64,000 nt of DNA. Origin: a virus (taxonomy: Duplodnaviria > Caudoviricetes). Under the pieces are notes generated by a model. The model saw nothing but the letters and a program-made list of their open reading frames with translations. It did no database searches and was not told the DNA's origin. This document shows positions 1 to 64,000 of this stretch, one piece after another; position 1 is the first letter of the stretch; each line of letters opens with the position of its first letter. The stretch lies in IMG/VR virus record IMGVR_UViG_3300029928_000001, positions 1 to 64,000 of that record. One strand, written 5' to 3'. Position numbers and translations under genes: made by a program.

Positions 1-1
1 T

Positions 2-208
2 AAATTTAAAGAAAGAAAAAATGAAGAATTTTTTAATGGATTGGCAAAAATATTATATGCTGCCATAAAAAATAAACATTATTATTTTACTTTTTTTAAT
101 TCCAATACTTTTACTTTAGGAACTTTAGAATTAAAAGTATTATCGTATTTATATGAATATAAAATATTAAATATATTAAATGTATATGAAAAGGAGATTC
201 ATGATTAA
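2..208 (+). CDS. 3' end of hypothetical protein (truncated by window start)
   Basis: Open frame KFKERKNEEFF...VYEKEIHD ending TAA 206-208, overlapping next ATG. Confidence 0.6.
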   Translation, partial: KFKERKNEEFFNGLAKILYAAIKNKHYYFTFFNSNTFTLGTLELKVLSYLYEYKILNILNVYEKEIHD

Positions 209-1100
209 CTATTATTGTCCTGATTTTGTTGTTGGTAGAAAATTTTATGAATTATTTTTAAAATATCAAAAAGATTTTCCAGAAATGTTTTATCCTAATA
301 CAAAAATAAAAGCTGTTTTTGGAAATTTTCCAAATTGTATTTGGAATGGAGGAGGAACATTTTTTGGAGATTTAATACATGAAATATCAGAAATTAAATA
401 TTATTTAGATTTTTTTGCTGATAATAATATTTTAATACAATTTACTATGACTAATCCTTTAATTTCGGAAATAGATTGTTATGATCGTTATGGTAATTTT
501 TTATTAAATTTAATCGAAGAATGCTATTTAAAACAAGCGGAAGTTTTGGTTTCTTCTGAAGTTTTAGAAAATTATATTAGAAAATATTATCCTAATATTA
601 CAATGAGTCGTAGTGTAGTTAATACAAAAGAAGATTATGATTTTAAAGCTGCTTTGAAAAAATTTAATAATATTGTATTACCTGTAAGATATATGAATAA
701 TTTTAAATTTTTATCTCAATTTAATCAAGAAGAAAAAAATCATATAGAAATTTTAGGATCAGACCGTTGTGCTTCAAATTGTCCAAGATTATGTACACAT
801 TATGAAGAATTTGCCAAAGCTTCTTTGTATATGGGATCAGCTTTTCCTACGTATAATTCCAATATTTTATGTACTAATGATTATAGTAATGATATTATAA
901 ATTCTAGTCATAACCAAAATCGTTTTTTAATTTCTTATGAAACTTTTATAAAAGATTATGTTCCTAAAGGATTTTTTAACTGTAAATTAACTGGACGAGG
1001 AAATTTATATATTTTAATGTCAAATATAATTCCATATATGGTAAAACCTGAATATCAATTGGGATTATTTAAAAATATATTGTTAAATTTAGGAGTGTAA
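201..1100 (+). CDS. Peptidase U32-like (putative Fe-S, TIM-barrel) protein, paralog 1
   Basis: AAGGAG RBS before ATG 201; motifs FGNFPNCIWNGG, CxxxC (DRCASNC..HY), KLTGR resembling U32 KIEGR; paralogs at 23290 and 29742. Confidence 0.6.
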   Translation: MINYYCPDFVVGRKFYELFLKYQKDFPEMFYPNTKIKAVFGNFPNCIWNGGGTFFGDLIHEISEIKYYLDFFADNNILIQFTMTNPLISEIDCYDRYGNFLLNLIEECYLKQAEVLVSSEVLENYIRKYYPNITMSRSVVNTKEDYDFKAALKKFNNIVLPVRYMNNFKFLSQFNQEEKNHIEILGSDRCASNCPRLCTHYEEFAKASLYMGSAFPTYNSNILCTNDYSNDIINSSHNQNRFLISYETFIKDYVPKGFFNCKLTGRGNLYILMSNIIPYMVKPEYQLGLFKNILLNLGV

Positions 1101-1101
1101 A

Positions 1102-1650
1102 ATGGAACTTATATTTAAATCAGGCGAAAAAGAAATTTTTTGTTTAAACATTGAAGATAATTTATATTCTGATATTGTTTTTGGGACAGGAAAAGTAAAA
1201 GAAATTTCAATAGTACATACTATTCAAAATTCTGACGAATATACATTAAATAATATATATGAAAAAATAAAAGATTTAAAAAATTATGATATAAATACGA
1301 TTATTGTTTATTATGATAAAGAACATTATTTTAACTTTCATTTTCCTATAAAAGATATATATTATAGAACTTTAGATTATATGCGAGAACAAAAAATTTT
1401 ATTTCAAGAAAATTTATCTATTCGTTTTGAAGAAGATAATGAGATTTTTTTACAAGATTTAAATGGTCATATTTTATGTGATGAAAAACAATGTAAATAT
1501 TTTACTAAGGAAAAATGTAATAAATATAATAAATCTTTAAAAAAATATCATTATTCTTATGAAGTATGTGAAAATTGTGCTTTAGAAATGTGGAGCACAA
1601 CAAAGTTTGGAAAACTTTTTATTAATAAATTATGGGAGGAATATAAATGA
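1102..1650 (+). CDS. Hypothetical protein with C-terminal Cys cluster
   Basis: AGGAG RBS, ORF 182 aa, C-x4-C-x7-C...CxxC near C-terminus. Confidence 0.65.
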   Translation: MELIFKSGEKEIFCLNIEDNLYSDIVFGTGKVKEISIVHTIQNSDEYTLNNIYEKIKDLKNYDINTIIVYYDKEHYFNFHFPIKDIYYRTLDYMREQKILFQENLSIRFEEDNEIFLQDLNGHILCDEKQCKYFTKEKCNKYNKSLKKYHYSYEVCENCALEMWSTTKFGKLFINKLWEEYK

Positions 1651-2021
1651 GTTATTATAAAATTAATTATATAGAAAATGGTGTTGAAAAAAACTTTTCA
1701 ACAAAAACTGGAAAGGAAAAAATTCTTTTTACAGTAAGAAAAGATAATCAAGTAAATATTGATACTTCATTCTCATTTCGTCTAGTTCATCCTTCAAGTT
1801 ATAATATGAACAATTCATTGGTTGATCTTTATGATTTATTAAATCACGAAAATATTAGTATGGTAAAAATATATTTAATTTCTGATGATAATCATGAATC
1901 ATTGTTATATTGTTTTGAAGAAATCCATAATATTAGTTTAGAATTTGAATCTTATGAAGATGCTTCTGTAAGTTTAAGTGATGTACAGAATATTTTTGAA
2001 ACACGAGTGGTTATATCATGA
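1647..2021 (+). CDS. Hypothetical protein
   Basis: GGGAGG RBS, ATGA overlap with upstream stop. Confidence 0.65.
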   Translation: MSYYKINYIENGVEKNFSTKTGKEKILFTVRKDNQVNIDTSFSFRLVHPSSYNMNNSLVDLYDLLNHENISMVKIYLISDDNHESLLYCFEEIHNISLEFESYEDASVSLSDVQNIFETRVVIS

Positions 2022-2695
2022 GTTTAGAATAGAATGCGAAAGCGGCTTGGGCCGACATCACAGCACTTTATGATAGATTAAATACAGAGCGTTCTCGTTT
2101 TAGTTTTTCTACTATAACACCATCCAATAACGAAAAAATTGTTCCAATGGATATTATTAATTTAAAATAGTATATATAGGAAATGACATCAAATTCTGCT
2201 CTTACATAGACAGCACAGACTACTTTAATATCAGAACCAGAAGTAGGCGCATTAATTAAACCAGTAGCTTTTAATCAAATGTCAACAATTATTGACAATA
2301 TAAAAAATACCCCAACTAATTCTACTAATTATAGCTATAGTTGTAGTAGTTATAATGGATCTAATTATAGTTATAATAATAGTAATCATGGATATACTGG
2401 TGGAGTTATAGATCTATGTCCTGGCAATTAGAGTGTTTGTTCTTCTAATACAACCGGTTTAAGTAGTAATTATGGATATTAGTCCACTCCTGGTTGTGTT
2501 TATTACCAAGGCACCACAAGATCTACTAATTATAGTTATAACTCAGGAAATTATAGCTATAATGCTACTAATTATAGTTATAATAGTAGCAATAATAGTT
2601 GGAACTCTGGTAATTATGGATGGAATTCTGGTAATTATGGATGGAATTCTGGTAATTATGGATATAATAGTTCAAATTATTCAGTAAGGAGATAA
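2018..2695 (+). CDS. Putative radical SAM substrate protein (225 aa with TAG=Gln): helical-repeat N-domain plus N/Y/S/W/G-rich repeat tail
   Basis: Missed by ORF track; ATGA-coupled start, 6 in-frame TAG (2030,2168,2177,2207,2429,2480), ends TAA; tail ...NYSYNSGNYSYNATNYSYNSSNNSWNSGNYGWNSGNYGWNSGNYGYNSSNYSVRR. Confidence 0.8.
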
Positions 2696-2707
2696 CAAAA
2701 AATAAAT

Positions 2708-4111
2708 ATGGATATACACAAAATTAGTTTATTATCAGCTATTGGATGTAATTTATAGTGTAAATATTGTAATATTGATAAAACTTTAAATAATTCTGTA
2801 TCTACAATTTTAAATAACACAATCGAAGCTTTAAAAGATGGATCTTACCTAAATAATATTATTTCAATTTTAAATAAATTTGATTAGCCAATAAAAAATA
2901 TTGAAAGTATAGAAATTTGGGGACAAGAGCCTACAATGACATTAATGTATTTAGCTGATAAATGGGAAGATTGGGCAAATTCTTTTATTAATCTTGATAG
3001 AATTTTTTTCTCTACTAACGGTATGGCGAATATTGATTCAATTATTTATTTTATTAAACAAGTAGATAAATATAGTAAACGACAATTAGTTTTAAATATT
3101 TAGGTATCTTATGATGGAGAAAAAAGTACTAATGAAATTAGAGGTGCTAATAGTAATATTATAAAAGAAAATATTAGTGCTTTAATACTTTTTTTAAATT
3201 CATATCAATTCAAAAATATTAAAGTTGATATATTCTTCCATGGGGTTTTAAGTAATTATTTAGCAAAACAATTAAATGATTTCAATAAATTAGAAGAATA
3301 TATAAATGAAATAGATATATTTTTAAATGATTTACGTTCTATATCTATGAATAAATTTGTTTCAATCGGAACAATGACTTTATAGAATGAAAATGGCGGA
3401 GAATATACTACCGAAGATGGTGTTATTTTAGCTGAAATCATGCGTAAATTAGATTATATAAAAAATTCTAAACAAACATTTATAAATGAACATCAATGTC
3501 CGATTTCATTAGATATTATTGGTGGCGTTAGTGAAATTATTTTAGATAAGTTTAGATCAGATAAAGATATTATTAATTAGTTTATTTTAAATCCAAATGA
3601 ACATACTTTTTGTACTTTTTGCGCTCCTTTGGTCGGAGATCTTAAAGTAATGTATGATGGAACAATTGTTTCTTGCCAAAATGCTATTTACGATATTTTT
3701 GGTATTGAAGAAGATAAAGTTGAAAAAAATATTCGTAATTATGCGAGAATCTCTGAATATAAACATAATCATTTGTTTAATCCATTAACTGCTTCTGATG
3801 AAATTATTGATATTTATATCAATTATGTTGAAAAAAGTATGCATAATGGCGTTGGGCAATTTATGTTGTCTACTTTAGCTAATTATATATACATAATGGC
3901 AAAAACAGGTCAAGTTTCTAGCAGTTATTTAACTGATTTTGAAAAAATAAAACGGCATGCTTTTTATTTAACTAACATAAATACTTGTTATTATAATTTA
4001 GTTGTTTTATCAGGCTCAGCTTTTACACGAAATACAAGTGATATTCGATTATTTTGTAATGGAGTATTAGATTTATTAGATAAAGATATAGAGGATATAT
4101 TAAATGTATAA
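2708..4111 (+). CDS. Radical SAM protein with SPASM/twitch-like C-terminus (467 aa, TAG=Gln)
   Basis: CNL[TAG]CKYC motif, WGQEP, FSTNG, [TAG]VSYDG, C...DGTIVSC; 5 in-frame TAG and no TAA/TGA until 4109. Confidence 0.88.
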
Positions 4112-5540
4112 TAATTATTCAACACAAGAAAAAGAATTATTTAATTATTATTTAGATAATGATGCTTTTCCTATACCAAATAATGATAAAATTTTAAACA
4201 TTAACAAACATGGGTTAGAATTAATTGTTCGACCAAATTGTAATCAAACTTGCGAATATTGTTATATATATTAGCATGGAAATGAATTATACCCTGATAA
4301 TCATTTTTCTAAAGAAGAACAATTAAAACATATACAATTAATTTTAGATTGGATTTTTTTTGAAAGAAGAAATTATTTTTATAAAATTGAATTATTTGCT
4401 GGAGATTTATTTTATGATGAAATTTTTATAGATTTTTTAAATTTATATGAAACTTATTTAAAACAATTTAAAAAAGAATATGATTATATTTTTAAAATTC
4501 GCTCTACAATTATTATTCCTAGTAATATGCGCTTTGTCGTTGAAAAGCCAGAAATAGCAAAAAAAGTAAAAGAATTTCATGATTATTTTTTAAAAGAATA
4601 TAATTTAAAAATAGCATTTTCTTGGTCTAGTGATGGTCCTTATGGAACTTTTGAACGAGAAAGAATAGAATTGGATGATTCATATTTTGATCAAATTTTT
4701 AAATATTGTTTTAGTATGGATGCTGGATATCATCCAATGACTTCGGCTCATAATGTTTTCTTTTTAAAAGATAATTATGACTGGTGGCTAAGAAAGATGA
4801 AAGAATTTGCCCCAGAAGATACAGATTATCGTTATTGTGATTTTGCTCCTTCTTTCTTAGAAGTTCGTAATGGTAAAAGTTGGACTGAAGAATCTATTCA
4901 AGCTTATTTAGATTTTTTAACTTATGCCATGGAAAAAAGATATGAGATATGTGGAAGTAATATTGAAATGTTGACAGAGCATTTTTTTGCTTCAGACCTT
5001 GCTCAACAACATAATTTACCACGAACAACTGGATATGATCATTTATCATTAAATTATTTTGAAGATAGTATGAAACAAATAGAAAGTTATTCTTGCGGAC
5101 TACAATCAGAAATACATATTAATTGTATTAATATGTCTTTTGTACCTTGTCATCGCACCGCTTATCCATTATTTACAGGAGCATATTTTATTTTAAGCAA
5201 TGATAATAGTAAAATTATTGATATAAAAGTTAATAATTTTAGTACTTATTATACATTAAAAACTGCCAGTATACAAAATGTACCGGTTTGTAATATTTGT
5301 GAATACAAAAATTTATGTATAAAAGGTTGTCCTGGAGCGCAATATGAAGATTCAGGAGAATTATTTTTACCAATTCCTTCAGTATGTAATTTATTCCGTA
5401 AAAAACTTGATCATTTAATTAAATTATATAATGATTATAATATATTACAAAATGCTATTGATAAAAAATTTATTACTGGAAAAGCAAAAGATTTTTTTAT
5501 AAAAAAATCTAAAGAATTGGGGTATGATTTATATGAATGA
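4104..5540 (+). CDS. Radical SAM/SPASM maturase (478 aa, TAG=Gln)
   Basis: CNQTCEYC motif upstream of single in-frame TAG 4272; SPASM SCG...PCHR...CNICEYKNLCIKGC...C. Confidence 0.9.
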
Positions 5541-5913
5541 AAAAGAAAATTTTTTAAGAAGTTTGCGTGAAAATATCACAAATAATTCTTTAACTTTACT
5601 AGAAAAAAATTAGTTGTTATTAAAAACATTTTTACTATTATTATCTCAAAATGAAAATGATAAAGATATATGGGAAGAAATAATAAAATTATGTTATTTA
5701 ATTATAGGAGATAATAATACTAATAATAATAGTTGGAATCAACCACATTTAGATAAAAAATATAAAATGTGGGAAATGAATTGTGAAAATATAGAAAATA
5801 ATGAAAAAGATGAAGAGATTTATAATAATTTAACTGATATAGAAAAAAGAATTTTTTCTTATAGAGTTTTATGCCCAAAATCTTCTGACTATAATTTTAA
5901 TCCTTTTTTCTAA
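5533..5913 (+). CDS. Hypothetical protein (TAG=Gln extends ORF 5614)
   Basis: ATG 5533 overlaps rSAM stop; one TAG at 5611. Confidence 0.6.
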
Positions 5914-5984
5914 TATTTGAAAAATAATAAAATTTTTTATATAATATTAATATAAAAAAATATAAATAAAAAGGAAAAAGAAAA

Positions 5985-6347
5985 ATGAAGAAATGGTTAG
6001 TTTATGCGTGTGAAGGCTATTTTGGTGGTTTTCATGGAATTGAAGATTATACCGTCATAGAAGTTCCAGATGATTGGACTGAGGATTTTATTTATTCAGA
6101 ATATGTTCCTGAAATGTCTGAACGACTTATGGAATCTTATGGAGATATTTATGATAGCCTGGCTGACAGAGAAGATTATAATTCTGAAGAAGAATATTGT
6201 GAAGCTTTAGAAAACGCTATTCGTGAAAATATTGATGGTTATGTTGTACAAATTCGTGATGATGTAAAAAAATCTACAGAGGAACTTGATAAGATTCTTT
6301 GTTATGAAGGACATAATTATTTTCGTGAAAAATATTGCGTAAATTGA
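5985..6347 (+). CDS. Acidic hypothetical protein
   Basis: Own promoter and AAGGA RBS; ORF 120 aa. Confidence 0.7.
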   Translation: MKKWLVYACEGYFGGFHGIEDYTVIEVPDDWTEDFIYSEYVPEMSERLMESYGDIYDSLADREDYNSEEEYCEALENAIRENIDGYVVQIRDDVKKSTEELDKILCYEGHNYFREKYCVN

Positions 6348-6372
6348 AAAATTTAAAAAAATATGTTATAAT
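6344..6372 (+). promoter_or_regulatory. sigmaA-type promoter with extended -10
   Basis: TTGAAA-17 nt-TATAAT preceded by TG; same architecture recurs at 7320, 8827, 9518, 24230, 35934 and elsewhere. Confidence 0.8.
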
Positions 6373-6377
6373 AAATA

Positions 6378-6745
6378 TGTAAAAAATGTTTTAAGCAGGA
6401 AGAACCATGCTGACACATTTATAACACAATATCAATACCAATACTTTGGAGAGCTTACCACTCTCCATACGGGCATCGTAAAGGAATACCTCCACGTGGT
6501 GTGCCTGGATAGTATTCGTCGAAAACATCATTGGCGAAGCTAACTGAAGTTCCAAGTCTTAGAAAATGTGAGTTGATGTTTGTAAACATTTTCGCTGTCA
6601 TTGCCAGACGCACCTGGCTTGCGGGACGGTCATTGTCGAAACCGCAAATACAACAATACCTTTTGGTTTGATTAATTTGATTTATGAAAAACAAGAAATT
6701 CCGGCAATAATGAAGTAGGGAGCCGTAGAAAATGACTGAAAGATG
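6378..6745 (+). ncRNA. Putative structured ncRNA region containing an HDV-like ribozyme
   Basis: Promoter-driven, no credible ORF, GC-richer, multiple hairpins (GAAAATGT/ACATTTTC, GCCAG/CTGGC, TTGCGG/CCGCAA). Confidence 0.5.
6471..6553 (+). ncRNA. HDV-like self-cleaving ribozyme with P4
   Basis: P1 GGGCAT/GTGCCT, P2 GGAAT/GTTCC, P3 ACC/GGT, L3 TCCACGT, P1.1 GG, P4 hairpin 6510-6542, J4/2 ACTGAA. Confidence 0.62.
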
Positions 6746-6778
6746 ATTTTTTTAAAAAAGTAAAGGAAGTTTTCAAAA

Positions 6779-6961
6779 ATGTACATTTGTCCAACTTGTA
6801 GGAAACAATTTAATGAAGAAAAAAAATTAGTTAAACATTTTTTAGCTTGTTGGAAAGAACAACATCCAAGTCATCAATCAAAAGACGCTCCTCGAAGTAA
6901 AAATATTGAAACTAGAGAAGTAAATAATGATATTATGAATTTCTTTAATTCTTTTAAATAA
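6779..6961 (+). CDS. Small C2H2-type zinc-finger protein
   Basis: CPTC-x12-H...H pattern, AAGGA RBS. Confidence 0.65.
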   Translation: MYICPTCRKQFNEEKKLVKHFLACWKEQHPSHQSKDAPRSKNIETREVNNDIMNFFNSFK

Positions 6962-6972
6962 AGGAGATTTTT

Positions 6973-7323
6973 ATGACAGAAGTAGCGGTTAAAACGCATC
7001 TCATAATTCAGGATATTCATGAAGAATACCATATTAAATGGTGTGGTAAGATTGCCGACACTAAACCGAAATTCAAAAATGGTAAACCTATTTTTATTGT
7101 AGTAGGTAGTAGAGGTAGATGTGAACTCAATACTGTTAATATGAAACGAATTGAACATTGTGCTAAATTAATGACTGCACCAAAGGGACGACAAGCTATA
7201 ACAACTGATACTGCGAGAATTTTTATTAAAGAAGAAAATGGCAATGAAAAATTAATGGGGGTTTTAACTCATAACCATGTGAAAACTTTTGCTCCTATGT
7301 TTGATAAATTTGAATATATTTGA
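6973..7323 (+). CDS. Hypothetical protein
   Basis: AAGGAG RBS; ORF 116 aa. Confidence 0.7.
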   Translation: MTEVAVKTHLIIQDIHEEYHIKWCGKIADTKPKFKNGKPIFIVVGSRGRCELNTVNMKRIEHCAKLMTAPKGRQAITTDTARIFIKEENGNEKLMGVLTHNHVKTFAPMFDKFEYI

Positions 7324-7348
7324 AAAAATAAAAAATTTATGATATAAT
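7320..7348 (+). promoter_or_regulatory. Promoter of tRNA/ncRNA operon
   Basis: TTGAAA-17-TATAAT with TG. Confidence 0.75.
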
Positions 7349-7497
7349 ATATATGTAAAAAGTTAAAAATACTTTTTACCAACAGCAGATGGAGTTGTAA
7401 AACTTGCTGGTGAGGTTAAGCAAGGGTTTATCCAAGAATCGCAAAAACCGGATGTCTGTGTGGCAACAACACAGAATAATAAATTTGTTGCAGATAT

Positions 7498-7573
7498 AGG
7501 GGGCTGGTGAATAAGTAAACACAATTGGCTTTGACCCAATTACTACCGGGAGCGTTACCCGGGCCCCTTGCCA
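7498..7573 (+). tRNA. tRNA-Gln(TTG), atypical T-loop
   Basis: Anticodon arm ATTGG-CTTTGAC-CCAAT; acceptor AGGGGGC/GCCCCTT, G73, CCA; T-loop AGCGTTA. Confidence 0.8.
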
Positions 7574-7585
7574 AGTAGATTATTA

Positions 7586-7651
7586 GAGATACTAATAGCG
7601 ATTATTTGCTTAATAGCGTCGATTTTGGGAATTGATTTAAATAGTATCTCG
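7586..7651 (+). ncRNA. Divergent copy of stem-ACAGCAA RNA module
   Basis: GAGATACTA/TAGTATCTC stem, ATAGCGA in place of ACAGCAA, 3' G. Confidence 0.45.
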
Positions 7652-7657
7652 TTTTAT

Positions 7658-7731
7658 ATGGGAGTAGTGTAGTGGAAACATAAGTGGTTTGGGACCATTT
7701 GTTGGGAGTTCGATTCTCTCCTCCTGTACCA
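7658..7731 (+). tRNA. tRNA-Pro(TGG)
   Basis: AGTGG-TTTGGGA-CCATT anticodon arm, GTTCGA T-loop, CCA. Confidence 0.85.
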
Positions 7732-7765
7732 ACACCTTTGTTGTGAGCGAAGCGAACAGCAAAAA

Positions 7766-7825
7766 AAGACATTTACAGCAATCTTTTTCTTAATAAGGCG
7801 AAAATAAAAAGAAAATAATGTCTTG
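7766..7825 (+). ncRNA. Stem-ACAGCAA RNA module copy 1
   Basis: AAGACATT-TACAGCAA...AATGTCTT-G. Confidence 0.65.
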
Positions 7826-7831
7826 TTTTAT

Positions 7832-7921
7832 CGAAGAGTAAGCCTAATGGTAAGGCAGCGGTTTGCTAAACCGTCAGTAGTCGGCAACGGCGTGGAGGTT
7901 CAAGTCCTCTCTCTTCGGCCA
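7832..7921 (+). tRNA. tRNA-Ser(GCT)
   Basis: GCGGT-TTGCTAA-ACCGT, long variable arm, G73, CCA. Confidence 0.9.
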
Positions 7922-7961
7922 CACAGAACTGAATATATGAGGTGAGCATAAGCGAACCTCA

Positions 7962-8080
7962 TAGGCACAAACAGCAATTTTAACAGATCCTAACTGTTAA
8001 CAGGAGTTCGAATCTCCTTTTGCGCGTCCGGCGCAAATAGTCAAGCGGATAAGACCACAGTATATATTCTTAGTGCCTAG
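7962..8080 (+). ncRNA. Stem-ACAGCAA module copy 2 carrying a circularly permuted tRNA-Glu-like domain (Y-RNA-like)
   Basis: TAGGCAC/GTGCCTA-G stem; inside: ACTGT-TAAC-T arm-TTTGCGC-gtccg-GCGCAAA-D arm-ACAGT (7993-8061). Confidence 0.78.
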
Positions 8081-8090
8081 TAACTTTTAA

Positions 8091-8178
8091 GCGGCGGTGT
8101 TGGAATCGGGTAGACAATTCGGTCTTAAAAACCGATGAGCGCCAGCTCGTGCGGGTTCGAATCCCGCTCGCCGCACCA
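8091..8178 (+). tRNA. tRNA-Leu(TAA)
   Basis: TCGGT-CTTAAAA-ACCGA, long variable arm, A73, CCA. Confidence 0.92.
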
Positions 8179-8185
8179 CAGATAT

Positions 8186-8261
8186 GCTAACATGGCGCAA
8201 TTGGCAGCGCAGCGCTCTTGTAAAGCGCAGGTTGAGAGTTCGATTCTCTCTGTTAGCTCCA
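8186..8261 (+). tRNA. tRNA-Thr(TGT)
   Basis: CGCT-CTTGTAA-AGCG, T73, CCA. Confidence 0.92.
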
Positions 8262-8264
8262 TTA

Positions 8265-8319
8265 AAGACTCGTTCAGCAATTTTAGGCACAATCTTTTAA
8301 ATTGTATACCAGAGTCTAG
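8265..8319 (+). ncRNA. Stem-CAGCAA module copy 3 with Lys(TTT)-like anticodon stem-loop cargo
   Basis: AGACTC/GAGTCT-AG stem; ACAAT-CTTTTAA-ATTGT at 8289-8305. Confidence 0.65.
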
Positions 8320-8407
8320 TTTATTTACCGAACTTGCCAAGCTTCTTCTTAGCTCAAATCGGCAAGACTTTTATTCTTAGTGAGTTAATAATTAACTCAC
8401 TTAATAT

Positions 8408-8493
8408 GGAGAGTACCCGAATGGTTAGGAACAAGATTTGAAATCTTGGGTGGCGTAACAGCTTACAGGGTTCGATTCCCTGACTCTCTTCCA
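8408..8493 (+). tRNA. tRNA-Ser(TGA)
   Basis: CAAGA-TTTGAAA-TCTTG, variable arm, CCA; discriminator T atypical. Confidence 0.82.
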
Positions 8494-8496
8494 TAT

Positions 8497-8570
8497 GCAG
8501 AATTAGTATAACAGTAGTATCTCAGTCTTCCAAGCTGAGGGCACGAGGTCAGCACTCGTATTCTGCTCCA
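8497..8570 (+). tRNA. tRNA-Gly(TCC), atypical T-loop
   Basis: TCAGT-CTTCCAA-GCTGA, GCAGAAT/ATTCTGC, T73, CCA. Confidence 0.85.
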
Positions 8571-8745
8571 AGCAGTCGATTGATCTTACCACTAGGACAT
8601 CGACAGTTGTTGGACGAAGGTAAGCGTCACGAACAACCGTTCCTGGAACTCGAGATGAACAGGTTAGCTTTATATTAAGTTGAGGGCTTAGTTCCATACG
8701 AAAATCAATACTAATATAAAGTAGTCCCAGTACGAAATCTGGGTA
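8571..8745 (+). ncRNA. Unidentified structured RNA between tRNA-Gly and tRNA-Ile
   Basis: Hairpins GTCGAT/ATCGAC, GTTGTT/AACAAC, GGAACT/AGTTCC, CCCAG/CTGGG; loop-loop complement CTTACC/GGTAAG. Confidence 0.45.
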
Positions 8746-8750
8746 TTTAT

Positions 8751-8826
8751 GCGCCTTGTCCTCGACGGTTTTGAGGGCGCGTCTTATAAGCGTGTACACA
8801 TAGTTCGACTCTATGAGGGCGCACCA
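8751..8826 (+). tRNA. tRNA-Ile(TAT)
   Basis: CGCGT-CTTATAA-GCGTG, A73, CCA. Confidence 0.87.
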
Positions 8827-8921
8827 TTGAAAAATTAAAAAAATTATGATATAATAAATCATAATTAAAAATTAAAGTTCCGCTTTTGAGCGGAGCGAGA
8901 AAGCGAAAGGAAATGAAGTAT

Positions 8922-9161
8922 ATGAAAAAATTAAATAGTTTAGAAGCATTAAGAAATGAAGCTGGTTTAAAACCAGTAGAAGCAAGAGCTGAAAAAGATG
9001 TTATTTGCCGAAAGTGCGGTTCTGTGATGCGTAAAACCGGCGATAATGTTTATGTTTGTGATGGTGCCGCAAAAGACAAGGACGGCAACGTTATTAAAAA
9101 TAAAGATGGTTCTGATAAAAGATGCGGATACTTTTATATCCGTCATAAGAAGACCGCATAA
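8922..9161 (+). CDS. Small basic zinc-ribbon protein
   Basis: CRKC...C...C; RBS AAAGGA; promoter 8827-8855. Confidence 0.7.
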   Translation: MKKLNSLEALRNEAGLKPVEARAEKDVICRKCGSVMRKTGDNVYVCDGAAKDKDGNVIKNKDGSDKRCGYFYIRHKKTA

Positions 9162-9175
9162 GGTCTTCGGTGTAA

Positions 9176-9464
9176 GGGGGCGTAATGGTTTCGACGGGGC
9201 GGAGAACAACACAAAATCGCAGGTGTAATTCACCTTACGAATTAATTTTAAATATAAACGCAAAAAATAATTATAGACCTGTCTTAATGGCAGCGTAATT
9301 TCTCATCTTTCTTAGTTTCTATTGGTAAACTAAGTGGTGGTTGATGATAACCTTTACATTTTATAGTTCGTATTGGTTGGCTATAACCTAAATAGCCTAT
9401 TGCGTAAGTAATTTTTGTGATTAAGTATTCGTTGCGGACGTGGGTTCGATGCCCACCGCCTTCA
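9176..9464 (+). ncRNA. ssrA: tmRNA, tag (A)AKNNYRPVLMAA
   Basis: 5' GGGGGCGTAATGGTTTCGAC, 3' GGACGTGGGTTCGATGCCCACCGCCTTCA, G3-U70, ATAAAC-GCA resume at 9260, TAA 9296; no encoded CCA. Confidence 0.93.
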
Positions 9465-9526
9465 GGTAGCAATTTTTCAAAAACCTCCACGTGGTTGCTA
9501 CTGGGTCACGCTAATATTTGAAAAAT
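9465..9526 (+). ncRNA. Minimal HDV-like (theta) ribozyme at tmRNA 3' end
   Basis: P1 GGTAGCA/TGCTACT (G1-U), P2 TTTTTCAAA/TTTGAAAAA, P3 ACC/GGT, L3 TCCACGT, P1.1 GG, J4/2 GCTAA; G1 directly follows discriminator A9464. Confidence 0.85.
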
Positions 9527-9546
9527 TTAAAAAAATATGTTATAAT
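9518..9546 (+). promoter_or_regulatory. Promoter whose predicted start coincides with RNA module copy 4
   Basis: TTGAAA-17-TATAAT with TG; -35 overlaps ribozyme P2 strand. Confidence 0.75.
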
Positions 9547-9552
9547 AAATTA

Positions 9553-9700
9553 TAGACTTTAACAGCAAAATAACTTTAATTTATTTATAAGTAAGTTATA
9601 ATATTAAAACCTTGATGTCGGTGGTTCGAGCCCACTTCGGATAATATTTTTATTCGGTAGCTCAGTTGGAAGAGCGCAAGGCCAAAGGAATGAAGTCTAG
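9553..9700 (+). ncRNA. Stem-ACAGCAA module copy 4 carrying a circularly permuted tRNA-Phe-like domain (Y-RNA-like)
   Basis: TAGACTTT/GAAGTCTA-G stem; inside: CCTTG-ATGTC-T arm-TCGGATA-atatttt-TATTCGG-D arm-CAAGG (9610-9681). Confidence 0.8.
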
Positions 9701-9753
9701 TTTAATACCAAATCAGATGAAATGAGCTTAGGGTGAGCGCAAGCGAACCCTAA

Positions 9754-9898
9754 AAGACCTATACAGCAAATATTTCATATAGATGAAATTGGGAAAATTT
9801 TACAAGCCAGTATGTAAAAGTTTTAAGCGATACTAATTATGATGAGTTGATAGAGATAACGAATAATTAGTGCTAAAGTTCTCTTTATTTAGGTCTTG
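9754..9898 (+). ncRNA. Stem-ACAGCAA module copy 5 (multi-hairpin cargo)
   Basis: AAGACCTA-TACAGCAA...TAGGTCTT-G. Confidence 0.68.
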
Positions 9899-9906
9899 TT
9901 TAATAT

Positions 9907-9977
9907 TGGGGCGTCATTTAACGGTAAGATCTGACTCTCTAAAAGTCATGACCTGGGTTCGACTCCCAGCGCCCTCG
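9907..9977 (+). tRNA. Amber suppressor tRNA (anticodon CTA), Gln-like
   Basis: TGACT-CTCTAAA-AGTCA, anticodon 9939-9941; T1,G2,G3,G73 as in tRNA-Gln; no full CCA encoded. Confidence 0.92.
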
Positions 9978-9978
9978 C

Positions 9979-10030
9979 GGAACTAAGTCTAAAACCTTCT
10001 CGTGGTAGTTCTGTTTTTACTAATTTAGAC
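9979..10030 (+). ncRNA. Theta (minimal HDV-like) ribozyme at suppressor tRNA 3' end
   Basis: P1 GGAACT/AGTTCT, P2 GTCTAAA/TTTAGAC, P3 ACC/GGT, L3 TTCTCGT, J4/2 ACTAA. Confidence 0.85.
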
Positions 10031-10079
10031 AATTAGAACAGATAGTTCATCTGTTTTTCATTTCCTTTTTGTTTATTGA

Positions 10080-10147
10080 AAGACGATTACAGCAAAGTTA
10101 AAAGTAAGTTTATAATAATTCTACAAGAGAAAACTTTTATCGTCTTG
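10080..10147 (+). ncRNA. Stem-ACAGCAA module copy 6
   Basis: AAGACGAT-TACAGCAA...ATCGTCTT-G. Confidence 0.68.
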
Positions 10148-10157
10148 TTATTGATGA

Positions 10158-10234
10158 TGCAGAGTAGAGAAGTGGCTGTCTCATCAGGTTCATATCCTGA
10201 GTTATGCGTGGTTCGAATCCCGCCTCTGCAACCA
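10158..10234 (+). tRNA. tRNA-Met(CAT), initiator-like
   Basis: TCAGG-TTCATAT-CCTGA, A73, CCA. Confidence 0.85.
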
Positions 10235-10239
10235 ACATT

Positions 10240-10288
10240 AAGATACATACAGCAATTATTATATTTAATATTACGTTTTTGTATCTTG
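10240..10288 (+). ncRNA. Stem-ACAGCAA module copy 7 (minimal)
   Basis: AAGATACA-TACAGCAA...TGTATCTT-G. Confidence 0.65.
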
Positions 10289-10336
10289 TATTTTATATTT
10301 TTTAATTAAAAAATATTGGTGCGGTCGAAAAACCGA

Positions 10337-10426
10337 AAGACGCATAAACAGCAATTTTTAATTTTCTGGTCGAAAAAATATTCTACAAAAATGTTTTTGT
10401 GGTTCGATTCCACATTATGCGTCTTG
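10337..10426 (+). ncRNA. Stem-ACAGCAA module copy 8 with T-arm-like hairpin
   Basis: AAGACGCATAA/TTATGCGTCTT-G; TGTGG-TTCGATT-CCACA inside. Confidence 0.68.
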
Positions 10427-10446
10427 AAAAGGTAAAAAGTGTTAAA

Positions 10447-10480
10447 GGGTGAGGGTAATCTCACCCTTATTTTATTTTTT
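10447..10480 (+). terminator. Intrinsic terminator ending RNA island
   Basis: GGGTGAG/CTCACCC hairpin followed by T-rich tract. Confidence 0.7.
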
Positions 10481-10535
10481 ATAAAAAATATGATATAATA
10501 TATTATAAAGAAAATAAAAAAAAGGAAGTGATAAT

Positions 10536-11336
10536 ATGAATTTAAGATTTACCGAACATATAAAAGAAATACTAACCATTGAGCCTGCCGAAACAGTTGC
10601 CTATGTGGCGCTACAAGGCTCCCAAAATTATAACCTTCAATATGAAGGATCTGATGTAGACACAAAGGCAATTGTAACACCTACTCTTATGTCTATCGTA
10701 AAAAACCAAAAGATGAAGAGTTACACTCATGTGCGCGCCAATAATGAACATATTGATGTCAAGTCTGTAGCGCCTATGTTTAACTGTTTCCGCAAACAAA
10801 ACATTAATTTCGTTGAAATCCTTTTTACTGATTACTTTTGGATTAATGATTTATATAAAAATGAAATTCAAACTTTGCGCGATTCTGCTGAAGAGATTGC
10901 ACGAATGGATACTTATCAAGCCGTTAAGTGCATAAAAGGCATGGCATATGAAAAATATCATGCTTTACAACATCCTTATCCTGCAAAAGCACAAATTATT
11001 GCTGAGCATGGATATGATGGCAAACAACTTTCTCATATGGTAAGAATCGAAGAATTACTTAAAAAATATCTTGATGGAGTACCATATAAAAATTGCCTTA
11101 AAAGTGAACAACGAGAAAGGTTAATTATGTTAAAACAGCATGTACTTTCATTGGAAGAAGCTAAAGCAGTTGCTGTACGTACACTAACCCATATTGAAAC
11201 TTTAGCTGATAAATTTTGTACTTTCAATAGTAATAGAGAGGCTTATAAGAATCAAAAAACATTTGAATTATTAGATGAAATTCAATATGATATTATTCGT
11301 AAAGCTCTCGTGTATGAATTACAACAGGGGAGATAA
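10536..11336 (+). CDS. Pol-beta superfamily nucleotidyltransferase (RlaP-like)
   Basis: GSQNYNL...SDVD motif, YDGKQLSHMVR. Confidence 0.8.
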   Translation: MNLRFTEHIKEILTIEPAETVAYVALQGSQNYNLQYEGSDVDTKAIVTPTLMSIVKNQKMKSYTHVRANNEHIDVKSVAPMFNCFRKQNINFVEILFTDYFWINDLYKNEIQTLRDSAEEIARMDTYQAVKCIKGMAYEKYHALQHPYPAKAQIIAEHGYDGKQLSHMVRIEELLKKYLDGVPYKNCLKSEQRERLIMLKQHVLSLEEAKAVAVRTLTHIETLADKFCTFNSNREAYKNQKTFELLDEIQYDIIRKALVYELQQGR

Positions 11337-11408
11337 ACAAATCTCTCCTTTATTTTTTTAAAAAAATATGGTATAATATATTATATAAAAGATAAAAGGG
11401 TGATTAAT

Positions 11409-11615
11409 ATGAAATATCGGCGAAATTTTGAAACTCATGAATTTTATTGCCCAGAGTGTCATAGAAAAATATATGATATTCCTAGACGGATAGGGTATTT
11501 TAGAGAAAAAGGACATAGAAAAAATCTTTATTGTCCATGGTGTAAAAAAGTAACTAAATGCAAAGAAATCGGAACTATTGAAGAAGAGTATAAAAGAAGA
11601 GGGTGTTTAAAATGA
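11409..11615 (+). CDS. Small zinc-ribbon protein, bL33-like
   Basis: FYCPEC...GHRKNLYCPWCKKVTKCKE; paralog at 16235. Confidence 0.6.
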   Translation: MKYRRNFETHEFYCPECHRKIYDIPRRIGYFREKGHRKNLYCPWCKKVTKCKEIGTIEEEYKRRGCLK

Positions 11616-12352
11616 AGTGGAACAGAGCGTTCGTTAAAGGTGACTATCACGGTCAATTTAGAGGGCTTAAAGATTTTTGCGATGAGAAACATACAACAAC
11701 AGATGATTTACTTATTTGCTTAGGTGATGTGGGTTTAAATTATAATTTAAATGTATATGATGAGGAAAGAAAAAGATTTCTTTCTAAGATGCCAATTACA
11801 TTTTTAATGCTTCGCGGCAATCATGAGGCTCGTCCAGAGAGTATATCGACAATGCGCAAATGTTATGATAAAAGATTTAAATGTGAAGTTTATTATGAAC
11901 AAGATTATCCAAATATTTATTATATTAATTGTGATGTATTTAATCTTAATGGATTAAGATGTTTAGCTATCTCTGGTGCTTATTCAGTTGATAAAGAATA
12001 CCGTTTAATGATGGGGTATAAATGGTTCGCAGATGAACAGCCAACAGAAGAGGAAAAGGAATATGTGCGAAAAATCGTCAAAGAGAATCCTACATTCAAT
12101 TATATATTTTCGCACACTTGCCCTATTTCGCATGAACCTACTCATTTATTCTTAAATAATATTGACCAAAGTAAAGTTGATAAAACTACTGAATTATTTT
12201 TGGAAGAAATTTATCAACAAGTGCATATAGCGGAACAGGGCGAATGGCTATGTGGCCATTATCACTCCGACGAATGGCTCGGCGGGAAAATTCATATGCT
12301 TTTCCATGATTATTATTTGTTGTTAAAAAAGGAGAAGAATAAAAATGATTAA
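11612..12352 (+). CDS. Calcineurin-like metallophosphoesterase
   Basis: GDYHG, LGD, RGNHE, SHTCP, GHYH. Confidence 0.88.
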   Translation: MKWNRAFVKGDYHGQFRGLKDFCDEKHTTTDDLLICLGDVGLNYNLNVYDEERKRFLSKMPITFLMLRGNHEARPESISTMRKCYDKRFKCEVYYEQDYPNIYYINCDVFNLNGLRCLAISGAYSVDKEYRLMMGYKWFADEQPTEEEKEYVRKIVKENPTFNYIFSHTCPISHEPTHLFLNNIDQSKVDKTTELFLEEIYQQVHIAEQGEWLCGHYHSDEWLGGKIHMLFHDYYLLLKKEKNKND

Positions 12353-12527
12353 GACTTTAATTACACTTTTCTGTTTTATCTTTTTAGCTTTTTGCTATTG
12401 GATTTTTAATGACCCGCAAACTTGGTGGAGAATTTCTAAAATTGCTCGTGGAACTTTTGAATTAGTATGTTTTATCCTATGGGTACTAATTCTTGTATCT
12501 TTTGTAGTTCTTGTATGGTTAAATTAA
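12345..12527 (+). CDS. Small two-TM membrane protein
   Basis: AAGGAG RBS, two hydrophobic segments. Confidence 0.6.
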   Translation: MIKTLITLFCFIFLAFCYWIFNDPQTWWRISKIARGTFELVCFILWVLILVSFVVLVWLN

Positions 12528-12540
12528 ATGGGGTGGCAAT

Positions 12541-13302
12541 ATGAATTATTTTATTGACTTTGAAGCTAATAGTCCTTCTGGTGAAATTATTAGTATTGGT
12601 TGCGTAAGTGAGAATGGAGAAGAGTTTTATAGTTTAGTAAATTGTTCCACCCCTTTAGATAATTATGTAAAGAAAATTACTCATTTAAGACAAGAACAGA
12701 TTGATAAAGCTAAATTAATTGATACAGTTTTAGTTTCTTTTTTCTCTTGGCTTATGGCAACTAATAAAAAAGATTATTTTAATTGGAACGATACAAAATT
12801 TTATCATTATGGTTCAGAAGATACAAAATTTATTAAAGCAACTTTAAAAAATATTCAAAATAGTGTTAATTATGAACAATTTTCTGCGGTAATGACTAGA
12901 TGCGCAAATTATGATAAAGAAGTTCAAAAATTCTTTTCAATTAATCAACCAATTTCTTTAATTGCGGCAGCTAATTATTTTAAAACTGAGCCAGAAGAAC
13001 AAACTCATAACGCACTAGATGATGCTAAATTATTGAAATCAATTTTTGAAAATATTGATGGAAAAGAATCTATTGGTCCAGTTGATTTTACTTTTGATCA
13101 TAAAATCATTGTAAGAAAACATAAAAAGAAAAAAGAAATTGTAAAATATAAAACAGTTGATGAAGTATTAACTTTTTGTATGGCTAATATACCAGAAGAA
13201 TATCGTCATGACGATAAAATTAAAAATAGAATGCGCAATCGCCTTAAGAAAGCCATTATTCAAAAAACAAAATATTGTGGGTTTAACTGGAGTGTAGAAT
13301 AA
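12541..13302 (+). CDS. DEDDh 3'-5' exonuclease
   Basis: IDFEA, EIISIG, HNALDDA. Confidence 0.85.
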   Translation: MNYFIDFEANSPSGEIISIGCVSENGEEFYSLVNCSTPLDNYVKKITHLRQEQIDKAKLIDTVLVSFFSWLMATNKKDYFNWNDTKFYHYGSEDTKFIKATLKNIQNSVNYEQFSAVMTRCANYDKEVQKFFSINQPISLIAAANYFKTEPEEQTHNALDDAKLLKSIFENIDGKESIGPVDFTFDHKIIVRKHKKKKEIVKYKTVDEVLTFCMANIPEEYRHDDKIKNRMRNRLKKAIIQKTKYCGFNWSVE

Positions 13303-13552
13303 TGTCGAATGAATATAAAGATTATACAATGAATTAGTTGATATTATAAGTGACTTAAAAGATACTTTATTAATTGAATTAACTACAATTAAAGAACGAA
13401 AGGAATCTGGACTATATGATTGCCTTACAGAAAAAGCAATCGCGCAAGGCGAATTAAAAATTATTAATAAAGTTTTAAGGTGTTTAGATTCTGATATTGC
13501 AGATGAAATTACAACTACTATTGAAAGTGAAATTATGGAGGTTATGTTATAA
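13302..13552 (+). pseudogene. Small ORF with apparent 1-nt frameshift near 13320 (or assembly error)
   Basis: MSNEYK from coupled ATG stops early; another frame RLYNELVDIISD...EVML runs to TAA 13550 without its own start. Confidence 0.4.
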
Positions 13553-13716
13553 TGCCAACTAATTGTAAAACATATTTTGGAATACGAATAGATAAAATGT
13601 GGAACCAAATGTGGAATTTTGGTATTTGTTTGTCACATAATTCGAGAGAGACTTATTTATTTATCAATTTATTTAAAATTTCTATTTCTATTGGTAAATT
13701 AGCTAAATGGGAGTAA
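13552..13716 (+). CDS. Small hypothetical protein (54 aa)
   Basis: GGAGG RBS, TAATG coupling. Confidence 0.5.
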   Translation: MPTNCKTYFGIRIDKMWNQMWNFGICLSHNSRETYLFINLFKISISIGKLAKWE

Positions 13717-13720
13717 AAAT

Positions 13721-13879
13721 ATGGATAATGAAAAAGCATTAGAAATATTAAAAGGTAGATATTTACTTAACCAAAAATTAATTGAAGAACCTCAAAGTGA
13801 CTTTGATAAATTTGTATTAGAAGAAAATGAGGCTTTATTATTCGCGATAGAAGCCTTAAGAAAGGAAGTGAAAAAATAA
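13721..13879 (+). CDS. Small hypothetical protein (52 aa)
   Basis: GGGAG RBS, coupled to RNA ligase start. Confidence 0.55.
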   Translation: MDNEKALEILKGRYLLNQKLIEEPQSDFDKFVLEENEALLFAIEALRKEVKK

Positions 13880-15084
13880 TGGTAGGTAAAGATGGACAAA
13901 GAATGCTTTGTTACCCAGTAGTAATTGATGATATTATTCCAATCGTTGGCTCTGATAATTGCGAGTGCGCAGTCATCGGTGGTTGGAAGGTCATGGTCAA
14001 GAAAGGGCAATTTCAAAAAGGGCAAAAAGTGGTTTATTTTGAAGTTGATTCGCTTGTGCCAGCCGATAATGAAGCTTTTACTTTTATGAGTAAATATAAG
14101 TATAAAGTTAAAACTCAGCGTTATACTTTTGGCGGAAAAGGATTATTTTTCTCTCAAGGTTTAATTCTTGCTTTTGTGGATCTAGGGCTAAAAGAAGAAG
14201 ACTATGAAATTCACACTGATTTAACTAAGAAACTTGGAGTTAAATATTACGAAGTAGAAGATAATCAAAGAAAAGCAAACTTTGACCCATATCGTTCTAT
14301 GATGGATAGACATAAAAAGTTTTTTAGAAAGCCATGGGTTAAAAAAATTATGAGATATGCCGTTGGCAGAAAGATTATGTTTACTTTGTTCGGCAAGAAG
14401 AAAGATAATAAGAAGGGTTGGCCCGTCGGTCAGTTCCCCGGCGTATCAAAGACTGACCAAGAAAGGGTTGAATGCATGCCGTTTGTGCTCAATGATAAGA
14501 CTCCTTATATCGTCTCTCAAAAGTGCGACGGGTCGTCAGGTACGTTCATCCTTGAACGAAAAAAATTTGGCAAATATGAATTTTATGTTTGTTCTAGGAA
14601 TGTGCGTATGTTGCACGAAAGACAAGAATGCTTCTATGGGGCCGATAACTATTATTGGGAAGTAGCTAAGAAGTATGATATTGAAAATAAGATGAAACAA
14701 TGGTTAAAAGAAAATCCAACGGCAAAATGGATTTGCTGGCAAGGTGAAATTTGTGCGCCGGGTATCCAAAAAAATCCGCATAAGCTTACTGAAACTCATC
14801 TCTTTTGTTTTCATTGGACTGACAGCATTAACGGTCGTTTAGATTTAATTACTGCTAAGAAAGAATGGGAAAAGAGAGGAATGGAAGTAGTACCAATTAC
14901 TGATACTAATTTTATTCTTCCAAATGACATGGAAACTTTTAAGCTTCAAGCTGATGGTTTTTATGATGCTTCAGTTTGCGAAGGTAAAACTGATTGTGCG
15001 AGAGAAGGTTTTGTATATTACAAAACTACTGATCCAACTTTTAGCTTTAAAAACGTTTCAAGAACTTATCTTTTAAAACATTAA
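13879..15084 (+). CDS. ATP-dependent RNA ligase, DRB0094-like
   Basis: N-terminal OB-like VVYFEVDS domain, KTDQER, motif I KCDGSS, QGE, REGFV, SFK. Confidence 0.88.
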   Translation: MVGKDGQRMLCYPVVIDDIIPIVGSDNCECAVIGGWKVMVKKGQFQKGQKVVYFEVDSLVPADNEAFTFMSKYKYKVKTQRYTFGGKGLFFSQGLILAFVDLGLKEEDYEIHTDLTKKLGVKYYEVEDNQRKANFDPYRSMMDRHKKFFRKPWVKKIMRYAVGRKIMFTLFGKKKDNKKGWPVGQFPGVSKTDQERVECMPFVLNDKTPYIVSQKCDGSSGTFILERKKFGKYEFYVCSRNVRMLHERQECFYGADNYYWEVAKKYDIENKMKQWLKENPTAKWICWQGEICAPGIQKNPHKLTETHLFCFHWTDSINGRLDLITAKKEWEKRGMEVVPITDTNFILPNDMETFKLQADGFYDASVCEGKTDCAREGFVYYKTTDPTFSFKNVSRTYLLKH

Positions 15085-15105
15085 TGACAGAAAGGAATAA
15101 ATAAT

Positions 15106-15222
15106 ATGAAAATTTTAACCAAAGAATCTATTACAGCTCGTCTTGCTCGTCTTAGAGTAAATCCTATTGAAAATGAAAAACTTATTAAGAAATGGGAAAG
15201 AAAGTTAAGGAAATTTGCATGA
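15106..15222 (+). CDS. Small basic protein (38 aa)
   Basis: AAAGGA RBS; MKILTKESITARLARL... Confidence 0.5.
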   Translation: MKILTKESITARLARLRVNPIENEKLIKKWERKLRKFA

Positions 15223-15467
15223 AAATATACGCATTAAATGAAAAACAATTAAAAACATTAATTATTCAAGCTAATTCCTTTTTAGCTTTACAAACTGGTG
15301 AAGTAGATAATTGGTCATATTATTATGATTCTCTTGACGATGCTTACACTCAATGGGCCGAAGATTTAGGAATTAAAACTGAAGCTAAAGATCTTGATGA
15401 ATTAGAAGATTTAATTGCAGAAGAACAATTAAAAGAATACCCAATTATTGATTGGAAATTAGCATAA
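15219..15467 (+). CDS. Hypothetical protein
   Basis: ATGA overlap; GEVDNWSYY motif. Confidence 0.6.
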   Translation: MKIYALNEKQLKTLIIQANSFLALQTGEVDNWSYYYDSLDDAYTQWAEDLGIKTEAKDLDELEDLIAEEQLKEYPIIDWKLA

Positions 15468-15561
15468 GGGAGATAGATGAATCTCCCTTTTATTTTTTTG
15501 AAAAAATATGTTATAATATATTATAAAGAAAAATAAAAGTAAAAGATTGGAGCTGATATTT

Positions 15562-16251
15562 ATGAGTACATATTGTTTTTCAGATGTTCATGGACAATAT
15601 AATCTATGGAAACAAATTCAAAATTATCTTAAAGAAGATGATACATGTTATGTATTAGGAGATTGTATTGATCGTGGTTTAGATGGTTATCAAATTCTAA
15701 AAGAAGTATTAGAAGATAAAAAATGCATCTTTTTGCTAGGTAATCACGAAGATATGATGTTGCATTATTTCAAAACTGAAAGTCCATATGATAAACGTTT
15801 ATGGTTTTTAAATGGTGGTGAACCAACTTATAATGCTTGTAAAAATGATATAGATTTACACGATATTCTTCAAAAATTAGATTTAGCACCAAAAGAAATA
15901 ATGTATAAAAATATCCATTTAAGTCATGCGGGAATTGCTCCAGGTATCGAAGAACGAGACTTGCTTTGGGACAAAGATCATATTTATACTCGTTGGTTCA
16001 ATGAAGAAGGAATTGATTATGTAGTTCATGGACATACACCAGCAATGTATATTCAAGAAGAATTATTTAATCTTAAACTTTTTACTGGTAATGATTATGA
16101 TTATGCTTCTTATGAAGATGTAATGTGTAAATATTGTGAAGGGCATAAAATTTGTATTGATGGAAGAAGTGTATTATCTCATAAAATTGGTTTATTAGAT
16201 TTAGATACATTAGAATTAGCGGAGGTATTTAAAGATGCCGGTAGTAATTAA
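15562..16251 (+). CDS. Ser/Thr phosphatase-type metallophosphoesterase
   Basis: SDVHG, GDCIDRG, GNHE, HAG, HGHTP. Confidence 0.9.
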   Translation: MSTYCFSDVHGQYNLWKQIQNYLKEDDTCYVLGDCIDRGLDGYQILKEVLEDKKCIFLLGNHEDMMLHYFKTESPYDKRLWFLNGGEPTYNACKNDIDLHDILQKLDLAPKEIMYKNIHLSHAGIAPGIEERDLLWDKDHIYTRWFNEEGIDYVVHGHTPAMYIQEELFNLKLFTGNDYDYASYEDVMCKYCEGHKICIDGRSVLSHKIGLLDLDTLELAEVFKDAGSN

Positions 16252-16489
16252 TGAATTTTACTGCATTAATTGCGGTAATAAAGGAATAGATTTAGCTCGC
16301 AAAAAAGGGCATCAACATAAAGCAGGTCATTTAAAAAAATTATATTGTATACATTGTAGAAAAGTTTGTAATCATTATGAATGTCCAACTCCAGAAGATG
16401 TAATAAAATTTAAAGAAAAATTTAATAATGGTGATTTTATAGAATTAGCAAAAGAATCTATCAAACTATGTAAAAAGGAGGTATTTTAA
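16235..16489 (+). CDS. Small zinc-ribbon protein, bL33-like
   Basis: FYCINC...GHLKKLYCIHCRKVCNHYE. Confidence 0.65.
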   Translation: MPVVINEFYCINCGNKGIDLARKKGHQHKAGHLKKLYCIHCRKVCNHYECPTPEDVIKFKEKFNNGDFIELAKESIKLCKKEVF

Positions 16490-16956
16490 TGAAAGAATTA
16501 ATTTTAATGATGGGTATTCCTGGATCAGGAAAATCTACTTATTTAAAAGCAATAGTATCAAGTTCAATGGGAGAAATTGCTATCTCCAGAGATCAAATTA
16601 GATTTTCTATGATTGATGGAAAACAAAATTATTTTTCTAAAGAAAATGAAGTATTTAATGAATATATTAGACAAATCCAATCAGCTTTAGATAATCCAAA
16701 AATACATAGAGTTTATGCTGATGCGACTCAATTAACAGAAAAAAGTCGTTGTAAAGTTTTAGATAAATTGAAACTTGATAATATAAATATCAAAATTTAT
16801 TGGAAAAATACTCCTTTAAAACTTGCGCTTGAGCGCAATAAGAAACGGGAGGAAATTGCAGTTGTACCAGAATCGACAATTATTAGAATGTATAACTCGA
16901 TTCAAGACCCGCGCAAAGATACTAAATATAAATATAAAGAAGTGAGGTTAATTTAA
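16489..16956 (+). CDS. P-loop kinase (AAA_33 / polynucleotide kinase-like)
   Basis: GIPGSGKST, SRDQIR, DAT, RNKKR. Confidence 0.85.
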   Translation: MKELILMMGIPGSGKSTYLKAIVSSSMGEIAISRDQIRFSMIDGKQNYFSKENEVFNEYIRQIQSALDNPKIHRVYADATQLTEKSRCKVLDKLKLDNINIKIYWKNTPLKLALERNKKREEIAVVPESTIIRMYNSIQDPRKDTKYKYKEVRLI

Positions 16957-17056
16957 TGTATTACTTTAGATTTGCATTTCAATAAAAATGTAGGTCAAAA
17001 GTAATAAATATACAAAGAAGAAAAATAAAAATAATACGAAGGGAGGGATTATATAA

Positions 17057-17995
17057 ATGTATACTGTTTATAAAATTACTAATTTAATTAATAATAAATG
17101 TTATATAGGATCAAGTATTAAAGTAGAGAAAAGATGGAAACAACATAAAACTGTGGCTTTTAATAAAAATTCTGCTTAGTATAATTATCCTTTATATGCT
17201 GCCTTTCGTAAATATGGTTTAGAAAATTTTTCTTTTGAAATTCTCAATGATGATTTTCTTTCTGTTGAAGATATGAGAAATTATGAAAAAGATATGATTT
17301 ATTTTTATGATAGTTGTAATTATGGATATAATTAGACATATGAAACACATCCTCAACAAATGGGAAAAGAAAATCTTTAGAAAAGTAATGAAAAACGTTC
17401 ATAGAAATGCGCTAAAGTAGATAAAAACAATAATATTATAGAATTATATCACTCTTATCATGATGCCGCTAGAAAAAATGGATATGATGGTGAAAAAAAT
17501 GCTAGTTCTATTCGCAATGTTTGCAAGGGAAAAATACGTAGTTATAATGGTGATATATTTAAAGACATAGATAAAGATGGAAAAGTTTAGGATGTCATTT
17601 ATCAGACAAGAAAGCGTCGAACGGCTGTTTATAGTTTTAATGTCATTACATTAGAAGAAAATTATTATACTTCTGTTTCTGAAGCAAGTAAAAAAATAGG
17701 AATTGATAGAGCTCGTATTCATAAATGCATTTCTGGAAATCAACGCTATTCAATTATTCATAATTTAATTTTTAGAAAAATAGATGATGAAGGTAATATT
17801 ATAGAAATACCTAATACACCAACTTTAGAAGAAAAAATTGAAGAATTTAATCAAACTAACCCCCTTATCAATGGAGAGCGGCATAATATAAAAGAATGGT
17901 GTAAAATTTATGATATTTCTGCAAATTCAGTATATAGACGAATGAAATAGGGTATGAATATAGTAGAAGCAATTACAACCCCAAAAAGGAGATGA
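17057..17995 (+). CDS. Free-standing GIY-YIG homing endonuclease (312 aa, TAG=Gln)
   Basis: Missed by ORF track; VYKITN...YIGSS, GYN[TAG]T, NUMOD-like repeats; 6 in-frame TAG, ends TGA. Confidence 0.85.
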
Positions 17996-18000
17996 TAATA

Positions 18001-18591
18001 TTGAATAAAATCTGGTTAACGTCAGATTTTCACTGACATTTTTCACATAATAAAGACTTCATTTATGAGCCTCGTGGATTTCAGACCGTAGAAGAAATGA
18101 ATGAAACAATTATTAAGAATTTTAATAGTGTAGTAAGTGAAAATGATTTAACATACGTTCTTGGAGATCTTTGCTTAGGCGGAGGAGGAAGAGAAGTATT
18201 AGAAAAAAATAAGCAATTAATTGAACGATTAAATGGAAAAATTTATGTTATTAGAGGTAACCATGATTCTGATAGTAGATTAGATATGTATTTAACTTGT
18301 TCAAATATCCTCGCTTGGTATGATGCTACATCTTTTACTTATAAAAAATATCATTTTTTCTTATCTCATTTTCCTGCTTTGGTAAGTAACTGGGGAGAAA
18401 ATGATAAGCCATTAAAACAAAGAACTATAAATTTATGTGGGCACTCGCACACTCAAGACCGTTGGGCAGACTGGGACAAAGGACCTATTTATCACTGTGA
18501 ATTAGATGCCCATAATAACTATCCTATTCTTTTGGATGATGCGCTCCAAGAGATGAGAGAAAAATATCGTTTGGACGAAACCGTGAAATAA
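18001..18591 (+). CDS. Metallophosphoesterase with CAC-TGA-CAT interruption at codons 11-13
   Basis: AGGAGA RBS + TTG; IWLTSDFH*HFSHNK...LGD...GNHD...GHSH. Confidence 0.75.
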
Positions 18592-18634
18592 TATTCACGG
18601 TTTTTTTATATTTTAATGAAAGGAGGTATGACGA

Positions 18635-19081
18635 ATGCACACAGCTATCAAAACAGGCGGACATGATGCCTACAATTTAAAACATTATATGGTAGACACT
18701 GAAAATGATATTTTAGATATAGACATAGATAATTGTTGCATGGGCAGTAAGGCAACAACAATTGATACAGGCAGAGATTATATCTTAAATAGTAAAGATG
18801 AATGGGTGAAACAACCTTGGTCAAGTGGCGGTTCAACTGGCGGAGATTCTTCTGAAGAAGAAATTAATAACTTGAAAAAGCAAATTGAAGAACTCCAAAA
18901 GAAAAATGAGGAATTAAATCAATAGATTACAGAATTAACACAATTAACTATTACTACTGATATGTGGAATGCACTCGGTGGTGAAGTTGAAGGAGATACA
19001 CTTACATTAGCTCCACAGATGTTTACACTTAAAGATGATGGAACATTAGTCATTGGAGGAGGAGAAGAACACAATGGATAA
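18635..19081 (+). CDS. Hypothetical coiled-coil protein (148 aa, TAG=Gln)
   Basis: AGGAGG RBS; TAG 18923 read through to TAA overlapping next ATG. Confidence 0.7.
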
Positions 19082-20105
19082 AATTAAACGCATTCAAGTT
19101 GGTAAAACAGTTTATAAATTCGCTGATTATGATTTAGCAGAATTATTATCTTTAGCTGAAAATAAAGGTAAAATTTTAAAAATCGGAGAAGATCAAGACT
19201 TAACAGTTTTTGTTTTAGAAAATGATAAATATGAAGCTGAAGTTAATGGAACGAAATATGAAACTTTGCGCGCGGCGGTTGAAGCGACCGAAACCGGTAC
19301 GATTAAATTATTAAAAGAAATTGTCCTTGATGCACAATTAAAAATTACAGACGGTAAAACTTTAACTATTGACTTTAACGGACATTCTATTCGTGCGGAT
19401 AGAAAATTAACACTTAATTCTCTATTAATTGGAGTTGAATTTGGCGGCAGTTTAACTTTTGAAGGTATCGGTGGCGTTTATGCAGGAACTAATACTTATG
19501 GAGCTATTGGTACTTGCATGAGCGTAGGAGGTAGCGGCAAAACAAGTCAATTAATTGTTAATGGTGGTTATTATGAAGGTTATTATTATGCAATAAGTAG
19601 TGAAGGTACTAAGACTGAAAATCTTTCTAATATTCAAATAAACGGAGGAACTTTCAAAGCCCTCAATTGTTTAGATAGTATTGCATTCTATAATCCTGCT
19701 TATAATGGTACAGTTACTATTACAGATGGAGAATTCATTGGTGCTACAGCTTGTGAAATAAGAGCTGGTAATGCAACAATTAGCGGCGGTCATTTCGTAG
19801 GAGTGGCTCCATTTACTATAGTAGCTAATAGTGGTGGAAGTGCAAGCACTGGTTGCGCACTTGCGGTTATTCAACATAGTTCTAAGCAATCAATTTCTGT
19901 TAATGTTACTGGTGGTTTATTTGAAGGAGCATATTCCTTCTATGAGGCAAATCCTTTAAAAAATTCTCAAACTGATATTGATAAAGTTAAAATTACATTA
20001 ACTGGTGGAGCATTTAAAAATCCTATTTATAGTGAAGATAAAACAAAATTTATTGGGGCTAAGTGTTTGGTTCCAACAGATACAAATGAAACGTATAAGG
20101 CGTGA
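19074..20105 (+). CDS. Beta-helix/adhesin-like protein, possibly virion-associated
   Basis: YETLRAAV, repeated I-x-GG-x-F beta motifs. Confidence 0.6.
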   Translation: MDKIKRIQVGKTVYKFADYDLAELLSLAENKGKILKIGEDQDLTVFVLENDKYEAEVNGTKYETLRAAVEATETGTIKLLKEIVLDAQLKITDGKTLTIDFNGHSIRADRKLTLNSLLIGVEFGGSLTFEGIGGVYAGTNTYGAIGTCMSVGGSGKTSQLIVNGGYYEGYYYAISSEGTKTENLSNIQINGGTFKALNCLDSIAFYNPAYNGTVTITDGEFIGATACEIRAGNATISGGHFVGVAPFTIVANSGGSASTGCALAVIQHSSKQSISVNVTGGLFEGAYSFYEANPLKNSQTDIDKVKITLTGGAFKNPIYSEDKTKFIGAKCLVPTDTNETYKA

Positions 20106-20228
20106 TTCTCGTCTCAGTTTGAGTTTCCGATTAAAACCACGCATAGCAATTTTTTAAAGCAAAAGGCATAGTTTGATTTTTCAGATTTTTTATGGTATAA
20201 TAAAATAAAAAAGAAAGGAAATCAAATT

Positions 20229-20693
20229 ATGCCTTATTTTGCTTTTGATCAAGAATCAGGTACAGCAACCTGTATATTATATGATAGTAATAAAACTTAC
20301 TGCGGCGCTGCTCTTTGTCATCCAGATGATAAAGATATGATGAGTGAACGCACAGGGCAAGAGATTGCTTTTAGAAGAGCGGAAATACAAGCATTAAGAG
20401 GTTTTAGAGATGAAATTAAACTAGAGCTAAAATCTTTAAAACAATTATTTTATTCTATCAATAGAAGTAAATATTATAATCCTAAAAGCTATGAAGCGCG
20501 CATGCTAAATCGGCAAATTAAAATGAAAGAGTCAGATTTAAAAATAATTAAAAATCATATTGAAATGAAATCTCATGAATTAAGAGATTATATTAATGCT
20601 AAAGATGATTTTTATAAAAAAATTAGACATAATAGAGAAGTGGACAAGACACTTTCGGACAGTCTAAAACAATTTGAAGATAAAGAAAGTTAA
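20229..20693 (+). CDS. Hypothetical phage protein
   Basis: Promoter+RBS; CHPDD...G.EIA motif. Confidence 0.7.
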   Translation: MPYFAFDQESGTATCILYDSNKTYCGAALCHPDDKDMMSERTGQEIAFRRAEIQALRGFRDEIKLELKSLKQLFYSINRSKYYNPKSYEARMLNRQIKMKESDLKIIKNHIEMKSHELRDYINAKDDFYKKIRHNREVDKTLSDSLKQFEDKES

Positions 20694-20737
20694 ATATAAT
20701 AGAGATAAAATCTCAAAATTTTATTAGCAAAGGAAAG

Positions 20738-21994
20738 ATGATAATGTTCAATTTTTATGACACATCAAGCCTGCTTTTGAAAGGTAACAATATAAAGAAA
20801 GAAGATAATATTATTATTTCTTCCGTTACTCTTCAAGAGTTAGAAAATATTAAGACTTCTATGAACAAATCACCTGAAGTTAAATATCAAGCACGAGTTT
20901 TATTAAGATTTTTAGAAGAACATCCAGATTATGTGGAAGTTATTATATTTAATGAAAAAATGCTTGAACCTATTGTAGAAAAATCATTAACTATTACTGA
21001 TGATATGCGCATTTTGGCAACTGCTTTTTGGTATGATTATAATGTTCATCCAGACGATGTTAACTTTATTACTAATGATTTATGCTTAAAGCATATAGCT
21101 AATTTATTTTTTGGCGATGGTTGCATTAGTAAAGTTAATGATGAACAAGATTATGCAGAATATAAAGGATATATTGAAGTAGCAATGGATGAAGGTACAA
21201 TGAGTGAATTTTATTCTAATCTTCATACCAATACTTTTAATCTATTAAAAAATCAATATATACTTATCGAAGATATTAAAACAAAAGAAATTGTTGACGT
21301 AAGAAAATGGAATGGTGAAGAATATGCGCCAGTAAATTACACACCTTTAAAATCAAGATAGTTTGGTGAAGTAAAACCAAAAGATTGGTATTAGAGAATG
21401 GCATTTGACTCATTACTTCATAATTAGTTGACAATTTTAGAAGGTAAGCCTGGCTCTGGTAAAAGTTTAATTTCTATGGCTTATATTTTTAATTAGATGG
21501 AACGTGGCAATATAGATAAACTATATATTCTTTGTAATCCTGTGGCTGTTAGGGGTGCGGCGAAACTAGGTTTCTATCCCGGGTCGCGCAACGACAAGCT
21601 CCTTGACTCTTCCATAGGGAATTTCCTAAATGCGAAAATAGGCGACCGTTCTTATTTAGAACAAATGATAGAAAGAGAACAAATCATTTTAATTCCTATG
21701 GCTGATTGCCGAGGTATAGATATCGGCACTGATTCAAATGCTTGTATTTATATTACAGAAGCTCAAAATATGAGTATTGACCTAATGAAATTAGCATTAC
21801 AAAGAGCAGGAGAAAATTGTCAAGTAATTCTTGACGGAGATGTAGAAGCTCAATTAGATTTACCAGAATATGGTGGTTTAAATAATGGTTTGCGCAGAGC
21901 TACTGAAGTATTTAAAGGTTCAGATTTATTTGGAAAAGTAAGTTTACAAACTGTATATAGAAGTAAATTGGCTGCGATAGCAGATAAGATGTGA
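20738..21994 (+). CDS. phoH: PIN domain + PhoH ATPase (418 aa, TAG=Gln)
   Basis: PIN YDTSS/ELE/DD; 4 in-frame TAG join two ORFs and restore Walker A GKPGSGKS; EAQN, GD..Q.D. Confidence 0.9.
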
Positions 21995-22042
21995 GGAGTT
22001 TTTACTCCTCACTTTTTTATTACAATAAAGGAGTGATATTAT

Positions 22043-22975
22043 ATGATACAACCTATTAATTATTATCAAACTGATACTAAATGGGCAAAAAAGAAATATG
22101 GCCCAAAAGGAAATAGTAGAATGACCATCGGTAGTTCCGGCTGCGGACCGACTTGTGCCGCAATGGTTATTCAATCAATTAAAAATAATGGAGTAACTCC
22201 AGTAGATACTTGCCAATGGTCAATGAATCATGGTATGGTGGCAAATGTAGGAACATATTGGAGTTATTTTAATGCGCAATTTAAAGAATATGGAATTACT
22301 TGTAAACAAACCACAAGTAAAGATCAGGCGTTAACTGCTCTTAAAAATGGTAATTGGGTAATTTGTATAATGCATAAAGGCAATTGGACTAGCGGCGGTC
22401 ATTTCATTCTTGCTTATGGATATGAAAATAAATATGTATTTATTAATGATCCTAACTCTACACTTAAACGCCGCACACATGCTAAATGGTCTTTATTAAC
22501 TAGTGAATGTAATGGATATTGGATCATTACAGTTCCAGAAGACATTAAAAAGAATGGCATTAAGCCCGAAAGAAAAAAAAGTGTATTAGAAATGTATGTT
22601 TCTTCTACCACTGGTTTAAAGGTGCGCACAGGCGCTTCGACGTTCAACAAGGTAGTGCGCAAGGCTGCGTTTAATGAAGAAGTCCATATTACTGCGACTA
22701 AAGGAAATTGGGCAATGATTGGTAAAAATGAATGGGTTAATATGAAATATCTTTCTAAATATCAATCTATAGAAAAACAATACATAACTAATCAACAATT
22801 AAATATTAGAGATGGTTATACAACTAAAAACACAAAAGTAATTGGCAAAATTAAAAAAGGAGTTACTTTCACTGTTACAAAAATTAGAAATAATTGGGGA
22901 TACAGCGAAAAATATAAAGGTTGGATTTGCTTAAAAGGCGAAACTAAAAACTATTGTTCAGAGGTGAAAAAATGA
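22043..22975 (+). CDS. Endolysin-like: C39-type peptidase + two SH3b domains
   Basis: Q.D..W, GCGPT, GHF, INDP; SH3b L.VR.G...GW repeats. Confidence 0.8.
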   Translation: MIQPINYYQTDTKWAKKKYGPKGNSRMTIGSSGCGPTCAAMVIQSIKNNGVTPVDTCQWSMNHGMVANVGTYWSYFNAQFKEYGITCKQTTSKDQALTALKNGNWVICIMHKGNWTSGGHFILAYGYENKYVFINDPNSTLKRRTHAKWSLLTSECNGYWIITVPEDIKKNGIKPERKKSVLEMYVSSTTGLKVRTGASTFNKVVRKAAFNEEVHITATKGNWAMIGKNEWVNMKYLSKYQSIEKQYITNQQLNIRDGYTTKNTKVIGKIKKGVTFTVTKIRNNWGYSEKYKGWICLKGETKNYCSEVKK

Positions 22976-23262
22976 AAAAATGGTTAGAAAATAAACCGTG
23001 GAAAGCATGGAGAACTAGAAAAATTACTTTTGTTTATATGCTTTTTGTAAGTACAATAGCTATTATTTATGGCGCTGTTTTAAACGCTATGAGCATTGAT
23101 GCAATAGCTTGGCTTAATTTAGTTTTAAATTTTTGTAAATTTGTTGTAGGCACAGGCACAGTAATTATTTTAATACCAAGTGTTAAAGACTTAGCTAATT
23201 TTATTAGCGGTAAATTTACAGATAGTGATTCTTCTGATGATGAAACAAGTGATGATGAATAA
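22972..23262 (+). CDS. Putative holin
   Basis: Two TM segments, charged termini, coupled to lysin. Confidence 0.55.
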   Translation: MKKWLENKPWKAWRTRKITFVYMLFVSTIAIIYGAVLNAMSIDAIAWLNLVLNFCKFVVGTGTVIILIPSVKDLANFISGKFTDSDSSDDETSDDE

Positions 23263-23291
23263 GCGGGTTATTAAACCCGCTTATTTTTTTT
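23262..23291. terminator. Bidirectional terminator between convergent genes
   Basis: AAGCGGGTT-att-AAACCCGCTT followed by T tract. Confidence 0.7.
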
Positions 23292-24174
23292 ATACATAAA
23301 CAGTAAAAAGTAAATCATTTCTTATATAATCTTTCCATTCTGGCTTAACAAAATATCTTGTATAGCTTTCGATTAAATTGAATGGAAGTTCTTCTCTACC
23401 AGCGATTTTAAATTTATTAAATCCCAAAGATAAATATTTTTCTCTAATTTCTTCTATAGAAATATTATGACGTTTTCCCACTCTTCTTTCATAATAATTA
23501 TCTTTTTGATAACAATCACATAAAAAATCATCAGCATAATTATCTTGACATAAAATTTCTTTATCAAATTCTGCATAATGCTCTAAATAAGTAGGACAAT
23601 AATTTAAACAATTTTCATCTACCACTAATTCAATTTTATCAGGGTACTCTAATTGTTGTAATAATTTAAAATTATTATTAACAAACATATAAGATGGCAC
23701 TATACTATCATTTCCAGAAGAATAAAAATTAATATCTTCTACTGTGCGCAAACATTTGGTCGCAGACCAATTATAATAAAACTTATTAGGATATTTATAC
23801 TCAATATATTGTTTTAATAAATCTGAATTAATATTAATACCAGTTTTTATTAAACTATCTTTTGCATACTCTAAAATAGCATTTCCTAAAGTATCATATA
23901 AATGATTGTCAGTTAAATGTCCATTGGTGAAAGTAATACGTATTGATGTATTAAATAGATTAAAAGTTCTAATTATTTCTGAAATATCTTTTGGAGGAAT
24001 TAAAGGATCTGCATTGCGCCGGCCTCCATTCCAAATACATCCTGGAAAACTATCGTATATAGAATCAATAATTACATCATCATAAAATTTATCTGGCTCT
24101 GTATTTTTTAAAGTAAGCAATCGTTTATTAAGTTCATAATGTTTAATAAAACCTGGAATTGAAAAATATATCAT
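23290..24174 (-). CDS. Peptidase U32-like protein, paralog 2
   Basis: SFPGCIWNGGR, ENCLNYC..HY, FKIAGRE; only credible minus-strand gene. Confidence 0.65.
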   Translation of the reverse strand: MIYFSIPGFIKHYELNKRLLTLKNTEPDKFYDDVIIDSIYDSFPGCIWNGGRRNADPLIPPKDISEIIRTFNLFNTSIRITFTNGHLTDNHLYDTLGNAILEYAKDSLIKTGININSDLLKQYIEYKYPNKFYYNWSATKCLRTVEDINFYSSGNDSIVPSYMFVNNNFKLLQQLEYPDKIELVVDENCLNYCPTYLEHYAEFDKEILCQDNYADDFLCDCYQKDNYYERRVGKRHNISIEEIREKYLSLGFNKFKIAGREELPFNLIESYTRYFVKPEWKDYIRNDLLFTVYV

Positions 24175-24292
24175 ATTATCTCCTTTCATTAATTATATTA
24201 TACCAAATATTTTTATTTTAAGCAAATTTTTGACTTTTTTATTAAAAAATGATATAATATATATAGAATAAGAAAAAAGGAGGCAAAATCAT

Positions 24293-27200
24293 TTGAACTA
24301 TGATGTTAAGAGTATTAAAACTCTTGAAGGTATAGAAGCTATACGTCTCAGAAGTGGAATGTATATCGGCTCGACGGAGCAAGAAGGTGTCCATCATATT
24401 ACACTTGAAATCATTTCTAATGTAATAGATGAATATTTAAATGGACAATGTAATGAATGCTCTGTTTCTATTAATACTAATTTTATTACAATTACTGATA
24501 ATGGACGTGGCATTCCGTTTGGTAAAGCTAAAGATGGTAGTGAAACTTTAGTTAACGTATTTACAAAACTTCACACTGGTGCTAAATTCGATTCATCAGG
24601 GCGAACTGGTTACAACTCTAGCGGAGGACTCAATGGAGTTGGAGCAAAGGCGACGAATGCGCTATCTGCAGAATTCAGTGTTAGTTCCGTACGAGATGGC
24701 AAACGCGCCGAAGCGCATTTTAAAAAAGGCAAATTAATTGATTATAAAGAAGAAAAGTGGCGCGATGGCGAACACGGCACTTCTATTCAATTTAAACCTG
24801 ATCCAGAAATTTTTAAAGCAACTACTGAAGTAGATTATAATTGGATAAGAAAAACTCTTATTGAATTATCTTATCTTTCTCCTGGTTTAACTTTTAAATT
24901 TAAATATCAAGATAAACCAGAAGAAGTAATATCATCTAAAAATGGTATTAAAGACTATATGGATGATTTATTTGAAAAGAAAACTGCCATTACTTCATTA
25001 TTTTATGCTAAAAGTAATGAAGGTCAAATTGGTATTGAAGTAGCATTAAAATATAATGATTCTTTTACAGATACTTATAAATTATTTACTAACTCAATTC
25101 CAAATAGTGGCGGTACGCATTTAACTGGTTTTAGAACAGCATTAACACAAACTATTAATGAATATGCTAGAGAAAAAAATCTTTTAAAGGATAAAGATAG
25201 TAATTTAACCGGAGAAGAATTAAAAGAAGGTTTAACCTTAATTCTTTCTTTTAAAATGCCCGACCCAGTATTTAGCGGACAAACCAAAGACATATTGAGT
25301 TCTGCGGAAGCTAGAACGGCAGTACAAAGATTAGCGTCTAAAGAATTAAAGCTTTGGTTTGATACAAATCCAAAAGATGCAAAAGCTATCGTGGAAAAGG
25401 CTTTGCTTGCGCGAAGCGCTAGAGAGAAAGCGAAAAAAGCTAAAGATGCGGTGCGCAATATTGAAGGTAAAAAGAAAAATAAAAATTTCTTAAATTTACC
25501 GACTAAATTGGTTGACTGTTGGAGTAAAAATAGAGCTGAATGCGAGCTGTTCATAGCGGAAGGTGATTCTGCCGCAAGTGGATTGGTTGGTGCTCGTAAT
25601 GCCGAATACCAAGCTATTTTTCCAGTTCGAGGAAAAGTTATTTCAGCGCGCAAATGTTCTTCAGATAAGCTTTTAGCTAATCAAGAAGTAGTTAATTTAA
25701 TTAAGGCATTAGGGTTAGAATTTGATCCTAAAACTGTTAAATTAACTTATGATGAACACAAGCTTCGCTATGGAAAAATTATGTTAGCTGCTGATGCGGA
25801 TCCCGATGGTGAAGCTATTAAGAACCTTTTGTTAACTCTTTTCTGGGAATTGTGTCCAGAGCTTGTTATTAATGGACATATTTACGCAACAGTTCCACCT
25901 TTGTTTAGAATTACCACTAAGAAAAATGAATATATTTATCTTAGAGATAACAATGAATTAGAAGAATATAAAAAACAACATATTAACGAAAAATATTTAA
26001 TTAATAGAAATAAAGGGTACGAGTTAGTCTGGCCCTTAGTTGCTTTTCCCAACACCATGGGGGTCGCTTAAAGCGGCTAACGAGGGAGTCTAAACCTTAA
26101 AAAGTTTGGTGAACTTTGGTGAATTGACTTAGTTTAATTTTTATATTATAATGAAAGAAAAAACTTTTTAAGGCACGATAGTCTCGTGGGAAAGGAAAAT
26201 ATAATGAGTATAGGTATTTATAAATATTAGAATAAAATTAATGGAAAAATTTATATTGGTCAAAGCAATAATATTGAAAAACGATATCAATAGCATATTT
26301 ATGACGCTGAATATCGAGCTGAAAAAGGAACTGGTATAGATTTAGCTATTAAAAAATATGGAATTGAAAATTTTACTTTTGAAATAATTGAACAATGTTC
26401 TTTAAATATTATTGATGAACGTGAAAAATATTGGATAAAATATTATGATTCATATAATAATGGTTATAATAGAACAATTGGAGGTAATTTTTTAAAAGGA
26501 GAAGACCATCCACGAGCAATTTTAACAGAAAAAGATGTTTGGGAATTAAGAGAAGCTTATGGAAACGGTATTAGACGAAAAGATGCTTTCCAACCTTTTC
26601 TGGAAAGAGGAATTACAGAACGTTGTTTATTAAAAGTATGGAATTGTGAAAATTGGACTGATATTCATACAGATGTTTATACTGAAGAAAATAAAGCAAT
26701 ACATAAAAGTCATATAGGACATTCAGAAGATCAAATAGGCTTATCATCTTTAGATCGAGCAATTAAACAAGATGAAATTGATCTTTGGCTAATAGATTAT
26801 AATAATGGATTAACTATAAATGCTATTGCTAAAAAATATCATAGAGATAATGGAACCGTAGAAAGATATATAGCAGATCCAAAAGCAATTTCTAAAGTAA
26901 AATATAAGGGTAGAACAGTAAAAAATATAGAAACTGGTAAAATTTTCAAATCAATCAGTGCCGCGGCTAGATGGGCAGGGTGTGGAGCAACCACTTTAAC
27001 ACGACATTTAGCCAATGATAAAATTGCTGGCACAGTTCCTAATTTATTAGTTCCAGCTCATTGGGAAGAAATTTTCTAAGCCTGTATCGACTATCCCCTT
27101 TGTCGGGGAGTACCGGTGCTATTGGTACGCACTCTAATTTTAGGAAACGAAGTTAGTTAAACGGGGAAACGGTAGCCTGCGCAATTGCGCAGAAGAAATA

Positions 27201-27420
27201 GTCAGTGCCAATAGAAATATTGGAATAACACGTAGGCGAACAAGATTCGCATGAACTCGGTGAATGTTTACTTGAACCAGAGACAAGAAACGTTCAACAA
27301 ATTACTGTAGCAGATGCTAAAGAAACAGAAAAATTATTTGAAATCTTCATGGGGCCTTCAGTGCCGCCAAGACGAGAATATATATTAAAATATAGTGAGG
27401 AGGCTAATGATGTCTATTGA
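24293..27420 (+). CDS. gyrB: DNA gyrase/topoisomerase II subunit B; exons 24293-26018 and 27233-27420 (637 aa)
   Basis: GMYIGS, DNGRG, EGDSA, DADPDG; splicing restores RNKG-L-GEQ. Confidence 0.92.
26019..27232 (+). mobile_element. Group I intron in gyrB
   Basis: P1 AGGGT/GCCCT with U-G at splice site, P7 GACTA/TAGTC, terminal G. Confidence 0.9.
26204..27079 (+). CDS. Intron-encoded GIY-YIG endonuclease (TAG=Gln)
   Basis: MSIGIYKY[TAG]NKINGKIYIGQS, GYN; missed by ORF track. Confidence 0.82.
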
Positions 27421-29740
27421 TATTACTAAAGAACTACACCAAAATTTTATAGATTTTGCTTATGAAGCCAATAGCCAACGAGCCTTCCCAGATGTGCGAG
27501 ATGGTTTGAAGCCGGGCCAGAGAGCCTGTCTTTGGGAGTTTTATACTAAAGGATATACTTCTTCAAAGCCGCATGTAAAAAGTGCTAAGGTCAGCGGGGG
27601 CGTAATAGCCGACTGGTGGCCGCACGGGGACGTTGCCATTTATGATACTTTTGTTCGCATGAGCCAGCCTTGGATTAATAATATTCCAGAAGTTGATTTC
27701 CATGGATCAAACGGCAATCAAGTAATTGGTCCAGAAGCAGCATCATCAAGATATACGGAAGCAAGACTTAGTCCTGTTATTGAACAAGGAATGTTTGAAG
27801 GAATTAAAAAGAAAAATGTTCCAATGATTCCTAATTTCTCTGAGGATAAAGAATGGCCGGAGGTGTTGCCTGCGGTATTGCCGAGGTTGTTGATTAACGG
27901 ATCTCAAGGCATTGGCGTGACCGTTGCCAATCACTGGACTTTATTCAACCTCAAGGAGACTGTCACGCTCATCAACAAGTATACCACCTCGGGCATTTTA
28001 GATACGAATAATTATTATCCTGATTATCCAACAGGAGGAATAATTATTAATAAAAAAGACATTCCTACTATCTACTCTACTGGAAAAGGAAAAGTAGTAG
28101 TTCGCGCAAAAACTGAAGTTCAAGGAAATAATATTCTTATTACAGAACTTCCTTATCAAACTTATGTAGAGCCTTTAATTACAAAAATTAAAGAATTAGT
28201 TGAAAAAGAAGAAATTAATGGTATTGATGATATTATCAATAAAAGCGATAAGAAACATTTATTAATTGAAATTCAATGCTCAAATGCGCCTTTAACTGTT
28301 TTAAATAAGTTATTCGCAACAACTGATTTACAGAAAAGCTTTAGTCCTAATCAATATGCGCTTGTGGGCAAAACTCCTAAGCTTTTAAATCTTCAACAGT
28401 ATTTAGATTTATATATTGAGCATAATTTAACTTGTATCAAAAGAGAAAATGAATTTGAGGTAGCTAAGGCAAAAGAACGTAAAGAAATTGTTGAAGGATT
28501 AGTTAAAGCATTAGAAGATATTGATAATATTATTGCTTTAATTAAATCTTCAGAGAGTAGCTCTGACGCTCAAAAGAAATTAGAAGAAAAATATCAGTTT
28601 ACTCATAATCAAAGCAAAGCTATTGTTTCAATGAGATTAGGAACACTGGCTAAACTTGAAGCGATTGAGCTTAATAAAGAATTAAAAGATTTAATTGAAA
28701 ATATTGCTAAATATGAAAATATTATTCAAAATGTTGAAGAACAAAAAGCAATTTTCTTAGATAGACTTCAAAAATTATCTGATAAATTTGGTACTGAAAG
28801 AAAAACGCAAGTTGCGCAAATCGAAATTACTAAAGAAGAAAAAGAAATTGAATACGTAGAACCTGAAAAATGTGTTGTAGTAATGACAGAAAGTGGTTTA
28901 ATTAAGCGTATTCCAACAACCAGTTTCCGCAAACAAAATCGTAATACCAAAGGAGTAAAAACACAAGATGATATTACTCATATGATTATTCGTACAAATA
29001 CGATTGATAGTCTTATGATTTTCTCTGATAAAGGAAAAATGTATCGTTTACTTGTGGATGATATTCCAGTAGGAACAAATGCTTCTCAAGGAACGAATAT
29101 TAAAGCATTGGTGCCAATGGAGTCTGATGAAATACCGGCAACTATTTATTCTATTTATAGAGAAACTGATGCTAAATATGTATTATTCGCTACAAAGAAC
29201 GGTTTAATCAAAAGGACTTCTTTAGATGAATATATTAAGACTAAAAAGAAAAGCGGTATTCAAGCCTTAAAGATTAACGAAGGCGATAAGTTAGTAGCCG
29301 TTTCACTTATGAGCAGTGAAGAAGTAATAGTTATTACGAAACAAGGAATGAGTATTAGATTTTCTGGCGAAGAAATTTCAGTATCAGGCCGTGCCGCAGC
29401 CGGCGTAAAGAGTATTTCATTAAAAGAAAAAGATGAGGTAGTTGCCGTTTTGCCGATTCGAGATTCTAATGACGACGTCGCTGTCTTCACAGAAGCGGGT
29501 TTGGGCAAAAGAATTTCATTATCAGAATTAACTCTTCAGAAACGTGGTGGCAAAGGTTTATCAATTAGTAAAACTCCAATTGCTTGTGCTGCAATGATGA
29601 ATGAAAAAGATAAAGTATTATTAATGGGAGATAAAAATAATCTTTGTATTAGTGGTGAAGATATTCCAGTAATGGGACGTAATGCCGCAGGTAATCAGAT
29701 GATTAAAAACAATAAGATTATTAGTGTTAGTAAAGTATAA
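27410..29740 (+). CDS. gyrA: DNA gyrase/topoisomerase II subunit A
   Basis: RAFPDVRDGLKP, PHGD, ASSRYTEAR, C-terminal pinwheel repeats. Confidence 0.93.
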   Translation: MSIDITKELHQNFIDFAYEANSQRAFPDVRDGLKPGQRACLWEFYTKGYTSSKPHVKSAKVSGGVIADWWPHGDVAIYDTFVRMSQPWINNIPEVDFHGSNGNQVIGPEAASSRYTEARLSPVIEQGMFEGIKKKNVPMIPNFSEDKEWPEVLPAVLPRLLINGSQGIGVTVANHWTLFNLKETVTLINKYTTSGILDTNNYYPDYPTGGIIINKKDIPTIYSTGKGKVVVRAKTEVQGNNILITELPYQTYVEPLITKIKELVEKEEINGIDDIINKSDKKHLLIEIQCSNAPLTVLNKLFATTDLQKSFSPNQYALVGKTPKLLNLQQYLDLYIEHNLTCIKRENEFEVAKAKERKEIVEGLVKALEDIDNIIALIKSSESSSDAQKKLEEKYQFTHNQSKAIVSMRLGTLAKLEAIELNKELKDLIENIAKYENIIQNVEEQKAIFLDRLQKLSDKFGTERKTQVAQIEITKEEKEIEYVEPEKCVVVMTESGLIKRIPTTSFRKQNRNTKGVKTQDDITHMIIRTNTIDSLMIFSDKGKMYRLLVDDIPVGTNASQGTNIKALVPMESDEIPATIYSIYRETDAKYVLFATKNGLIKRTSLDEYIKTKKKSGIQALKINEGDKLVAVSLMSSEEVIVITKQGMSIRFSGEEISVSGRAAAGVKSISLKEKDEVVAVLPIRDSNDDVAVFTEAGLGKRISLSELTLQKRGGKGLSISKTPIACAAMMNEKDKVLLMGDKNNLCISGEDIPVMGRNAAGNQMIKNNKIISVSKV

Positions 29741-29741
29741 A

Positions 29742-30619
29742 ATGATTAATTATTATTGTCCAGATTTTTATAAAGGATTTTTATTATATAAATATATAAT
29801 AGAATGGAAAATAAAATATCCAGAATATTTTTATGATAATGTAAATATTAAAGCAATTTTTGGTTCTTTTCCTAATATGATATGGAATGGTGGTTCTGTT
29901 TTTATTGATAATAAAATTTTTCCTTCTGAGATTATAGAAATAAAAAATTTTTTTAAAGAACATAAAATTGCATTACAATTAACTTGTACCAATTCTTCCA
30001 TATTATCATATCACTTAGAAGATGAGTATTGCAATAATATTTTATCGTTATTAGAAGATAGTGATAATCATGTATTAGTATCGACAGATTTAATGTATGA
30101 TTATATTAAAAAAAATTATCCTTTATATAAAATTGATAGAAGTATAGTAAATACTCAAGAAGATTATGATTGGGAATTAGCTTTAGAAAAAAATATAATA
30201 ATATTGTTTTACCAAGACGGTATAGTTATAATATAAATTTTTTAAATAAAATTAATGATAAATATCGTAATAGGATAGAAATATTAGCCAATGATCCTTG
30301 TCCGATTTCTTGTCCTTTTATCAATGAACATTATAAAAAGTTTGAGCGCTTAATGCTAAAACAAGGGAAAGAGCCAGATTATGAAAATGCTTTACATTGT
30401 ACTAATGGAATAATTAATCAAGAGCTAATACCAGTAGATAATAAATATATAATCACAAAACAAGATATAGAAAAAAAATATTTACCATTAAAATACACAG
30501 AAGTTAAATTATCTAGTCGAGGAAATATAATAAAAATTACAGAATCAATAATACCTTATCTAATAAAATCTGAATACCAAATTAATATTTTCGCTAAGCT
30601 TATGAAAGAATTACTATAA
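29742..30619 (+). pseudogene. Peptidase U32-like paralog 3, frameshifted in A7 run near 30187-30193
   Basis: MINYYCPDF...WNGG in one frame; YNNIVLP..DPCPISC..HY..KLSSRG in the -1 frame; colinear with paralog 1. Confidence 0.7.
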
Positions 30620-30704
30620 GGGAGACAAAATCTCCCTTATTTTATTTTTTTAAAAAAATATAGTATAATAGATATAGAAAGAAATAAGAAAGGAAATGAC
30701 AACT

Positions 30705-30869
30705 ATGATGAAAGTAAAAACAAATGGAAAAAGTAATTACATTAGAAAAGGTATAATTGGAGAAATCAGAGAAAGAAATTTTAAAACTAATTTAGTTTTA
30801 TTTTATCCCGAACAAATGAATCCTTGCTATAGGATTTGGATTGAAGCAAACTCAGTAGAAGAGATTTAA
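30705..30869 (+). CDS. Small hypothetical protein (54 aa)
   Basis: Promoter + AAAGGA RBS. Confidence 0.5.
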   Translation: MMKVKTNGKSNYIRKGIIGEIRERNFKTNLVLFYPEQMNPCYRIWIEANSVEEI

Positions 30870-30899
30870 ACTCTTCTACTAAAAAATGAGGTGATATTT

Positions 30900-31700
30900 A
30901 TGGGAGATATTAATATTTATTATAAAAATAAACAAGCTCGAAAAGAGCAGGCAGAAAAACATACCCTTGAAATGATAAAAAAATATTCTGGATTTATTAT
31001 GACATGCGCTATAGAAAGTCAAGTTTATAGTATAAGTTTTAATCCAAAACAACCAAAAGGAATAGAGTGTAATACTGAATTTACTTTAGTAGATAAAGAT
31101 AGCGTATCAGCAATTATTGAACGACCTTTAAATGAAAGAGTAGCGGTTCTTAATTTTGCTAGTTATAAAAATCCAGGTGGAAAATTCATTGAAGGATCAA
31201 GTGCGCAAGAAGAAAGTTTATGTCATGCTTCTTTCTTATATAATGTATTAGCCACTTGCTCTGTTTATTACGATTGGAACAACGACCACAAAAATAAAGG
31301 ATTGTATGAGAATAGAGCCATTTATTCTCCTAACGTATTATTCCAAAAGGATAAAGATGAGAGAGATTGTGATGTAATTACTTGCGCAGCGCCGAACATT
31401 ACTCCAAGCCGCAAATATAATTGGGGTGTCACAGATGAAGAAAATACTGAAGCTCTAAAATCAAGAATTAAATTTGTTTTAGACATTGCGGCTGATCAAA
31501 AGGTTGAAACCTTGATTCTTGGCGCTTTTGGTTGTGGCGTCTTCGGGCAAGACGCAGAGGAAGTAGCAAATATTTTTATGGACTATTTAACTACTACTCA
31601 TAAAGTGTTTAAAAAAGTTATTTTTGCTATTCCTGCTGGTTTCCATACTGAAAATTATGATAAATTTGAAAAAGTGTTTAAAGAAAGAGGTTTGTTATGA
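30900..31700 (+). CDS. Bacterial-type PARG / macrodomain (TIGR02452-like)
   Basis: VLNFAS..NPGG...AQEESLC, ILGAFGCGVF. Confidence 0.88.
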   Translation: MGDINIYYKNKQARKEQAEKHTLEMIKKYSGFIMTCAIESQVYSISFNPKQPKGIECNTEFTLVDKDSVSAIIERPLNERVAVLNFASYKNPGGKFIEGSSAQEESLCHASFLYNVLATCSVYYDWNNDHKNKGLYENRAIYSPNVLFQKDKDERDCDVITCAAPNITPSRKYNWGVTDEENTEALKSRIKFVLDIAADQKVETLILGAFGCGVFGQDAEEVANIFMDYLTTTHKVFKKVIFAIPAGFHTENYDKFEKVFKERGLL

Positions 31701-32161
31701 GTTTAGTGGCATATACTGATGGAGCTTGTAGCGGCAATCCTGGCATCGGTAATTGGGGGCTCGTAGTTGTTGACTCTGAAACTGATAAAGTGATTGCGGC
31801 AAAAACTGGAATTCAAAAACAATTAACTACTAATAATGAAATGGAATTAACTGCTATTGTAGTAGCTCTAAAAGAATATGGTGTTGACCAAGATGAATTT
31901 CAATATCCTGTAGTATATACAGATTCTAATTATGCTTATAAAACTTTTACTGAGTGGTATCAAGGTTGGAAACGTAATAGATGGAAACGTCCAAAGAATC
32001 AACCAGTAGCAAACTTAGAATTAATTCAAGAGTATGATGCGCTTTGGGAAAGTGGTAAAAGAATTGAGCTGCGCTGGGTGCGCGGACACAACGGGAACAA
32101 ATATAATGAAATAGCTGATAAGCTTGCTACAGGGAAGTTAACTATTGAGGAAGTTATTTGA
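31697..32161 (+). CDS. rnhA: Ribonuclease HI
   Basis: YTDGACSGNPG, TNNEMEL, TDS, WVRGH, NEIAD. Confidence 0.93.
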   Translation: MSLVAYTDGACSGNPGIGNWGLVVVDSETDKVIAAKTGIQKQLTTNNEMELTAIVVALKEYGVDQDEFQYPVVYTDSNYAYKTFTEWYQGWKRNRWKRPKNQPVANLELIQEYDALWESGKRIELRWVRGHNGNKYNEIADKLATGKLTIEEVI

Positions 32162-32243
32162 AAAAAATAAAAAATATTATATAATATATTATAAAGAAAA
32201 ATAAAAGAAAGGAAATCTTGAAAAAGATTTAGGTGAAAAACAT

Positions 32244-33752
32244 ATGAACACTCTTTTACAGGGATTAAAAGCAAATACTAACTTCGGTTATACAGAGAAT
32301 GGGGCAGTAACGCATATTACTACAATGTCAGACCTCTATGATATGTTTGCGCTGGGCGGTGCTTACAGAACTCGCTCTGATGAAGACTGTATTGTTTTGT
32401 TTAAGAAAGCGTATAAGGAGAATCCTACATATGCGCTTAAGTGTCTGTTTTATCTGCGCGACGTTCGCGGCGGACAAGGCGAGAGGCGGTTCTTCCGAGT
32501 ATGCTTAAAGTGGCTTGCCAATTATGATACAGAAGCGGCGGTTAGGAACATCTCTAATGTCCCGACGTTTGGCAGATACGATGATTTGTATTGCTTAGTT
32601 GGCACTAAGGCAGAAAAAGTAGCTTTTGATTTTATTAAAAAACAGTTAATGCTTGATATGGAATGCAAGACTCCATCTCTTTTAGCTAAGTGGTTAAAGA
32701 GTGAGAACACTTCTTCACTGGAAAGCGTTAAATTGGCTAAAATTACTCGTCAATATCTTGGTATGACTTCCAAACAGTATAGAAAGACTTTATCTGTTTT
32801 GCGTGCAAAAATTAACGTCCTTGAAAGACTTATGTCAGCAGGTAAATGGGCAGATATCGAGTTTGATAAGATTCCTTCCAAAGCAGGTCTTATTTACAAA
32901 AACGCATTCGCTAGACATGACGTAGAACGAATGAAGGTAAATCCGCAAGTTGTTTCTTATGAAGCATTTGCTAAGGATGAAAATACAACTGTCAATGCTA
33001 AAGCTCTGTATCCATATGAAGTAGTTCAAAAAGCTATTGATGCTATGGGCGGATTTAGTTATTGGGGTCGTTCAAAGGATGTAGCATTAGATGATACAAA
33101 TCGTTTAATGGTAAATAAATACTGGGCTAATTTAAAGGATTACTTCGATGGAGCTACTTTAAATGCACTTCCAGTTATTGATACTTCCGGTTCAATGTGG
33201 GGACTTCCAATCCATGTAGCTATTTCTCTTGGCTTGTATTGCGCAGAACGTAATAGAGGACCATTCGCAGACCATTATATTTCTTTCAGCTCTCGTCCGC
33301 AGTTGATTAGAACTGAAGGAGTAGATTTCTGTGATAAGGTTAAGAGAATTTATGAAACAAATTTATGTGAAAACACAAATATTGAAGCTACATTTGATTT
33401 AATCTTAAATACAGCTATTGAAAATAATTTATCTTCTGATGAATTACCAGAAAATATTATTGTCATCTCTGACATGGAATTTGACGCCGCTCGTGGATGG
33501 GAGTCTAATCCAGCAGAAACATTAATGGAAGGTATTGAAAAGAAGTGGAATAGAGCTGGGTATAAGATGCCTAAGCTTGTGTTTTGGAATTGCGCGGCGC
33601 GCAACGATAGAATTCCAATGAGAGATCAATATGGAATTACATTTGTTTCTGGTGCTTCTCCTGTAATCTATGAAATGATTATGAGTGGAAAAACGGCTCA
33701 GGATTTGATGTTTGATAAATTAGATTCAGATAGATATGCTGTAATTCAGTAA
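32244..33752 (+). CDS. DUF2828-family helical-repeat + vWA protein (TROVE/Ro60-like architecture)
   Basis: TENGA, RDVRGGQGER, AKW, MIDAS DTSGSM, TN, ISDMEFD, FWN. Confidence 0.82.
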   Translation: MNTLLQGLKANTNFGYTENGAVTHITTMSDLYDMFALGGAYRTRSDEDCIVLFKKAYKENPTYALKCLFYLRDVRGGQGERRFFRVCLKWLANYDTEAAVRNISNVPTFGRYDDLYCLVGTKAEKVAFDFIKKQLMLDMECKTPSLLAKWLKSENTSSLESVKLAKITRQYLGMTSKQYRKTLSVLRAKINVLERLMSAGKWADIEFDKIPSKAGLIYKNAFARHDVERMKVNPQVVSYEAFAKDENTTVNAKALYPYEVVQKAIDAMGGFSYWGRSKDVALDDTNRLMVNKYWANLKDYFDGATLNALPVIDTSGSMWGLPIHVAISLGLYCAERNRGPFADHYISFSSRPQLIRTEGVDFCDKVKRIYETNLCENTNIEATFDLILNTAIENNLSSDELPENIIVISDMEFDAARGWESNPAETLMEGIEKKWNRAGYKMPKLVFWNCAARNDRIPMRDQYGITFVSGASPVIYEMIMSGKTAQDLMFDKLDSDRYAVIQ

Positions 33753-33858
33753 AAAATGTACATAAAATAGGGGAGATAAAATCATCTCCCCTTGTTTTTT
33801 TATAAAAAATATGATATAATATTTATATAAGAAAATTTTTATGATAAAGGTGATATAG

Positions 33859-35115
33859 ATGAATTATAATAAAAATTTATTACCAATTACTGATGTATGT
33901 TTAAATATAACAGAAGAATGTAATCTTGCTTGTGTATATTGTTTTACCGAGCATCATCCACATTATATGACTTTAGATGTAGCAAAAGATGCTGCTAAAT
34001 GGTTACATGAAAATGCAATTTTATCTTCAAAAATTCAAAATAAAGAAGTAATTCCCAATATTGGATTTTTTGGAGGAGAACCTACGTTAATGTGGGACTC
34101 TATTATTGTTCCATTAGTTAAATGGATCAAAGAAGAAAAAAAATGGAAATTTACATTTGGTATTACATCAAATTGTGTTTTATTAGATAAAGAAAAAGTA
34201 GATTTCTTAGTGCAAGAACAAATTGGACTTTTAATTTCTATGGATGGTAATGAAAAAAGTCAAAATATAAATCGTCCTTGTAAAAATTCTTGTTTAAATA
34301 GTTTTGATTTAGTTTCTAAAAATTTACCTTATATAGCAAAAAATTTTCCTTCTTCAACTTATAGAAGTACTATTAGTAAGCAAAGTGCTCCTTATGTATT
34401 TGACAACTTAATGTATGCAGGAAAAATGGGATTTGAAAATGTTTTTTCAATTATTAATGATTTTGAAGAATGGGATGAAGAATCAAGAAAAATTGTTGAA
34501 CAAGAATTTGATAAATATTGTTTATATATAATTGATGCTTGTATTAAAGAACAAAATTTTGTTAAATTAAGACCTTTTGAACTTGCTATTAATAAAATTG
34601 TAGCAGTCAATACTTTTTTATTATTTAACGAAGAAAGTGATATTGAAGAATTTGGTCCTCAAGATGAACATCGTTGTGGTATGGGCAGCGGATATGGTTC
34701 TATTAATTATAAAGGAGAAGTTTATTCATGTCAAGAAGTTGCAAGTCGCCAAGGAGAAAAAGATATTTTTTATATTGGTAATATTTATGATGGCATTAAC
34801 TTTGACCGTATTGAAAAATTAAGAAAATCTTTTTTAGAAAGAAAAACACGTTTTTATAATTATACCAATTCTAAAAAGTGTAAAAATTGTTTATCTAAAG
34901 CAACTTGTAATGCGAATTTATGTCTTGTAAATAATTATATTATGTACAAAGATTTTAGTGCAAATACTGATGCTTGGTGCTGGTGGAATAATATGCTTTT
35001 AGAAAAAGCAATGAATGTCTTATATATTTTAGGTACAAATAAAAATGAGTTTTTTAAGCAATATTTAATTAATGAAATGCATCAGCAAGGAGGATTATTC
35101 CATGCAAATGAATAA
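33859..35115 (+). CDS. Radical SAM/SPASM maturase (CXXX-repeat target type)
   Basis: CNLACVYC, FFGGEP, ISMDG, CGMG...SC...CKNC..C...C. Confidence 0.9.
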   Translation: MNYNKNLLPITDVCLNITEECNLACVYCFTEHHPHYMTLDVAKDAAKWLHENAILSSKIQNKEVIPNIGFFGGEPTLMWDSIIVPLVKWIKEEKKWKFTFGITSNCVLLDKEKVDFLVQEQIGLLISMDGNEKSQNINRPCKNSCLNSFDLVSKNLPYIAKNFPSSTYRSTISKQSAPYVFDNLMYAGKMGFENVFSIINDFEEWDEESRKIVEQEFDKYCLYIIDACIKEQNFVKLRPFELAINKIVAVNTFLLFNEESDIEEFGPQDEHRCGMGSGYGSINYKGEVYSCQEVASRQGEKDIFYIGNIYDGINFDRIEKLRKSFLERKTRFYNYTNSKKCKNCLSKATCNANLCLVNNYIMYKDFSANTDAWCWWNNMLLEKAMNVLYILGTNKNEFFKQYLINEMHQQGGLFHANE

Positions 35116-35932
35116 TTTTTTCCCAATATCTAATTATTATGCTCAAACTTTAGGAGAAACTCTGAAGCAAAAAGAACAACAATTTCCTTATGTAAATAAT
35201 AATGAAGGAATTGCTGTTACAGCTACTTGTTCGGGAACAAATTGTACTGGTGGATGTAAGGGGACTTGCAAAGGAACTTGTGCTGGTGGATGTAAGGGGA
35301 CTTGCAAAGGTACATGTTCAGGGACATGCTCTGGTACATGTACTGGAACATGCAGTAGCACATGTTCAGGTAATTGCGCAAAAACATGTACAGGTGGGTG
35401 TGAAACTTATTGTCAAAAATGCCAAGCTTATTGCCAATATGAACAAACTTTTTCAAAAAATAATGGTGCAAATAAACCGACTGGGGCAGGAAAAGTATTT
35501 ACCTGGGATTCTACTGTTGGAGAAGATAAAACTATCTTAATTAGTGCCACTGATTGGAATAAATTAGCAGGATATGTTGAAAATGCTGCAAGCGTATGTG
35601 TAGGAGGTAGTTCTGGCTCTATCACTAGAGCAAAAAAAGATGAGGCTATCTCTGCTGCAATATTTAATTCTATGAGTTCAAAATTAACGGCAATTACTTC
35701 GCGTATTGTCAAAGATAAAGAAAAAACCGCAAATCAAAGTGTTATTTACGCTTCAGACTTTGCAGCATTAAAAAATGGATATAATAATGCACAAATTAAA
35801 AGTACTTTACCAAGTGGAAAATATCCGACCTCTGGCGGAAAAAACTCTTGTTGTCAGTTAGGACAAGCTTGTATGACACAGGCGCAAGGCCGCCCTAGTC
35901 TGCAACCATGTACTCAATCTCCAGGTAAATAA
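35102..35932 (+). CDS. (CxxxC)n Cys-repeat rSAM substrate fused to helical-repeat domain
   Basis: 18 Cys in CTGGCKGTCKGTC... tract; AGGAGG RBS; overlaps rSAM stop. Confidence 0.82.
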   Translation: MQMNNFFPISNYYAQTLGETLKQKEQQFPYVNNNEGIAVTATCSGTNCTGGCKGTCKGTCAGGCKGTCKGTCSGTCSGTCTGTCSSTCSGNCAKTCTGGCETYCQKCQAYCQYEQTFSKNNGANKPTGAGKVFTWDSTVGEDKTILISATDWNKLAGYVENAASVCVGGSSGSITRAKKDEAISAAIFNSMSSKLTAITSRIVKDKEKTANQSVIYASDFAALKNGYNNAQIKSTLPSGKYPTSGGKNSCCQLGQACMTQAQGRPSLQPCTQSPGK

Positions 35933-35997
35933 TTTGAAAAAATATAAAAAATATGTTATAATAAATTATAATAAAAAATAAGAAAAGGAAATAATGT

Positions 35998-36684
35998 ATG
36001 AATAAAGATTTAGAAAAATTAACCAAATTATTAGAAGATACTTTATCGTCCTTAAAAAAAGATGAAAAAGATACAACAATTACTAAATTATTAAATGACG
36101 TAATAGATAGTTCTGGTTGGAAAAAAGGTTTTGATTCTATTATTGAAATGAAAAGTAATATTGACCGAGAACTTTTTGTTGGAGATATTGATGATGTAAC
36201 TGGTGATTCAATTAATAGTTATATTCAACTCTTTAATAAACAAGATGAAGAAGATCATATTCCAGTAGAAGAAAGAAAACCTATTAAATTATATATTGAT
36301 TCTCGTGGCGGTGATTTATATGCAACAATGACTATGATTGATGCTATTAAATTATCAAAAACTCCAGTATGGACTATTAATATTGGTTGTGCTTATTCTG
36401 GCGGTTTCTTTACCTTTATTGTAGGACATAAAAGAATTTCTTATCCTAATGCTTCTTTCCTTTTCCACGAAGGAGCTGCGGCAAATCAAGGTGATGCAGG
36501 CAAGTTTAGAAATTTTGCCGATTTTTATAGTCGTCAATTAACAAAATTAAAAGAAATTACTTTGGAACATACTAAGTTTGATGAAGCATGGTATAAAGAA
36601 CACATTAATGATGATGTTTGGCTTATGGCTGAAGATGCTTTAGAAAATGGCGTATGTGATGAAATTACTGATAAATTAGTATGA
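35998..36684 (+). CDS. clpP: ClpP-like serine protease
   Basis: YIDSRGG, AYSGG (Ser), FLFHE (His), DVWL.AEDA..G..D. Confidence 0.82.
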   Translation: MNKDLEKLTKLLEDTLSSLKKDEKDTTITKLLNDVIDSSGWKKGFDSIIEMKSNIDRELFVGDIDDVTGDSINSYIQLFNKQDEEDHIPVEERKPIKLYIDSRGGDLYATMTMIDAIKLSKTPVWTINIGCAYSGGFFTFIVGHKRISYPNASFLFHEGAAANQGDAGKFRNFADFYSRQLTKLKEITLEHTKFDEAWYKEHINDDVWLMAEDALENGVCDEITDKLV

Positions 36685-38618
36685 ATAACGAAATAAGAAC
36701 TTTAATAAATAAATTAAATGCTTACACTGAATTATATGATAATGGCACTCCTACAATTTCTGATAAAGAATGGGATGATTTATATTTTCAGTTAGAGCAA
36801 ATGGAAAAAGAGTCTGGAATTATTTATCCAGACTCTCCAACGCAAAAAGTTTTATATAGTGTAGTTAATGAATTACAAAAAGTAGAACATAATCATTTAA
36901 TGTTATCTTTAGAAAAAACTAAAGATATTGCCGAAGTAGGTAATTTTGTTAAAGGTAAAGAGTTTTTAGCCATGAGCAAAATGGATGGCTTAACTTGTAG
37001 TTTATTATATCAAGATGGTAAATTGGTAAGAGCTGAAACAAGAGGTGATGGAATAATTGGAGAAGATATTACCCATAATGCTAAAGTAATTGCTAATATA
37101 CCAACAGAAATAAACTATAAAGAAGAGTTAGTTATTGATGGCGAAGTTATTTGTGATTTATTAACTTTTAATAATTTATTTGCGGAAACCTATAAAAATG
37201 CAAGAAATTTTGCGGCGGGTAGCATTAGGCTGCTCGATTCTGGCGAAAGTAAAAATAGACATTTATCTTTTGTAGCTTGGGAAGTTATTGAAGGATTTGA
37301 AGATATAAATACAGTAAGTGGTAAACTTGATAAAGCAACTGATTTAGGTTTTACTACCGTGCCAAGAATAGTATCAACAGCTTTTGATGATACTGTTTTT
37401 ATTACAGGAATTACCACTGCTTCTAAATCTCATTTTTATCCTATTGACGGTATTGTTTTTAAGTTTAATGATATTGAATATGGTAAAAGTTTGGGACGCA
37501 CTGAACATCATTGGTCAAATGCTATCGCGTTTAAATTTTACGATGAAGTTTATAGAACTGCACTAAGAGATATTGAATGGAGCATGGGTAGAACAGGTGT
37601 TCTTACTCCAATAGCAATATTTGATGAAGTAAATATGGATGGTTCTAGGGTAAGTCGCGCAAGTCTTCATAATGTAAGTGTAATGCGTGATACTTTAGGA
37701 ACACCTTGGGTTGGTCATTTAGTAGATGTTTGTAAAATGAATATGATCATACCTCAAATCCAAAAGAATGAAGAATTAAATGCCGAAGTGCTCGGTCCTG
37801 AAATTCCTTTACCAACTATTTGCCCGGTTTGTGGTGGTGAAGTAAAATTAGAGGAAACTGATAATTCTTTAGTATTAAAATGTATGAACCCTGCTTGTCA
37901 AGGTAAATTAATTAATCGTCTCGACCATTTTTCGGGGAAAAAAGGTTTAGATATAAATGGTTTATCTAAAGCTACTTTAGAAAAACTAATTGATTGGGGT
38001 TGGCTTAATTCATTAATTGATATTTTTAGTTTAAAAAATTATCGTAATGAATGGATTAAAAAAGCAGGTTTCGGTGTTGCTTCAGTAGATAAAATACTTG
38101 CGGCAATTGAAGCAAGTAAAGACACTACTTTAGATAAATTTATCTCTTCTCTTGGTATTCCATTAATTGGTTCTCGTGTTGCTAAAGATATTATGAAACA
38201 TATTAATAGATATGATGAATTAAGAGATTTAGTTATAAATAATTTTGATTTTGCGCAATGGGATGGTTTTGGTGAAAGTAAATCTGATAATTTATTAAAA
38301 TTTGATTATACTGAAGCTGATGAAATTTATAAGTTATTAAATATTGCGAAAACTCGGTCAGAGATCGCAGAATCGGCGCTTGCGCAAGATTTAACTGTAT
38401 GTATTACAGGTAGTTTGAAAGAATATAAGAATAGAACTGAATTACAATCTGCTATTGAATCTATTGGCGGTAGGGTAGTAAGTTCTATTAGTAAAAAAGT
38501 TAATTATTTAATTAATAACGATGTTAATTCAACTTCGAGCAAAAATCAGCAAGCTAAAAAGTTGAATATACCAATTATAAGTGAAAAAGATTTTAAAGAA
38601 AAATTTCTTGACTTATAA
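36681..38618 (+). CDS. ligA: NAD-dependent DNA ligase
   Basis: ISD..WD, MLSL, KMDG, TRGDG, Zn finger, HhH, BRCT. Confidence 0.95.
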   Translation: MNNEIRTLINKLNAYTELYDNGTPTISDKEWDDLYFQLEQMEKESGIIYPDSPTQKVLYSVVNELQKVEHNHLMLSLEKTKDIAEVGNFVKGKEFLAMSKMDGLTCSLLYQDGKLVRAETRGDGIIGEDITHNAKVIANIPTEINYKEELVIDGEVICDLLTFNNLFAETYKNARNFAAGSIRLLDSGESKNRHLSFVAWEVIEGFEDINTVSGKLDKATDLGFTTVPRIVSTAFDDTVFITGITTASKSHFYPIDGIVFKFNDIEYGKSLGRTEHHWSNAIAFKFYDEVYRTALRDIEWSMGRTGVLTPIAIFDEVNMDGSRVSRASLHNVSVMRDTLGTPWVGHLVDVCKMNMIIPQIQKNEELNAEVLGPEIPLPTICPVCGGEVKLEETDNSLVLKCMNPACQGKLINRLDHFSGKKGLDINGLSKATLEKLIDWGWLNSLIDIFSLKNYRNEWIKKAGFGVASVDKILAAIEASKDTTLDKFISSLGIPLIGSRVAKDIMKHINRYDELRDLVINNFDFAQWDGFGESKSDNLLKFDYTEADEIYKLLNIAKTRSEIAESALAQDLTVCITGSLKEYKNRTELQSAIESIGGRVVSSISKKVNYLINNDVNSTSSKNQQAKKLNIPIISEKDFKEKFLDL

Positions 38619-38659
38619 AAAAAATTATTATATAATAGTTATATAATAAAGGAGAAATT

Positions 38660-38812
38660 ATGGATAGAAAAGAAATAAGAGCAATCGCTCGTTAGATAGC
38701 GAAAGCAGAAAAGAAAAAAGATTATAGAAAAATTGAAGAGTTAACTTCACAAATAAAATCATTGGAAGATATGATGCGTATAGATAATGAAGTTCAAAAA
38801 ATTATTTCTTGA
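38660..38812 (+). CDS. Small hypothetical protein (50 aa, TAG=Gln)
   Basis: Promoter, AAGGAG RBS, TAG at codon 12, ends TGA. Confidence 0.55.
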
Positions 38813-38886
38813 CTTTCTAAAATTTTTCTGATATAATATATATACAAAATAAAAAATATTTAAAATTTGAAAGGAAACAAAAAATT

Positions 38887-39150
38887 ATGGCAATGTCAAG
38901 CAATAGCATTAAGGTTTTAGATTATTTAAAGAAGGTTAATGGAACACAGGTTACAGCTGCTGATGTAGCAGAAGCTCTCGGCCTTGAAAAGAAGAGCGTA
39001 GATGGTATTTTTACTTCTGCTATTCAGAGAAAGGGTCTTGGCGTAAGAACGCCGGCTGAAATTGAGCTCGAAGATGGGACTCACCGTCAAGTAAAATTTT
39101 TGTCTTTAACGGCAGAAGGTATGAGTTTCTCACCTGAAGATGCTGAATAA
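38887..39150 (+). CDS. Winged-HTH DNA-binding protein
   Basis: TAADVAEALGL HTH, LTAEG wing. Confidence 0.7.
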   Translation: MAMSSNSIKVLDYLKKVNGTQVTAADVAEALGLEKKSVDGIFTSAIQRKGLGVRTPAEIELEDGTHRQVKFLSLTAEGMSFSPEDAE

Positions 39151-39255
39151 TTCGTTGGGCAAAACGAGTTAAGTTCTTAATAATAAATTTTATAAAGTAT
39201 TGAGAGGAGAAGATAACTCTTCTCAATACTTTTTTATTAAGAAAGGAATTTAACT

Positions 39256-40101
39256 ATGTTAAGCATAAAAGAAATTGAAAATATTTTAAATTGTTCTTTG
39301 TCTGAAGAAAAAAGACAAGAAATTTTAAAATTAGATGATTATTCGGATTCAATTAAACGAGCGAATTTAATTGGTCAACAATTTAATAGATTATTAGTAA
39401 TTGGAAAGGGACCTCAATATATTAGTCCAGGCGGGGCTAAACAAGTTCAATGGTGGTGCATTTGTAATTGTTCTAAACACAATATTATTTTAGCTAGAAC
39501 AAGTAATTTAAAAAGTAAAAATACAAAATCATGTGGTTGTTTAAATTTAGAGAAATCAAGAGAACGTATTATTGAATTAGGACATAAAGCTGCTATTAAT
39601 ATTACTAATCAACGTTTTGGTAAGCTCGTTGCTATTGAAAAAACTGAAAAACGCCATCAAGGTTCAATTGTATGGAAATGTCAATGCGATTGTGGAAATA
39701 TTTGTGAAGCACCAACTAATGCTTTAAGAGCTGGACGTAAATATTCATGTGGTTGTTTAACAGAATCAAAAGCTTCATTTAATATTAAACAATTTTTAAC
39801 TCAAAATAATATTGAGTATATTACAGAAAAAACTTTTGAAACTTGTAAATTTCCAGATACAAATAATTCTGCGCGTTTTGATTTTTATCTTCCTAAATAT
39901 AATTTACTAATTGAATATGATGGAGAACAGCATTTTCAAGAAAGAGATAGAAATTATTTCAAAGATTCTTTAGAAAAACGTCAAAAGCATGATATTTTTA
40001 AAACACAATGGTGTCAAAATAATCAAATAAAACTTTTAAGAATTTCTTATAAAGAGCAAGAAAATATTGAAGAAATTTTAAAGAAAGAATTAAAAATATA
40101 A
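39256..40101 (+). CDS. Free-standing homing endonuclease (Zn-ribbon repeats + Vsr/DUF559-like nuclease)
   Basis: W.C.C.C...SCGC repeats; RFDFY...IEYDGEQH. Confidence 0.78.
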   Translation: MLSIKEIENILNCSLSEEKRQEILKLDDYSDSIKRANLIGQQFNRLLVIGKGPQYISPGGAKQVQWWCICNCSKHNIILARTSNLKSKNTKSCGCLNLEKSRERIIELGHKAAINITNQRFGKLVAIEKTEKRHQGSIVWKCQCDCGNICEAPTNALRAGRKYSCGCLTESKASFNIKQFLTQNNIEYITEKTFETCKFPDTNNSARFDFYLPKYNLLIEYDGEQHFQERDRNYFKDSLEKRQKHDIFKTQWCQNNQIKLLRISYKEQENIEEILKKELKI

Positions 40102-41087
40102 TGGAACAAATATTACTAAGTATAATTATTGGTTTTATTGGTGGAGTTGTATTTTACTTTTTTGTTACTCGACCTAAATTAAAAAAAGTTAAAAAATATA
40201 ACTCTGAGATAGAAGAGAAAAATAAAGAATTAGAACAATAGTCTAAAAATCTATAGATAAAAGTTATTCAAGAAACAGAATAGTATAATTCACTTGTTTC
40301 TAAGCAAGAGACTTTAAAAAATTCAATTACGACCCTCGAAGAACAAGCTCAATCCGCAAGTGATATTTTTTATAAAGAAAAAATGAAATTAGCGGAAACT
40401 AATTTTGCCAATAATACAGAAAAGCTTGCGCAAGAATACAATGAATTAAAAGAAAACTGTGAAAATGAATATCTTTCTCTTTTGGAAGAAGAAGCTAAAC
40501 GTTTTAATACATTGCTTACAACCAATAGAGAAGAATTAAAACAATTGGAAGAACAATTAGCCGCACAAAAGCGTGCTGTTCAAGCTGCTATTGAAGAAGC
40601 TAAAAGACAACAAGAAATAGAAGAGCAAGAAGAATTTTATAAAATTAAACTATCAGAACAAGATAAAGAAGAAATTGCGCGATTGCGTACAGTTATCCCT
40701 TATCTTCGTTCGGCGGAACCAATTAATAAGGTTATTTGGAGTGTTTATTATATGAAACCTTTAAATGATTTAATTGGTCGATTGATTGGTAAAGAAACTA
40801 AATGCGGAATTTATAAAATTACTAATATAAAAAATAAAAAAGTTTATATTGGGCAAAGTGTTAATATCTCAGAACGTTTTAAACAACATGTGAAGCGAGG
40901 AGTGGGCGCAGAAGCGCCAACACGCAATAAACTTTATCCAGAAATGAATGAATTCGGTCCGGAGGGGTTCACATTTGAATTTTTGGAAGAGTGCTCGAAA
41001 GAACAATTAAATGATAGAGAAAAGTATTGGATTGAATATTTTGATTCATATACTTATGGTTATAATAGCACGACAGGAGGTTCTTAA
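40101..41087 (+). CDS. N-terminal TM + coiled coil + C-terminal GIY-YIG nuclease (328 aa, TAG=Gln)
   Basis: Coupled ATG 40101, hydrophobic N-terminus, 3 TAG, GIYKITN..YIGQS..GYN. Confidence 0.78.
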
Positions 41088-41794
41088 TGATTTAGTTTGA
41101 ACATACAGAAGTTTATGGATGGGAAGCTGCCATAAGGGGTATGCGCAACCCTAAAAACAGTTGGGATAAAAGTGATAGTTATGCTGCTGTTGATTGTGAG
41201 AGTTGCGGATTAATTGAAGAAAAAGGAATTTGTAAAAAAGAAGATAGAATTGGTAGATGTCGTGAATTTGAATGTTATAAAATTGGTCCAAATGATTTAA
41301 AATTGATGAAAACATTGCGTCAAGCGGGAACTGATCATCGTAAATATCTTAGAATGATTACTGTCTCTGTTGATATAACAGCTCCTCTCTATTGGTGGAA
41401 AGAAGCAGACACCTATAAGGTGAACACAGTTGCCAACTCCTGTAGCACAATGCATAAGCTTATGGCAAAACCATTTGAAGCTAGTGATTTTAGTTGCGAA
41501 CATCTTACTGCTTATAGTATGAAACATCTTGATGATTTAATTATTTATTTAAATTTAATGAGAGATACTTATTTAACTTTAATAAACAATAATCCAGAAG
41601 CAGCCAAAGAAGTATGGTGGCAAGTAATTCAACTATTGCCGACTTCATATAATCAAAAGCGCACATTTTTATTAAATTATGAAGTTTTAAATAATATGTG
41701 CCATTCGCGAAAAAATCATAAGTTAGATGAATGGTCTATTGGTTTTATGGACTGGGTAAAAACTTTACCATATGCGGAGGAATTAATATTATGA
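41087..41794 (+). CDS. ThyX-like phage protein (TAG at codon 3)
   Basis: AGGAGG RBS; MI[Q]FEHTEVYGWEAAIRGMRNP, HRKYLR, APLYWW, SCSTMH, LP.SY. Confidence 0.65.
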
Positions 41795-42036
41795 AACCTG
41801 AAGTAATTATATTAAAAGAAGAAAAAGATAAAAAAGTAATTATTGAAGATGTGGATGAACTTTTAAAAATATTTAATAAATTTTATGCAGCTGGATATCA
41901 GGATGGAAGAGAAAGTAATATAACTATTACGACGCCTTCATCTCAGTCTGGACAGTCTTATGGCAGTGGCATTGCAGTTCCAGATTGGTCACAAAAAATT
42001 ATTTATACCACTGCTAGCAATGATAGTAAAAATTGA
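41791..42036 (+). CDS. Hypothetical protein
   Basis: GGAGG RBS, ATGA overlap. Confidence 0.55.
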   Translation: MKPEVIILKEEKDKKVIIEDVDELLKIFNKFYAAGYQDGRESNITITTPSSQSGQSYGSGIAVPDWSQKIIYTTASNDSKN

Positions 42037-42098
42037 CTAATGTAAAAAAATATGGTATAATAAATATATAAAATAAATAAAGTAAAGAGAGGAAATTA

Positions 42099-42458
42099 AT
42101 GAAAGGAAAAAATGATTTTATTAATTATGTAGAAAAAATATTAAATGAAAATGAAATCTCAGAAGATGGTTTGAAATTTTGGAAATTTTTTAAAGAAAAT
42201 AAAGATATTGAAAAACCTCTATTTACTGAAAATGGGAAAAAGATTTTTATTTTTTTAAGAGAAAATTTAGACACTGAATTGTGGAAGTCAAAAGACATCG
42301 CAGAACGCTTAGGAATTTCCTCTCGTAGCGTATCAGGGGCAATCCGCAAATTAGTATCTGATAATTTCGTTGAAAAAGTAAGTGTCGAGCCAATTATTTA
42401 TACGTTAACTGAATTTGGAAAAAATTATAATATTGAAGAAAGTGAGAATAATAATTAA
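42099..42458 (+). CDS. MarR-like winged-HTH regulator
   Basis: SKDIAERLGISSRSVSGAIRKLV, YTLTEFG. Confidence 0.75.
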   Translation: MKGKNDFINYVEKILNENEISEDGLKFWKFFKENKDIEKPLFTENGKKIFIFLRENLDTELWKSKDIAERLGISSRSVSGAIRKLVSDNFVEKVSVEPIIYTLTEFGKNYNIEESENNN

Positions 42459-43393
42459 TGAAAGCAAAATTTGAGAATATTACACACATCGAAGGTTATG
42501 TTTATGAACACGATTTAAAGTTAAAAACTTCTGGACCAAATTCTAAGAATCCTGGAACTCAATTTATTTCCGGCGATTTAAAAGTTGCTACAGATGAAGA
42601 ATGCTTAAATGTAATTACAGTTCATTTTACTTATGTAACACCAACAACTGCAAGTGGAAAAACTAATGCCACTTTTACAGTTTTAAATAATATTATTGAA
42701 AAGTCTTATAAAACAGTTATGGAAGCAGGCAAGGAAAGTGCTGTAAAGGTTAGAATTGATTCTGCTCTTGATTTAAATGAATTTTATGACAAAGATGATA
42801 ATCTTGTTTCTGCTAAGAGAAATGAAGGTGGCTTCGTTCATGTAACGACTGATTTGAATGAAGAAAAAATGAGAAATACATTTAAAACAGATATGGTTAT
42901 CACTAATGTTCGTAGAATCGAAGCTGATGAAGAAAGAAAATTGCCAGAAAAAGTAATTGTTAAAGGTGCCGTATTTAATTTCAGAAAAGCATTATTGCCG
43001 GTTGAATTTAGTGCAACAAGCGAAGGCGCAATGAATTACTTTGAAAGCTTAGAAGTATCTACTTCTAATCCTGTATTTACAAAGGTATGGGGACGGCAAA
43101 TTTCTACAACTGTTGTAACTACTCATGTAGAAGAATCTGCTTTTGGTGAACCAGAAGTAAGAGAAGTAAAGAGTTCCAGAAAAGATTGGGTAATCACTGG
43201 AGCTGCTACTGAAACTTATGTATGGGGCGAAGAAGACACAATCACTAATGAAGATTTGAAGAAATGTATGGCTGACAGAGAACTTCATTTAGCAGAAATT
43301 AAGAAGAGAAGAGACGAATGGAGAGCTTCTCAAGGTAATGCAATTCCAGCTGCTACAGTAGCTTCTACTCCAGAAGGCGAATTTAAATTTTAA
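42458..43393 (+). CDS. Putative single-stranded DNA-binding protein
   Basis: OB-like beta pattern, acidic/Phe C-terminal tail, replication context. Confidence 0.55.
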   Translation: MKAKFENITHIEGYVYEHDLKLKTSGPNSKNPGTQFISGDLKVATDEECLNVITVHFTYVTPTTASGKTNATFTVLNNIIEKSYKTVMEAGKESAVKVRIDSALDLNEFYDKDDNLVSAKRNEGGFVHVTTDLNEEKMRNTFKTDMVITNVRRIEADEERKLPEKVIVKGAVFNFRKALLPVEFSATSEGAMNYFESLEVSTSNPVFTKVWGRQISTTVVTTHVEESAFGEPEVREVKSSRKDWVITGAATETYVWGEEDTITNEDLKKCMADRELHLAEIKKRRDEWRASQGNAIPAATVASTPEGEFKF

Positions 43394-43414
43394 TAAGAAG
43401 GGAATGTATAAATA

Positions 43415-46400
43415 ATGGCAATTAATTTATTGAATATTCAACCACATAAAGTCAGTAAAGACTTAAGCGGTTATATCACATATATTTATGGAGCTTAAAT
43501 CGGGGCTCCCTACGCGGTAACACGTAGAAAACAATTCCTATAAGAAACTGGAACCCTTGCTATTTATAGTATTGTGGAATCAGAGCGGAAGTTATAATTT
43601 AAAAGTTATAACACGCGCAACGCATAGATATATAAAACTTAATTTTAAAAGAAAGGAGTGTCCAAAAATGGATACCAGATTATTACCAGAAGCTATTGAT
43701 TTTTATAATCAAGGTAATTCAATGAATAAAACAGCAAAACAATATAATAGTACTCCACAAACTTTAAAAAAACTTTTTATTTCTAATGGAGTTAAGATTA
43801 GAAACCAAAAAGAGCAATTAATTTTAGAGAATATAAAAAGAGCAAAGCCTATTAATCATACTTATTTTGATAAATTAACTAATGAAAATAGTTATTATTT
43901 AGGATTTTTAGGTGCCGATGGAACTGTAAGAAAAGATAGAAATGAAATTAAAATCGGTTTATCTTCAATTGATTTAAGTTTTTTAGAAGAATTTCAAAAA
44001 AAATTACAATCTGAAAGACCAATTCATAATTATCAAACTAATAATGGTTTTGACGTTTCCGAATTAATCTTTTCTTCTGCTAAAATAAAAGAAGAAATAA
44101 TGAAATATGGGATTGTCCCTAATAAAACTTATATAGGTTTAAATTTAGATTTAATTCCACAAGAATTTCAATTGCCATTTATTAAAGGTTTCTATGATGG
44201 TGATGGTAGTGTAGTTTATAACCAAAACACTAAACAAGTAAAATTAACTTTTTGTTCATATACAAAAAAGATATTAGAACAAATTAATATTTTTTTTAAT
44301 AATAAAGGACATATTTACTCTAACCAAAGGACAAAAAATATAATTTATGAATTAGATTTTTCTACATTGCCAAGTTTGGATATTTTAAAACAATTTTATG
44401 AATTAGATACACCTTGTTTAATTCGTAAATATGAAAAATATCTTAATATTTTAAAATTAAGACAATAAAATCCACGAGATAGGAACTCCTCAGACGAGGA
44501 TGAAAAGTTATGCTGAACTGGGTCGGAATTGACCGACCGTTAAAATGAGAGAAATCTCCAGAAGTAGAAGATAAAAAGCTTCTACGATAACAGCTCGTTG
44601 CCGAAAACGGGCAAAACAACTCTGGCTACGCAAATGGGAGAAGCATTACTTTTAGCATTCGAGCAAGGATATAATGCTCTTCCAGGCGTTATCGCTCAAG
44701 ATATTACAACTTGGGGACAGATGAAAGAAGTTTATAGAGAACTTAAAAAGCCAGAAGTAAAAGAACATTATAAAGCTGTTATTGTTGATACTATCGACAT
44801 TGCAGCCGACAGATGCAAAAAATATATTTGTAATCAAAATGGTATTGAGGACCTTGGTGAACTTGGATACGGTAAAATCTTTGCCGCTTAATATAGTAAT
44901 ATATTAATGAAAATGTAGTAAAAAGCTGGAAAGCTAAGTTATATAAAAATAATACGCTAATCAGAGGTGAAGGCTAAATTTAAAAGTTTAGTCAGCCGCA
45001 ACGCATAGAAAAATAAAACAATAAAGAAAGGATTTGTCTAGGCATGGGAAAAATCATTATTCCACAAAAACAAGTAGAAAAAATTATATATAATTATCAA
45101 GTATTAAAAATGGCACAGGGAAAAGCCGGTCAAGAATTTGGCTATTCTGCAAAAATTGTTAAAAGATTATTACAAGAAAATAATGTTTATATTAGGAGTC
45201 AATCAGAATCACGACAACAATATCACATCAAAGAAAATTATTTTAATACAGAAACTTCTAATATGGCTTATATTTTAGGATTATTAGCATCAGACGGATG
45301 TGTAGCAAGTAATAAAAATTTAATATATATTGAATTACAGCGTTCCGATAAAGAATTATTGGAAAAAGTAAATCAAGAATTAGAAAATGAACGTCCAGTG
45401 AAAGATTATTGTGCTTCAAACGGATATGAAAATAGCAAAATTTATTTCTATTCTAAACAAGCTAAAGAACAATTAGCAAAATATAAAATTATTCCAAATA
45501 AAACTTATAGCGAAAATTTTGGGTTTCCTACAAACTTACAAAAAAAATATTGGATAGATTATATTAGAGGCTATTTTGACGGAGACGGATGTATAAAAGA
45601 TTCAAATCATACTCCAACTTGGGAAATTAATTCTGTAAATTATGAAATTATTGAAACAATTCAAAAATTTTTCTTAGAAGAATTTAATATTCAATTAAAA
45701 ATTCAAACTTTTATAAATAATAGAAAAATTCCAATGTATAGAGTATATTGCTATGGACAAGAAAATTGTCATAAAATTTTTGATATATTATATAATAATA
45801 CAAATTTGTTTTTAACAAGAAAAAAAGAAAAATTTAAATCTTTATTGAAATAATTTTCCACGAGACTACATATCTCTTGTATGGAGATAAAAAGTTATGC
45901 TGAACTTATAGGAAACTATAAGAGCTATAGGATAAAAAGCCTATAGGATAACAAAATTGAAAGGTTGGACCAAGTTTAAAGATGAATTTAATGAAGTCTT
46001 TAGAGGTTTAACTCAATTAGGATACGCCGTTTTCTTTATCGGACATGATAAAGAACAGTTTGTTGATAATCCTGACGGTACTCAATCTAGAATTATTAGA
46101 CCAGCCCTCTCTAATTCAACTAGAGAAGTCATTTCTGGTATGGCTGATATTTATGGATATGCTCATCAAAAATATGCTGGTGAAATGTCTGTATTAACTC
46201 TTAGATGCACTGATGGAAGTATTTCTTGCGGATGTCGCTTTAAGTATCTTCCAGATGAAATTACAATGAGTTATGATAATTTAGTAAATGCTTTACATGA
46301 AGCTATTGATAAAGAAGCTGCAGAACATGATAATCAGTTCGTTACTGAAGAACGCGCTACGGTAGTCCCAGAAACTCCAACATATGATTTTGACGCTCTT

Positions 46401-46586
46401 ATGAAAGAATTTGAAGGATTGGTTGGAGAGCTTATGAATAAAAATCAAACTTATTACGCTCCTAGAATTACTGAAGTTGTTAATAAATACCTTGGCAAAG
46501 GGCGCAAGGTTTCCGACGCAACACCTGCGCAAGCTGAGTTTATTCATTTAATCGTAAAAGAAATTAAAGAAGATTTAATGTCTTAA
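43415..46586 (+). CDS. AAA_24/Sak4-like ATPase; exons 43415-43495, 44601-44873, 45960-46586 (326 aa)
   Basis: Splicing restores Walker A YGA|PKTGKT and LGYG|KGW; VIVDT Walker B. Confidence 0.85.
43496..44600 (+). mobile_element. Group I intron 1 in ATPase gene
   Basis: P1 GGAGCT/GGCTCC, P7 GCATA/TATGC, terminal G. Confidence 0.88.
43668..44468 (+). CDS. Intron-encoded LAGLIDADG endonuclease
   Basis: YLGFLGADG and FIKGFYDGDG. Confidence 0.88.
   Translation: MDTRLLPEAIDFYNQGNSMNKTAKQYNSTPQTLKKLFISNGVKIRNQKEQLILENIKRAKPINHTYFDKLTNENSYYLGFLGADGTVRKDRNEIKIGLSSIDLSFLEEFQKKLQSERPIHNYQTNNGFDVSELIFSSAKIKEEIMKYGIVPNKTYIGLNLDLIPQEFQLPFIKGFYDGDGSVVYNQNTKQVKLTFCSYTKKILEQINIFFNNKGHIYSNQRTKNIIYELDFSTLPSLDILKQFYELDTPCLIRKYEKYLNILKLRQ
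44874..45959 (+). mobile_element. Group I intron 2 in ATPase gene
   Basis: P1 CGGT/GCCG, P7 GCATA/TATGC, terminal G; core similar to intron 1. Confidence 0.88.
45044..45853 (+). CDS. Intron-encoded LAGLIDADG endonuclease
   Basis: ILGLLASDG and YIRGYFDGDG. Confidence 0.88.
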   Translation: MGKIIIPQKQVEKIIYNYQVLKMAQGKAGQEFGYSAKIVKRLLQENNVYIRSQSESRQQYHIKENYFNTETSNMAYILGLLASDGCVASNKNLIYIELQRSDKELLEKVNQELENERPVKDYCASNGYENSKIYFYSKQAKEQLAKYKIIPNKTYSENFGFPTNLQKKYWIDYIRGYFDGDGCIKDSNHTPTWEINSVNYEIIETIQKFFLEEFNIQLKIQTFINNRKIPMYRVYCYGQENCHKIFDILYNNTNLFLTRKKEKFKSLLK

Positions 46587-46681
46587 TTATAAAAAGCCTG
46601 GTTAAATTCTAACCAGGCTTGATTTTTTTGTAAAAATATGATATAATATTTATATAAACTATAGAAAGGAGTTAAAGAATA

Positions 46682-47209
46682 TTGGCAAAACATTATGTAA
46701 AATGTTATTATTGCGGCGAAAAATTTGATGCTAATGAAGAAGAATATGTTATGATTAATTCTCGTCGTTATGCTCATAAAAAATGCGCTGAAAATAAAGA
46801 ACAATCTTTAACTCAAGAACAATTAGATAAAATCGCATTTGAAGAATATGTAATGAAAATATTTAAATTAGAATATATAGAACCTCAAATGCAAATGCAA
46901 ATTAAACGCTTTATAGAAAAGAATAATTTTACTTATTCTGGTATGCGCAAAGCATTAATTTATTTTTATGAAGTAAAAGGAAATCCAATAGAAAAAGCAG
47001 GAAAAAGTCTCGGTATTATACCTTATGTATATCAAGACGCATATCGTTATTATTTTTCTATTTGGCAAGCGCAACAGCGTAACCAAGTAAAAGAAATAAA
47101 GCAATATATTCCACAAGTAAAAGAAATTATAATCCCAATTCCGCAGTTACAACCTAAAAAAGAGCGAGAATTGTTTAAATTTTTAGATGAAGAACAGGAG
47201 AAACAATGA
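46682..47209 (+). CDS. Zn-finger replication-associated protein
   Basis: CYYC...H..C, GIIPYVY; coupled to dnaB. Confidence 0.6.
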   Translation: MAKHYVKCYYCGEKFDANEEEYVMINSRRYAHKKCAENKEQSLTQEQLDKIAFEEYVMKIFKLEYIEPQMQMQIKRFIEKNNFTYSGMRKALIYFYEVKGNPIEKAGKSLGIIPYVYQDAYRYYFSIWQAQQRNQVKEIKQYIPQVKEIIIPIPQLQPKKERELFKFLDEEQEKQ

Positions 47210-49827
47210 GTTCAAAATATGTTGATATTAGTGCTGTAATACAGGTAATTGGTAATGTATTTAATAATCCTAGCCTTTTGGAATTACAAGATAAATATAT
47301 AATTACTGACAATGATTTTTCTAATGAATTTCATAAAGTCGTTTTTGGTTCAATGTTTAAATTACATGAATTAGGAGTAACTGAATTTACTTTAGAGAAT
47401 ATTAATGACTTTTTAGCTACTCGTCCAAAATATGAAGCAGTTTATAAAAGTAATAAAGGTGATGAATGGATTTTAAAAGCTTCTGAAGCAGCAGTATCCA
47501 CAGCATTTGATTATTATTATCAAAGATTAAAAAAATTTTCTTTACTACGCGCTTTTGACAACTATGGAATAGATGTTTCTGATATATATGATGTTGATAA
47601 TATTTTAGACATAAAGAAAAAACAACTTCAAGAAGATTTATTAGATAATTCATCATTAGAACAAATAGCTAATAAAGTTGATTTAAAAATTGAAGAGATT
47701 AGAGCAACATATGTTAATGATGATTGCGGTGAAGCTAAACAGGCAGGCGAAGGAATTTTAGCCTTAATTGATAGATTTAAAGAATTTCCAGAAGCAGGAG
47801 TAGCGATGTATGGACCATTAATCAATACTGTTACTCGTGGAGCGAGATTGCGCAAGTTCTACCTCCGTTCCGCTCCAACCGGCGTAGGAAAATGTATTCC
47901 TGACTATACTATAATTCCAACTCCTATTGGAGATCGAAAAGTTAGCGATATAAAAGTTGGAGATGAATTATTTGATGGTTTTGGTAATCCGACTAAAGTA
48001 TTAGCTGTATATCCGCAAGGTGAAAAAGAAGTTTGGGAAGTTGAATTCAAAGATGGTCGTAAAGCTGAATGCTGTGAAGAGCATTTATGGAGTTATTGCA
48101 CAGTAGGTCAAAAAAAAGTTTCTAAAGAAAATCGTAAATTTTATACGAATACCCTAAAAGAAATTTCTAAAAAAGAATTATATAGAAAAAGTGATGGATA
48201 CCAAATATTAGTTCCAATGCAACAAGCTGTTCATTTTTCAAAGAAAGATTTTTCTATAGATCCTTATATTTTAGGATTAGCTTTAGGCGATGGAAGTTTT
48301 AGATATGATTCTAAGAATAAAGCTTTTATGTTTAGTTCTGCTGACGAAGAATTAGTTAATTCTTTTGAAACAATTATGGGCTGGTCTAGTAAAAAATATT
48401 CAAATCATTCATTTTATAGCTGGTATTTTGAAGATTTAAATAATTCATCGCATAAAAATGTTTGGGTTGAAGAATTTTTAAAAGATTATCCTAAATTATG
48501 GAATGTAAAATCAGAAGATAAATTTATTCCACAAGAATATTTTATGGGATCAATAGAGCAAAGATTAGACTTATTAAATGGTTTATTAGATACTGACGGT
48601 TCTATTGATAAAGAAAAAGGACGAATTAGTTTTTATACAGTTAGTAATCAACTTAAAGAAGATGTAATTAAATTAAGTTTAAGTCTAGGGTTTAAAGCAA
48701 CTTATTTGATTGATGATCATAAAGATACATTACCTGTTTTTAAAATTGAAATAACCGGTAAACCAGAAGATAAAGTTAAATTATTTAAATTATCTCGAAA
48801 AAAAGAAATAATTTTAAATTGGTTTAATAATGGAAAAAGAAAAGAAAATAATTTATTTAATCCAATTGTTAAAATTACTAAAACTAATAAAAAAACTCCT
48901 ATGACTTGTTTTTATGTAGATAATGATGAACATTTATTTTTAATGAATGACTATATCGTAACTCATAATACCAGAACAATGATTGCTGATATATGTTATA
49001 TTGCTTGCGAAAAAATTTATGATGAACAATTTGGATGGATTGGTAGTGGACCTGCGCAACCATGTTTATATATTACCACAGAGCAAGACTTAGAAGAAAT
49101 TCAAACTATGATGTTGGCATTTATTTCTAATGTTAATGAAGATCATATTATTTATAACGAATATGAAGATGGCGAAGAAGAACGTGTTCGTATGGCGGCA
49201 GAAATGATTGCCGCAGCTCCTTTATATATTGAAGAATTACCAGACTTTTCATTACAAGATGTTGAAGACAAAATTAAAAAGAATATTAGAGAACATGAAA
49301 TTAAATATTGTTTCCATGACTATATCCATACTAGTCTAAAGATTCTAGAAGAAATAACTAGACGTAGTGGAGGAGTAAGGCTAAGAGAAGATAATGTTTT
49401 ATTTATGTTATCCACAAGATTAAAAGATATTTGTAATAAATATGGCGTTTTTATTATGTCGGCTACTCAATTAAGTGGAGATTATGTCGATTCAAAAACT
49501 CCTGACCAGAATCTTTTAAGGGGGGCGAAGGCAATTGCTGATAAAATTGACTTTGGCTCAATTTTATTACCAGTTAAAGATGAGGATTTAGTATCACTTG
49601 AACCAGTGCTTGCGGCAAATGTATATGAAAAACCAAACTTAAAGTTATCTATTTATAAAAACCGTAGAGGAAAATATAAAGGAATTTATTTGTGGTGTAG
49701 AGCTAATTTAGGAACTTGTAGAGTAAAGCCTATGTTTGCTACTGGATATGATTATGGTTTAATTGAAATGGATGATATAAAAATTACTTTAAAAGAACCT
49801 TCGGCTTTTGAGGATGATGAAGAATGA
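47206..49827 (+). CDS. dnaB: DnaB-like replicative helicase with intein
   Basis: APTGVGK|T Walker A, ITTE, DYIH, ATQL, KNRRG. Confidence 0.88.
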   Translation: MSSKYVDISAVIQVIGNVFNNPSLLELQDKYIITDNDFSNEFHKVVFGSMFKLHELGVTEFTLENINDFLATRPKYEAVYKSNKGDEWILKASEAAVSTAFDYYYQRLKKFSLLRAFDNYGIDVSDIYDVDNILDIKKKQLQEDLLDNSSLEQIANKVDLKIEEIRATYVNDDCGEAKQAGEGILALIDRFKEFPEAGVAMYGPLINTVTRGARLRKFYLRSAPTGVGKCIPDYTIIPTPIGDRKVSDIKVGDELFDGFGNPTKVLAVYPQGEKEVWEVEFKDGRKAECCEEHLWSYCTVGQKKVSKENRKFYTNTLKEISKKELYRKSDGYQILVPMQQAVHFSKKDFSIDPYILGLALGDGSFRYDSKNKAFMFSSADEELVNSFETIMGWSSKKYSNHSFYSWYFEDLNNSSHKNVWVEEFLKDYPKLWNVKSEDKFIPQEYFMGSIEQRLDLLNGLLDTDGSIDKEKGRISFYTVSNQLKEDVIKLSLSLGFKATYLIDDHKDTLPVFKIEITGKPEDKVKLFKLSRKKEIILNWFNNGKRKENNLFNPIVKITKTNKKTPMTCFYVDNDEHLFLMNDYIVTHNTRTMIADICYIACEKIYDEQFGWIGSGPAQPCLYITTEQDLEEIQTMMLAFISNVNEDHIIYNEYEDGEEERVRMAAEMIAAAPLYIEELPDFSLQDVEDKIKKNIREHEIKYCFHDYIHTSLKILEEITRRSGGVRLREDNVLFMLSTRLKDICNKYGVFIMSATQLSGDYVDSKTPDQNLLRGAKAIADKIDFGSILLPVKDEDLVSLEPVLAANVYEKPNLKLSIYKNRRGKYKGIYLWCRANLGTCRVKPMFATGYDYGLIEMDDIKITLKEPSAFEDDEE
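47893..48969 (+). mobile_element. Intein with LAGLIDADG domain in DnaB Walker A
   Basis: CIPDY...THN|T; LGLALGDG, LNGLLDTDG. Confidence 0.92.
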
Positions 49828-50933
49828 TTAATTATGATAAAGATTTCATAAAAGAACAAATTACAGACGAAAATGTTTTTAATCTTCTCCAAGATTTTGG
49901 TGGCAATCCAATAGACAATGGTAAAGCAATAGTTTCTGACACGATATGCCACAATGAACCAGGCGTAGGGAGCCATAAGCTTTACTATTATAAAGCTAAT
50001 AAAATGCTTTATTGTTATACTGGTTGTGATGAACCAAGTTTTGATATATTTGAATTAACTCGTAAAGTTTTTCGTATTCAAAAGAATAAAGAATTAGATT
50101 TCAATGATGCAATACGCTGGGTCGCGCAAAAATTAAATATCATTGTTCAATTAGACAATATTGATCCAGAAGATGATATATTAGAAGATTGGCATTATTT
50201 AGATAATTATAATCGCATTCAAGAAATTGAATTATCTACAAATAATGTTTTATTAAAAGAATATGATAAAAATATTTTAAAACGATTTAATTATAATATT
50301 GCGCTTACTCCTTGGCTGCGCGAAGGCATATCCCAAAAAGTAATGCAAGATAATCAAATAGGATATTATCCTGGTGAAGAACAAATTACGATACCACATT
50401 TCGATATTAATAATAAACTTATAGGCATTAGAGGCCGTTCATTAGTAGAAGATGAAGCAAATAAATATGGTAAGTATAGACCTTTAAAAATAAATGGAGA
50501 ATTATATAATCATCCATTAAGTATGAATTTATATAATTTAAATAACTCTAAAGAAAATATACAAATTATGAAAACAGCTATTTTATATGAATCAGAAAAA
50601 AGCTGTTTAAAATATCAAAGTTTTTTTGGGCAAGAAAATGATATATCAGTAGCTGTTTGCGGCTCTGCCGTTTCAGAATTTCAAATTCATTTATTAATAC
50701 AAAGTGGGGTAAGGGAAATTGTTTTAGCTTTTGATAGAGACTTTGAAGAATTGGGTGATGATCGTTTTAAACGATTAAAAAATAAAGTTTCTAATTTATC
50801 AAAAAAATATAGTAATGATGTGATTATAAGTATTATATGGGATAAGGAAAAAATTACAGGTTTAAAATCAAGCCCAATTGATGAAGGACCAGAGAAATTT
50901 TTACAATTATTTAAAGAAAGAATTATTTTATAA
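49824..50933 (+). CDS. DNA primase
   Basis: Zn-binding CHN...CYTGC, IPHF...GIRGR, TOPRIM E and FDRD. Confidence 0.82.
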   Translation: MINYDKDFIKEQITDENVFNLLQDFGGNPIDNGKAIVSDTICHNEPGVGSHKLYYYKANKMLYCYTGCDEPSFDIFELTRKVFRIQKNKELDFNDAIRWVAQKLNIIVQLDNIDPEDDILEDWHYLDNYNRIQEIELSTNNVLLKEYDKNILKRFNYNIALTPWLREGISQKVMQDNQIGYYPGEEQITIPHFDINNKLIGIRGRSLVEDEANKYGKYRPLKINGELYNHPLSMNLYNLNNSKENIQIMKTAILYESEKSCLKYQSFFGQENDISVAVCGSAVSEFQIHLLIQSGVREIVLAFDRDFEELGDDRFKRLKNKVSNLSKKYSNDVIISIIWDKEKITGLKSSPIDEGPEKFLQLFKERIIL

Positions 50934-50987
50934 CAATTTTAATTAAAAAATAATAAATAAAAATTAAATAAAAAAGGAGAATGAAAA

Positions 50988-52754
50988 ATGCGATATGAAT
51001 TAATATCTTAGAATTCTTCTTTATCTCCAATAGAACAAATATTAACTAATAGAGGAATTAAATTAGAAGATATAAATCATTATTTAAATACGACAGATAA
51101 TGACATTTTAGAACCTAAGTTGTTAATGAATGTGCATGAAGGAGCTAAAATGTTATTTTCTCATATAGCGCAAAAAGATACGATATATATGATAGTGGAT
51201 CCGGATGTAGATGGTTATACGTCGGCAGCATTATTTATTAATTATCTAAATGCGCAGTTTCCTGGATATGCTCAAAACTATATTTATTATACAATGCATG
51301 ACGGGAAACAACATGGATTAATTGAATCAGATATTAATGATGTATTAGAACATAATGCAAAATTAGTAATTATGATTGATTCATCCAGTAATGATTATGA
51401 TTTACATAAGCGATTAAAAGATAAAGACATTGACATATTAGTTATTGACCATCATGAGGCTGACCAAGTGTCTCAAAATGCTTGTGTAATTAATAATCAA
51501 TTATGTGATTACCCAACGAAATCATTATCAGGAGTAGGAGTAGCTTATAAATTTTGCTCTTACTTAGATGAATTGATTGGAGAATCTCATGCTCATGAGT
51601 TTGAGGATCTCGTAGCCGTTGGCGTAATCTCGGATATGATGGAGTTGCGTGATTTTGAAACAAGGCAATTGGTTACGCGAGGCCTTAACAATTTGCGCAA
51701 TCCTTACATTAAAGAGATTCGTGAACGCAATGCCTATTCAATAGACAGAGCAGGAGGATTAAATCCCTTTAGTGTAAGCTTTTTTATTGCGCCTTATGTC
51801 AATGCTACCATCCGTATTGGCTCGCAGCAAGAAAAGCTCATACTGTTCGAGTCGATGCTTGACTATCGGGGATATGAGCTTATCCCTTCAACCAAACGAG
51901 GATGTAAGGGTCAAGTAGAGACAAGAGTAGAACAGGCTTGTAGAAATTGCAACAACTTAAAAAATAAGCAAACTAAAGCAAGAGACGCAAGTCTGGACGC
52001 GATTAAATTCGTAATTGAAGACCAAAATCTTTTAAAGCATAAAGTATTAGCTATTCGACTCCCAAAAGAATTGGAAACGGAAGAAAATTTAACTGGTTTA
52101 ATAGCTAATGAATTAGCTTCTGAATATCAAAGACCTATTTTATTGTTAAATGAAAAATATGATGAAAATGGTGAATTGGTATGGAGAGGCTCAGGACGTA
52201 ATTATGCTAATTCACAAATTGAGAATCTGCGCGAGTGGCTTCTGAGCTCGCAACTCGTTGATTATGCGCAGGGCCATGGCAACGCTTTCGGCATTTCCAT
52301 ATACGATAGTGAATTTAATGATTTCATCTCTTGGAGTGATAATCAATTAAAAGATTTTGATTTTTCACCTTGTTATAAAGTAGATTTTATTTTCCAGGGA
52401 GCTGATTTTAAAGGCAGTGATATTTTAAAAATTGCTGAATTAAAATCGATCTGGGGAAGAGGTGTTGAAGAAGCGCTAATAGCGATAGAAAATATACATG
52501 TAAATATAAGCAATATTCAATTATTGTCAAAAGATAGAAATCCAACACTTAAAATTACTTTAAACAATGGAGTCGATTTGTTGAAGTTCAGGTCGTCTGA
52601 GGAAGAATTTGAAAAATTAACAAGTTCTGACTTAGGTTGTGTAAACATTAATGTGGTTGGCAAATGCGATCGCAATGAATGGAATGGGCGGATTACACCG
52701 CAAATTCATGTTGAAGAGTACGAAATTGTAGGGGTTAAAAAGTATTACTTCTAA
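50988..52754 (+). CDS. recJ: RecJ-like ssDNA exonuclease (TAG at codon 8)
   Basis: IL.NRG N-terminus, DPDVDG, IDHH, GSGR, GH..AFG. Confidence 0.88.
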
Positions 52755-52797
52755 ATATACACATCCGGCCTAATATGATTATGTTAGGAGGACATAT

Positions 52798-53598
52798 ATG
52801 AAAAAGATAATAAGTATTATATTAGCTGTTGCTGTCGGCGTTTCAATTATGATATATTCGCCAGCTTATGCTGATACACTTACAACTTCGGAAGATTACA
52901 TCCCTTCTGAAACCTTAATTCAAGGTAATATTACAGTGGTATCGGAAGAACGCGTACTTACCGATAATAAAGCAGAAGTTAAAAAACTTATGAAAAGCTG
53001 TAAAGAAAAAATGAATGCTGCTAAAAAAATGAAAAAAGCAGGTTATGATTTAGATTATGACGATAATCATGTCATTATTAAAACTGCTAAAAAAGAATGG
53101 TCAAATGCCAAAGCAGATTATGAGCATTATAAACAATTATATGATGAACTGTGTTGGCAAGAAAAAGTGGATAAATATCCTGTAGCGGCAGAAATTTGGT
53201 CATATTTAAAAGCGCAAGGTTATAATGACTATGTTTGTGCGGGAATACTTGGTAATATTATGACTGAAGTAGGGGGTCAAACACTCAATATTAAATATTG
53301 GACTTCTGGCAATGGATACTATGGTATGTGTCAATGGAGTGTCAAATATTTTCCTGGAGTGCTTGGCGCAGATTTAAAAGGACAATGTAAATTTTTAAGT
53401 CGTAATATAGAAAAGGCTTTTAATTCTTGGGGCTATCTATATTCTTCTGGCTTTGATTATAATTCATTTTGTAAATTAAAAAATGAAAAAGATGTAGCAT
53501 ATGCGTTTGCAAGATGTTATGAACGCTGTTCAAGTGCTTCTTATAGTCAAAGACAAGCTAACGCTACTAAAGCGTATAAATATTTTAAGGGGGCATAA
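52798..53598 (+). CDS. Secreted phage-tail-lysozyme-like muralytic protein
   Basis: Signal peptide; AGILGNIMTE, YGMCQW, YER. Confidence 0.7.
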   Translation: MKKIISIILAVAVGVSIMIYSPAYADTLTTSEDYIPSETLIQGNITVVSEERVLTDNKAEVKKLMKSCKEKMNAAKKMKKAGYDLDYDDNHVIIKTAKKEWSNAKADYEHYKQLYDELCWQEKVDKYPVAAEIWSYLKAQGYNDYVCAGILGNIMTEVGGQTLNIKYWTSGNGYYGMCQWSVKYFPGVLGADLKGQCKFLSRNIEKAFNSWGYLYSSGFDYNSFCKLKNEKDVAYAFARCYERCSSASYSQRQANATKAYKYFKGA

Positions 53599-53773
53599 GC
53601 CCCCTTATTTTTATTTGGTTTTTGAAGCTTGGTTCGATGACGAAGGTATGATATCGTAAAACCGAAATAAAAAAGCCGCTACGATTTTTTGAACCAAATA
53701 GGGCAATTTTGACTTTTCATATAAAATTTGATATAATATATATAGAAGAAATAGATAGAAAGGAAATGTGAAG

Positions 53774-54076
53774 ATGAAAAAGAAATTAGATATCTTAACC
53801 AATAATGGAAAAACATATCTTGAAATAAATAGTTTAAATGAAATGATAAAAGAATATACTGAATTACAAAAACATTGTAATGGATATGCTTATGATAGCT
53901 TAGTATATAGATATCAATTTGTAAGAATGAAATTGGCTCAATATGATGCTGAAGAATATTTAATGATGAATGGCGGTTCTCGTATAGAAGCTCGAGCAAA
54001 AGCAAATGATTTAGCTCAAAGAGATATAATGCGTTTTGGACAAATTTTAGACGAAGTAATGAAGGAGCATGATTAA
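53774..54076 (+). CDS. Hypothetical protein
   Basis: Promoter + AAAGGA RBS. Confidence 0.55.
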   Translation: MKKKLDILTNNGKTYLEINSLNEMIKEYTELQKHCNGYAYDSLVYRYQFVRMKLAQYDAEEYLMMNGGSRIEARAKANDLAQRDIMRFGQILDEVMKEHD

Positions 54077-54270
54077 TGATAGTTTGTGATAAATGTAGAG
54101 AAGAGAAAAAATTAACAAAATATATAATACCAAAAGAAGATTGGACAGGATGGAATGTTGAATATCGAGGTCAAATTTTAAAAAGTTTTACAGAATATAA
54201 AGTTCTTCCAACAGAAATAGAATTATGTAATGAATGCGCAACCGAGGTGGCAAGAAAAATATGGAATTAA
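54076..54270 (+). CDS. Small Zn-ribbon protein
   Basis: CDKC...CNEC, AAGGAG RBS. Confidence 0.55.
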   Translation: MIVCDKCREEKKLTKYIIPKEDWTGWNVEYRGQILKSFTEYKVLPTEIELCNECATEVARKIWN

Positions 54271-57200
54271 CTATACGTCAGCAAGAAGGATTGCGCATTG
54301 CGGTTGAGCGATACCATAATAGAGAACCTTATACCGTAATTAGCGGTTATGCGGGTGCGGGCAAGGCGCAACCAATAGAAACAATTATACCGACTCCAAA
54401 CGGAAAAAAGAAAATAGGAGAATTAAAAATAGGTGATTATGTTTTTGATCGTTTGGGTAAACCAACTAAAGTTTTAGGCATATATCCGCAAGGAAAAAGA
54501 AAAAAATATGAAATTACTTTAGCTGATGGACGAAAAACTATTTGTGCTGATGATCATTTATGGAGTTACTATACCAGTCGAGGTAATTTAAATACAAAAA
54601 CAACACAAGAAATGTTAAATAGTGGCTTAAGAAATTCTAGTGGATTTAAATATAAAATTCCAAATAATCAAGCTGTAGAATATCCTAAGCAAGAATTTAT
54701 TATTGATCCTTATATGATGGGAGTATTTTTAGGTGATGGATGTTGCAAAGAAAGATATTTAACGCTATCTTCTGAAACTGATGAAATTCCTAAAAATATT
54801 GGAGAAATAATTGGTGCAATTCCTTATAAAAGTTCTATAAATAATTATAGTTGGACATTTGAATGGATTGAACATACGGAAACAGTTAAATGGAATAATT
54901 CTAATAGAATAGAAGAGCGAAAAAAACCAAAAACAATAGATTATTTTCAACCATATGAAAAATATTTGTTATGTTATGCTCAAGAAAAAGATATACCTCC
55001 AGAGTATAAATTAGGAAGTATACAACAAAGATTAGAATTAATCCAAGGCCTCTTAGATACAGATGGCTCAATTAGTCAACATGATCAAAATCGTTTCAAT
55101 ATAAGATTTACTTCGACAAGTATTAAACTAGTTCAAAGTTTACAAGAAATTTTATATAGTTTAGGATATGCATCTACAATAACTGAAGATAATCGTAATG
55201 AAAAATATACAAATGAAATCTGCTATGGGTTAAATATTAATATTCCAAATGAAGAAAAATATAAATTATTTCGCTTAAAGAGAAAAAAAGATATAGCGGA
55301 AAAAGCCAAAGAATTTCATAAACATAAAGATTATAATAAAATTTCTATTATTGATATTCAACCTTTACAAGAAGAAGCAGAAATGGTTTGTATTTATGTA
55401 GAAAATGATGAACATTTATATTTAACTAATGATTATATAGTAACGCATAATACTACACTTGTAAAATTCATCATAGCAGCTCTTGACCTTAATCCGGAGA
55501 AAGATGTTGCTTATGTGGCATTCACAGGCAAAGCGGCCACGGTCCTCTCAAAGAAAGGTAATCCAAACGCTATGACAGCGCATAAGCTTCTTTATACTGC
55601 TCGTCAAAAATCCGATGGAACTTTTTTCTTTATTCCTAATCCTCCGGGTTCTTTAGAATATAAAGTCATAGTATTAGATGAATGTTCTATGCTCCCAAAA
55701 GGTATGTGGGATAGGCTACTCAGCCATGGAGTTTACGTGATAGCCTGCGGAGATCCGGCTTAACTAGGAGGAAATGGGTCGGATTTAAAAAAATTGGTTT
55801 AATTGCGGGGATATCCTTAGAGGTTGCTCATACCAACTTAAAATAGTGATATTTTAAGGGCGAAAAGTAATGTTGGAGATATAGGTAAAAATTGGGCGAC
55901 ATTGGACAACCCGCAGCTAAGTTTCTTTAAATATTTATGAAATTAAAAGAAAGGATAAAAATATGAATGGGAAAAAGAAAAACACAAGAGCAATTTGAAC
56001 AAGATGTATTTGAGCGCTTAGGCGAAAATTATGAATTATTGAGTCCATATCCTGGCGCTCATGGAAAAGTGTTAATGAAGCATTTTATCTGTGGAAATAC
56101 TTTTCAAAAAAATGTTCATGATATTATTAGTAAACGAAGTGGATGTCCATATTGTAATGGAGCAAAACCGGCTTTGTATAATGAAAAATGGGTGAAAGAT
56201 AATACACCTGAACCATATGAATATCGTTCAGGATATAGTAAAATGAAAGAAAAATGTATATTTTATTGCAAAAAATGCAATAGCGAATTTGAACAATCTC
56301 CTAGTAGATTAATTAATGAACATATTTATGGATGTAATTGTTGTCCAACAAAAAAATGGTCTAATGAAGAATTTTTATCACAATTAGGCGAGACTTGTTT
56401 AAATGAGTATGAAGTTTTGGAAGAATATATTACAACTGATACTCCAATTCGTTTTAAGCATAAAAAATGTGATACAACATTTTCTTTATCTCCTTATAGA
56501 TTTATTTATCGACATAATAAAAAATATTGCCCAATTTGTTATTATAAAAAATCTCAAGGAGAAGTAATAATTACTACTTTTTTAAAGAATAATAATATAG
56601 ATTATCAAAAAGAATTTATATTTTCTGACTTACCACAAAGACGTTTTGATTTCTTTTTGCCAGAAGAACAAATAGCTATTGAATTTGATGGTAAACAACA
56701 TTTTGAATATATCCCATTTTTACATAATAATAACATTGAAAATTTTTATTTAACTCAACAAAGAGATCAAGAAAAAAATGATTTTTGTTTATTAAATAAT
56801 ATTAAATTATTTAGATTTTCTTATATAGATTTAGATAATTTAGAAGAAATACTCCAACAAATATTTAAAGAAAAAAGTTCAACGACTATCGAAAAATATT
56901 TAGTAAAAAATATGAAGTAGAGTAGAGAATAAGCTAATGATTCTCGAAACAGCCAACATAGAAGATATAGTCTGTTCTTATAAGAAATTATAAGCCCTAT
57001 GGGGAAAAGAGTTGCGTCTTTTCCTAAACAATATAAACAATTACCTCCAATTAATCCCGAAGACGACAACCATGCGCTCGACAAACCGCATATTTTCCTT
57101 GATGAAATTATGCGTCAAGCGCAAGATAGTGAAATTATTAGATTATCTATGTGGGTGCGTGAAGGGCATGATATAAAAGATTTTAACTGTTCAAATAAAC

Positions 57201-57817
57201 AAGTAAAAATTCTTTCAAAAAATGAATTAGTGTCAGGTGTATATAGCTGGGCTGATCAAATTCTTTGCGCTACTAATGCGACTCGCAATAATATTAATGC
57301 TTTAATGCGTCAGTATAAAGGTTTTGGATCTACACCTGAAGTAGGAGATAAAATTGTATCTTTATCTAATCATTGGGAGTATTTATCTAAAAATAAAACG
57401 AATATTCTTACAAATGGTTCTATTGGATATATTACTAATTTTAAAATAAAAAAAGAATATTTTCCTCGATACATTACTTCTGAGCCAATAGATTATATGT
57501 ATACAACTATGAAATTGGAAGATGAAGAAGATTATTTTTGTAATATGCCTATTGATTATAACACTTTATTAAATAATCAAAAATCTTTAACATTAAGACA
57601 AAGTGCGCAGATTAAGAAAAGTAAACAAGTGTTTATTGATCCGCCTTATGATTTCGCTTATGCGTACGCGATGACCTATTGGAAAGCCCAAGGTAGTGAA
57701 TGGAATAAAGTTTTAGTAATGGAAGAAAATTTTCCTTATGATAAAATAGAACATCGACGAGCAATGTATACAGCTTGTACAAGAGCTTCTGAAAAATTAG
57801 TATTAATTTTAAATTAA
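54261..57817 (+). CDS. RecD/Dda-like SF1 helicase with intein and intron; exons 54261-55760, 57038-57817
   Basis: GYAGAGK|TT, AFTGKAA, DECSM, GDPA|QLPP, RQ, KAQGSEW, YTACTRA. Confidence 0.85.
54366..55451 (+). mobile_element. Ala-initiated (class 3-type) intein with LAGLIDADG domain
   Basis: AQPIET...DHLW...VCIYV...VTHN|T. Confidence 0.9.
55761..57037 (+). mobile_element. Group I intron in helicase gene, apparently ending in A
   Basis: P1 GATCCGGCT/GGTCGGATT, P AATTGCGGG, Q AACCCGCAGC, P7 GACTA/TAGTC. Confidence 0.8.
55967..56932 (+). CDS. Intron-encoded Zn-ribbon + Vsr/DUF559-like endonuclease
   Basis: H..C...GCPYC repeats; RFDFF...IEFDGKQH; terminal TAG read through to TAA. Confidence 0.78.
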
Positions 57818-57888
57818 CACCGGTCATAAATATATGAAATACTGCTCATAAAATTCATATATAATAGAAAATAAAAAAGGAGGTATTT

Positions 57889-58671
57889 ATGAGTAAATTA
57901 ATTGATTTAACCGGTCAAGATTTTGGCTATTGGCATGTAATAGAACGAGCAGAAAATAGAGCTAATGGCAGAGCTTATTGGAAATGTAAATGCACCGCTT
58001 GTGGAACAATTAAAGATGTTTGTGGAAGTCATTTACGAGCGGGCCATACTACCAATTGTGGTTGTATTCGTATGGAAAAAATACGGCAAGCCAATATTAA
58101 ACATGAAGAAGGTAAAACTTATGGTTTCCTTTACGTAAATCGCATTGCTACAAAAGAAGAGAAACCTCAAAATAATAGAGCAGGAATCTATTGGAATTGT
58201 ACTTGTACAAAATGCGGAAGAGAAAATATTATTGTATTAGGTGATTATTTAAGAAATGGCGATACTAAAAGTTGTGGTTGTTTGAATAGCTTTAATGAAA
58301 GCAAAATTTGTCAAATTTTAGATAATATGAATATACAATATAAACAACAAATTAGCTTTAAGGAATTAAGTAGTAATTTATCTTTTGATATTGGTATTTA
58401 CAATAATAATATTTTACTTTATATAATTGAATATGATGGAATTCAACATTTTGAAATTGGACATTTTAAAGACACTTATTATAAAACGCATGATAATGAT
58501 TTAATAAAAAATAAATATTGTTTTGATTATCATATTCCATTAATTAGAATACCTTATATTTATGAAAATAAATATACAATTCAAGATTTACAATTAACGA
58601 CTACTCGATTTTTACTTACGCCTGAAAATGAGAAAGAATATTATGAAAAATATAGTAACAATAGATTTTGA
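57889..58671 (+). CDS. Free-standing homing endonuclease, paralogous to 39256
   Basis: W.C.C..C...SCGC repeats; FD...IEYDGIQH. Confidence 0.78.
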   Translation: MSKLIDLTGQDFGYWHVIERAENRANGRAYWKCKCTACGTIKDVCGSHLRAGHTTNCGCIRMEKIRQANIKHEEGKTYGFLYVNRIATKEEKPQNNRAGIYWNCTCTKCGRENIIVLGDYLRNGDTKSCGCLNSFNESKICQILDNMNIQYKQQISFKELSSNLSFDIGIYNNNILLYIIEYDGIQHFEIGHFKDTYYKTHDNDLIKNKYCFDYHIPLIRIPYIYENKYTIQDLQLTTTRFLLTPENEKEYYEKYSNNRF

Positions 58672-59296
58672 TATAATCATGGCGCCATGCATTCAATTAT
58701 ATAATAATATGGTGCCAAATTTCTCTTGGGATGACTTAAAGCGCAGTTTTCCTTAGATGCAATTATTAAATGCTGATTTAATTCATTATCAACGATTAAC
58801 CAAATGGTTATATGAAATTATTAAAAAAATATCAAAAGAAAATATAATTTTTATAGAAAATCATGCTGCTATTAATAAATATTTACCAAGAGAAAAAATG
58901 AATGTTTATAATATAGACCATCATCATGATTGCGGCTATGGTTTAAAAACAGAAGAATCTGAAAGTTTAAATTGTGGAAATTGGGTATATGACATATCGC
59001 GACATGGTTTTTTAAATACATATACTTGGATAAAAAATATTAGTTCTAGTCAAGAAAAAGAAAAATATGAAGGATTAATCAATTATCAATTTGATTTATT
59101 AGATTATGATTTAGAAAAATTACCTAAGCCTGATTTACTTATTCTTTGTTTGTCAGAGCCATGGACGCCTCCAGAGTATCGACCATTATTTTATTTATGG
59201 AAAGATTTATTAGAACGGTATTATCAAACTGAATTTACAATGGATTATCAAATTGATTTTAATAAAGAGGATTATTATGGGACTTTATACAACTAA
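58643..59296 (+). CDS. Arginase/UPF0489-like metal-binding protein (TAG=Gln)
   Basis: TIDFD restored by reading TAG 58754; NIDHHHD, LNCGNW, CLS.PW.P. Confidence 0.6.
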
Positions 59297-59897
59297 TGGA
59301 TTATATAATGGTTATGATAAAAAAAATAAAGAACGAGAAGCATTAGATTACTATGCTACTCCAACAACAGAGGTAGAAAATATATTAGAAACTTTAAAAA
59401 TAGATTTAAATAATAAAATTATTCTTGAACCTTGCGCAGGCGGTGGACATATGGTGCAGGGGATAGAAAATTATTGTATAAATAATAACTATGCACCTAA
59501 AAAAATTATTAAAACTGATATTATTGACAGAGGTCGCCCTAATTGTTTAACTGGAAAAGAATATGATTTTTTTAGTGATGAATATCCTATTAACAAGGCT
59601 GATATTATTATTATGAATCCGCCTTATTCTTGCATTGAAGGTTTTATGATTCGAGCTTTAGAAATTGCTCCAATTGTAATTATGCTAGGACGTACACAAA
59701 CTCTTGAAGGAAAAGATCGATATGAAAATATTTTTAGAGTAAATCCACCTTCAAGCATTTATCAATATGTTGATAGGATTAATTGTTGGAAAAATGGCGA
59801 AAAACCAAAACAAAGTTCAGCACAAGCATATGCTTGGTTTATTTGGGATAAAGAAAAAATAGGAACTAATTTATTTTGGCTAAGACGAAAGAATTGA
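59277..59897 (+). CDS. Amino-DNA methyltransferase (orphan)
   Basis: DYYATP, EPCAGGG, NPPY, YAWFIW. Confidence 0.85.
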   Translation: MGLYTTNGLYNGYDKKNKEREALDYYATPTTEVENILETLKIDLNNKIILEPCAGGGHMVQGIENYCINNNYAPKKIIKTDIIDRGRPNCLTGKEYDFFSDEYPINKADIIIMNPPYSCIEGFMIRALEIAPIVIMLGRTQTLEGKDRYENIFRVNPPSSIYQYVDRINCWKNGEKPKQSSAQAYAWFIWDKEKIGTNLFWLRRKN

Positions 59898-59956
59898 TTT
59901 ATTATATAAAATATGATATAATATAATATAATCAAAAAGGAGGTGCTGCCAACATA

Positions 59957-62900
59957 ATGAGTATAAAACGTTTTGAAATACATTCACACACTCATTATTC
60001 TTAACTCTAATCTAAGACTTATAGACTCCATTAATCATCCAAAAGATTTGATTAATAAAGCTATTGAGTTAGGGTATTGTGGAATAGCAATTACTGACCA
60101 TGAATGTTTAAGTGCTGCAATGGAAGTAAATCAATACGCTAAAAAAATAAAAGAAAAATATCCAGATTTTAAAATTGCTTTAGGTAATGAAATTTATCTA
60201 ACAGACAATAGAGATCGTGGGCAAAAATATTATCATTTTATTTTAATTGCTAAAGATGAATATGGTTTTAAAGCATTAAAAGAAATGAGCACAATTGCTT
60301 GGGATAACATATATACAGATAGAAAAATGGAGCGTGTCCCTTTATTAAAAACAGAACTTAAGCAAGTAATGTCAAAATATAAAGGTCATATTATTGCTAC
60401 AACTGCTTGTATTGGTGGAGAATTATCTCAATTATTACTGCAATTAGTTGAAGCAAGAAAACAAGATGATAAGCAAAAAGCTAAAATTACTTATAAAAAA
60501 ATTATTGATTTTATTGAATTTTGTTTAGATGTATTTGGGCAAGATTTTTTTATTGAATGCGCGCCATCTGATTTCAAAGATCAGATTATTGTAAATCAAC
60601 AATTATATAAGGTAGCACAAGTTTATGGCATTGATATGGTTGTTGGTACTGATGCGCATTATTTAACAGCAGAAGAGCGTCCAATGCACACAGCATATCT
60701 TAATTCAAAAGATGGCGAACGAGAAGTTGATGCTTTTTATCATTACGCTCATCTTATGGATTTTGAAGAATGTGAACGATTATTGAATTTAAGTTTTAAT
60801 GATTTAGATATCGTTCATACAATTATGTCTAATAATAATAAAATTTATGATAAAATACAAGAGTATGATTTAGCTAGAAAACAAATTATTCCAAAAGTAA
60901 CGGTAAAAAATTATCCAAAATTAAGTAAAATAATTGATGAAATAAATTATCCTGTTTTATCTCAACTATTTATTTCAGATGAAATTCAAGAAAGATATTG
61001 GGTAAACGAATGTTGGAATGAATTAAATAATAAACAATTAGTAAATCCTGAATATATTAAACGACTTGAAATTGAAGCTGACATTATTAAATATATTGGA
61101 ACACAATTAGAAGATTGCCTTTTTGCTTATTTTAATACATTTAAACATTATATTGATTTATTTTGGGAATGCGGCTCGATTGTCGGTCCTGGACGTGGTT
61201 CAGCTACAGGTTTTTTAAGTAATTTCTTATTGGGTATTACTCAATTAGATCCAATTCGTTGGGGGCTGCCGTATTGGCGTTTCTTGAATAAAGAACGTGT
61301 GGAGCTTCCAGACATCGATATAGACCTCGCACCGTCAAAACGCCCAGCAATTTTTGAAGCAATTCGTAAAGAAAGAGGAAGATATGGATTAGTACAAGTG
61401 GCTACTTTTGGTACTGAAGGGACTAAATCGGCAATCCTTACTGCGTGTTTCAAAAAAGGCACTAAAGTAAATACTATTAATGGAGATAAAAATATTGAAG
61501 ATATTCAAGCCGGAGATTTAGTAAAAACTTCTGAAGGATATGAAAAAGTTATTGCTCCTACAATTTTTACAGGAACCCCTTCCTATTGTATCAAGACAAA
61601 AAATTCTACAGTAAAAAATTTTTACTGTACTTCAGATCATGAAATTCTTGCAATAAAAAGAACTAGAAGAACGGAAGGCGATAATGTTGATATAAATACT
61701 TTTAAAACATTATTTCCTGAAATTAAAGATTTACCTTCTACAAATAAATTTTATGATGTGAGAAGAAGAAATTGTAAAAAAATTTCTCCTAAATGGGTTC
61801 CCGCAAAAGAAATCGGAGATAATTATTATGGATTAACTTTAATTGATAATACTGTTAATAATATAGCTGAAATTCATTGGGAAAATAATTTTTATCAACG
61901 TTTTGGAATCGGTATAAATAACAATATCCCAATTTCAAATGATTTTTGTGAATTAGTGGGAATTTGGCTAGCCGAAGGAAGTATTAATAAAGCTAATAAT
62001 ACGGTAAGTTTTACAATAAAACAAAAAGAAGAGGCATTAACAAAAAGAATTATTGAATTAATGTGGAAAGTATTTTCTTTAGACAATGCTTGTATAACCG
62101 ATAGGGATAGCTCCGCTGCAAGGACTATTGCATATTCTTCTTCCCAACTTGCCAATTTCTTTTTACAGTTATTTGATAACACAGGAATTTGGAAAGAAAA
62201 AAGATCTGATAATTCTTATCATTATTTAACTCAATGGGATAAAAAATTACCAGATATTTTACGTTATATAGACCCTAAAAAACAACTTCAAATTTTTAAA
62301 GGATGGTTTTTAGGAGATGGATATGCTCGTTCTGAAGATTTGGGGGATCGTCAAGCCAAAGGAACGACTGTATCTAAAAGACTTGCTGATGATATGATTT
62401 TTATTTTACATAGAAATTTTATTAATCCAAGTATTGATATTGAAAAAAGAAGTCTAAATCGATCTGACAGATGTGATTGTTATAATATTTCACTATATGG
62501 AAATTATGCTACATATTTATATAATTACAAATATGTTAATAAAGATTTCTCTCAAATTTTAGAATTTCCTATTGAATGTATGCGAAGCATTGACGTTCCG
62601 GTAATTTATAATTCTAAATTATATTTAAAAACTAAGATACAAGGAACTTATATTCCAGAAGAAACAGAAGATATCGTATATTGTTTAAAGATGCCTCATG
62701 GCAACTTTTCTGTGAATAATACCCTTGTCCATAACTGTAGAGGATATCGATCTGATGAGTTTCCAGCAGGAATTAATATCGAAGATGCTCAATATATGTC
62801 AGGACTAATTCCACAAGAAAGAGGATTCTTATGGGATATAAAAGATGTCGTATATGGTAATGAAGAAAAGAAAAGAAATCCTGTATCAGCTTTTATAAAA

Positions 62901-63741
62901 GAAGTAAATAAATATCCTGGCTTATTAGATATTATTATGAGCATTAATGGACTTATTAATAAACGTTCTACTCATGCTAGCGGTGTTATTTTATATGATA
63001 ATGATCCATTTAAAACCGCTTCTTTTATGAAAACTCCTGGAGGCGACTTGGTTACTTGTTTTGATCTCCATGCGGCAGAAAATGGGGGAGATACCAAATA
63101 TGACTTCTTAGTAACTGAAGTTAGTGATAAAATTATCCAATGCTTAGAATTATTAGAAGATGAAAATGTAATTGAAAAAGATTCATTGCGTAATCTGTAT
63201 AATAAATATTTGCATCCAGAAGCAATGGATACAACTAAACCAGAAATTTGGCAACATCTTGAAGCAGGAGATATTCTTGACGTATTTCAATTTAACGAAA
63301 GTTCAGGCTTAGCTATTGCTAAAAAATGTAAACCAAAAGATGTATATGAAATGACTGCGGCAAATGCTATGATGCGTCTTATGAGCGAATCGGGCAAAGA
63401 GTCACAACAAGACAGGTACGTGCGCATTCAGAAACAAGGTATCCAAGTTTTTGATAATGAAATGAAGCAACATCATTTATCTGATAAAACGAGAGCAGCT
63501 TTACATAAACATTGTGATGCTTATTTTGGTTGCGTGCCGTTACAAGAGCAAATGATGGAAATTCTTATGGATGAAGATATCGCAGGTTTCACTTTAGGAA
63601 GAGCAAATGCGGCGCGTAAAATTGTAGCAAAAAAGAAAATGGATCAAATTCCAGATTTAAAAGCTGAGGTTTATGAACACATTCCTAATAAAGAAACGGC
63701 TGACTATGTCTGGGAGATCGCGATAGCGCCGTCATTAGGGT
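59957..63741 (+). CDS. dnaE: DNA polymerase III alpha, exon 1 (7-nt interruption at 60002-60008, intein, downstream intron)
   Basis: AGGAGG RBS, HSHTHYS PHP motif, AITDH, GPGRGSA, PDIDID, HASG, KYDFL. Confidence 0.9.
61446..62735 (+). mobile_element. Intein with LAGLIDADG domain in DnaE
   Basis: CFKKGT...TSDH...VHN|C; GIWLAEG, GWFLGDG. Confidence 0.92.
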
Positions 63742-64000
63742 AAACGAAAAGTCATGCCCTTACATACCTAACCTGTTATCGCAGGGGTAAATTAATCACC
63801 AAAAATTTGGGTATTCTTGATTAATTTGCTAACGGGGAAAGCTAAGTATAATAGAGGAAAATATTATATATGCCAATCCCGTGACAAAGATTATCTTAAT
63901 ATTTTATTTTTCCTCTGAATTTTTTAAATTGAAAGGAAAAATGAAAATGAATTATATTTATTGTTATACTAATTTAATCAATGGAAAAATTTATATCGGT
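63742..64000 (+). mobile_element. 5' part of group I intron in dnaE with GIY-YIG ORF starting 63941
   Basis: P1 AGGGT/GCCCT, GCTAACGGGG core as in gyrB intron; MKMNYIYCYTNLINGKIYIG. Confidence 0.78.

Follow-up and report, generated by a model that had tools for sequence, protein, structure and literature searches.

A phage tmRNA gene that stops at its discriminator base raises the question of how the 3′ end of the RNA is made. The stretch of DNA analysed here (the window) covers positions 1–64,000 of a virus record that is 178,419 bp long, is rated 100% complete and has a G+C content of 30%; TAG is read as sense in some gene blocks of this phage genome. The tmRNA has a tRNA-like domain and a tag frame, and its Rfam score of 82.4 bits compares with a gathering score of 47 for RF00023. 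Its acceptor stem (GGGGGCG/CGCCTTC) is paired at all seven positions and keeps the G3·U70 pair. The discriminator is A9464 and is followed by GGT instead of CCA, so that CCA is not encoded, in agreement with the original prediction. The same prediction had placed the first nucleotide of a theta ribozyme, G9465, directly 3′ of the discriminator, and the fold, the start of the covariance model match and the end of the tmRNA all converge on this junction. The evidence set out below indicates that nucleotides 9465–9526 are very probably an active theta-type ribozyme, which the phage would transcribe as a 3′ trailer to its tmRNA, and that this ribozyme most likely makes the tmRNA 3′ end. The coordinates of all elements are collected in Table 1. 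The promoter-like site upstream would drive the small open reading frame, the tmRNA and the ribozyme as a single transcript. The small open reading frame, which we list for context only, had no match in Pfam, PHROG or NCBIfam and, by alignment, has no conserved counterpart ahead of the tmRNA in the closest relative (L159).

Table 1. Features of the tmRNA/ribozyme locus and of the RNA end-processing genes downstream of it. Positions are those of the window.
Feature	Position	Strand	Basis or remarks
Promoter-like site	8827–8855	+	TTGAAA, 17-nt spacer, TG-extended TATAAT; 11/12 matches
Small Cys-rich open reading frame, 91 aa	8886–9161	+	Stops 15 nt upstream of the tmRNA
Phage tmRNA	9176–9464	+	ARAGORN and Rfam RF00023; tag AKNNYRPVLMAA, then stop
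Theta (minimal HDV-like) ribozyme, 62 nt	9465–9526	+	Predicted cut between A9464 and G9465
P1, 5′ strand GGTAGCA	9465–9471	+	Pairs with 9496–9502 (TGCTACT), 7/7, G1·U wobble
P2, 5′ strand	9472–9481	+	Pairs with 9517–9526, 10/10
P3, ACC/GGT	9483–9485 with 9493–9495	+	3/3; closes L3
L3, TCCACGT	9486–9492	+	Parse of our own descriptor
P1.1, CC/GG	C9487–C9488 with G9503–G9504	+	
P4 substitute, GTCACG, 6 nt	9505–9510	+	
J4/2, CTAATA	9511–9516	+	C9511, predicted catalytic cytosine; role by analogy with the HDV family
Next promoter-like site	9518–9546	+	TTGAAA, 17-nt spacer, TGnTATAAT; 11/12 matches
Amber suppressor tRNA, anticodon CTA	9907–9977	+	ARAGORN, Rfam; without full CCA
Divergent HDV-like fold behind the suppressor tRNA	9978–10030	+	P1, P2, P3 and CTAA present; P1.1 pairs absent
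Pol-beta-type nucleotidyltransferase	10536–11336	+	Homologues with PF10127 (RlaP)
Calcineurin-like metallophosphoesterase	11603–12352	+	Candidate healer of 2′,3′-cyclic phosphate ends
DEDD (RNase T-like) 3′–5′ exonuclease	12541–13302	+	Profile matches
DRB0094-type RNA ligase	13879–15084	+	Profile matches
Second metallophosphoesterase, calcineurin-type (lambda-phosphatase/NinI-like)	15547–16251	+	Profile matches
P-loop polynucleotide-kinase-like protein (AAA_33)	16489–16956	+	

Theta ribozymes, a minimal form of HDV-like ribozyme, were described from gut phages, where they sit at tRNA 3′ ends (Kienbeck et al, 2024, Nat Commun 15:1559, PMC10879173). Four of the published examples self-cleave in vitro, and a C-to-U change inactivates them (PMC10879173). 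The nucleotides behind the tmRNA can adopt the same nested double pseudoknot, with P1, P2, P3 and P1.1 in HDV order, a 6-nt linker in the place of P4, a J1/2 of 0 nt and a conserved core. The first position of J4/2 is C9511, which lies within CTAA as in the published theta ribozymes. The core, ACC-T-CC-ACGT-GGT … GG … CTAA, is that of the commonest published theta ribozyme (no. 1 in Supplementary Data 1, PMC10879173); relative to that ribozyme, GTCACG replaces GTAACG, and P1 and P2 have unrelated sequences that still pair. Beyond the fold and the core, the predicted ribozyme shares with published theta ribozymes a cut directly after the discriminator of a CCA-less, tRNA-shaped end and a carrier that is a TAG-recoded, Caudoviricetes-type phage with a DRB0094-type RNA ligase. 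It differs from them in its longer P2 (10 bp), the lack of J1/2, a J4/2 extended by two bases and, as the upstream RNA, a tmRNA instead of a tRNA. This partner places it outside the tRNA-associated theta subgroup, defined by a cut no more than 5 nt from the 3′ end of a tRNA found by tRNAscan-SE, although its distance of 0 nt from a tRNA-like 3′ end reproduces the geometry of that subgroup. The nested double pseudoknot, the G1·U pair at the cut, a catalytic C that opens J4/2 and the absence of an upstream sequence requirement are also shared with the HDV-like ribozyme of Faecalibacterium prausnitzii (RF02682) and the wider HDV/CPEB3 family. In contrast to these ribozymes, there is no real P4 helix, and the Rfam match to RF02682 (24.8 bits, E 0.11, model positions 1–74, starting at 9465) lies below its gathering threshold of 44 bits.

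Rfam contains no theta family, and the RNArobo descriptor of the theta authors is given as a figure only (Supplementary Fig. 6). We therefore wrote our own descriptor, modelled on the delimited sequences in their paper. Its single match on both strands of the 64-kb window was at 9465; the descriptor is loose and gave 0.1 matches per shuffled window. A covariance model (R1) was built from an alignment of 45 unique theta-core sites from IMG/VR that abut ordinary tRNAs, with P1 and P3 entered as pairs. Nucleotides 9465–9522 scored 51.4 bits on R1 (E about 3e-10), matched the full model and started at 9465. The nested-only minimum free energy fold of the 62 nt was no better than those of shuffled sequences (z = −0.49), by a measure that is blind to pseudoknots. 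The window contains a third HDV-like ribozyme at 6471–6560, which sits behind a hairpin downstream of the promoter copy at 6344; it has the core ACC-TCCACGT-GGT but a true P4 helix, and it scored 23.3 bits on R1 over the 5′ 41 positions.

The surrounding genome provides a natural control, in that ribozyme-free tRNAs with an encoded CCA occur beside a tmRNA and a suppressor that lack CCA and have an HDV-like fold behind them. In the RNA-gene island at 6.3–10.5 kb, all nine ordinary tRNAs encode CCA and none has a ribozyme behind it. Of the 11 tRNA-like genes, the tmRNA and the amber suppressor are the only ones without CCA and also the only ones with an HDV-like fold behind them. The same contrast was found in another tmRNA-carrying phage (L153), with CCA encoded by 14 tRNAs and a ribozyme behind the tmRNA.

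The original prediction went further and proposed that the tmRNA and the suppressor share one ribozyme-dependent maturation route and may be co-regulated. A shared 3′-end route is plausible in the window phage, because these two genes alone are CCA-less and flanked by HDV-like folds. On the other side, the suppressor fold scored 14.3 bits on R1 (E 0.16), compared with 51.4 bits for the tmRNA ribozyme, and, since it also lacks the P1.1 GG/CC pairs, its activity as a ribozyme is doubtful on sequence grounds. Moreover, L150, a phage that likewise pairs its tmRNA with a theta ribozyme, has an amber suppressor with its CCA encoded and no ribozyme behind it; in several other such phages no suppressor was seen in the stretch examined. 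Co-regulation is speculation: the tmRNA and the suppressor each have their own copy of one and the same promoter upstream, and this would be enough to account for co-expression.

A scan of phage tmRNA 3′ flanks with an HDV/theta descriptor, proposed at the outset as a check, bore out the junction. IMG/VR and JGI metagenome contigs were scanned with sequence patterns and the matches passed through our own descriptor, ARAGORN and Rfam, which left nine distinct pairs of a phage tmRNA and a ribozyme (the window, L159, L003, L006, L020, L150, L153, L164 and L163). Because the scans demanded a tmRNA-like GGAC and T-arm upstream, this number is no measure of frequency. Duplicates were grouped (L003 with L017, L021, L025, L147, L149, L154 and L156; L006 with L165 and L166; L020 with L151; L150 with L001; L164 with L152). 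In all nine pairs, the acceptor stem is paired at 7/7 positions, the discriminator is A, there is no CCA tail and the first nucleotide of the ribozyme is the very next base. The tags of three of the nine tmRNAs end in MAA (LMAA in the window, KMAA in L150 and RMAA in L164) and the remaining ones in LVA, FAC or EAA; host proteases may read such endings differently.

The pairing of P1 is maintained across these and related ribozymes while its sequence varies. Among 14 ribozymes compared, each of P1 positions 2–6 is occupied by four to five standard pair types. The two P1 strands of one ribozyme pair at 6.9 of 7 positions on average; when strands of different ribozymes are combined, the figure falls to 3.8 of 7, and P2 behaves likewise. 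Across the tmRNA and the ribozyme, the closest relative (L159) shares 87% identity with the window, and its P1 differs by three double changes, all of them compensatory (GGTAGCA/TGCTACT in the window and GGCGACA/TGTCGCT in L159). As judged from this pair of sequences, such changes show ongoing selection for P1 pairing. They also bear on the alternative that the element is a decayed or chance look-alike of an HDV-like ribozyme that does not cleave, with host RNase Z or exonucleases making the tmRNA 3′ end. The looseness of the descriptor and the degenerate appearance of the second HDV-like fold of the genome (at 9978) would fit a look-alike, but the compensatory changes would not, nor would the fully paired P1 and P2, the intact state of all conserved theta positions, including the P1.1 CC/GG pairs and C9511, the score on R1 as an independent model, or a start that coincides exactly with the tmRNA end. 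We consider a look-alike extremely unlikely.

BLAST against 50,697 deposited phage genomes left the window region and two other tmRNA/ribozyme pairs unmatched, and in IMG/VR no relatives were found by way of the nucleotidyltransferase encoded downstream and an exact 24-mer of the tmRNA was unmatched. A further search with the nucleotidyltransferase turned up relatives that are 75–84% identical. In bacterial genomes, a loose pattern gave at least 120 matches, essentially chance occurrences in GC-rich bacteria, with no strict theta site among the matches listed.

To see how theta ribozymes are distributed irrespective of a tmRNA, we used an unbiased sample of theta cores, which contained 116 sites in 113 of 115 loci among the matches listed. 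Within this listed set, 65 sites adjoin tRNAs (six of them suppressors), two are linked to tmRNAs by ARAGORN, with L017 added by Rfam, and ~48 lie elsewhere, about 37% being off both tRNA and tmRNA. The tmRNA is thus a minor but recurrent partner of theta ribozymes. At most tRNA-linked sites the predicted cut falls within 0–1 nt of the tRNA end. Of 42 unique sites classed as other among the matches listed, 15 come after T-arm/acceptor ends that were not recognised, and many of the remaining ones after stable hairpins. Three ribozymes (L197:7199, L261:4104 and L247:6762) share their loci with ROOL RNAs (Rfam scores of 298–303 bits), which begin 100–270 nt 3′ of the ribozyme in L197 and L261 and lie ~1.8 kb upstream of it in L247 (4362–4973). 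Each of the three is preceded by a tRNA-like 3′ end, with T arm, acceptor strand and A, that ARAGORN and Rfam called neither tRNA nor tmRNA. Four others (L196:1717, L216:7184, L205:1262 and L257:6609) come directly after long, perfectly closed hairpins instead of tRNA-like ends, which suggests that hairpin-abutting theta ribozymes serve other small RNAs as well, by forming their 3′ ends.

Such sites lend some weight to a different role, in which the ribozyme is active but is selected to split the transcript, keeping the tmRNA unit off the next promoter and RNA gene in the manner of a terminator, while the exact tmRNA end is a by-product. With so many of the listed theta sites off tRNA and tmRNA and behind hairpins, making an end for any RNA would be a general use. 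At the locus itself, no terminator-like site was found to separate the tmRNA from the unit that follows, whose promoter overlaps the ribozyme, and cleavage would leave the downstream RNA with a 5′-OH and prevent read-through precursors. Separation, however, needs no precision, whereas the predicted cut is on the discriminator in each of the nine tmRNA cases and is nearly as exact in most tRNA cases, and it would not account for a tmRNA that specifically lacks CCA among neighbouring tRNAs that encode it. We therefore regard splitting as the selected function as quite improbable and retain formation of the tmRNA 3′ end as the preferred reading.

The 3′ strand of P2 had also been predicted to double as the −35 element of the next promoter. 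The overlap is real: it covers 9 nt (9518–9526) and includes the whole −35 hexamer (9518–9523). Together with the site at 8827–8855, this promoter-like site belongs to a set of four near-identical copies within the island (6.3–9.6 kb) and of six genome-wide, and it is identical to the copy at 6344 over about 35 nt. The arrangement, however, is not kept in the closest relative, where P2 retains TTGAAA but the nearest TATAAT is ~26 nt away and another RNA module starts directly. Functional coupling, by which ribozyme sequence and promoter use would constrain or regulate each other, could draw on the overlap and on the shared promoter copy. The altered spacing in L159 argues against it, as does P2 itself, which differs freely among the other tmRNA-linked ribozymes; dense packing of an AT-rich RNA-gene island is a sufficient explanation. 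Coupling is thus very unlikely, and we read the overlap as tight packing rather than demonstrated coupling.

The same island holds repeated RNA modules (7586–10426; near 7766, 7962, 8265, 9553, 9754, 10080, 10240 and 10337) with a covarying terminal stem, AGACnnn/nnnGTCT, and an invariant ACAGCAA. Two of the modules include tRNA-like domains that are rotated and have a closed acceptor end (about 7985–8060 and 9610–9690). We considered a permuted or split tRNA system for these domains and the ACAGCAA modules and dropped it, because a weak Rfam match to YrlA (9612–9679, 22.9 bits) and a DUF2828/DUF7788 (TROVE-like) protein encoded at 32244–33752 fit Y-RNA-like RNAs better. Between two tRNAs, a match to the abiF RNA of Rfam (8333–8367) came near the threshold, with 32.3 bits against 37. 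Elsewhere in the window, LAGLIDADG/Hint (intein-type) insertions were seen in a DnaB-like helicase (47206–49827), an SF1 helicase-like protein (54234–55763) and DNA polymerase III alpha (59973–63743).

Precursors of CCA-less tRNAs and tmRNAs can be processed by RNase Z or exonucleases, with the same outcome of a discriminator end that awaits CCA. Compared with RNase Z, a ribozyme works in cis and without protein, and it leaves a 2′,3′-cyclic phosphate rather than a 3′-OH. From the junction, the fold and the gene content of the phage, we infer the following route. Host RNase P would form the 5′ end of the tmRNA. The ribozyme would fold into its nested double pseudoknot, and C9511 and Mg2+ would catalyse cleavage 5′ of G9465, freeing a tmRNA that ends at A9464 with a 2′,3′-cyclic phosphate and leaving the ribozyme, together with any read-through RNA, with a 5′-OH. 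In this way the ribozyme would take over, in cis, the task of RNase Z on a tRNA-like end that lacks CCA. Since the end would be a cyclic phosphate and not a 3′-OH, an extra healing step would be needed before CCA addition and charging: the cyclic phosphate would be opened and removed, likely by the phage metallophosphoesterases encoded 2–7 kb downstream. The host CCA-adding enzyme would then most likely supply the CCA, as no class-II CCA-adding enzyme was found in the 178-kb phage genome. The tmRNA would finally be charged with alanine and work with host SmpB; no SmpB (PF01668) was found in the 178-kb phage genome or in three other tmRNA/theta phage records, and the partner of the phage tmRNA is presumed to be that of the host.

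The candidate healers belong to a cluster of RNA end-healing and end-sealing genes that lies 1–7 kb downstream, directly after the RNA-gene island. Its ligase is of the DRB0094 family, which is reported to be ~140-fold enriched in theta-bearing phages (PMC10879173). The first gene of the cluster was considered as a CCA enzyme and rejected: the predicted structure of the nucleotidyltransferase (pLDDT 95) appears closest in fold to kanamycin nucleotidyltransferase (KNTase) and HalB, and the fold search did not return CCA-adding enzymes. Of three other tmRNA/theta phage records, one has both a ligase and a CCA enzyme and two have neither. One of these two is 98% complete, so phage healing enzymes are not generally required, and the link between the repair cassette and the ribozyme is one of proximity only. 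A more specific possibility is that the cyclic phosphate serves as a lock that keeps the tmRNA and the amber suppressor inert until phage end-healing enzymes appear, so that ribosome rescue and the switch in the TAG code would be licensed jointly by a protein timer. Candidates for releasing such a lock are encoded just downstream, namely the metallophosphoesterases, the kinase and, possibly, the RlaP-type nucleotidyltransferase. We consider this arrangement unlikely.

The original prediction held that theta ribozymes are known from tRNAs and not from tmRNA, and the literature bears this out. The theta paper (PMC10879173) contains no mention of tmRNA, ssrA or transfer-messenger RNA, and the published literature that we searched held nothing that ties theta or HDV-like self-cleaving ribozymes to tmRNA. 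The window ribozyme and six tmRNA-linked ones were not found in the accessible part of the supplements of the theta paper. The tmRNA/theta junction therefore appears to be unpublished. The tRNAscan-based classification in that paper would put tmRNA-linked sites under 'not tRNA-associated' (PMC10879173), and tmRNA partners may explain some of the published orphan theta ribozymes of this class. What the window adds is the contrast between CCA and ribozyme within one genome, the adjacent healing cluster and a relative with compensatory changes in P1. The only role proposed for theta ribozymes so far, at the 3′ ends of phage tRNAs, is thereby extended to a ribosome-rescue RNA, which suggests that making ends in cis is a general task of theta ribozymes on phage RNAs that are tRNA-shaped or end in a hairpin.

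What the first reader, a model, noticed from the sequence alone, without database searches (positions are those of the whole stretch)
9610..9681. Second, independent permuted tRNA mimic (Phe-like)
Seen: CCTTG-ATGTC-GGTGG-TTCGAGC-CCACT-TCGGATA-[ATATTTT]-TATTCGG-TA-GCTC-AGTTGGAA-GAGC-G-CAAGG. The permutation point (anticodon loop) and handle are the same as in the 7993 element, but the tRNA body sequence is unrelated. Inference: different tRNAs have been captured repeatedly into one scaffold. One route is the natural 3'half-spacer-5'half junction of tandem tRNA genes; another is ligation of anticodon-cleaved halves.
Basis: partly seen in the sequence, partly recalled or inferred. Interest (0 to 1): 0.78.

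Follow-up and report, generated by a model that had tools for sequence, protein, structure and literature searches.

The report
Inside-out tRNA mimic on phage Y-like RNA
A large phage carries a small RNA gene that is a complete tRNA shape written in rotated order with its amino-acid end closed into a loop. It matches the known tRNA-mimic domain of bacterial Y RNAs but sits on a different, undescribed handle that travels with a Ro60-shaped phage protein.

Summary
Window 9610-9681 (+) folds as a circularly permuted cloverleaf: outer stem 3' strand, variable loop, T arm, closed 7-8 bp acceptor hairpin, D arm, outer stem 5' strand. All universal tRNA tertiary nucleotides are present.

A strict descriptor finds only this element and the 7993 element in the 178-kb genome, and none in 40 shuffles. 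Independent assemblies bridge the junction, so it is not a misassembly.

Orthologues in related phages keep the fold through compensatory changes. The whole acceptor stem is swapped.

The element lies in a promoter-driven module closed by a terminal stem plus an ACAGCAA box. About 36 more handle-plus-permuted-cloverleaf RNAs lie beside DUF2828 genes in other viral contigs. This phage's DUF2828 protein models as a Ro60 ring (Z 18.8).

The published YrlA Y-RNA domain has the same topology, and YrlA is the best Rfam match. YrlA membership fails on score, Ro-binding motif and rsr linkage.

My reading is a tRNA-shaped effector domain of a new Y-RNA-like family. "Phe-like" is not resolvable. Origin at a tandem-tRNA junction gains support, because 13 of 37 cores keep N-CCA in the loop. 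Repeated independent capture is plausible but unproven.

This scan has already noted the handle family on other DNA (at least 110 genomes) and permuted cargo in at least 17.

The parts
9518..9546 (+). Sigma-70-type promoter (TTGAAA, 17 nt, TG-extended TATAAT). It places the start at about 9553, the first base of the handle stem.
   Evidence: 11 of 12 matches. The same promoter is conserved upstream of the orthologous modules in L130 and L131.
9553..9559 (+). Handle, 5' strand of the terminal stem
   Evidence: a perfect 7-bp pairing with 9693-9699. Sister modules have the same stem position with different, complementary sequences.
9562..9568 (+). Conserved single-stranded ACAGCAA box, 2 nt after the 5' strand
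   Evidence: It is present in 7 modules of this array and upstream of 36 of the 37 non-tRNA hits among the top 40 CM hits in other phages.
9569..9609 (+). A+T-rich 5' linker of variable length (27-41 nt in orthologues)
9610..9681 (+). Permuted cloverleaf (the finding): outer stem 3' strand, variable loop, T arm, closed acceptor hairpin, D arm, outer stem 5' strand
9620..9636 (+). T arm (5 bp, loop TTCGAGC)
   Evidence: G53, T54, T55, C56, A58 and C61 are invariant in 24 cores.
9637..9657 (+). Closed acceptor-like hairpin (7 bp plus a possible eighth pair; loop 9644-9650; no CCA)
   Evidence: The stem is fully swapped yet still paired in L128 and L131, and shortened to 4 bp in L130.
9660..9675 (+). 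D arm (4 bp, loop with A14, G15, G18, G19, A21)
9682..9692 (+). 3' linker
9693..9699 (+). Handle, 3' strand of the terminal stem
7962..8079 (+). Sister module with the other permuted cloverleaf (core 7993-8061)
   Evidence: 56 bits. The orthologue is L128:345-414.
32244..33752 (+). DUF2828 + DUF7788 protein: a Ro60-like ring plus vWA domain, the candidate protein partner
   Evidence: pLDDT 76.8; Z 18.8 to Ro60 1yvr over 401 residues
10536..15084 (+). RNA-repair gene set just downstream of the RNA array: an NTase whose homologues carry PF10127 (RlaP), a calcineurin-like phosphoesterase, an RNase T-like exonuclease and an RNA ligase
   Evidence: gene order conserved in relatives

Best explanation
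9610-9681 is the tRNA-shaped effector domain of a small phage RNA that spans about 9553-9699. The RNA starts at its own promoter. Its two ends pair in a 7-bp terminal stem followed by an unpaired ACAGCAA box (the handle). Its body folds into the tRNA L-shape with a closed acceptor end and no anticodon loop. I infer that the handle is bound by the phage's Ro60-like DUF2828 ring protein, as Y-RNA stems are bound by Ro60. I further infer that the tRNA-like body docks a factor that recognises the tRNA elbow or acceptor-T helix. That factor could be RNase P, the CCA-adding enzyme, tRNA modification enzymes, or the RNA-repair enzymes encoded next to the array. The particle would thereby be tied to tRNA surveillance or repair during infection. 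Shown here: the fold, its selection, the promoter, the handle, family-wide linkage to DUF2828 genes, and the Ro60 fold of the protein. Inferred: RNA-protein binding, the docked partner, and the biological role.
For: Fold: the MFE equals the permuted cloverleaf. U8, A9, A14, G15-C48, G18, G19, A21, G26, G46, T54, T55, C56 and A58 are all present.

The YrlA model aligns its tRNA-like domain (positions 23-85) to 9612-9679 in the same order of arms.

Selection: in orthologues L128, L129 and L131 the acceptor stem is completely replaced but still forms 7 bp. The outer stem goes from C-C-T-T-G/C-A-A-G-G through a G.U intermediate to a fully compensated pair.

A strain variant has 4 stem substitutions, all pair-preserving, plus a loop deletion.

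Across 24 cores, 97% of cells pair and 20 of 21 pairs change on both sides. The invariant columns are the tRNA tertiary nucleotides.

Family: of the top 40 CM hits in 84 sources, 37 overlap no tRNA, and 36 of those are framed by stem plus ACAGCAA. All lie on the DUF2828 strand within 10 kb of a DUF2828 gene. There are no hits in 0.95 Mb of control loci.

Partner: DUF2828 is in this genome. The ten best structural matches by Z are all Ro60/Rsr/TROVE over the full length, with Z from 13.2 to 18.8.

Context: RNA ligase, phosphoesterase, exonuclease and an RlaP-type NTase lie directly downstream.

Against: No expression data exist, because no RNA run holds the region.

The DUF2828 gene lies 22.5 kb from the array in this genome, so linkage here is by genome rather than by neighbourhood.

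Binding of the handle to DUF2828 is untested.

The 80 comparison loci were chosen by DUF2828, and the control loci are not matched for tRNA arrays. Co-occurrence is therefore suggestive, not a clean test.

The cores used for pair counts were picked by a descriptor or model that demands pairing. The percentage paired is biased, although the variety of pairs is not.

The acceptor hairpin is only 4 bp in L130, so any role that needs a 7-bp acceptor is not conserved in this orthologue group.
Confidence: 0.62

Rival explanations
1. Two-piece tRNA-like RNA. RNase P cuts in the acceptor loop, before 9651 or one base earlier. The 3' side is trimmed and given CCA. The result is a nicked tRNA body with a free acceptor end whose halves stay paired, as in M. 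smegmatis YrlA and two-piece tmRNA. This is a refinement of the best explanation rather than an exclusive alternative.
For: The acceptor stem is 7-8 bp and stacks on a 5-bp T stem. M. smegmatis YrlA with a 7-bp stem is cut by RNase P and receives CCA (PMC4201824). 13 of 37 related cores encode N-CCA exactly after the acceptor 3' strand, and 11 of those 13 keep 7 paired positions.
Against: This element and its orthologues encode no CCA. L130 has only a 4-bp hairpin. A possible eighth pair (A9644-T9650) would disfavour canonical cleavage. There are no read-end data.
Confidence: 0.12
2. A free-standing decoy or sponge that works independently of DUF2828. The tRNA-shaped RNA would soak up a host tRNA-directed defence factor or a tRNA-binding enzyme.
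For: The element is a complete tRNA elbow and body. It lies in a phage tRNA array next to tRNA-repair-type enzymes. Neighbouring modules display anticodon-like hairpins (not tested here).
Against: It has no anticodon loop, so it cannot be a substrate mimic for anticodon nucleases. The conserved handle would have no role in this reading, yet it frames 36 of the 37 non-tRNA hits among the top 40 CM hits.
Confidence: 0.13
3. A true permuted tRNA gene. The ends would be cut and ligated, for example by the phage RNA ligase, into a circle. The acceptor loop would then be opened to give a decoding tRNA, as in Cyanidioschyzon merolae.
For: The order is 3' half then 5' half. An RNA ligase gene lies 4 kb downstream. 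'AA' precedes the outer stem in all four orthologues.
Against: The flanks give no canonical anticodon loop. The would-be position 33 is C or A, not U. No bulge-helix-bulge motif is evident. No CCA is encoded, although this array's tRNAs do encode it: tRNA-Leu and tRNA-Pro read CCA at their 3' ends. The L130 acceptor stem is 4 bp. The linkers vary from 27 to 41 nt.
Confidence: 0.04
4. A neutral relic of recombination between tandem tRNA genes, or a processing punctuation mark, with no role as an RNA in its own right.
For: Tandem tRNA junctions are the natural look-alike. They give weak hits to my model (window 8144-8216, 26 bits) and to BLAST. N-CCA relics point to such an origin.
Against: No flanking tRNA halves exist. 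Compensatory changes occur in all four helices between orthologues and strains. It has its own conserved promoter and handle. The same architecture recurs in about 35 other phage contigs.
Confidence: 0.05

Closest known systems
YrlA-type bacterial and mycobacteriophage Y RNAs bound by Ro60/Rsr (Rfam RF02553; Chen et al. 2014, PMC4201824; Wang et al. 2018, bioRxiv 10.1101/312249)
   Same: The order of arms is identical: outer stem, variable region, T arm, closed acceptor-like hairpin, D arm. The same tertiary nucleotides are present. YrlA is the best Rfam match for this element (22.9 bits) and for 6 of the 8 related cores tested (22-38 bits). It occurs in a genome that encodes a Ro60-fold protein and RNA-repair genes. 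A 7-bp acceptor stem is also seen in M. smegmatis YrlA.
   Different: The score is far below the gathering threshold of 69 bits. There is no GNCGAAN0-1G Ro-binding motif. Instead there is a 7-bp terminal stem plus an ACAGCAA box, which does not align to the YrlA stem. The protein is DUF2828/DUF7788, not Pfam TROVE, with no sequence-level match to solved Ro60 structures, and it lies 22.5 kb away. The genome has several modules with different cargos.
Circularly permuted tRNA genes of Cyanidioschyzon merolae and some other algae and archaea
   Same: The 3' half lies upstream of the 5' half, joined through a closed acceptor end, with the termini at the anticodon stem.
   Different: Those genes are matured into decoding tRNAs through a circular intermediate made by the splicing endonuclease and ligase. 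Here no anticodon loop can be reconstituted from the flanks, and no such endonuclease is known in phages or bacteria.
Two-piece (permuted) tmRNA genes
   Same: The gene order is T arm, acceptor 3' strand, loop, acceptor 5' strand, in a genome that also has a standard tmRNA.
   Different: This element has a full D arm, no G3-U70 pair and no tag reading frame. Neither ARAGORN nor the Rfam permuted-tmRNA model calls it.
Junctions of tandem tRNA genes (dimeric pre-tRNAs)
   Same: A T arm of one tRNA followed within a few nucleotides by the D arm of the next. This is a likely evolutionary source: N-CCA is retained in the loop of 13 of 37 related cores.
   Different: Here the two acceptor strands and the two outer-stem strands are complementary to each other, and neither half belongs to a complete tRNA.

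Membership tests
YrlA (Rfam RF02553) | tRNA-like domain with T arm, closed acceptor-like hairpin and D arm in permuted order | tested here: met
   alignment to model positions 23-85. fold. descriptor.
YrlA (Rfam RF02553) | Score at or above the curated gathering threshold (69 bits) | tested here: not met
   22.9 bits. Related cores score 22-38 bits.
YrlA (Rfam RF02553) | GNCGAAN0-1G motif near the 5' end (presumed Rsr contact; PMC4201824) | tested here: not met
   The motif is absent from 9553-9609. The full-length YrlA alignment of a relative does not match the motif either.
YrlA (Rfam RF02553) | Encoded within about 4 kb of a TROVE-domain rsr gene on the same strand | tested here: not met
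   PF05731 is absent from the genome. The Ro60-fold DUF2828 gene is on the same strand but 22.5 kb downstream.
Canonical tRNA | Contiguous acceptor, D, anticodon and T arms with an anticodon loop and a free 3' end | tested here: not met
   ARAGORN and Rfam tRNA give no call at 9610-9681. The acceptor end is closed and there is no anticodon loop.
Permuted tRNA genes (C. merolae type) | Flanks that restore a canonical 7-nt anticodon loop and a processing motif at the termini | tested here: not met
   The would-be position 33 is C or A. The linkers are unconserved in length.
Two-piece tmRNA | G3-U70 pair, tag reading frame, detection by ARAGORN or RF04321 | tested here: not met
   Position 3:70 is U-A. 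No call at this place.
Stem + ACAGCAA handle RNAs travelling with DUF2828 (undescribed; noted by this scan) | Terminal stem that covaries between copies, with the ACAGCAA box 0-2 nt after the 5' strand | tested here: met
   seven modules in 7.7-10.4 kb with perfect, differing 7-bp stems; 36 related cores framed in the same way.
Stem + ACAGCAA handle RNAs travelling with DUF2828 (undescribed; noted by this scan) | DUF2828 gene in the same genome | tested here: met
   (PF11443 97.6 bits, PF25043 133 bits)
Stem + ACAGCAA handle RNAs travelling with DUF2828 (undescribed; noted by this scan) | Physical binding of the handle by the protein | not testable with these tools
   No RNA-protein prediction or data are available.
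Ro60/Rsr (for the partner protein) | HEAT-repeat ring plus C-terminal vWA domain | tested here: met
   AF2 model with pLDDT 76.8. Z 18.8, rmsd 5.0 over 401 residues to 1yvr; the ten best entries by Z are all Ro60/Rsr/TROVE; vWA domains score Z about 10 over residues 295-485. Foldseek E 7e-7.
Ro60/Rsr (for the partner protein) | Sequence membership in Pfam TROVE | tested here: not met
   (no match at E<=1). (profile against PDB sequences: none).

The most novel reading that the evidence does not exclude
Phages with a Ro60-like DUF2828 ring carry a kit of Y-like RNAs built on one handle, with interchangeable tRNA-derived cargos. Whole inside-out tRNAs such as this one would act as adaptors. They would bring the ring and the adjacent ligase, NTase, phosphoesterase and exonuclease set to tRNAs damaged by host defence nucleases, or shield those tRNAs. 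That would be a programmable RNA-guided tRNA repair and surveillance particle, with new cargos recruited repeatedly from tandem-tRNA junctions.
Probability: 0.3. Interest if true: 0.85.

Novelty: new variant of a known kind. Interest (0 to 1): 0.68.

Why it matters
The function of the tRNA-like domain of bacterial Y RNAs is still unknown. This element shows the same inside-out tRNA on a different protein-binding handle, in a phage that pairs it with a divergent Ro60-fold protein and a compact RNA-repair gene set.

The domain is under clear structural selection and recurs in dozens of phages. That makes the effector-domain question testable in a simple system with one phage, one protein and a few small RNAs. 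It also suggests that Ro/Y-RNA-type particles are more widespread and diverse in viruses than TROVE-based searches show.

The N-CCA relics give concrete support to the idea that Y-RNA tRNA mimics arose from dimeric tRNA transcripts.

Tried and rejected
1. Close relatives by exact DNA words of the element in IMG/VR: one chance match in a G+C-rich coding region.

2. The tandem-GA hairpin word in IMG/VR: many unrelated hits, none with the module.

3. Relatives through the RNA ligase gene: two loci without tRNA arrays. Relatives through the downstream NTase in IMG/VR: none. The protein-cluster route worked instead.

4. A genome-wide count of ACAGCAA plus any 7-bp closing stem is not above shuffles. 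Only the clustered copies that share the AGAC/GTCT ends form a family.

5. The single-sequence AF2 model of DUF2828 was unusable (pLDDT 44). The model built from a 48-sequence alignment was used.

6. A profile of DUF2828 against PDB sequences gave no match.

7. RNA evidence: no RNA holder was listed for the region, so expression, ends and processing could not be examined.

8. BLAST of the element against GenBank phages gave only ordinary tandem-tRNA junctions, such as Ile-Asn, unknown-Phe and Ile-Ile.

9. Assigning the body to one isoacceptor failed. My identity measure with free end gaps is crude and gave some artefactually low values.

10. The paper's text does not spell out the motif, and Rfam gave no such hit in the array.

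11. A permuted tmRNA reading was considered and rejected.

Full report
WHAT IS THERE

The window is the first 64 kb of a 178,419-bp viral record with 31% G+C. Positions 7.4-10.5 kb on the + strand hold an RNA gene array with ten tRNAs (nine called by ARAGORN, one more by Rfam alone) and a tmRNA. No ORF of 40 aa or more overlaps 9491-10075.

On their own they fold, as both MFE and centroid, into:
- a 5-bp outer stem;
- a 5-nt variable loop;
- a 5-bp T arm with loop TTCGAGC;
- a closed hairpin of 7 bp, or 8 with the A-T pair at 9644/9650;
- two linker bases, a 4-bp D arm and one further base before the outer stem closes.

Every nucleotide that builds the tRNA L-shape is in place: U8, A9, A14, G15 with C48, G18, G19, A21, G26, G46, T54, T55, C56 and A58 (read). 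There is no anticodon loop and no free or encoded CCA. Neither ARAGORN nor the Rfam tRNA model calls a tRNA here.

IS IT MORE THAN CHANCE?

The folding energy alone is unremarkable (z -1.2). I therefore wrote a descriptor for the architecture: a T arm with a T-loop word, an abutting 7-bp hairpin, a D arm, and an outer stem.

- It hits exactly two places in the whole genome on both strands: this element and 7993-8061.
- It hits nothing in 40 first-order shuffles.
- It hits nothing in 0.95 Mb of unrelated viral loci.
- It does not fire on the real tandem-tRNA junctions of the array.

Contigs assembled independently from four runs of two studies run through 9521-9900 with 0-3 differences, or through 9580-9900 in a diverged strain. 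Misassembly is excluded.

SELECTION

I reached relatives through the protein cluster of the gene just downstream. Three related phage contigs carry the orthologous module at the same place, after the tmRNA and before the suppressor tRNA.

- In L128, L129 and L131 all seven acceptor pairs are different in sequence yet still pair.
- The outer stem passes from T-A to T.G to C-G.
- In L130 the hairpin is shortened to 4 bp while the rest is kept.
- The diverged strain in run X1 has four stem substitutions. All preserve pairing: two change Watson-Crick pairs to wobble, one changes wobble to Watson-Crick, and one changes A-U to G.U. It also has a D-loop change to the canonical GGTA and a 1-nt deletion in the acceptor loop.
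- The 7993 element also has an orthologue in L128, with a compensated T-stem pair.

THE SCAFFOLD

A strong promoter sits at 9518-9546 (TTGAAA, 17 nt, TG-extended TATAAT). It places the start at about 9553 and is conserved in L130 and L131.

At 9553-9559 begins a 7-nt strand that pairs perfectly with 9693-9699. Two bases after it lies ACAGCAA. Seven modules between 7.7 and 10.4 kb have this layout, with different but complementary stems. The 7993 element sits in one of them, at 7962-8079.

A genome-wide count of the box plus any closing stem is not above shuffles. The family is defined by the clustered copies that also share the AGAC/GTCT ends.

THE WIDER FAMILY

Earlier notes of this scan pointed to a DUF2828 protein as partner, and I tested that here.

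The protein:
- The genome encodes one DUF2828/DUF7788 protein at 32244-33752.
- With a 48-sequence alignment it models at pLDDT 76.8.
- Its ten best solved-structure matches by Z are all Ro60, Rsr or TROVE over the full length. The best is Z 18.8, rmsd 5.0 over 401 residues to 1yvr, with Foldseek E 7e-7. vWA domains match the C-terminal third.
- Pfam TROVE does not match, and a sequence profile finds no solved relative. The relationship is visible at the fold level only.

The RNAs:
- In 80 IMG/VR loci centred on DUF2828 homologues (1.38 Mb), the strict descriptor finds 22 permuted cloverleaves, all on the DUF2828 strand.
- A covariance model built from 24 cores gives about 40 hits of 44 bits or more in 84 sources.
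- Of those, 37 overlap no ARAGORN tRNA. Thirty-six of the 37 are framed by a stem plus an ACAGCAA-type box 9-41 nt upstream, with the complementary strand 3-34 nt downstream, mostly 3-13.
- Weaker hits are tandem-tRNA junctions without handles, for example window 8144-8216.
- Across the 24 cores, 97% of cells pair and 20 of 21 pairs change on both sides. The invariant columns are U8, A14, G18, G53, T54, T55, C56, A58 and C61.
- The percentage paired is biased, because the cores were selected for pairing. The diversity of pair types and the identity of the invariant bases are not biased in that way.

COMPARISON WITH WHAT IS KNOWN

The only Rfam family that matches the element is YrlA, the Y-RNA-like partner of bacterial Ro60. 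The match is 22.9 bits over model positions 23-85, which is the tRNA-like domain with the same order of arms. Six of the eight related cores I tested also hit YrlA, at 22-38 bits.

The literature describes YrlA in just these terms:
- T arm, closed acceptor-like stem and D arm;
- substrates of TruB and DusA;
- M. smegmatis YrlA, which has a 7-bp stem, is cut by RNase P and given CCA (PMC4201824);

Membership in YrlA nevertheless fails on three tested features:
- the gathering score (69 bits);
- the GNCGAAN0-1G motif, which is absent and which the handle does not align to;
- linkage to a TROVE gene within 4 kb.

I found neither DUF2828 nor the ACAGCAA handle described in the searchable papers. 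A comparative study of jumbo phages mentions only TROVE proteins 'with a tRNA-like partner' in general terms (PMC7824862). I therefore file the element as a new variant of the Y-RNA tRNA-mimic kind.

ORIGIN AND THE 'CAPTURE' IDEA

The two elements of this window differ in class features:
- this one has a 4-bp D stem, an 8-nt D loop, a 5-nt variable loop and T loop TTCGAGC;
- the other has a 3-bp D stem, a 10-nt D loop, a 4-nt variable loop and T loop TTCGAAT.

They therefore derive from different tRNA types, or are very old paralogues. Each is conserved separately in L128.

Among 37 distinct cores:
- 13 encode N-CCA exactly after the acceptor 3' strand, inside the closing loop;
- 13 keep, upstream, a second copy of the outer-stem 5' strand that can form a small anticodon-arm-like hairpin.

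Both features are what a slice through a tRNA dimer would leave. This supports the tandem-junction route.

No core is more than 0.83 identical to any of 624 tRNAs from these phages. This element's best matches are Ile, Pro, Lys and Arg at 0.74-0.75, with Phe at 0.71. 'Phe-like' and recent capture are therefore unproven. Cores are on average somewhat closer to each other than to tRNAs (0.58 against 0.48 by a crude measure). That fits either shared ancestry or shared constraint. Nothing supports ligation of cleaved halves.

HOW IT MOST LIKELY WORKS

Shown here:
- a promoter-driven RNA whose ends pair;
- a conserved single-stranded box;
- a tRNA-shaped body under structural selection;
- a Ro60-fold protein in the same genome;
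- family-wide proximity of such RNAs to that protein's gene;
- an RNA-repair gene set directly downstream of the array.

Inferred, by analogy with Ro60 and Y RNAs:
- the handle binds the DUF2828 ring;
- the tRNA-like body recruits or occupies a factor that reads the tRNA elbow;
- this links the particle to tRNA surveillance or repair during infection.

For this orthologue group RNase P cleavage is possible, since the stem is 7-8 bp, but it is not required, since there is no CCA and L130 has only 4 bp. For the N-CCA-bearing relatives cleavage is more likely.

Rival readings are scored lower for the reasons given with each: a free decoy, a true permuted tRNA gene, and a neutral relic or punctuation mark.

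VERDICT

The element is a new variant of a known kind.

The same handle family was already noted by this scan on other DNA in at least 110 genomes, and permuted cargo in at least 17. My tests were made independently on this genome and on loci fetched here.

Noticed in passing
window 9465-9523: A weak match to an HDV-like ribozyme family (24.8 bits, gathering 44) starts right at the 3' end of the tmRNA (9176-9465) and overlaps the -35 of the next promoter.
   Followed up: no
window 8333-8367; L128:677-711; L130:759-793; L131:902-936: A hairpin scores just under the gathering threshold for the abiF RNA family (32.3 and 30.8 bits against 37). It is conserved at the same place in three relatives.
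   Followed up: no
window 7739-7760, 7935-7959, 9724-9751: Three hairpins have covarying stems and a conserved loop (TGAGC, 3-4 nt, GCGAA), each ending a few bases before a handle module. These are the only three in the genome. The same 16-nt word occurs in hairpin context in many unrelated viral contigs, several just upstream of an ORF start.
   Followed up: partly
window 10337-10427; L128:4657-4733; L130:4627-4701; L131:3898-3974: This handle module has a T arm directly abutting the handle's 3' strand, so the handle stands where an acceptor stem would. ARAGORN calls the orthologues tRNAs with a 2-nt anticodon, and Rfam tRNA gives about 41 bits.
   Followed up: partly
L138, L144, L145, L146, L148, L149, L155, L183, L193, L207, L208, L210 (coordinates): 13 of 37 permuted cloverleaves in other phages encode N-CCA immediately after the acceptor 3' strand, inside the closing loop. 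13 of 37 have an upstream duplicate of the outer-stem 5' strand that gives an alternative small hairpin.
   Followed up: partly
L128:2276-2947 and 3774-4460; L130:3280-4248: Homing-endonuclease-type genes (GIY-YIG, PD-(D/E)XK) are inserted between RNA modules of the array in relatives but not in this window.
   Followed up: no
window 8568-8750: About 180 nt between a tRNA called only by Rfam (8497-8567) and tRNA-Ile have no ORF and no Rfam match.
   Followed up: no
window 9519-9552: Contig depth jumps 10-20 fold over the promoter, with many loose ends leading into other sequence. This promoter word is shared by many other contigs in the same samples, and by four places in this array.
   Followed up: no
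window 30891-32161: A microbial-type PARG/macro-domain protein and an RNase H lie directly upstream of the DUF2828 gene. A radical SAM/SPASM enzyme lies downstream.
   Followed up: no
window 9907-9978: A tRNA with anticodon CTA (amber suppressor type) is present here and in all relatives. This suggests TAG recoding in this phage group.
   Followed up: no
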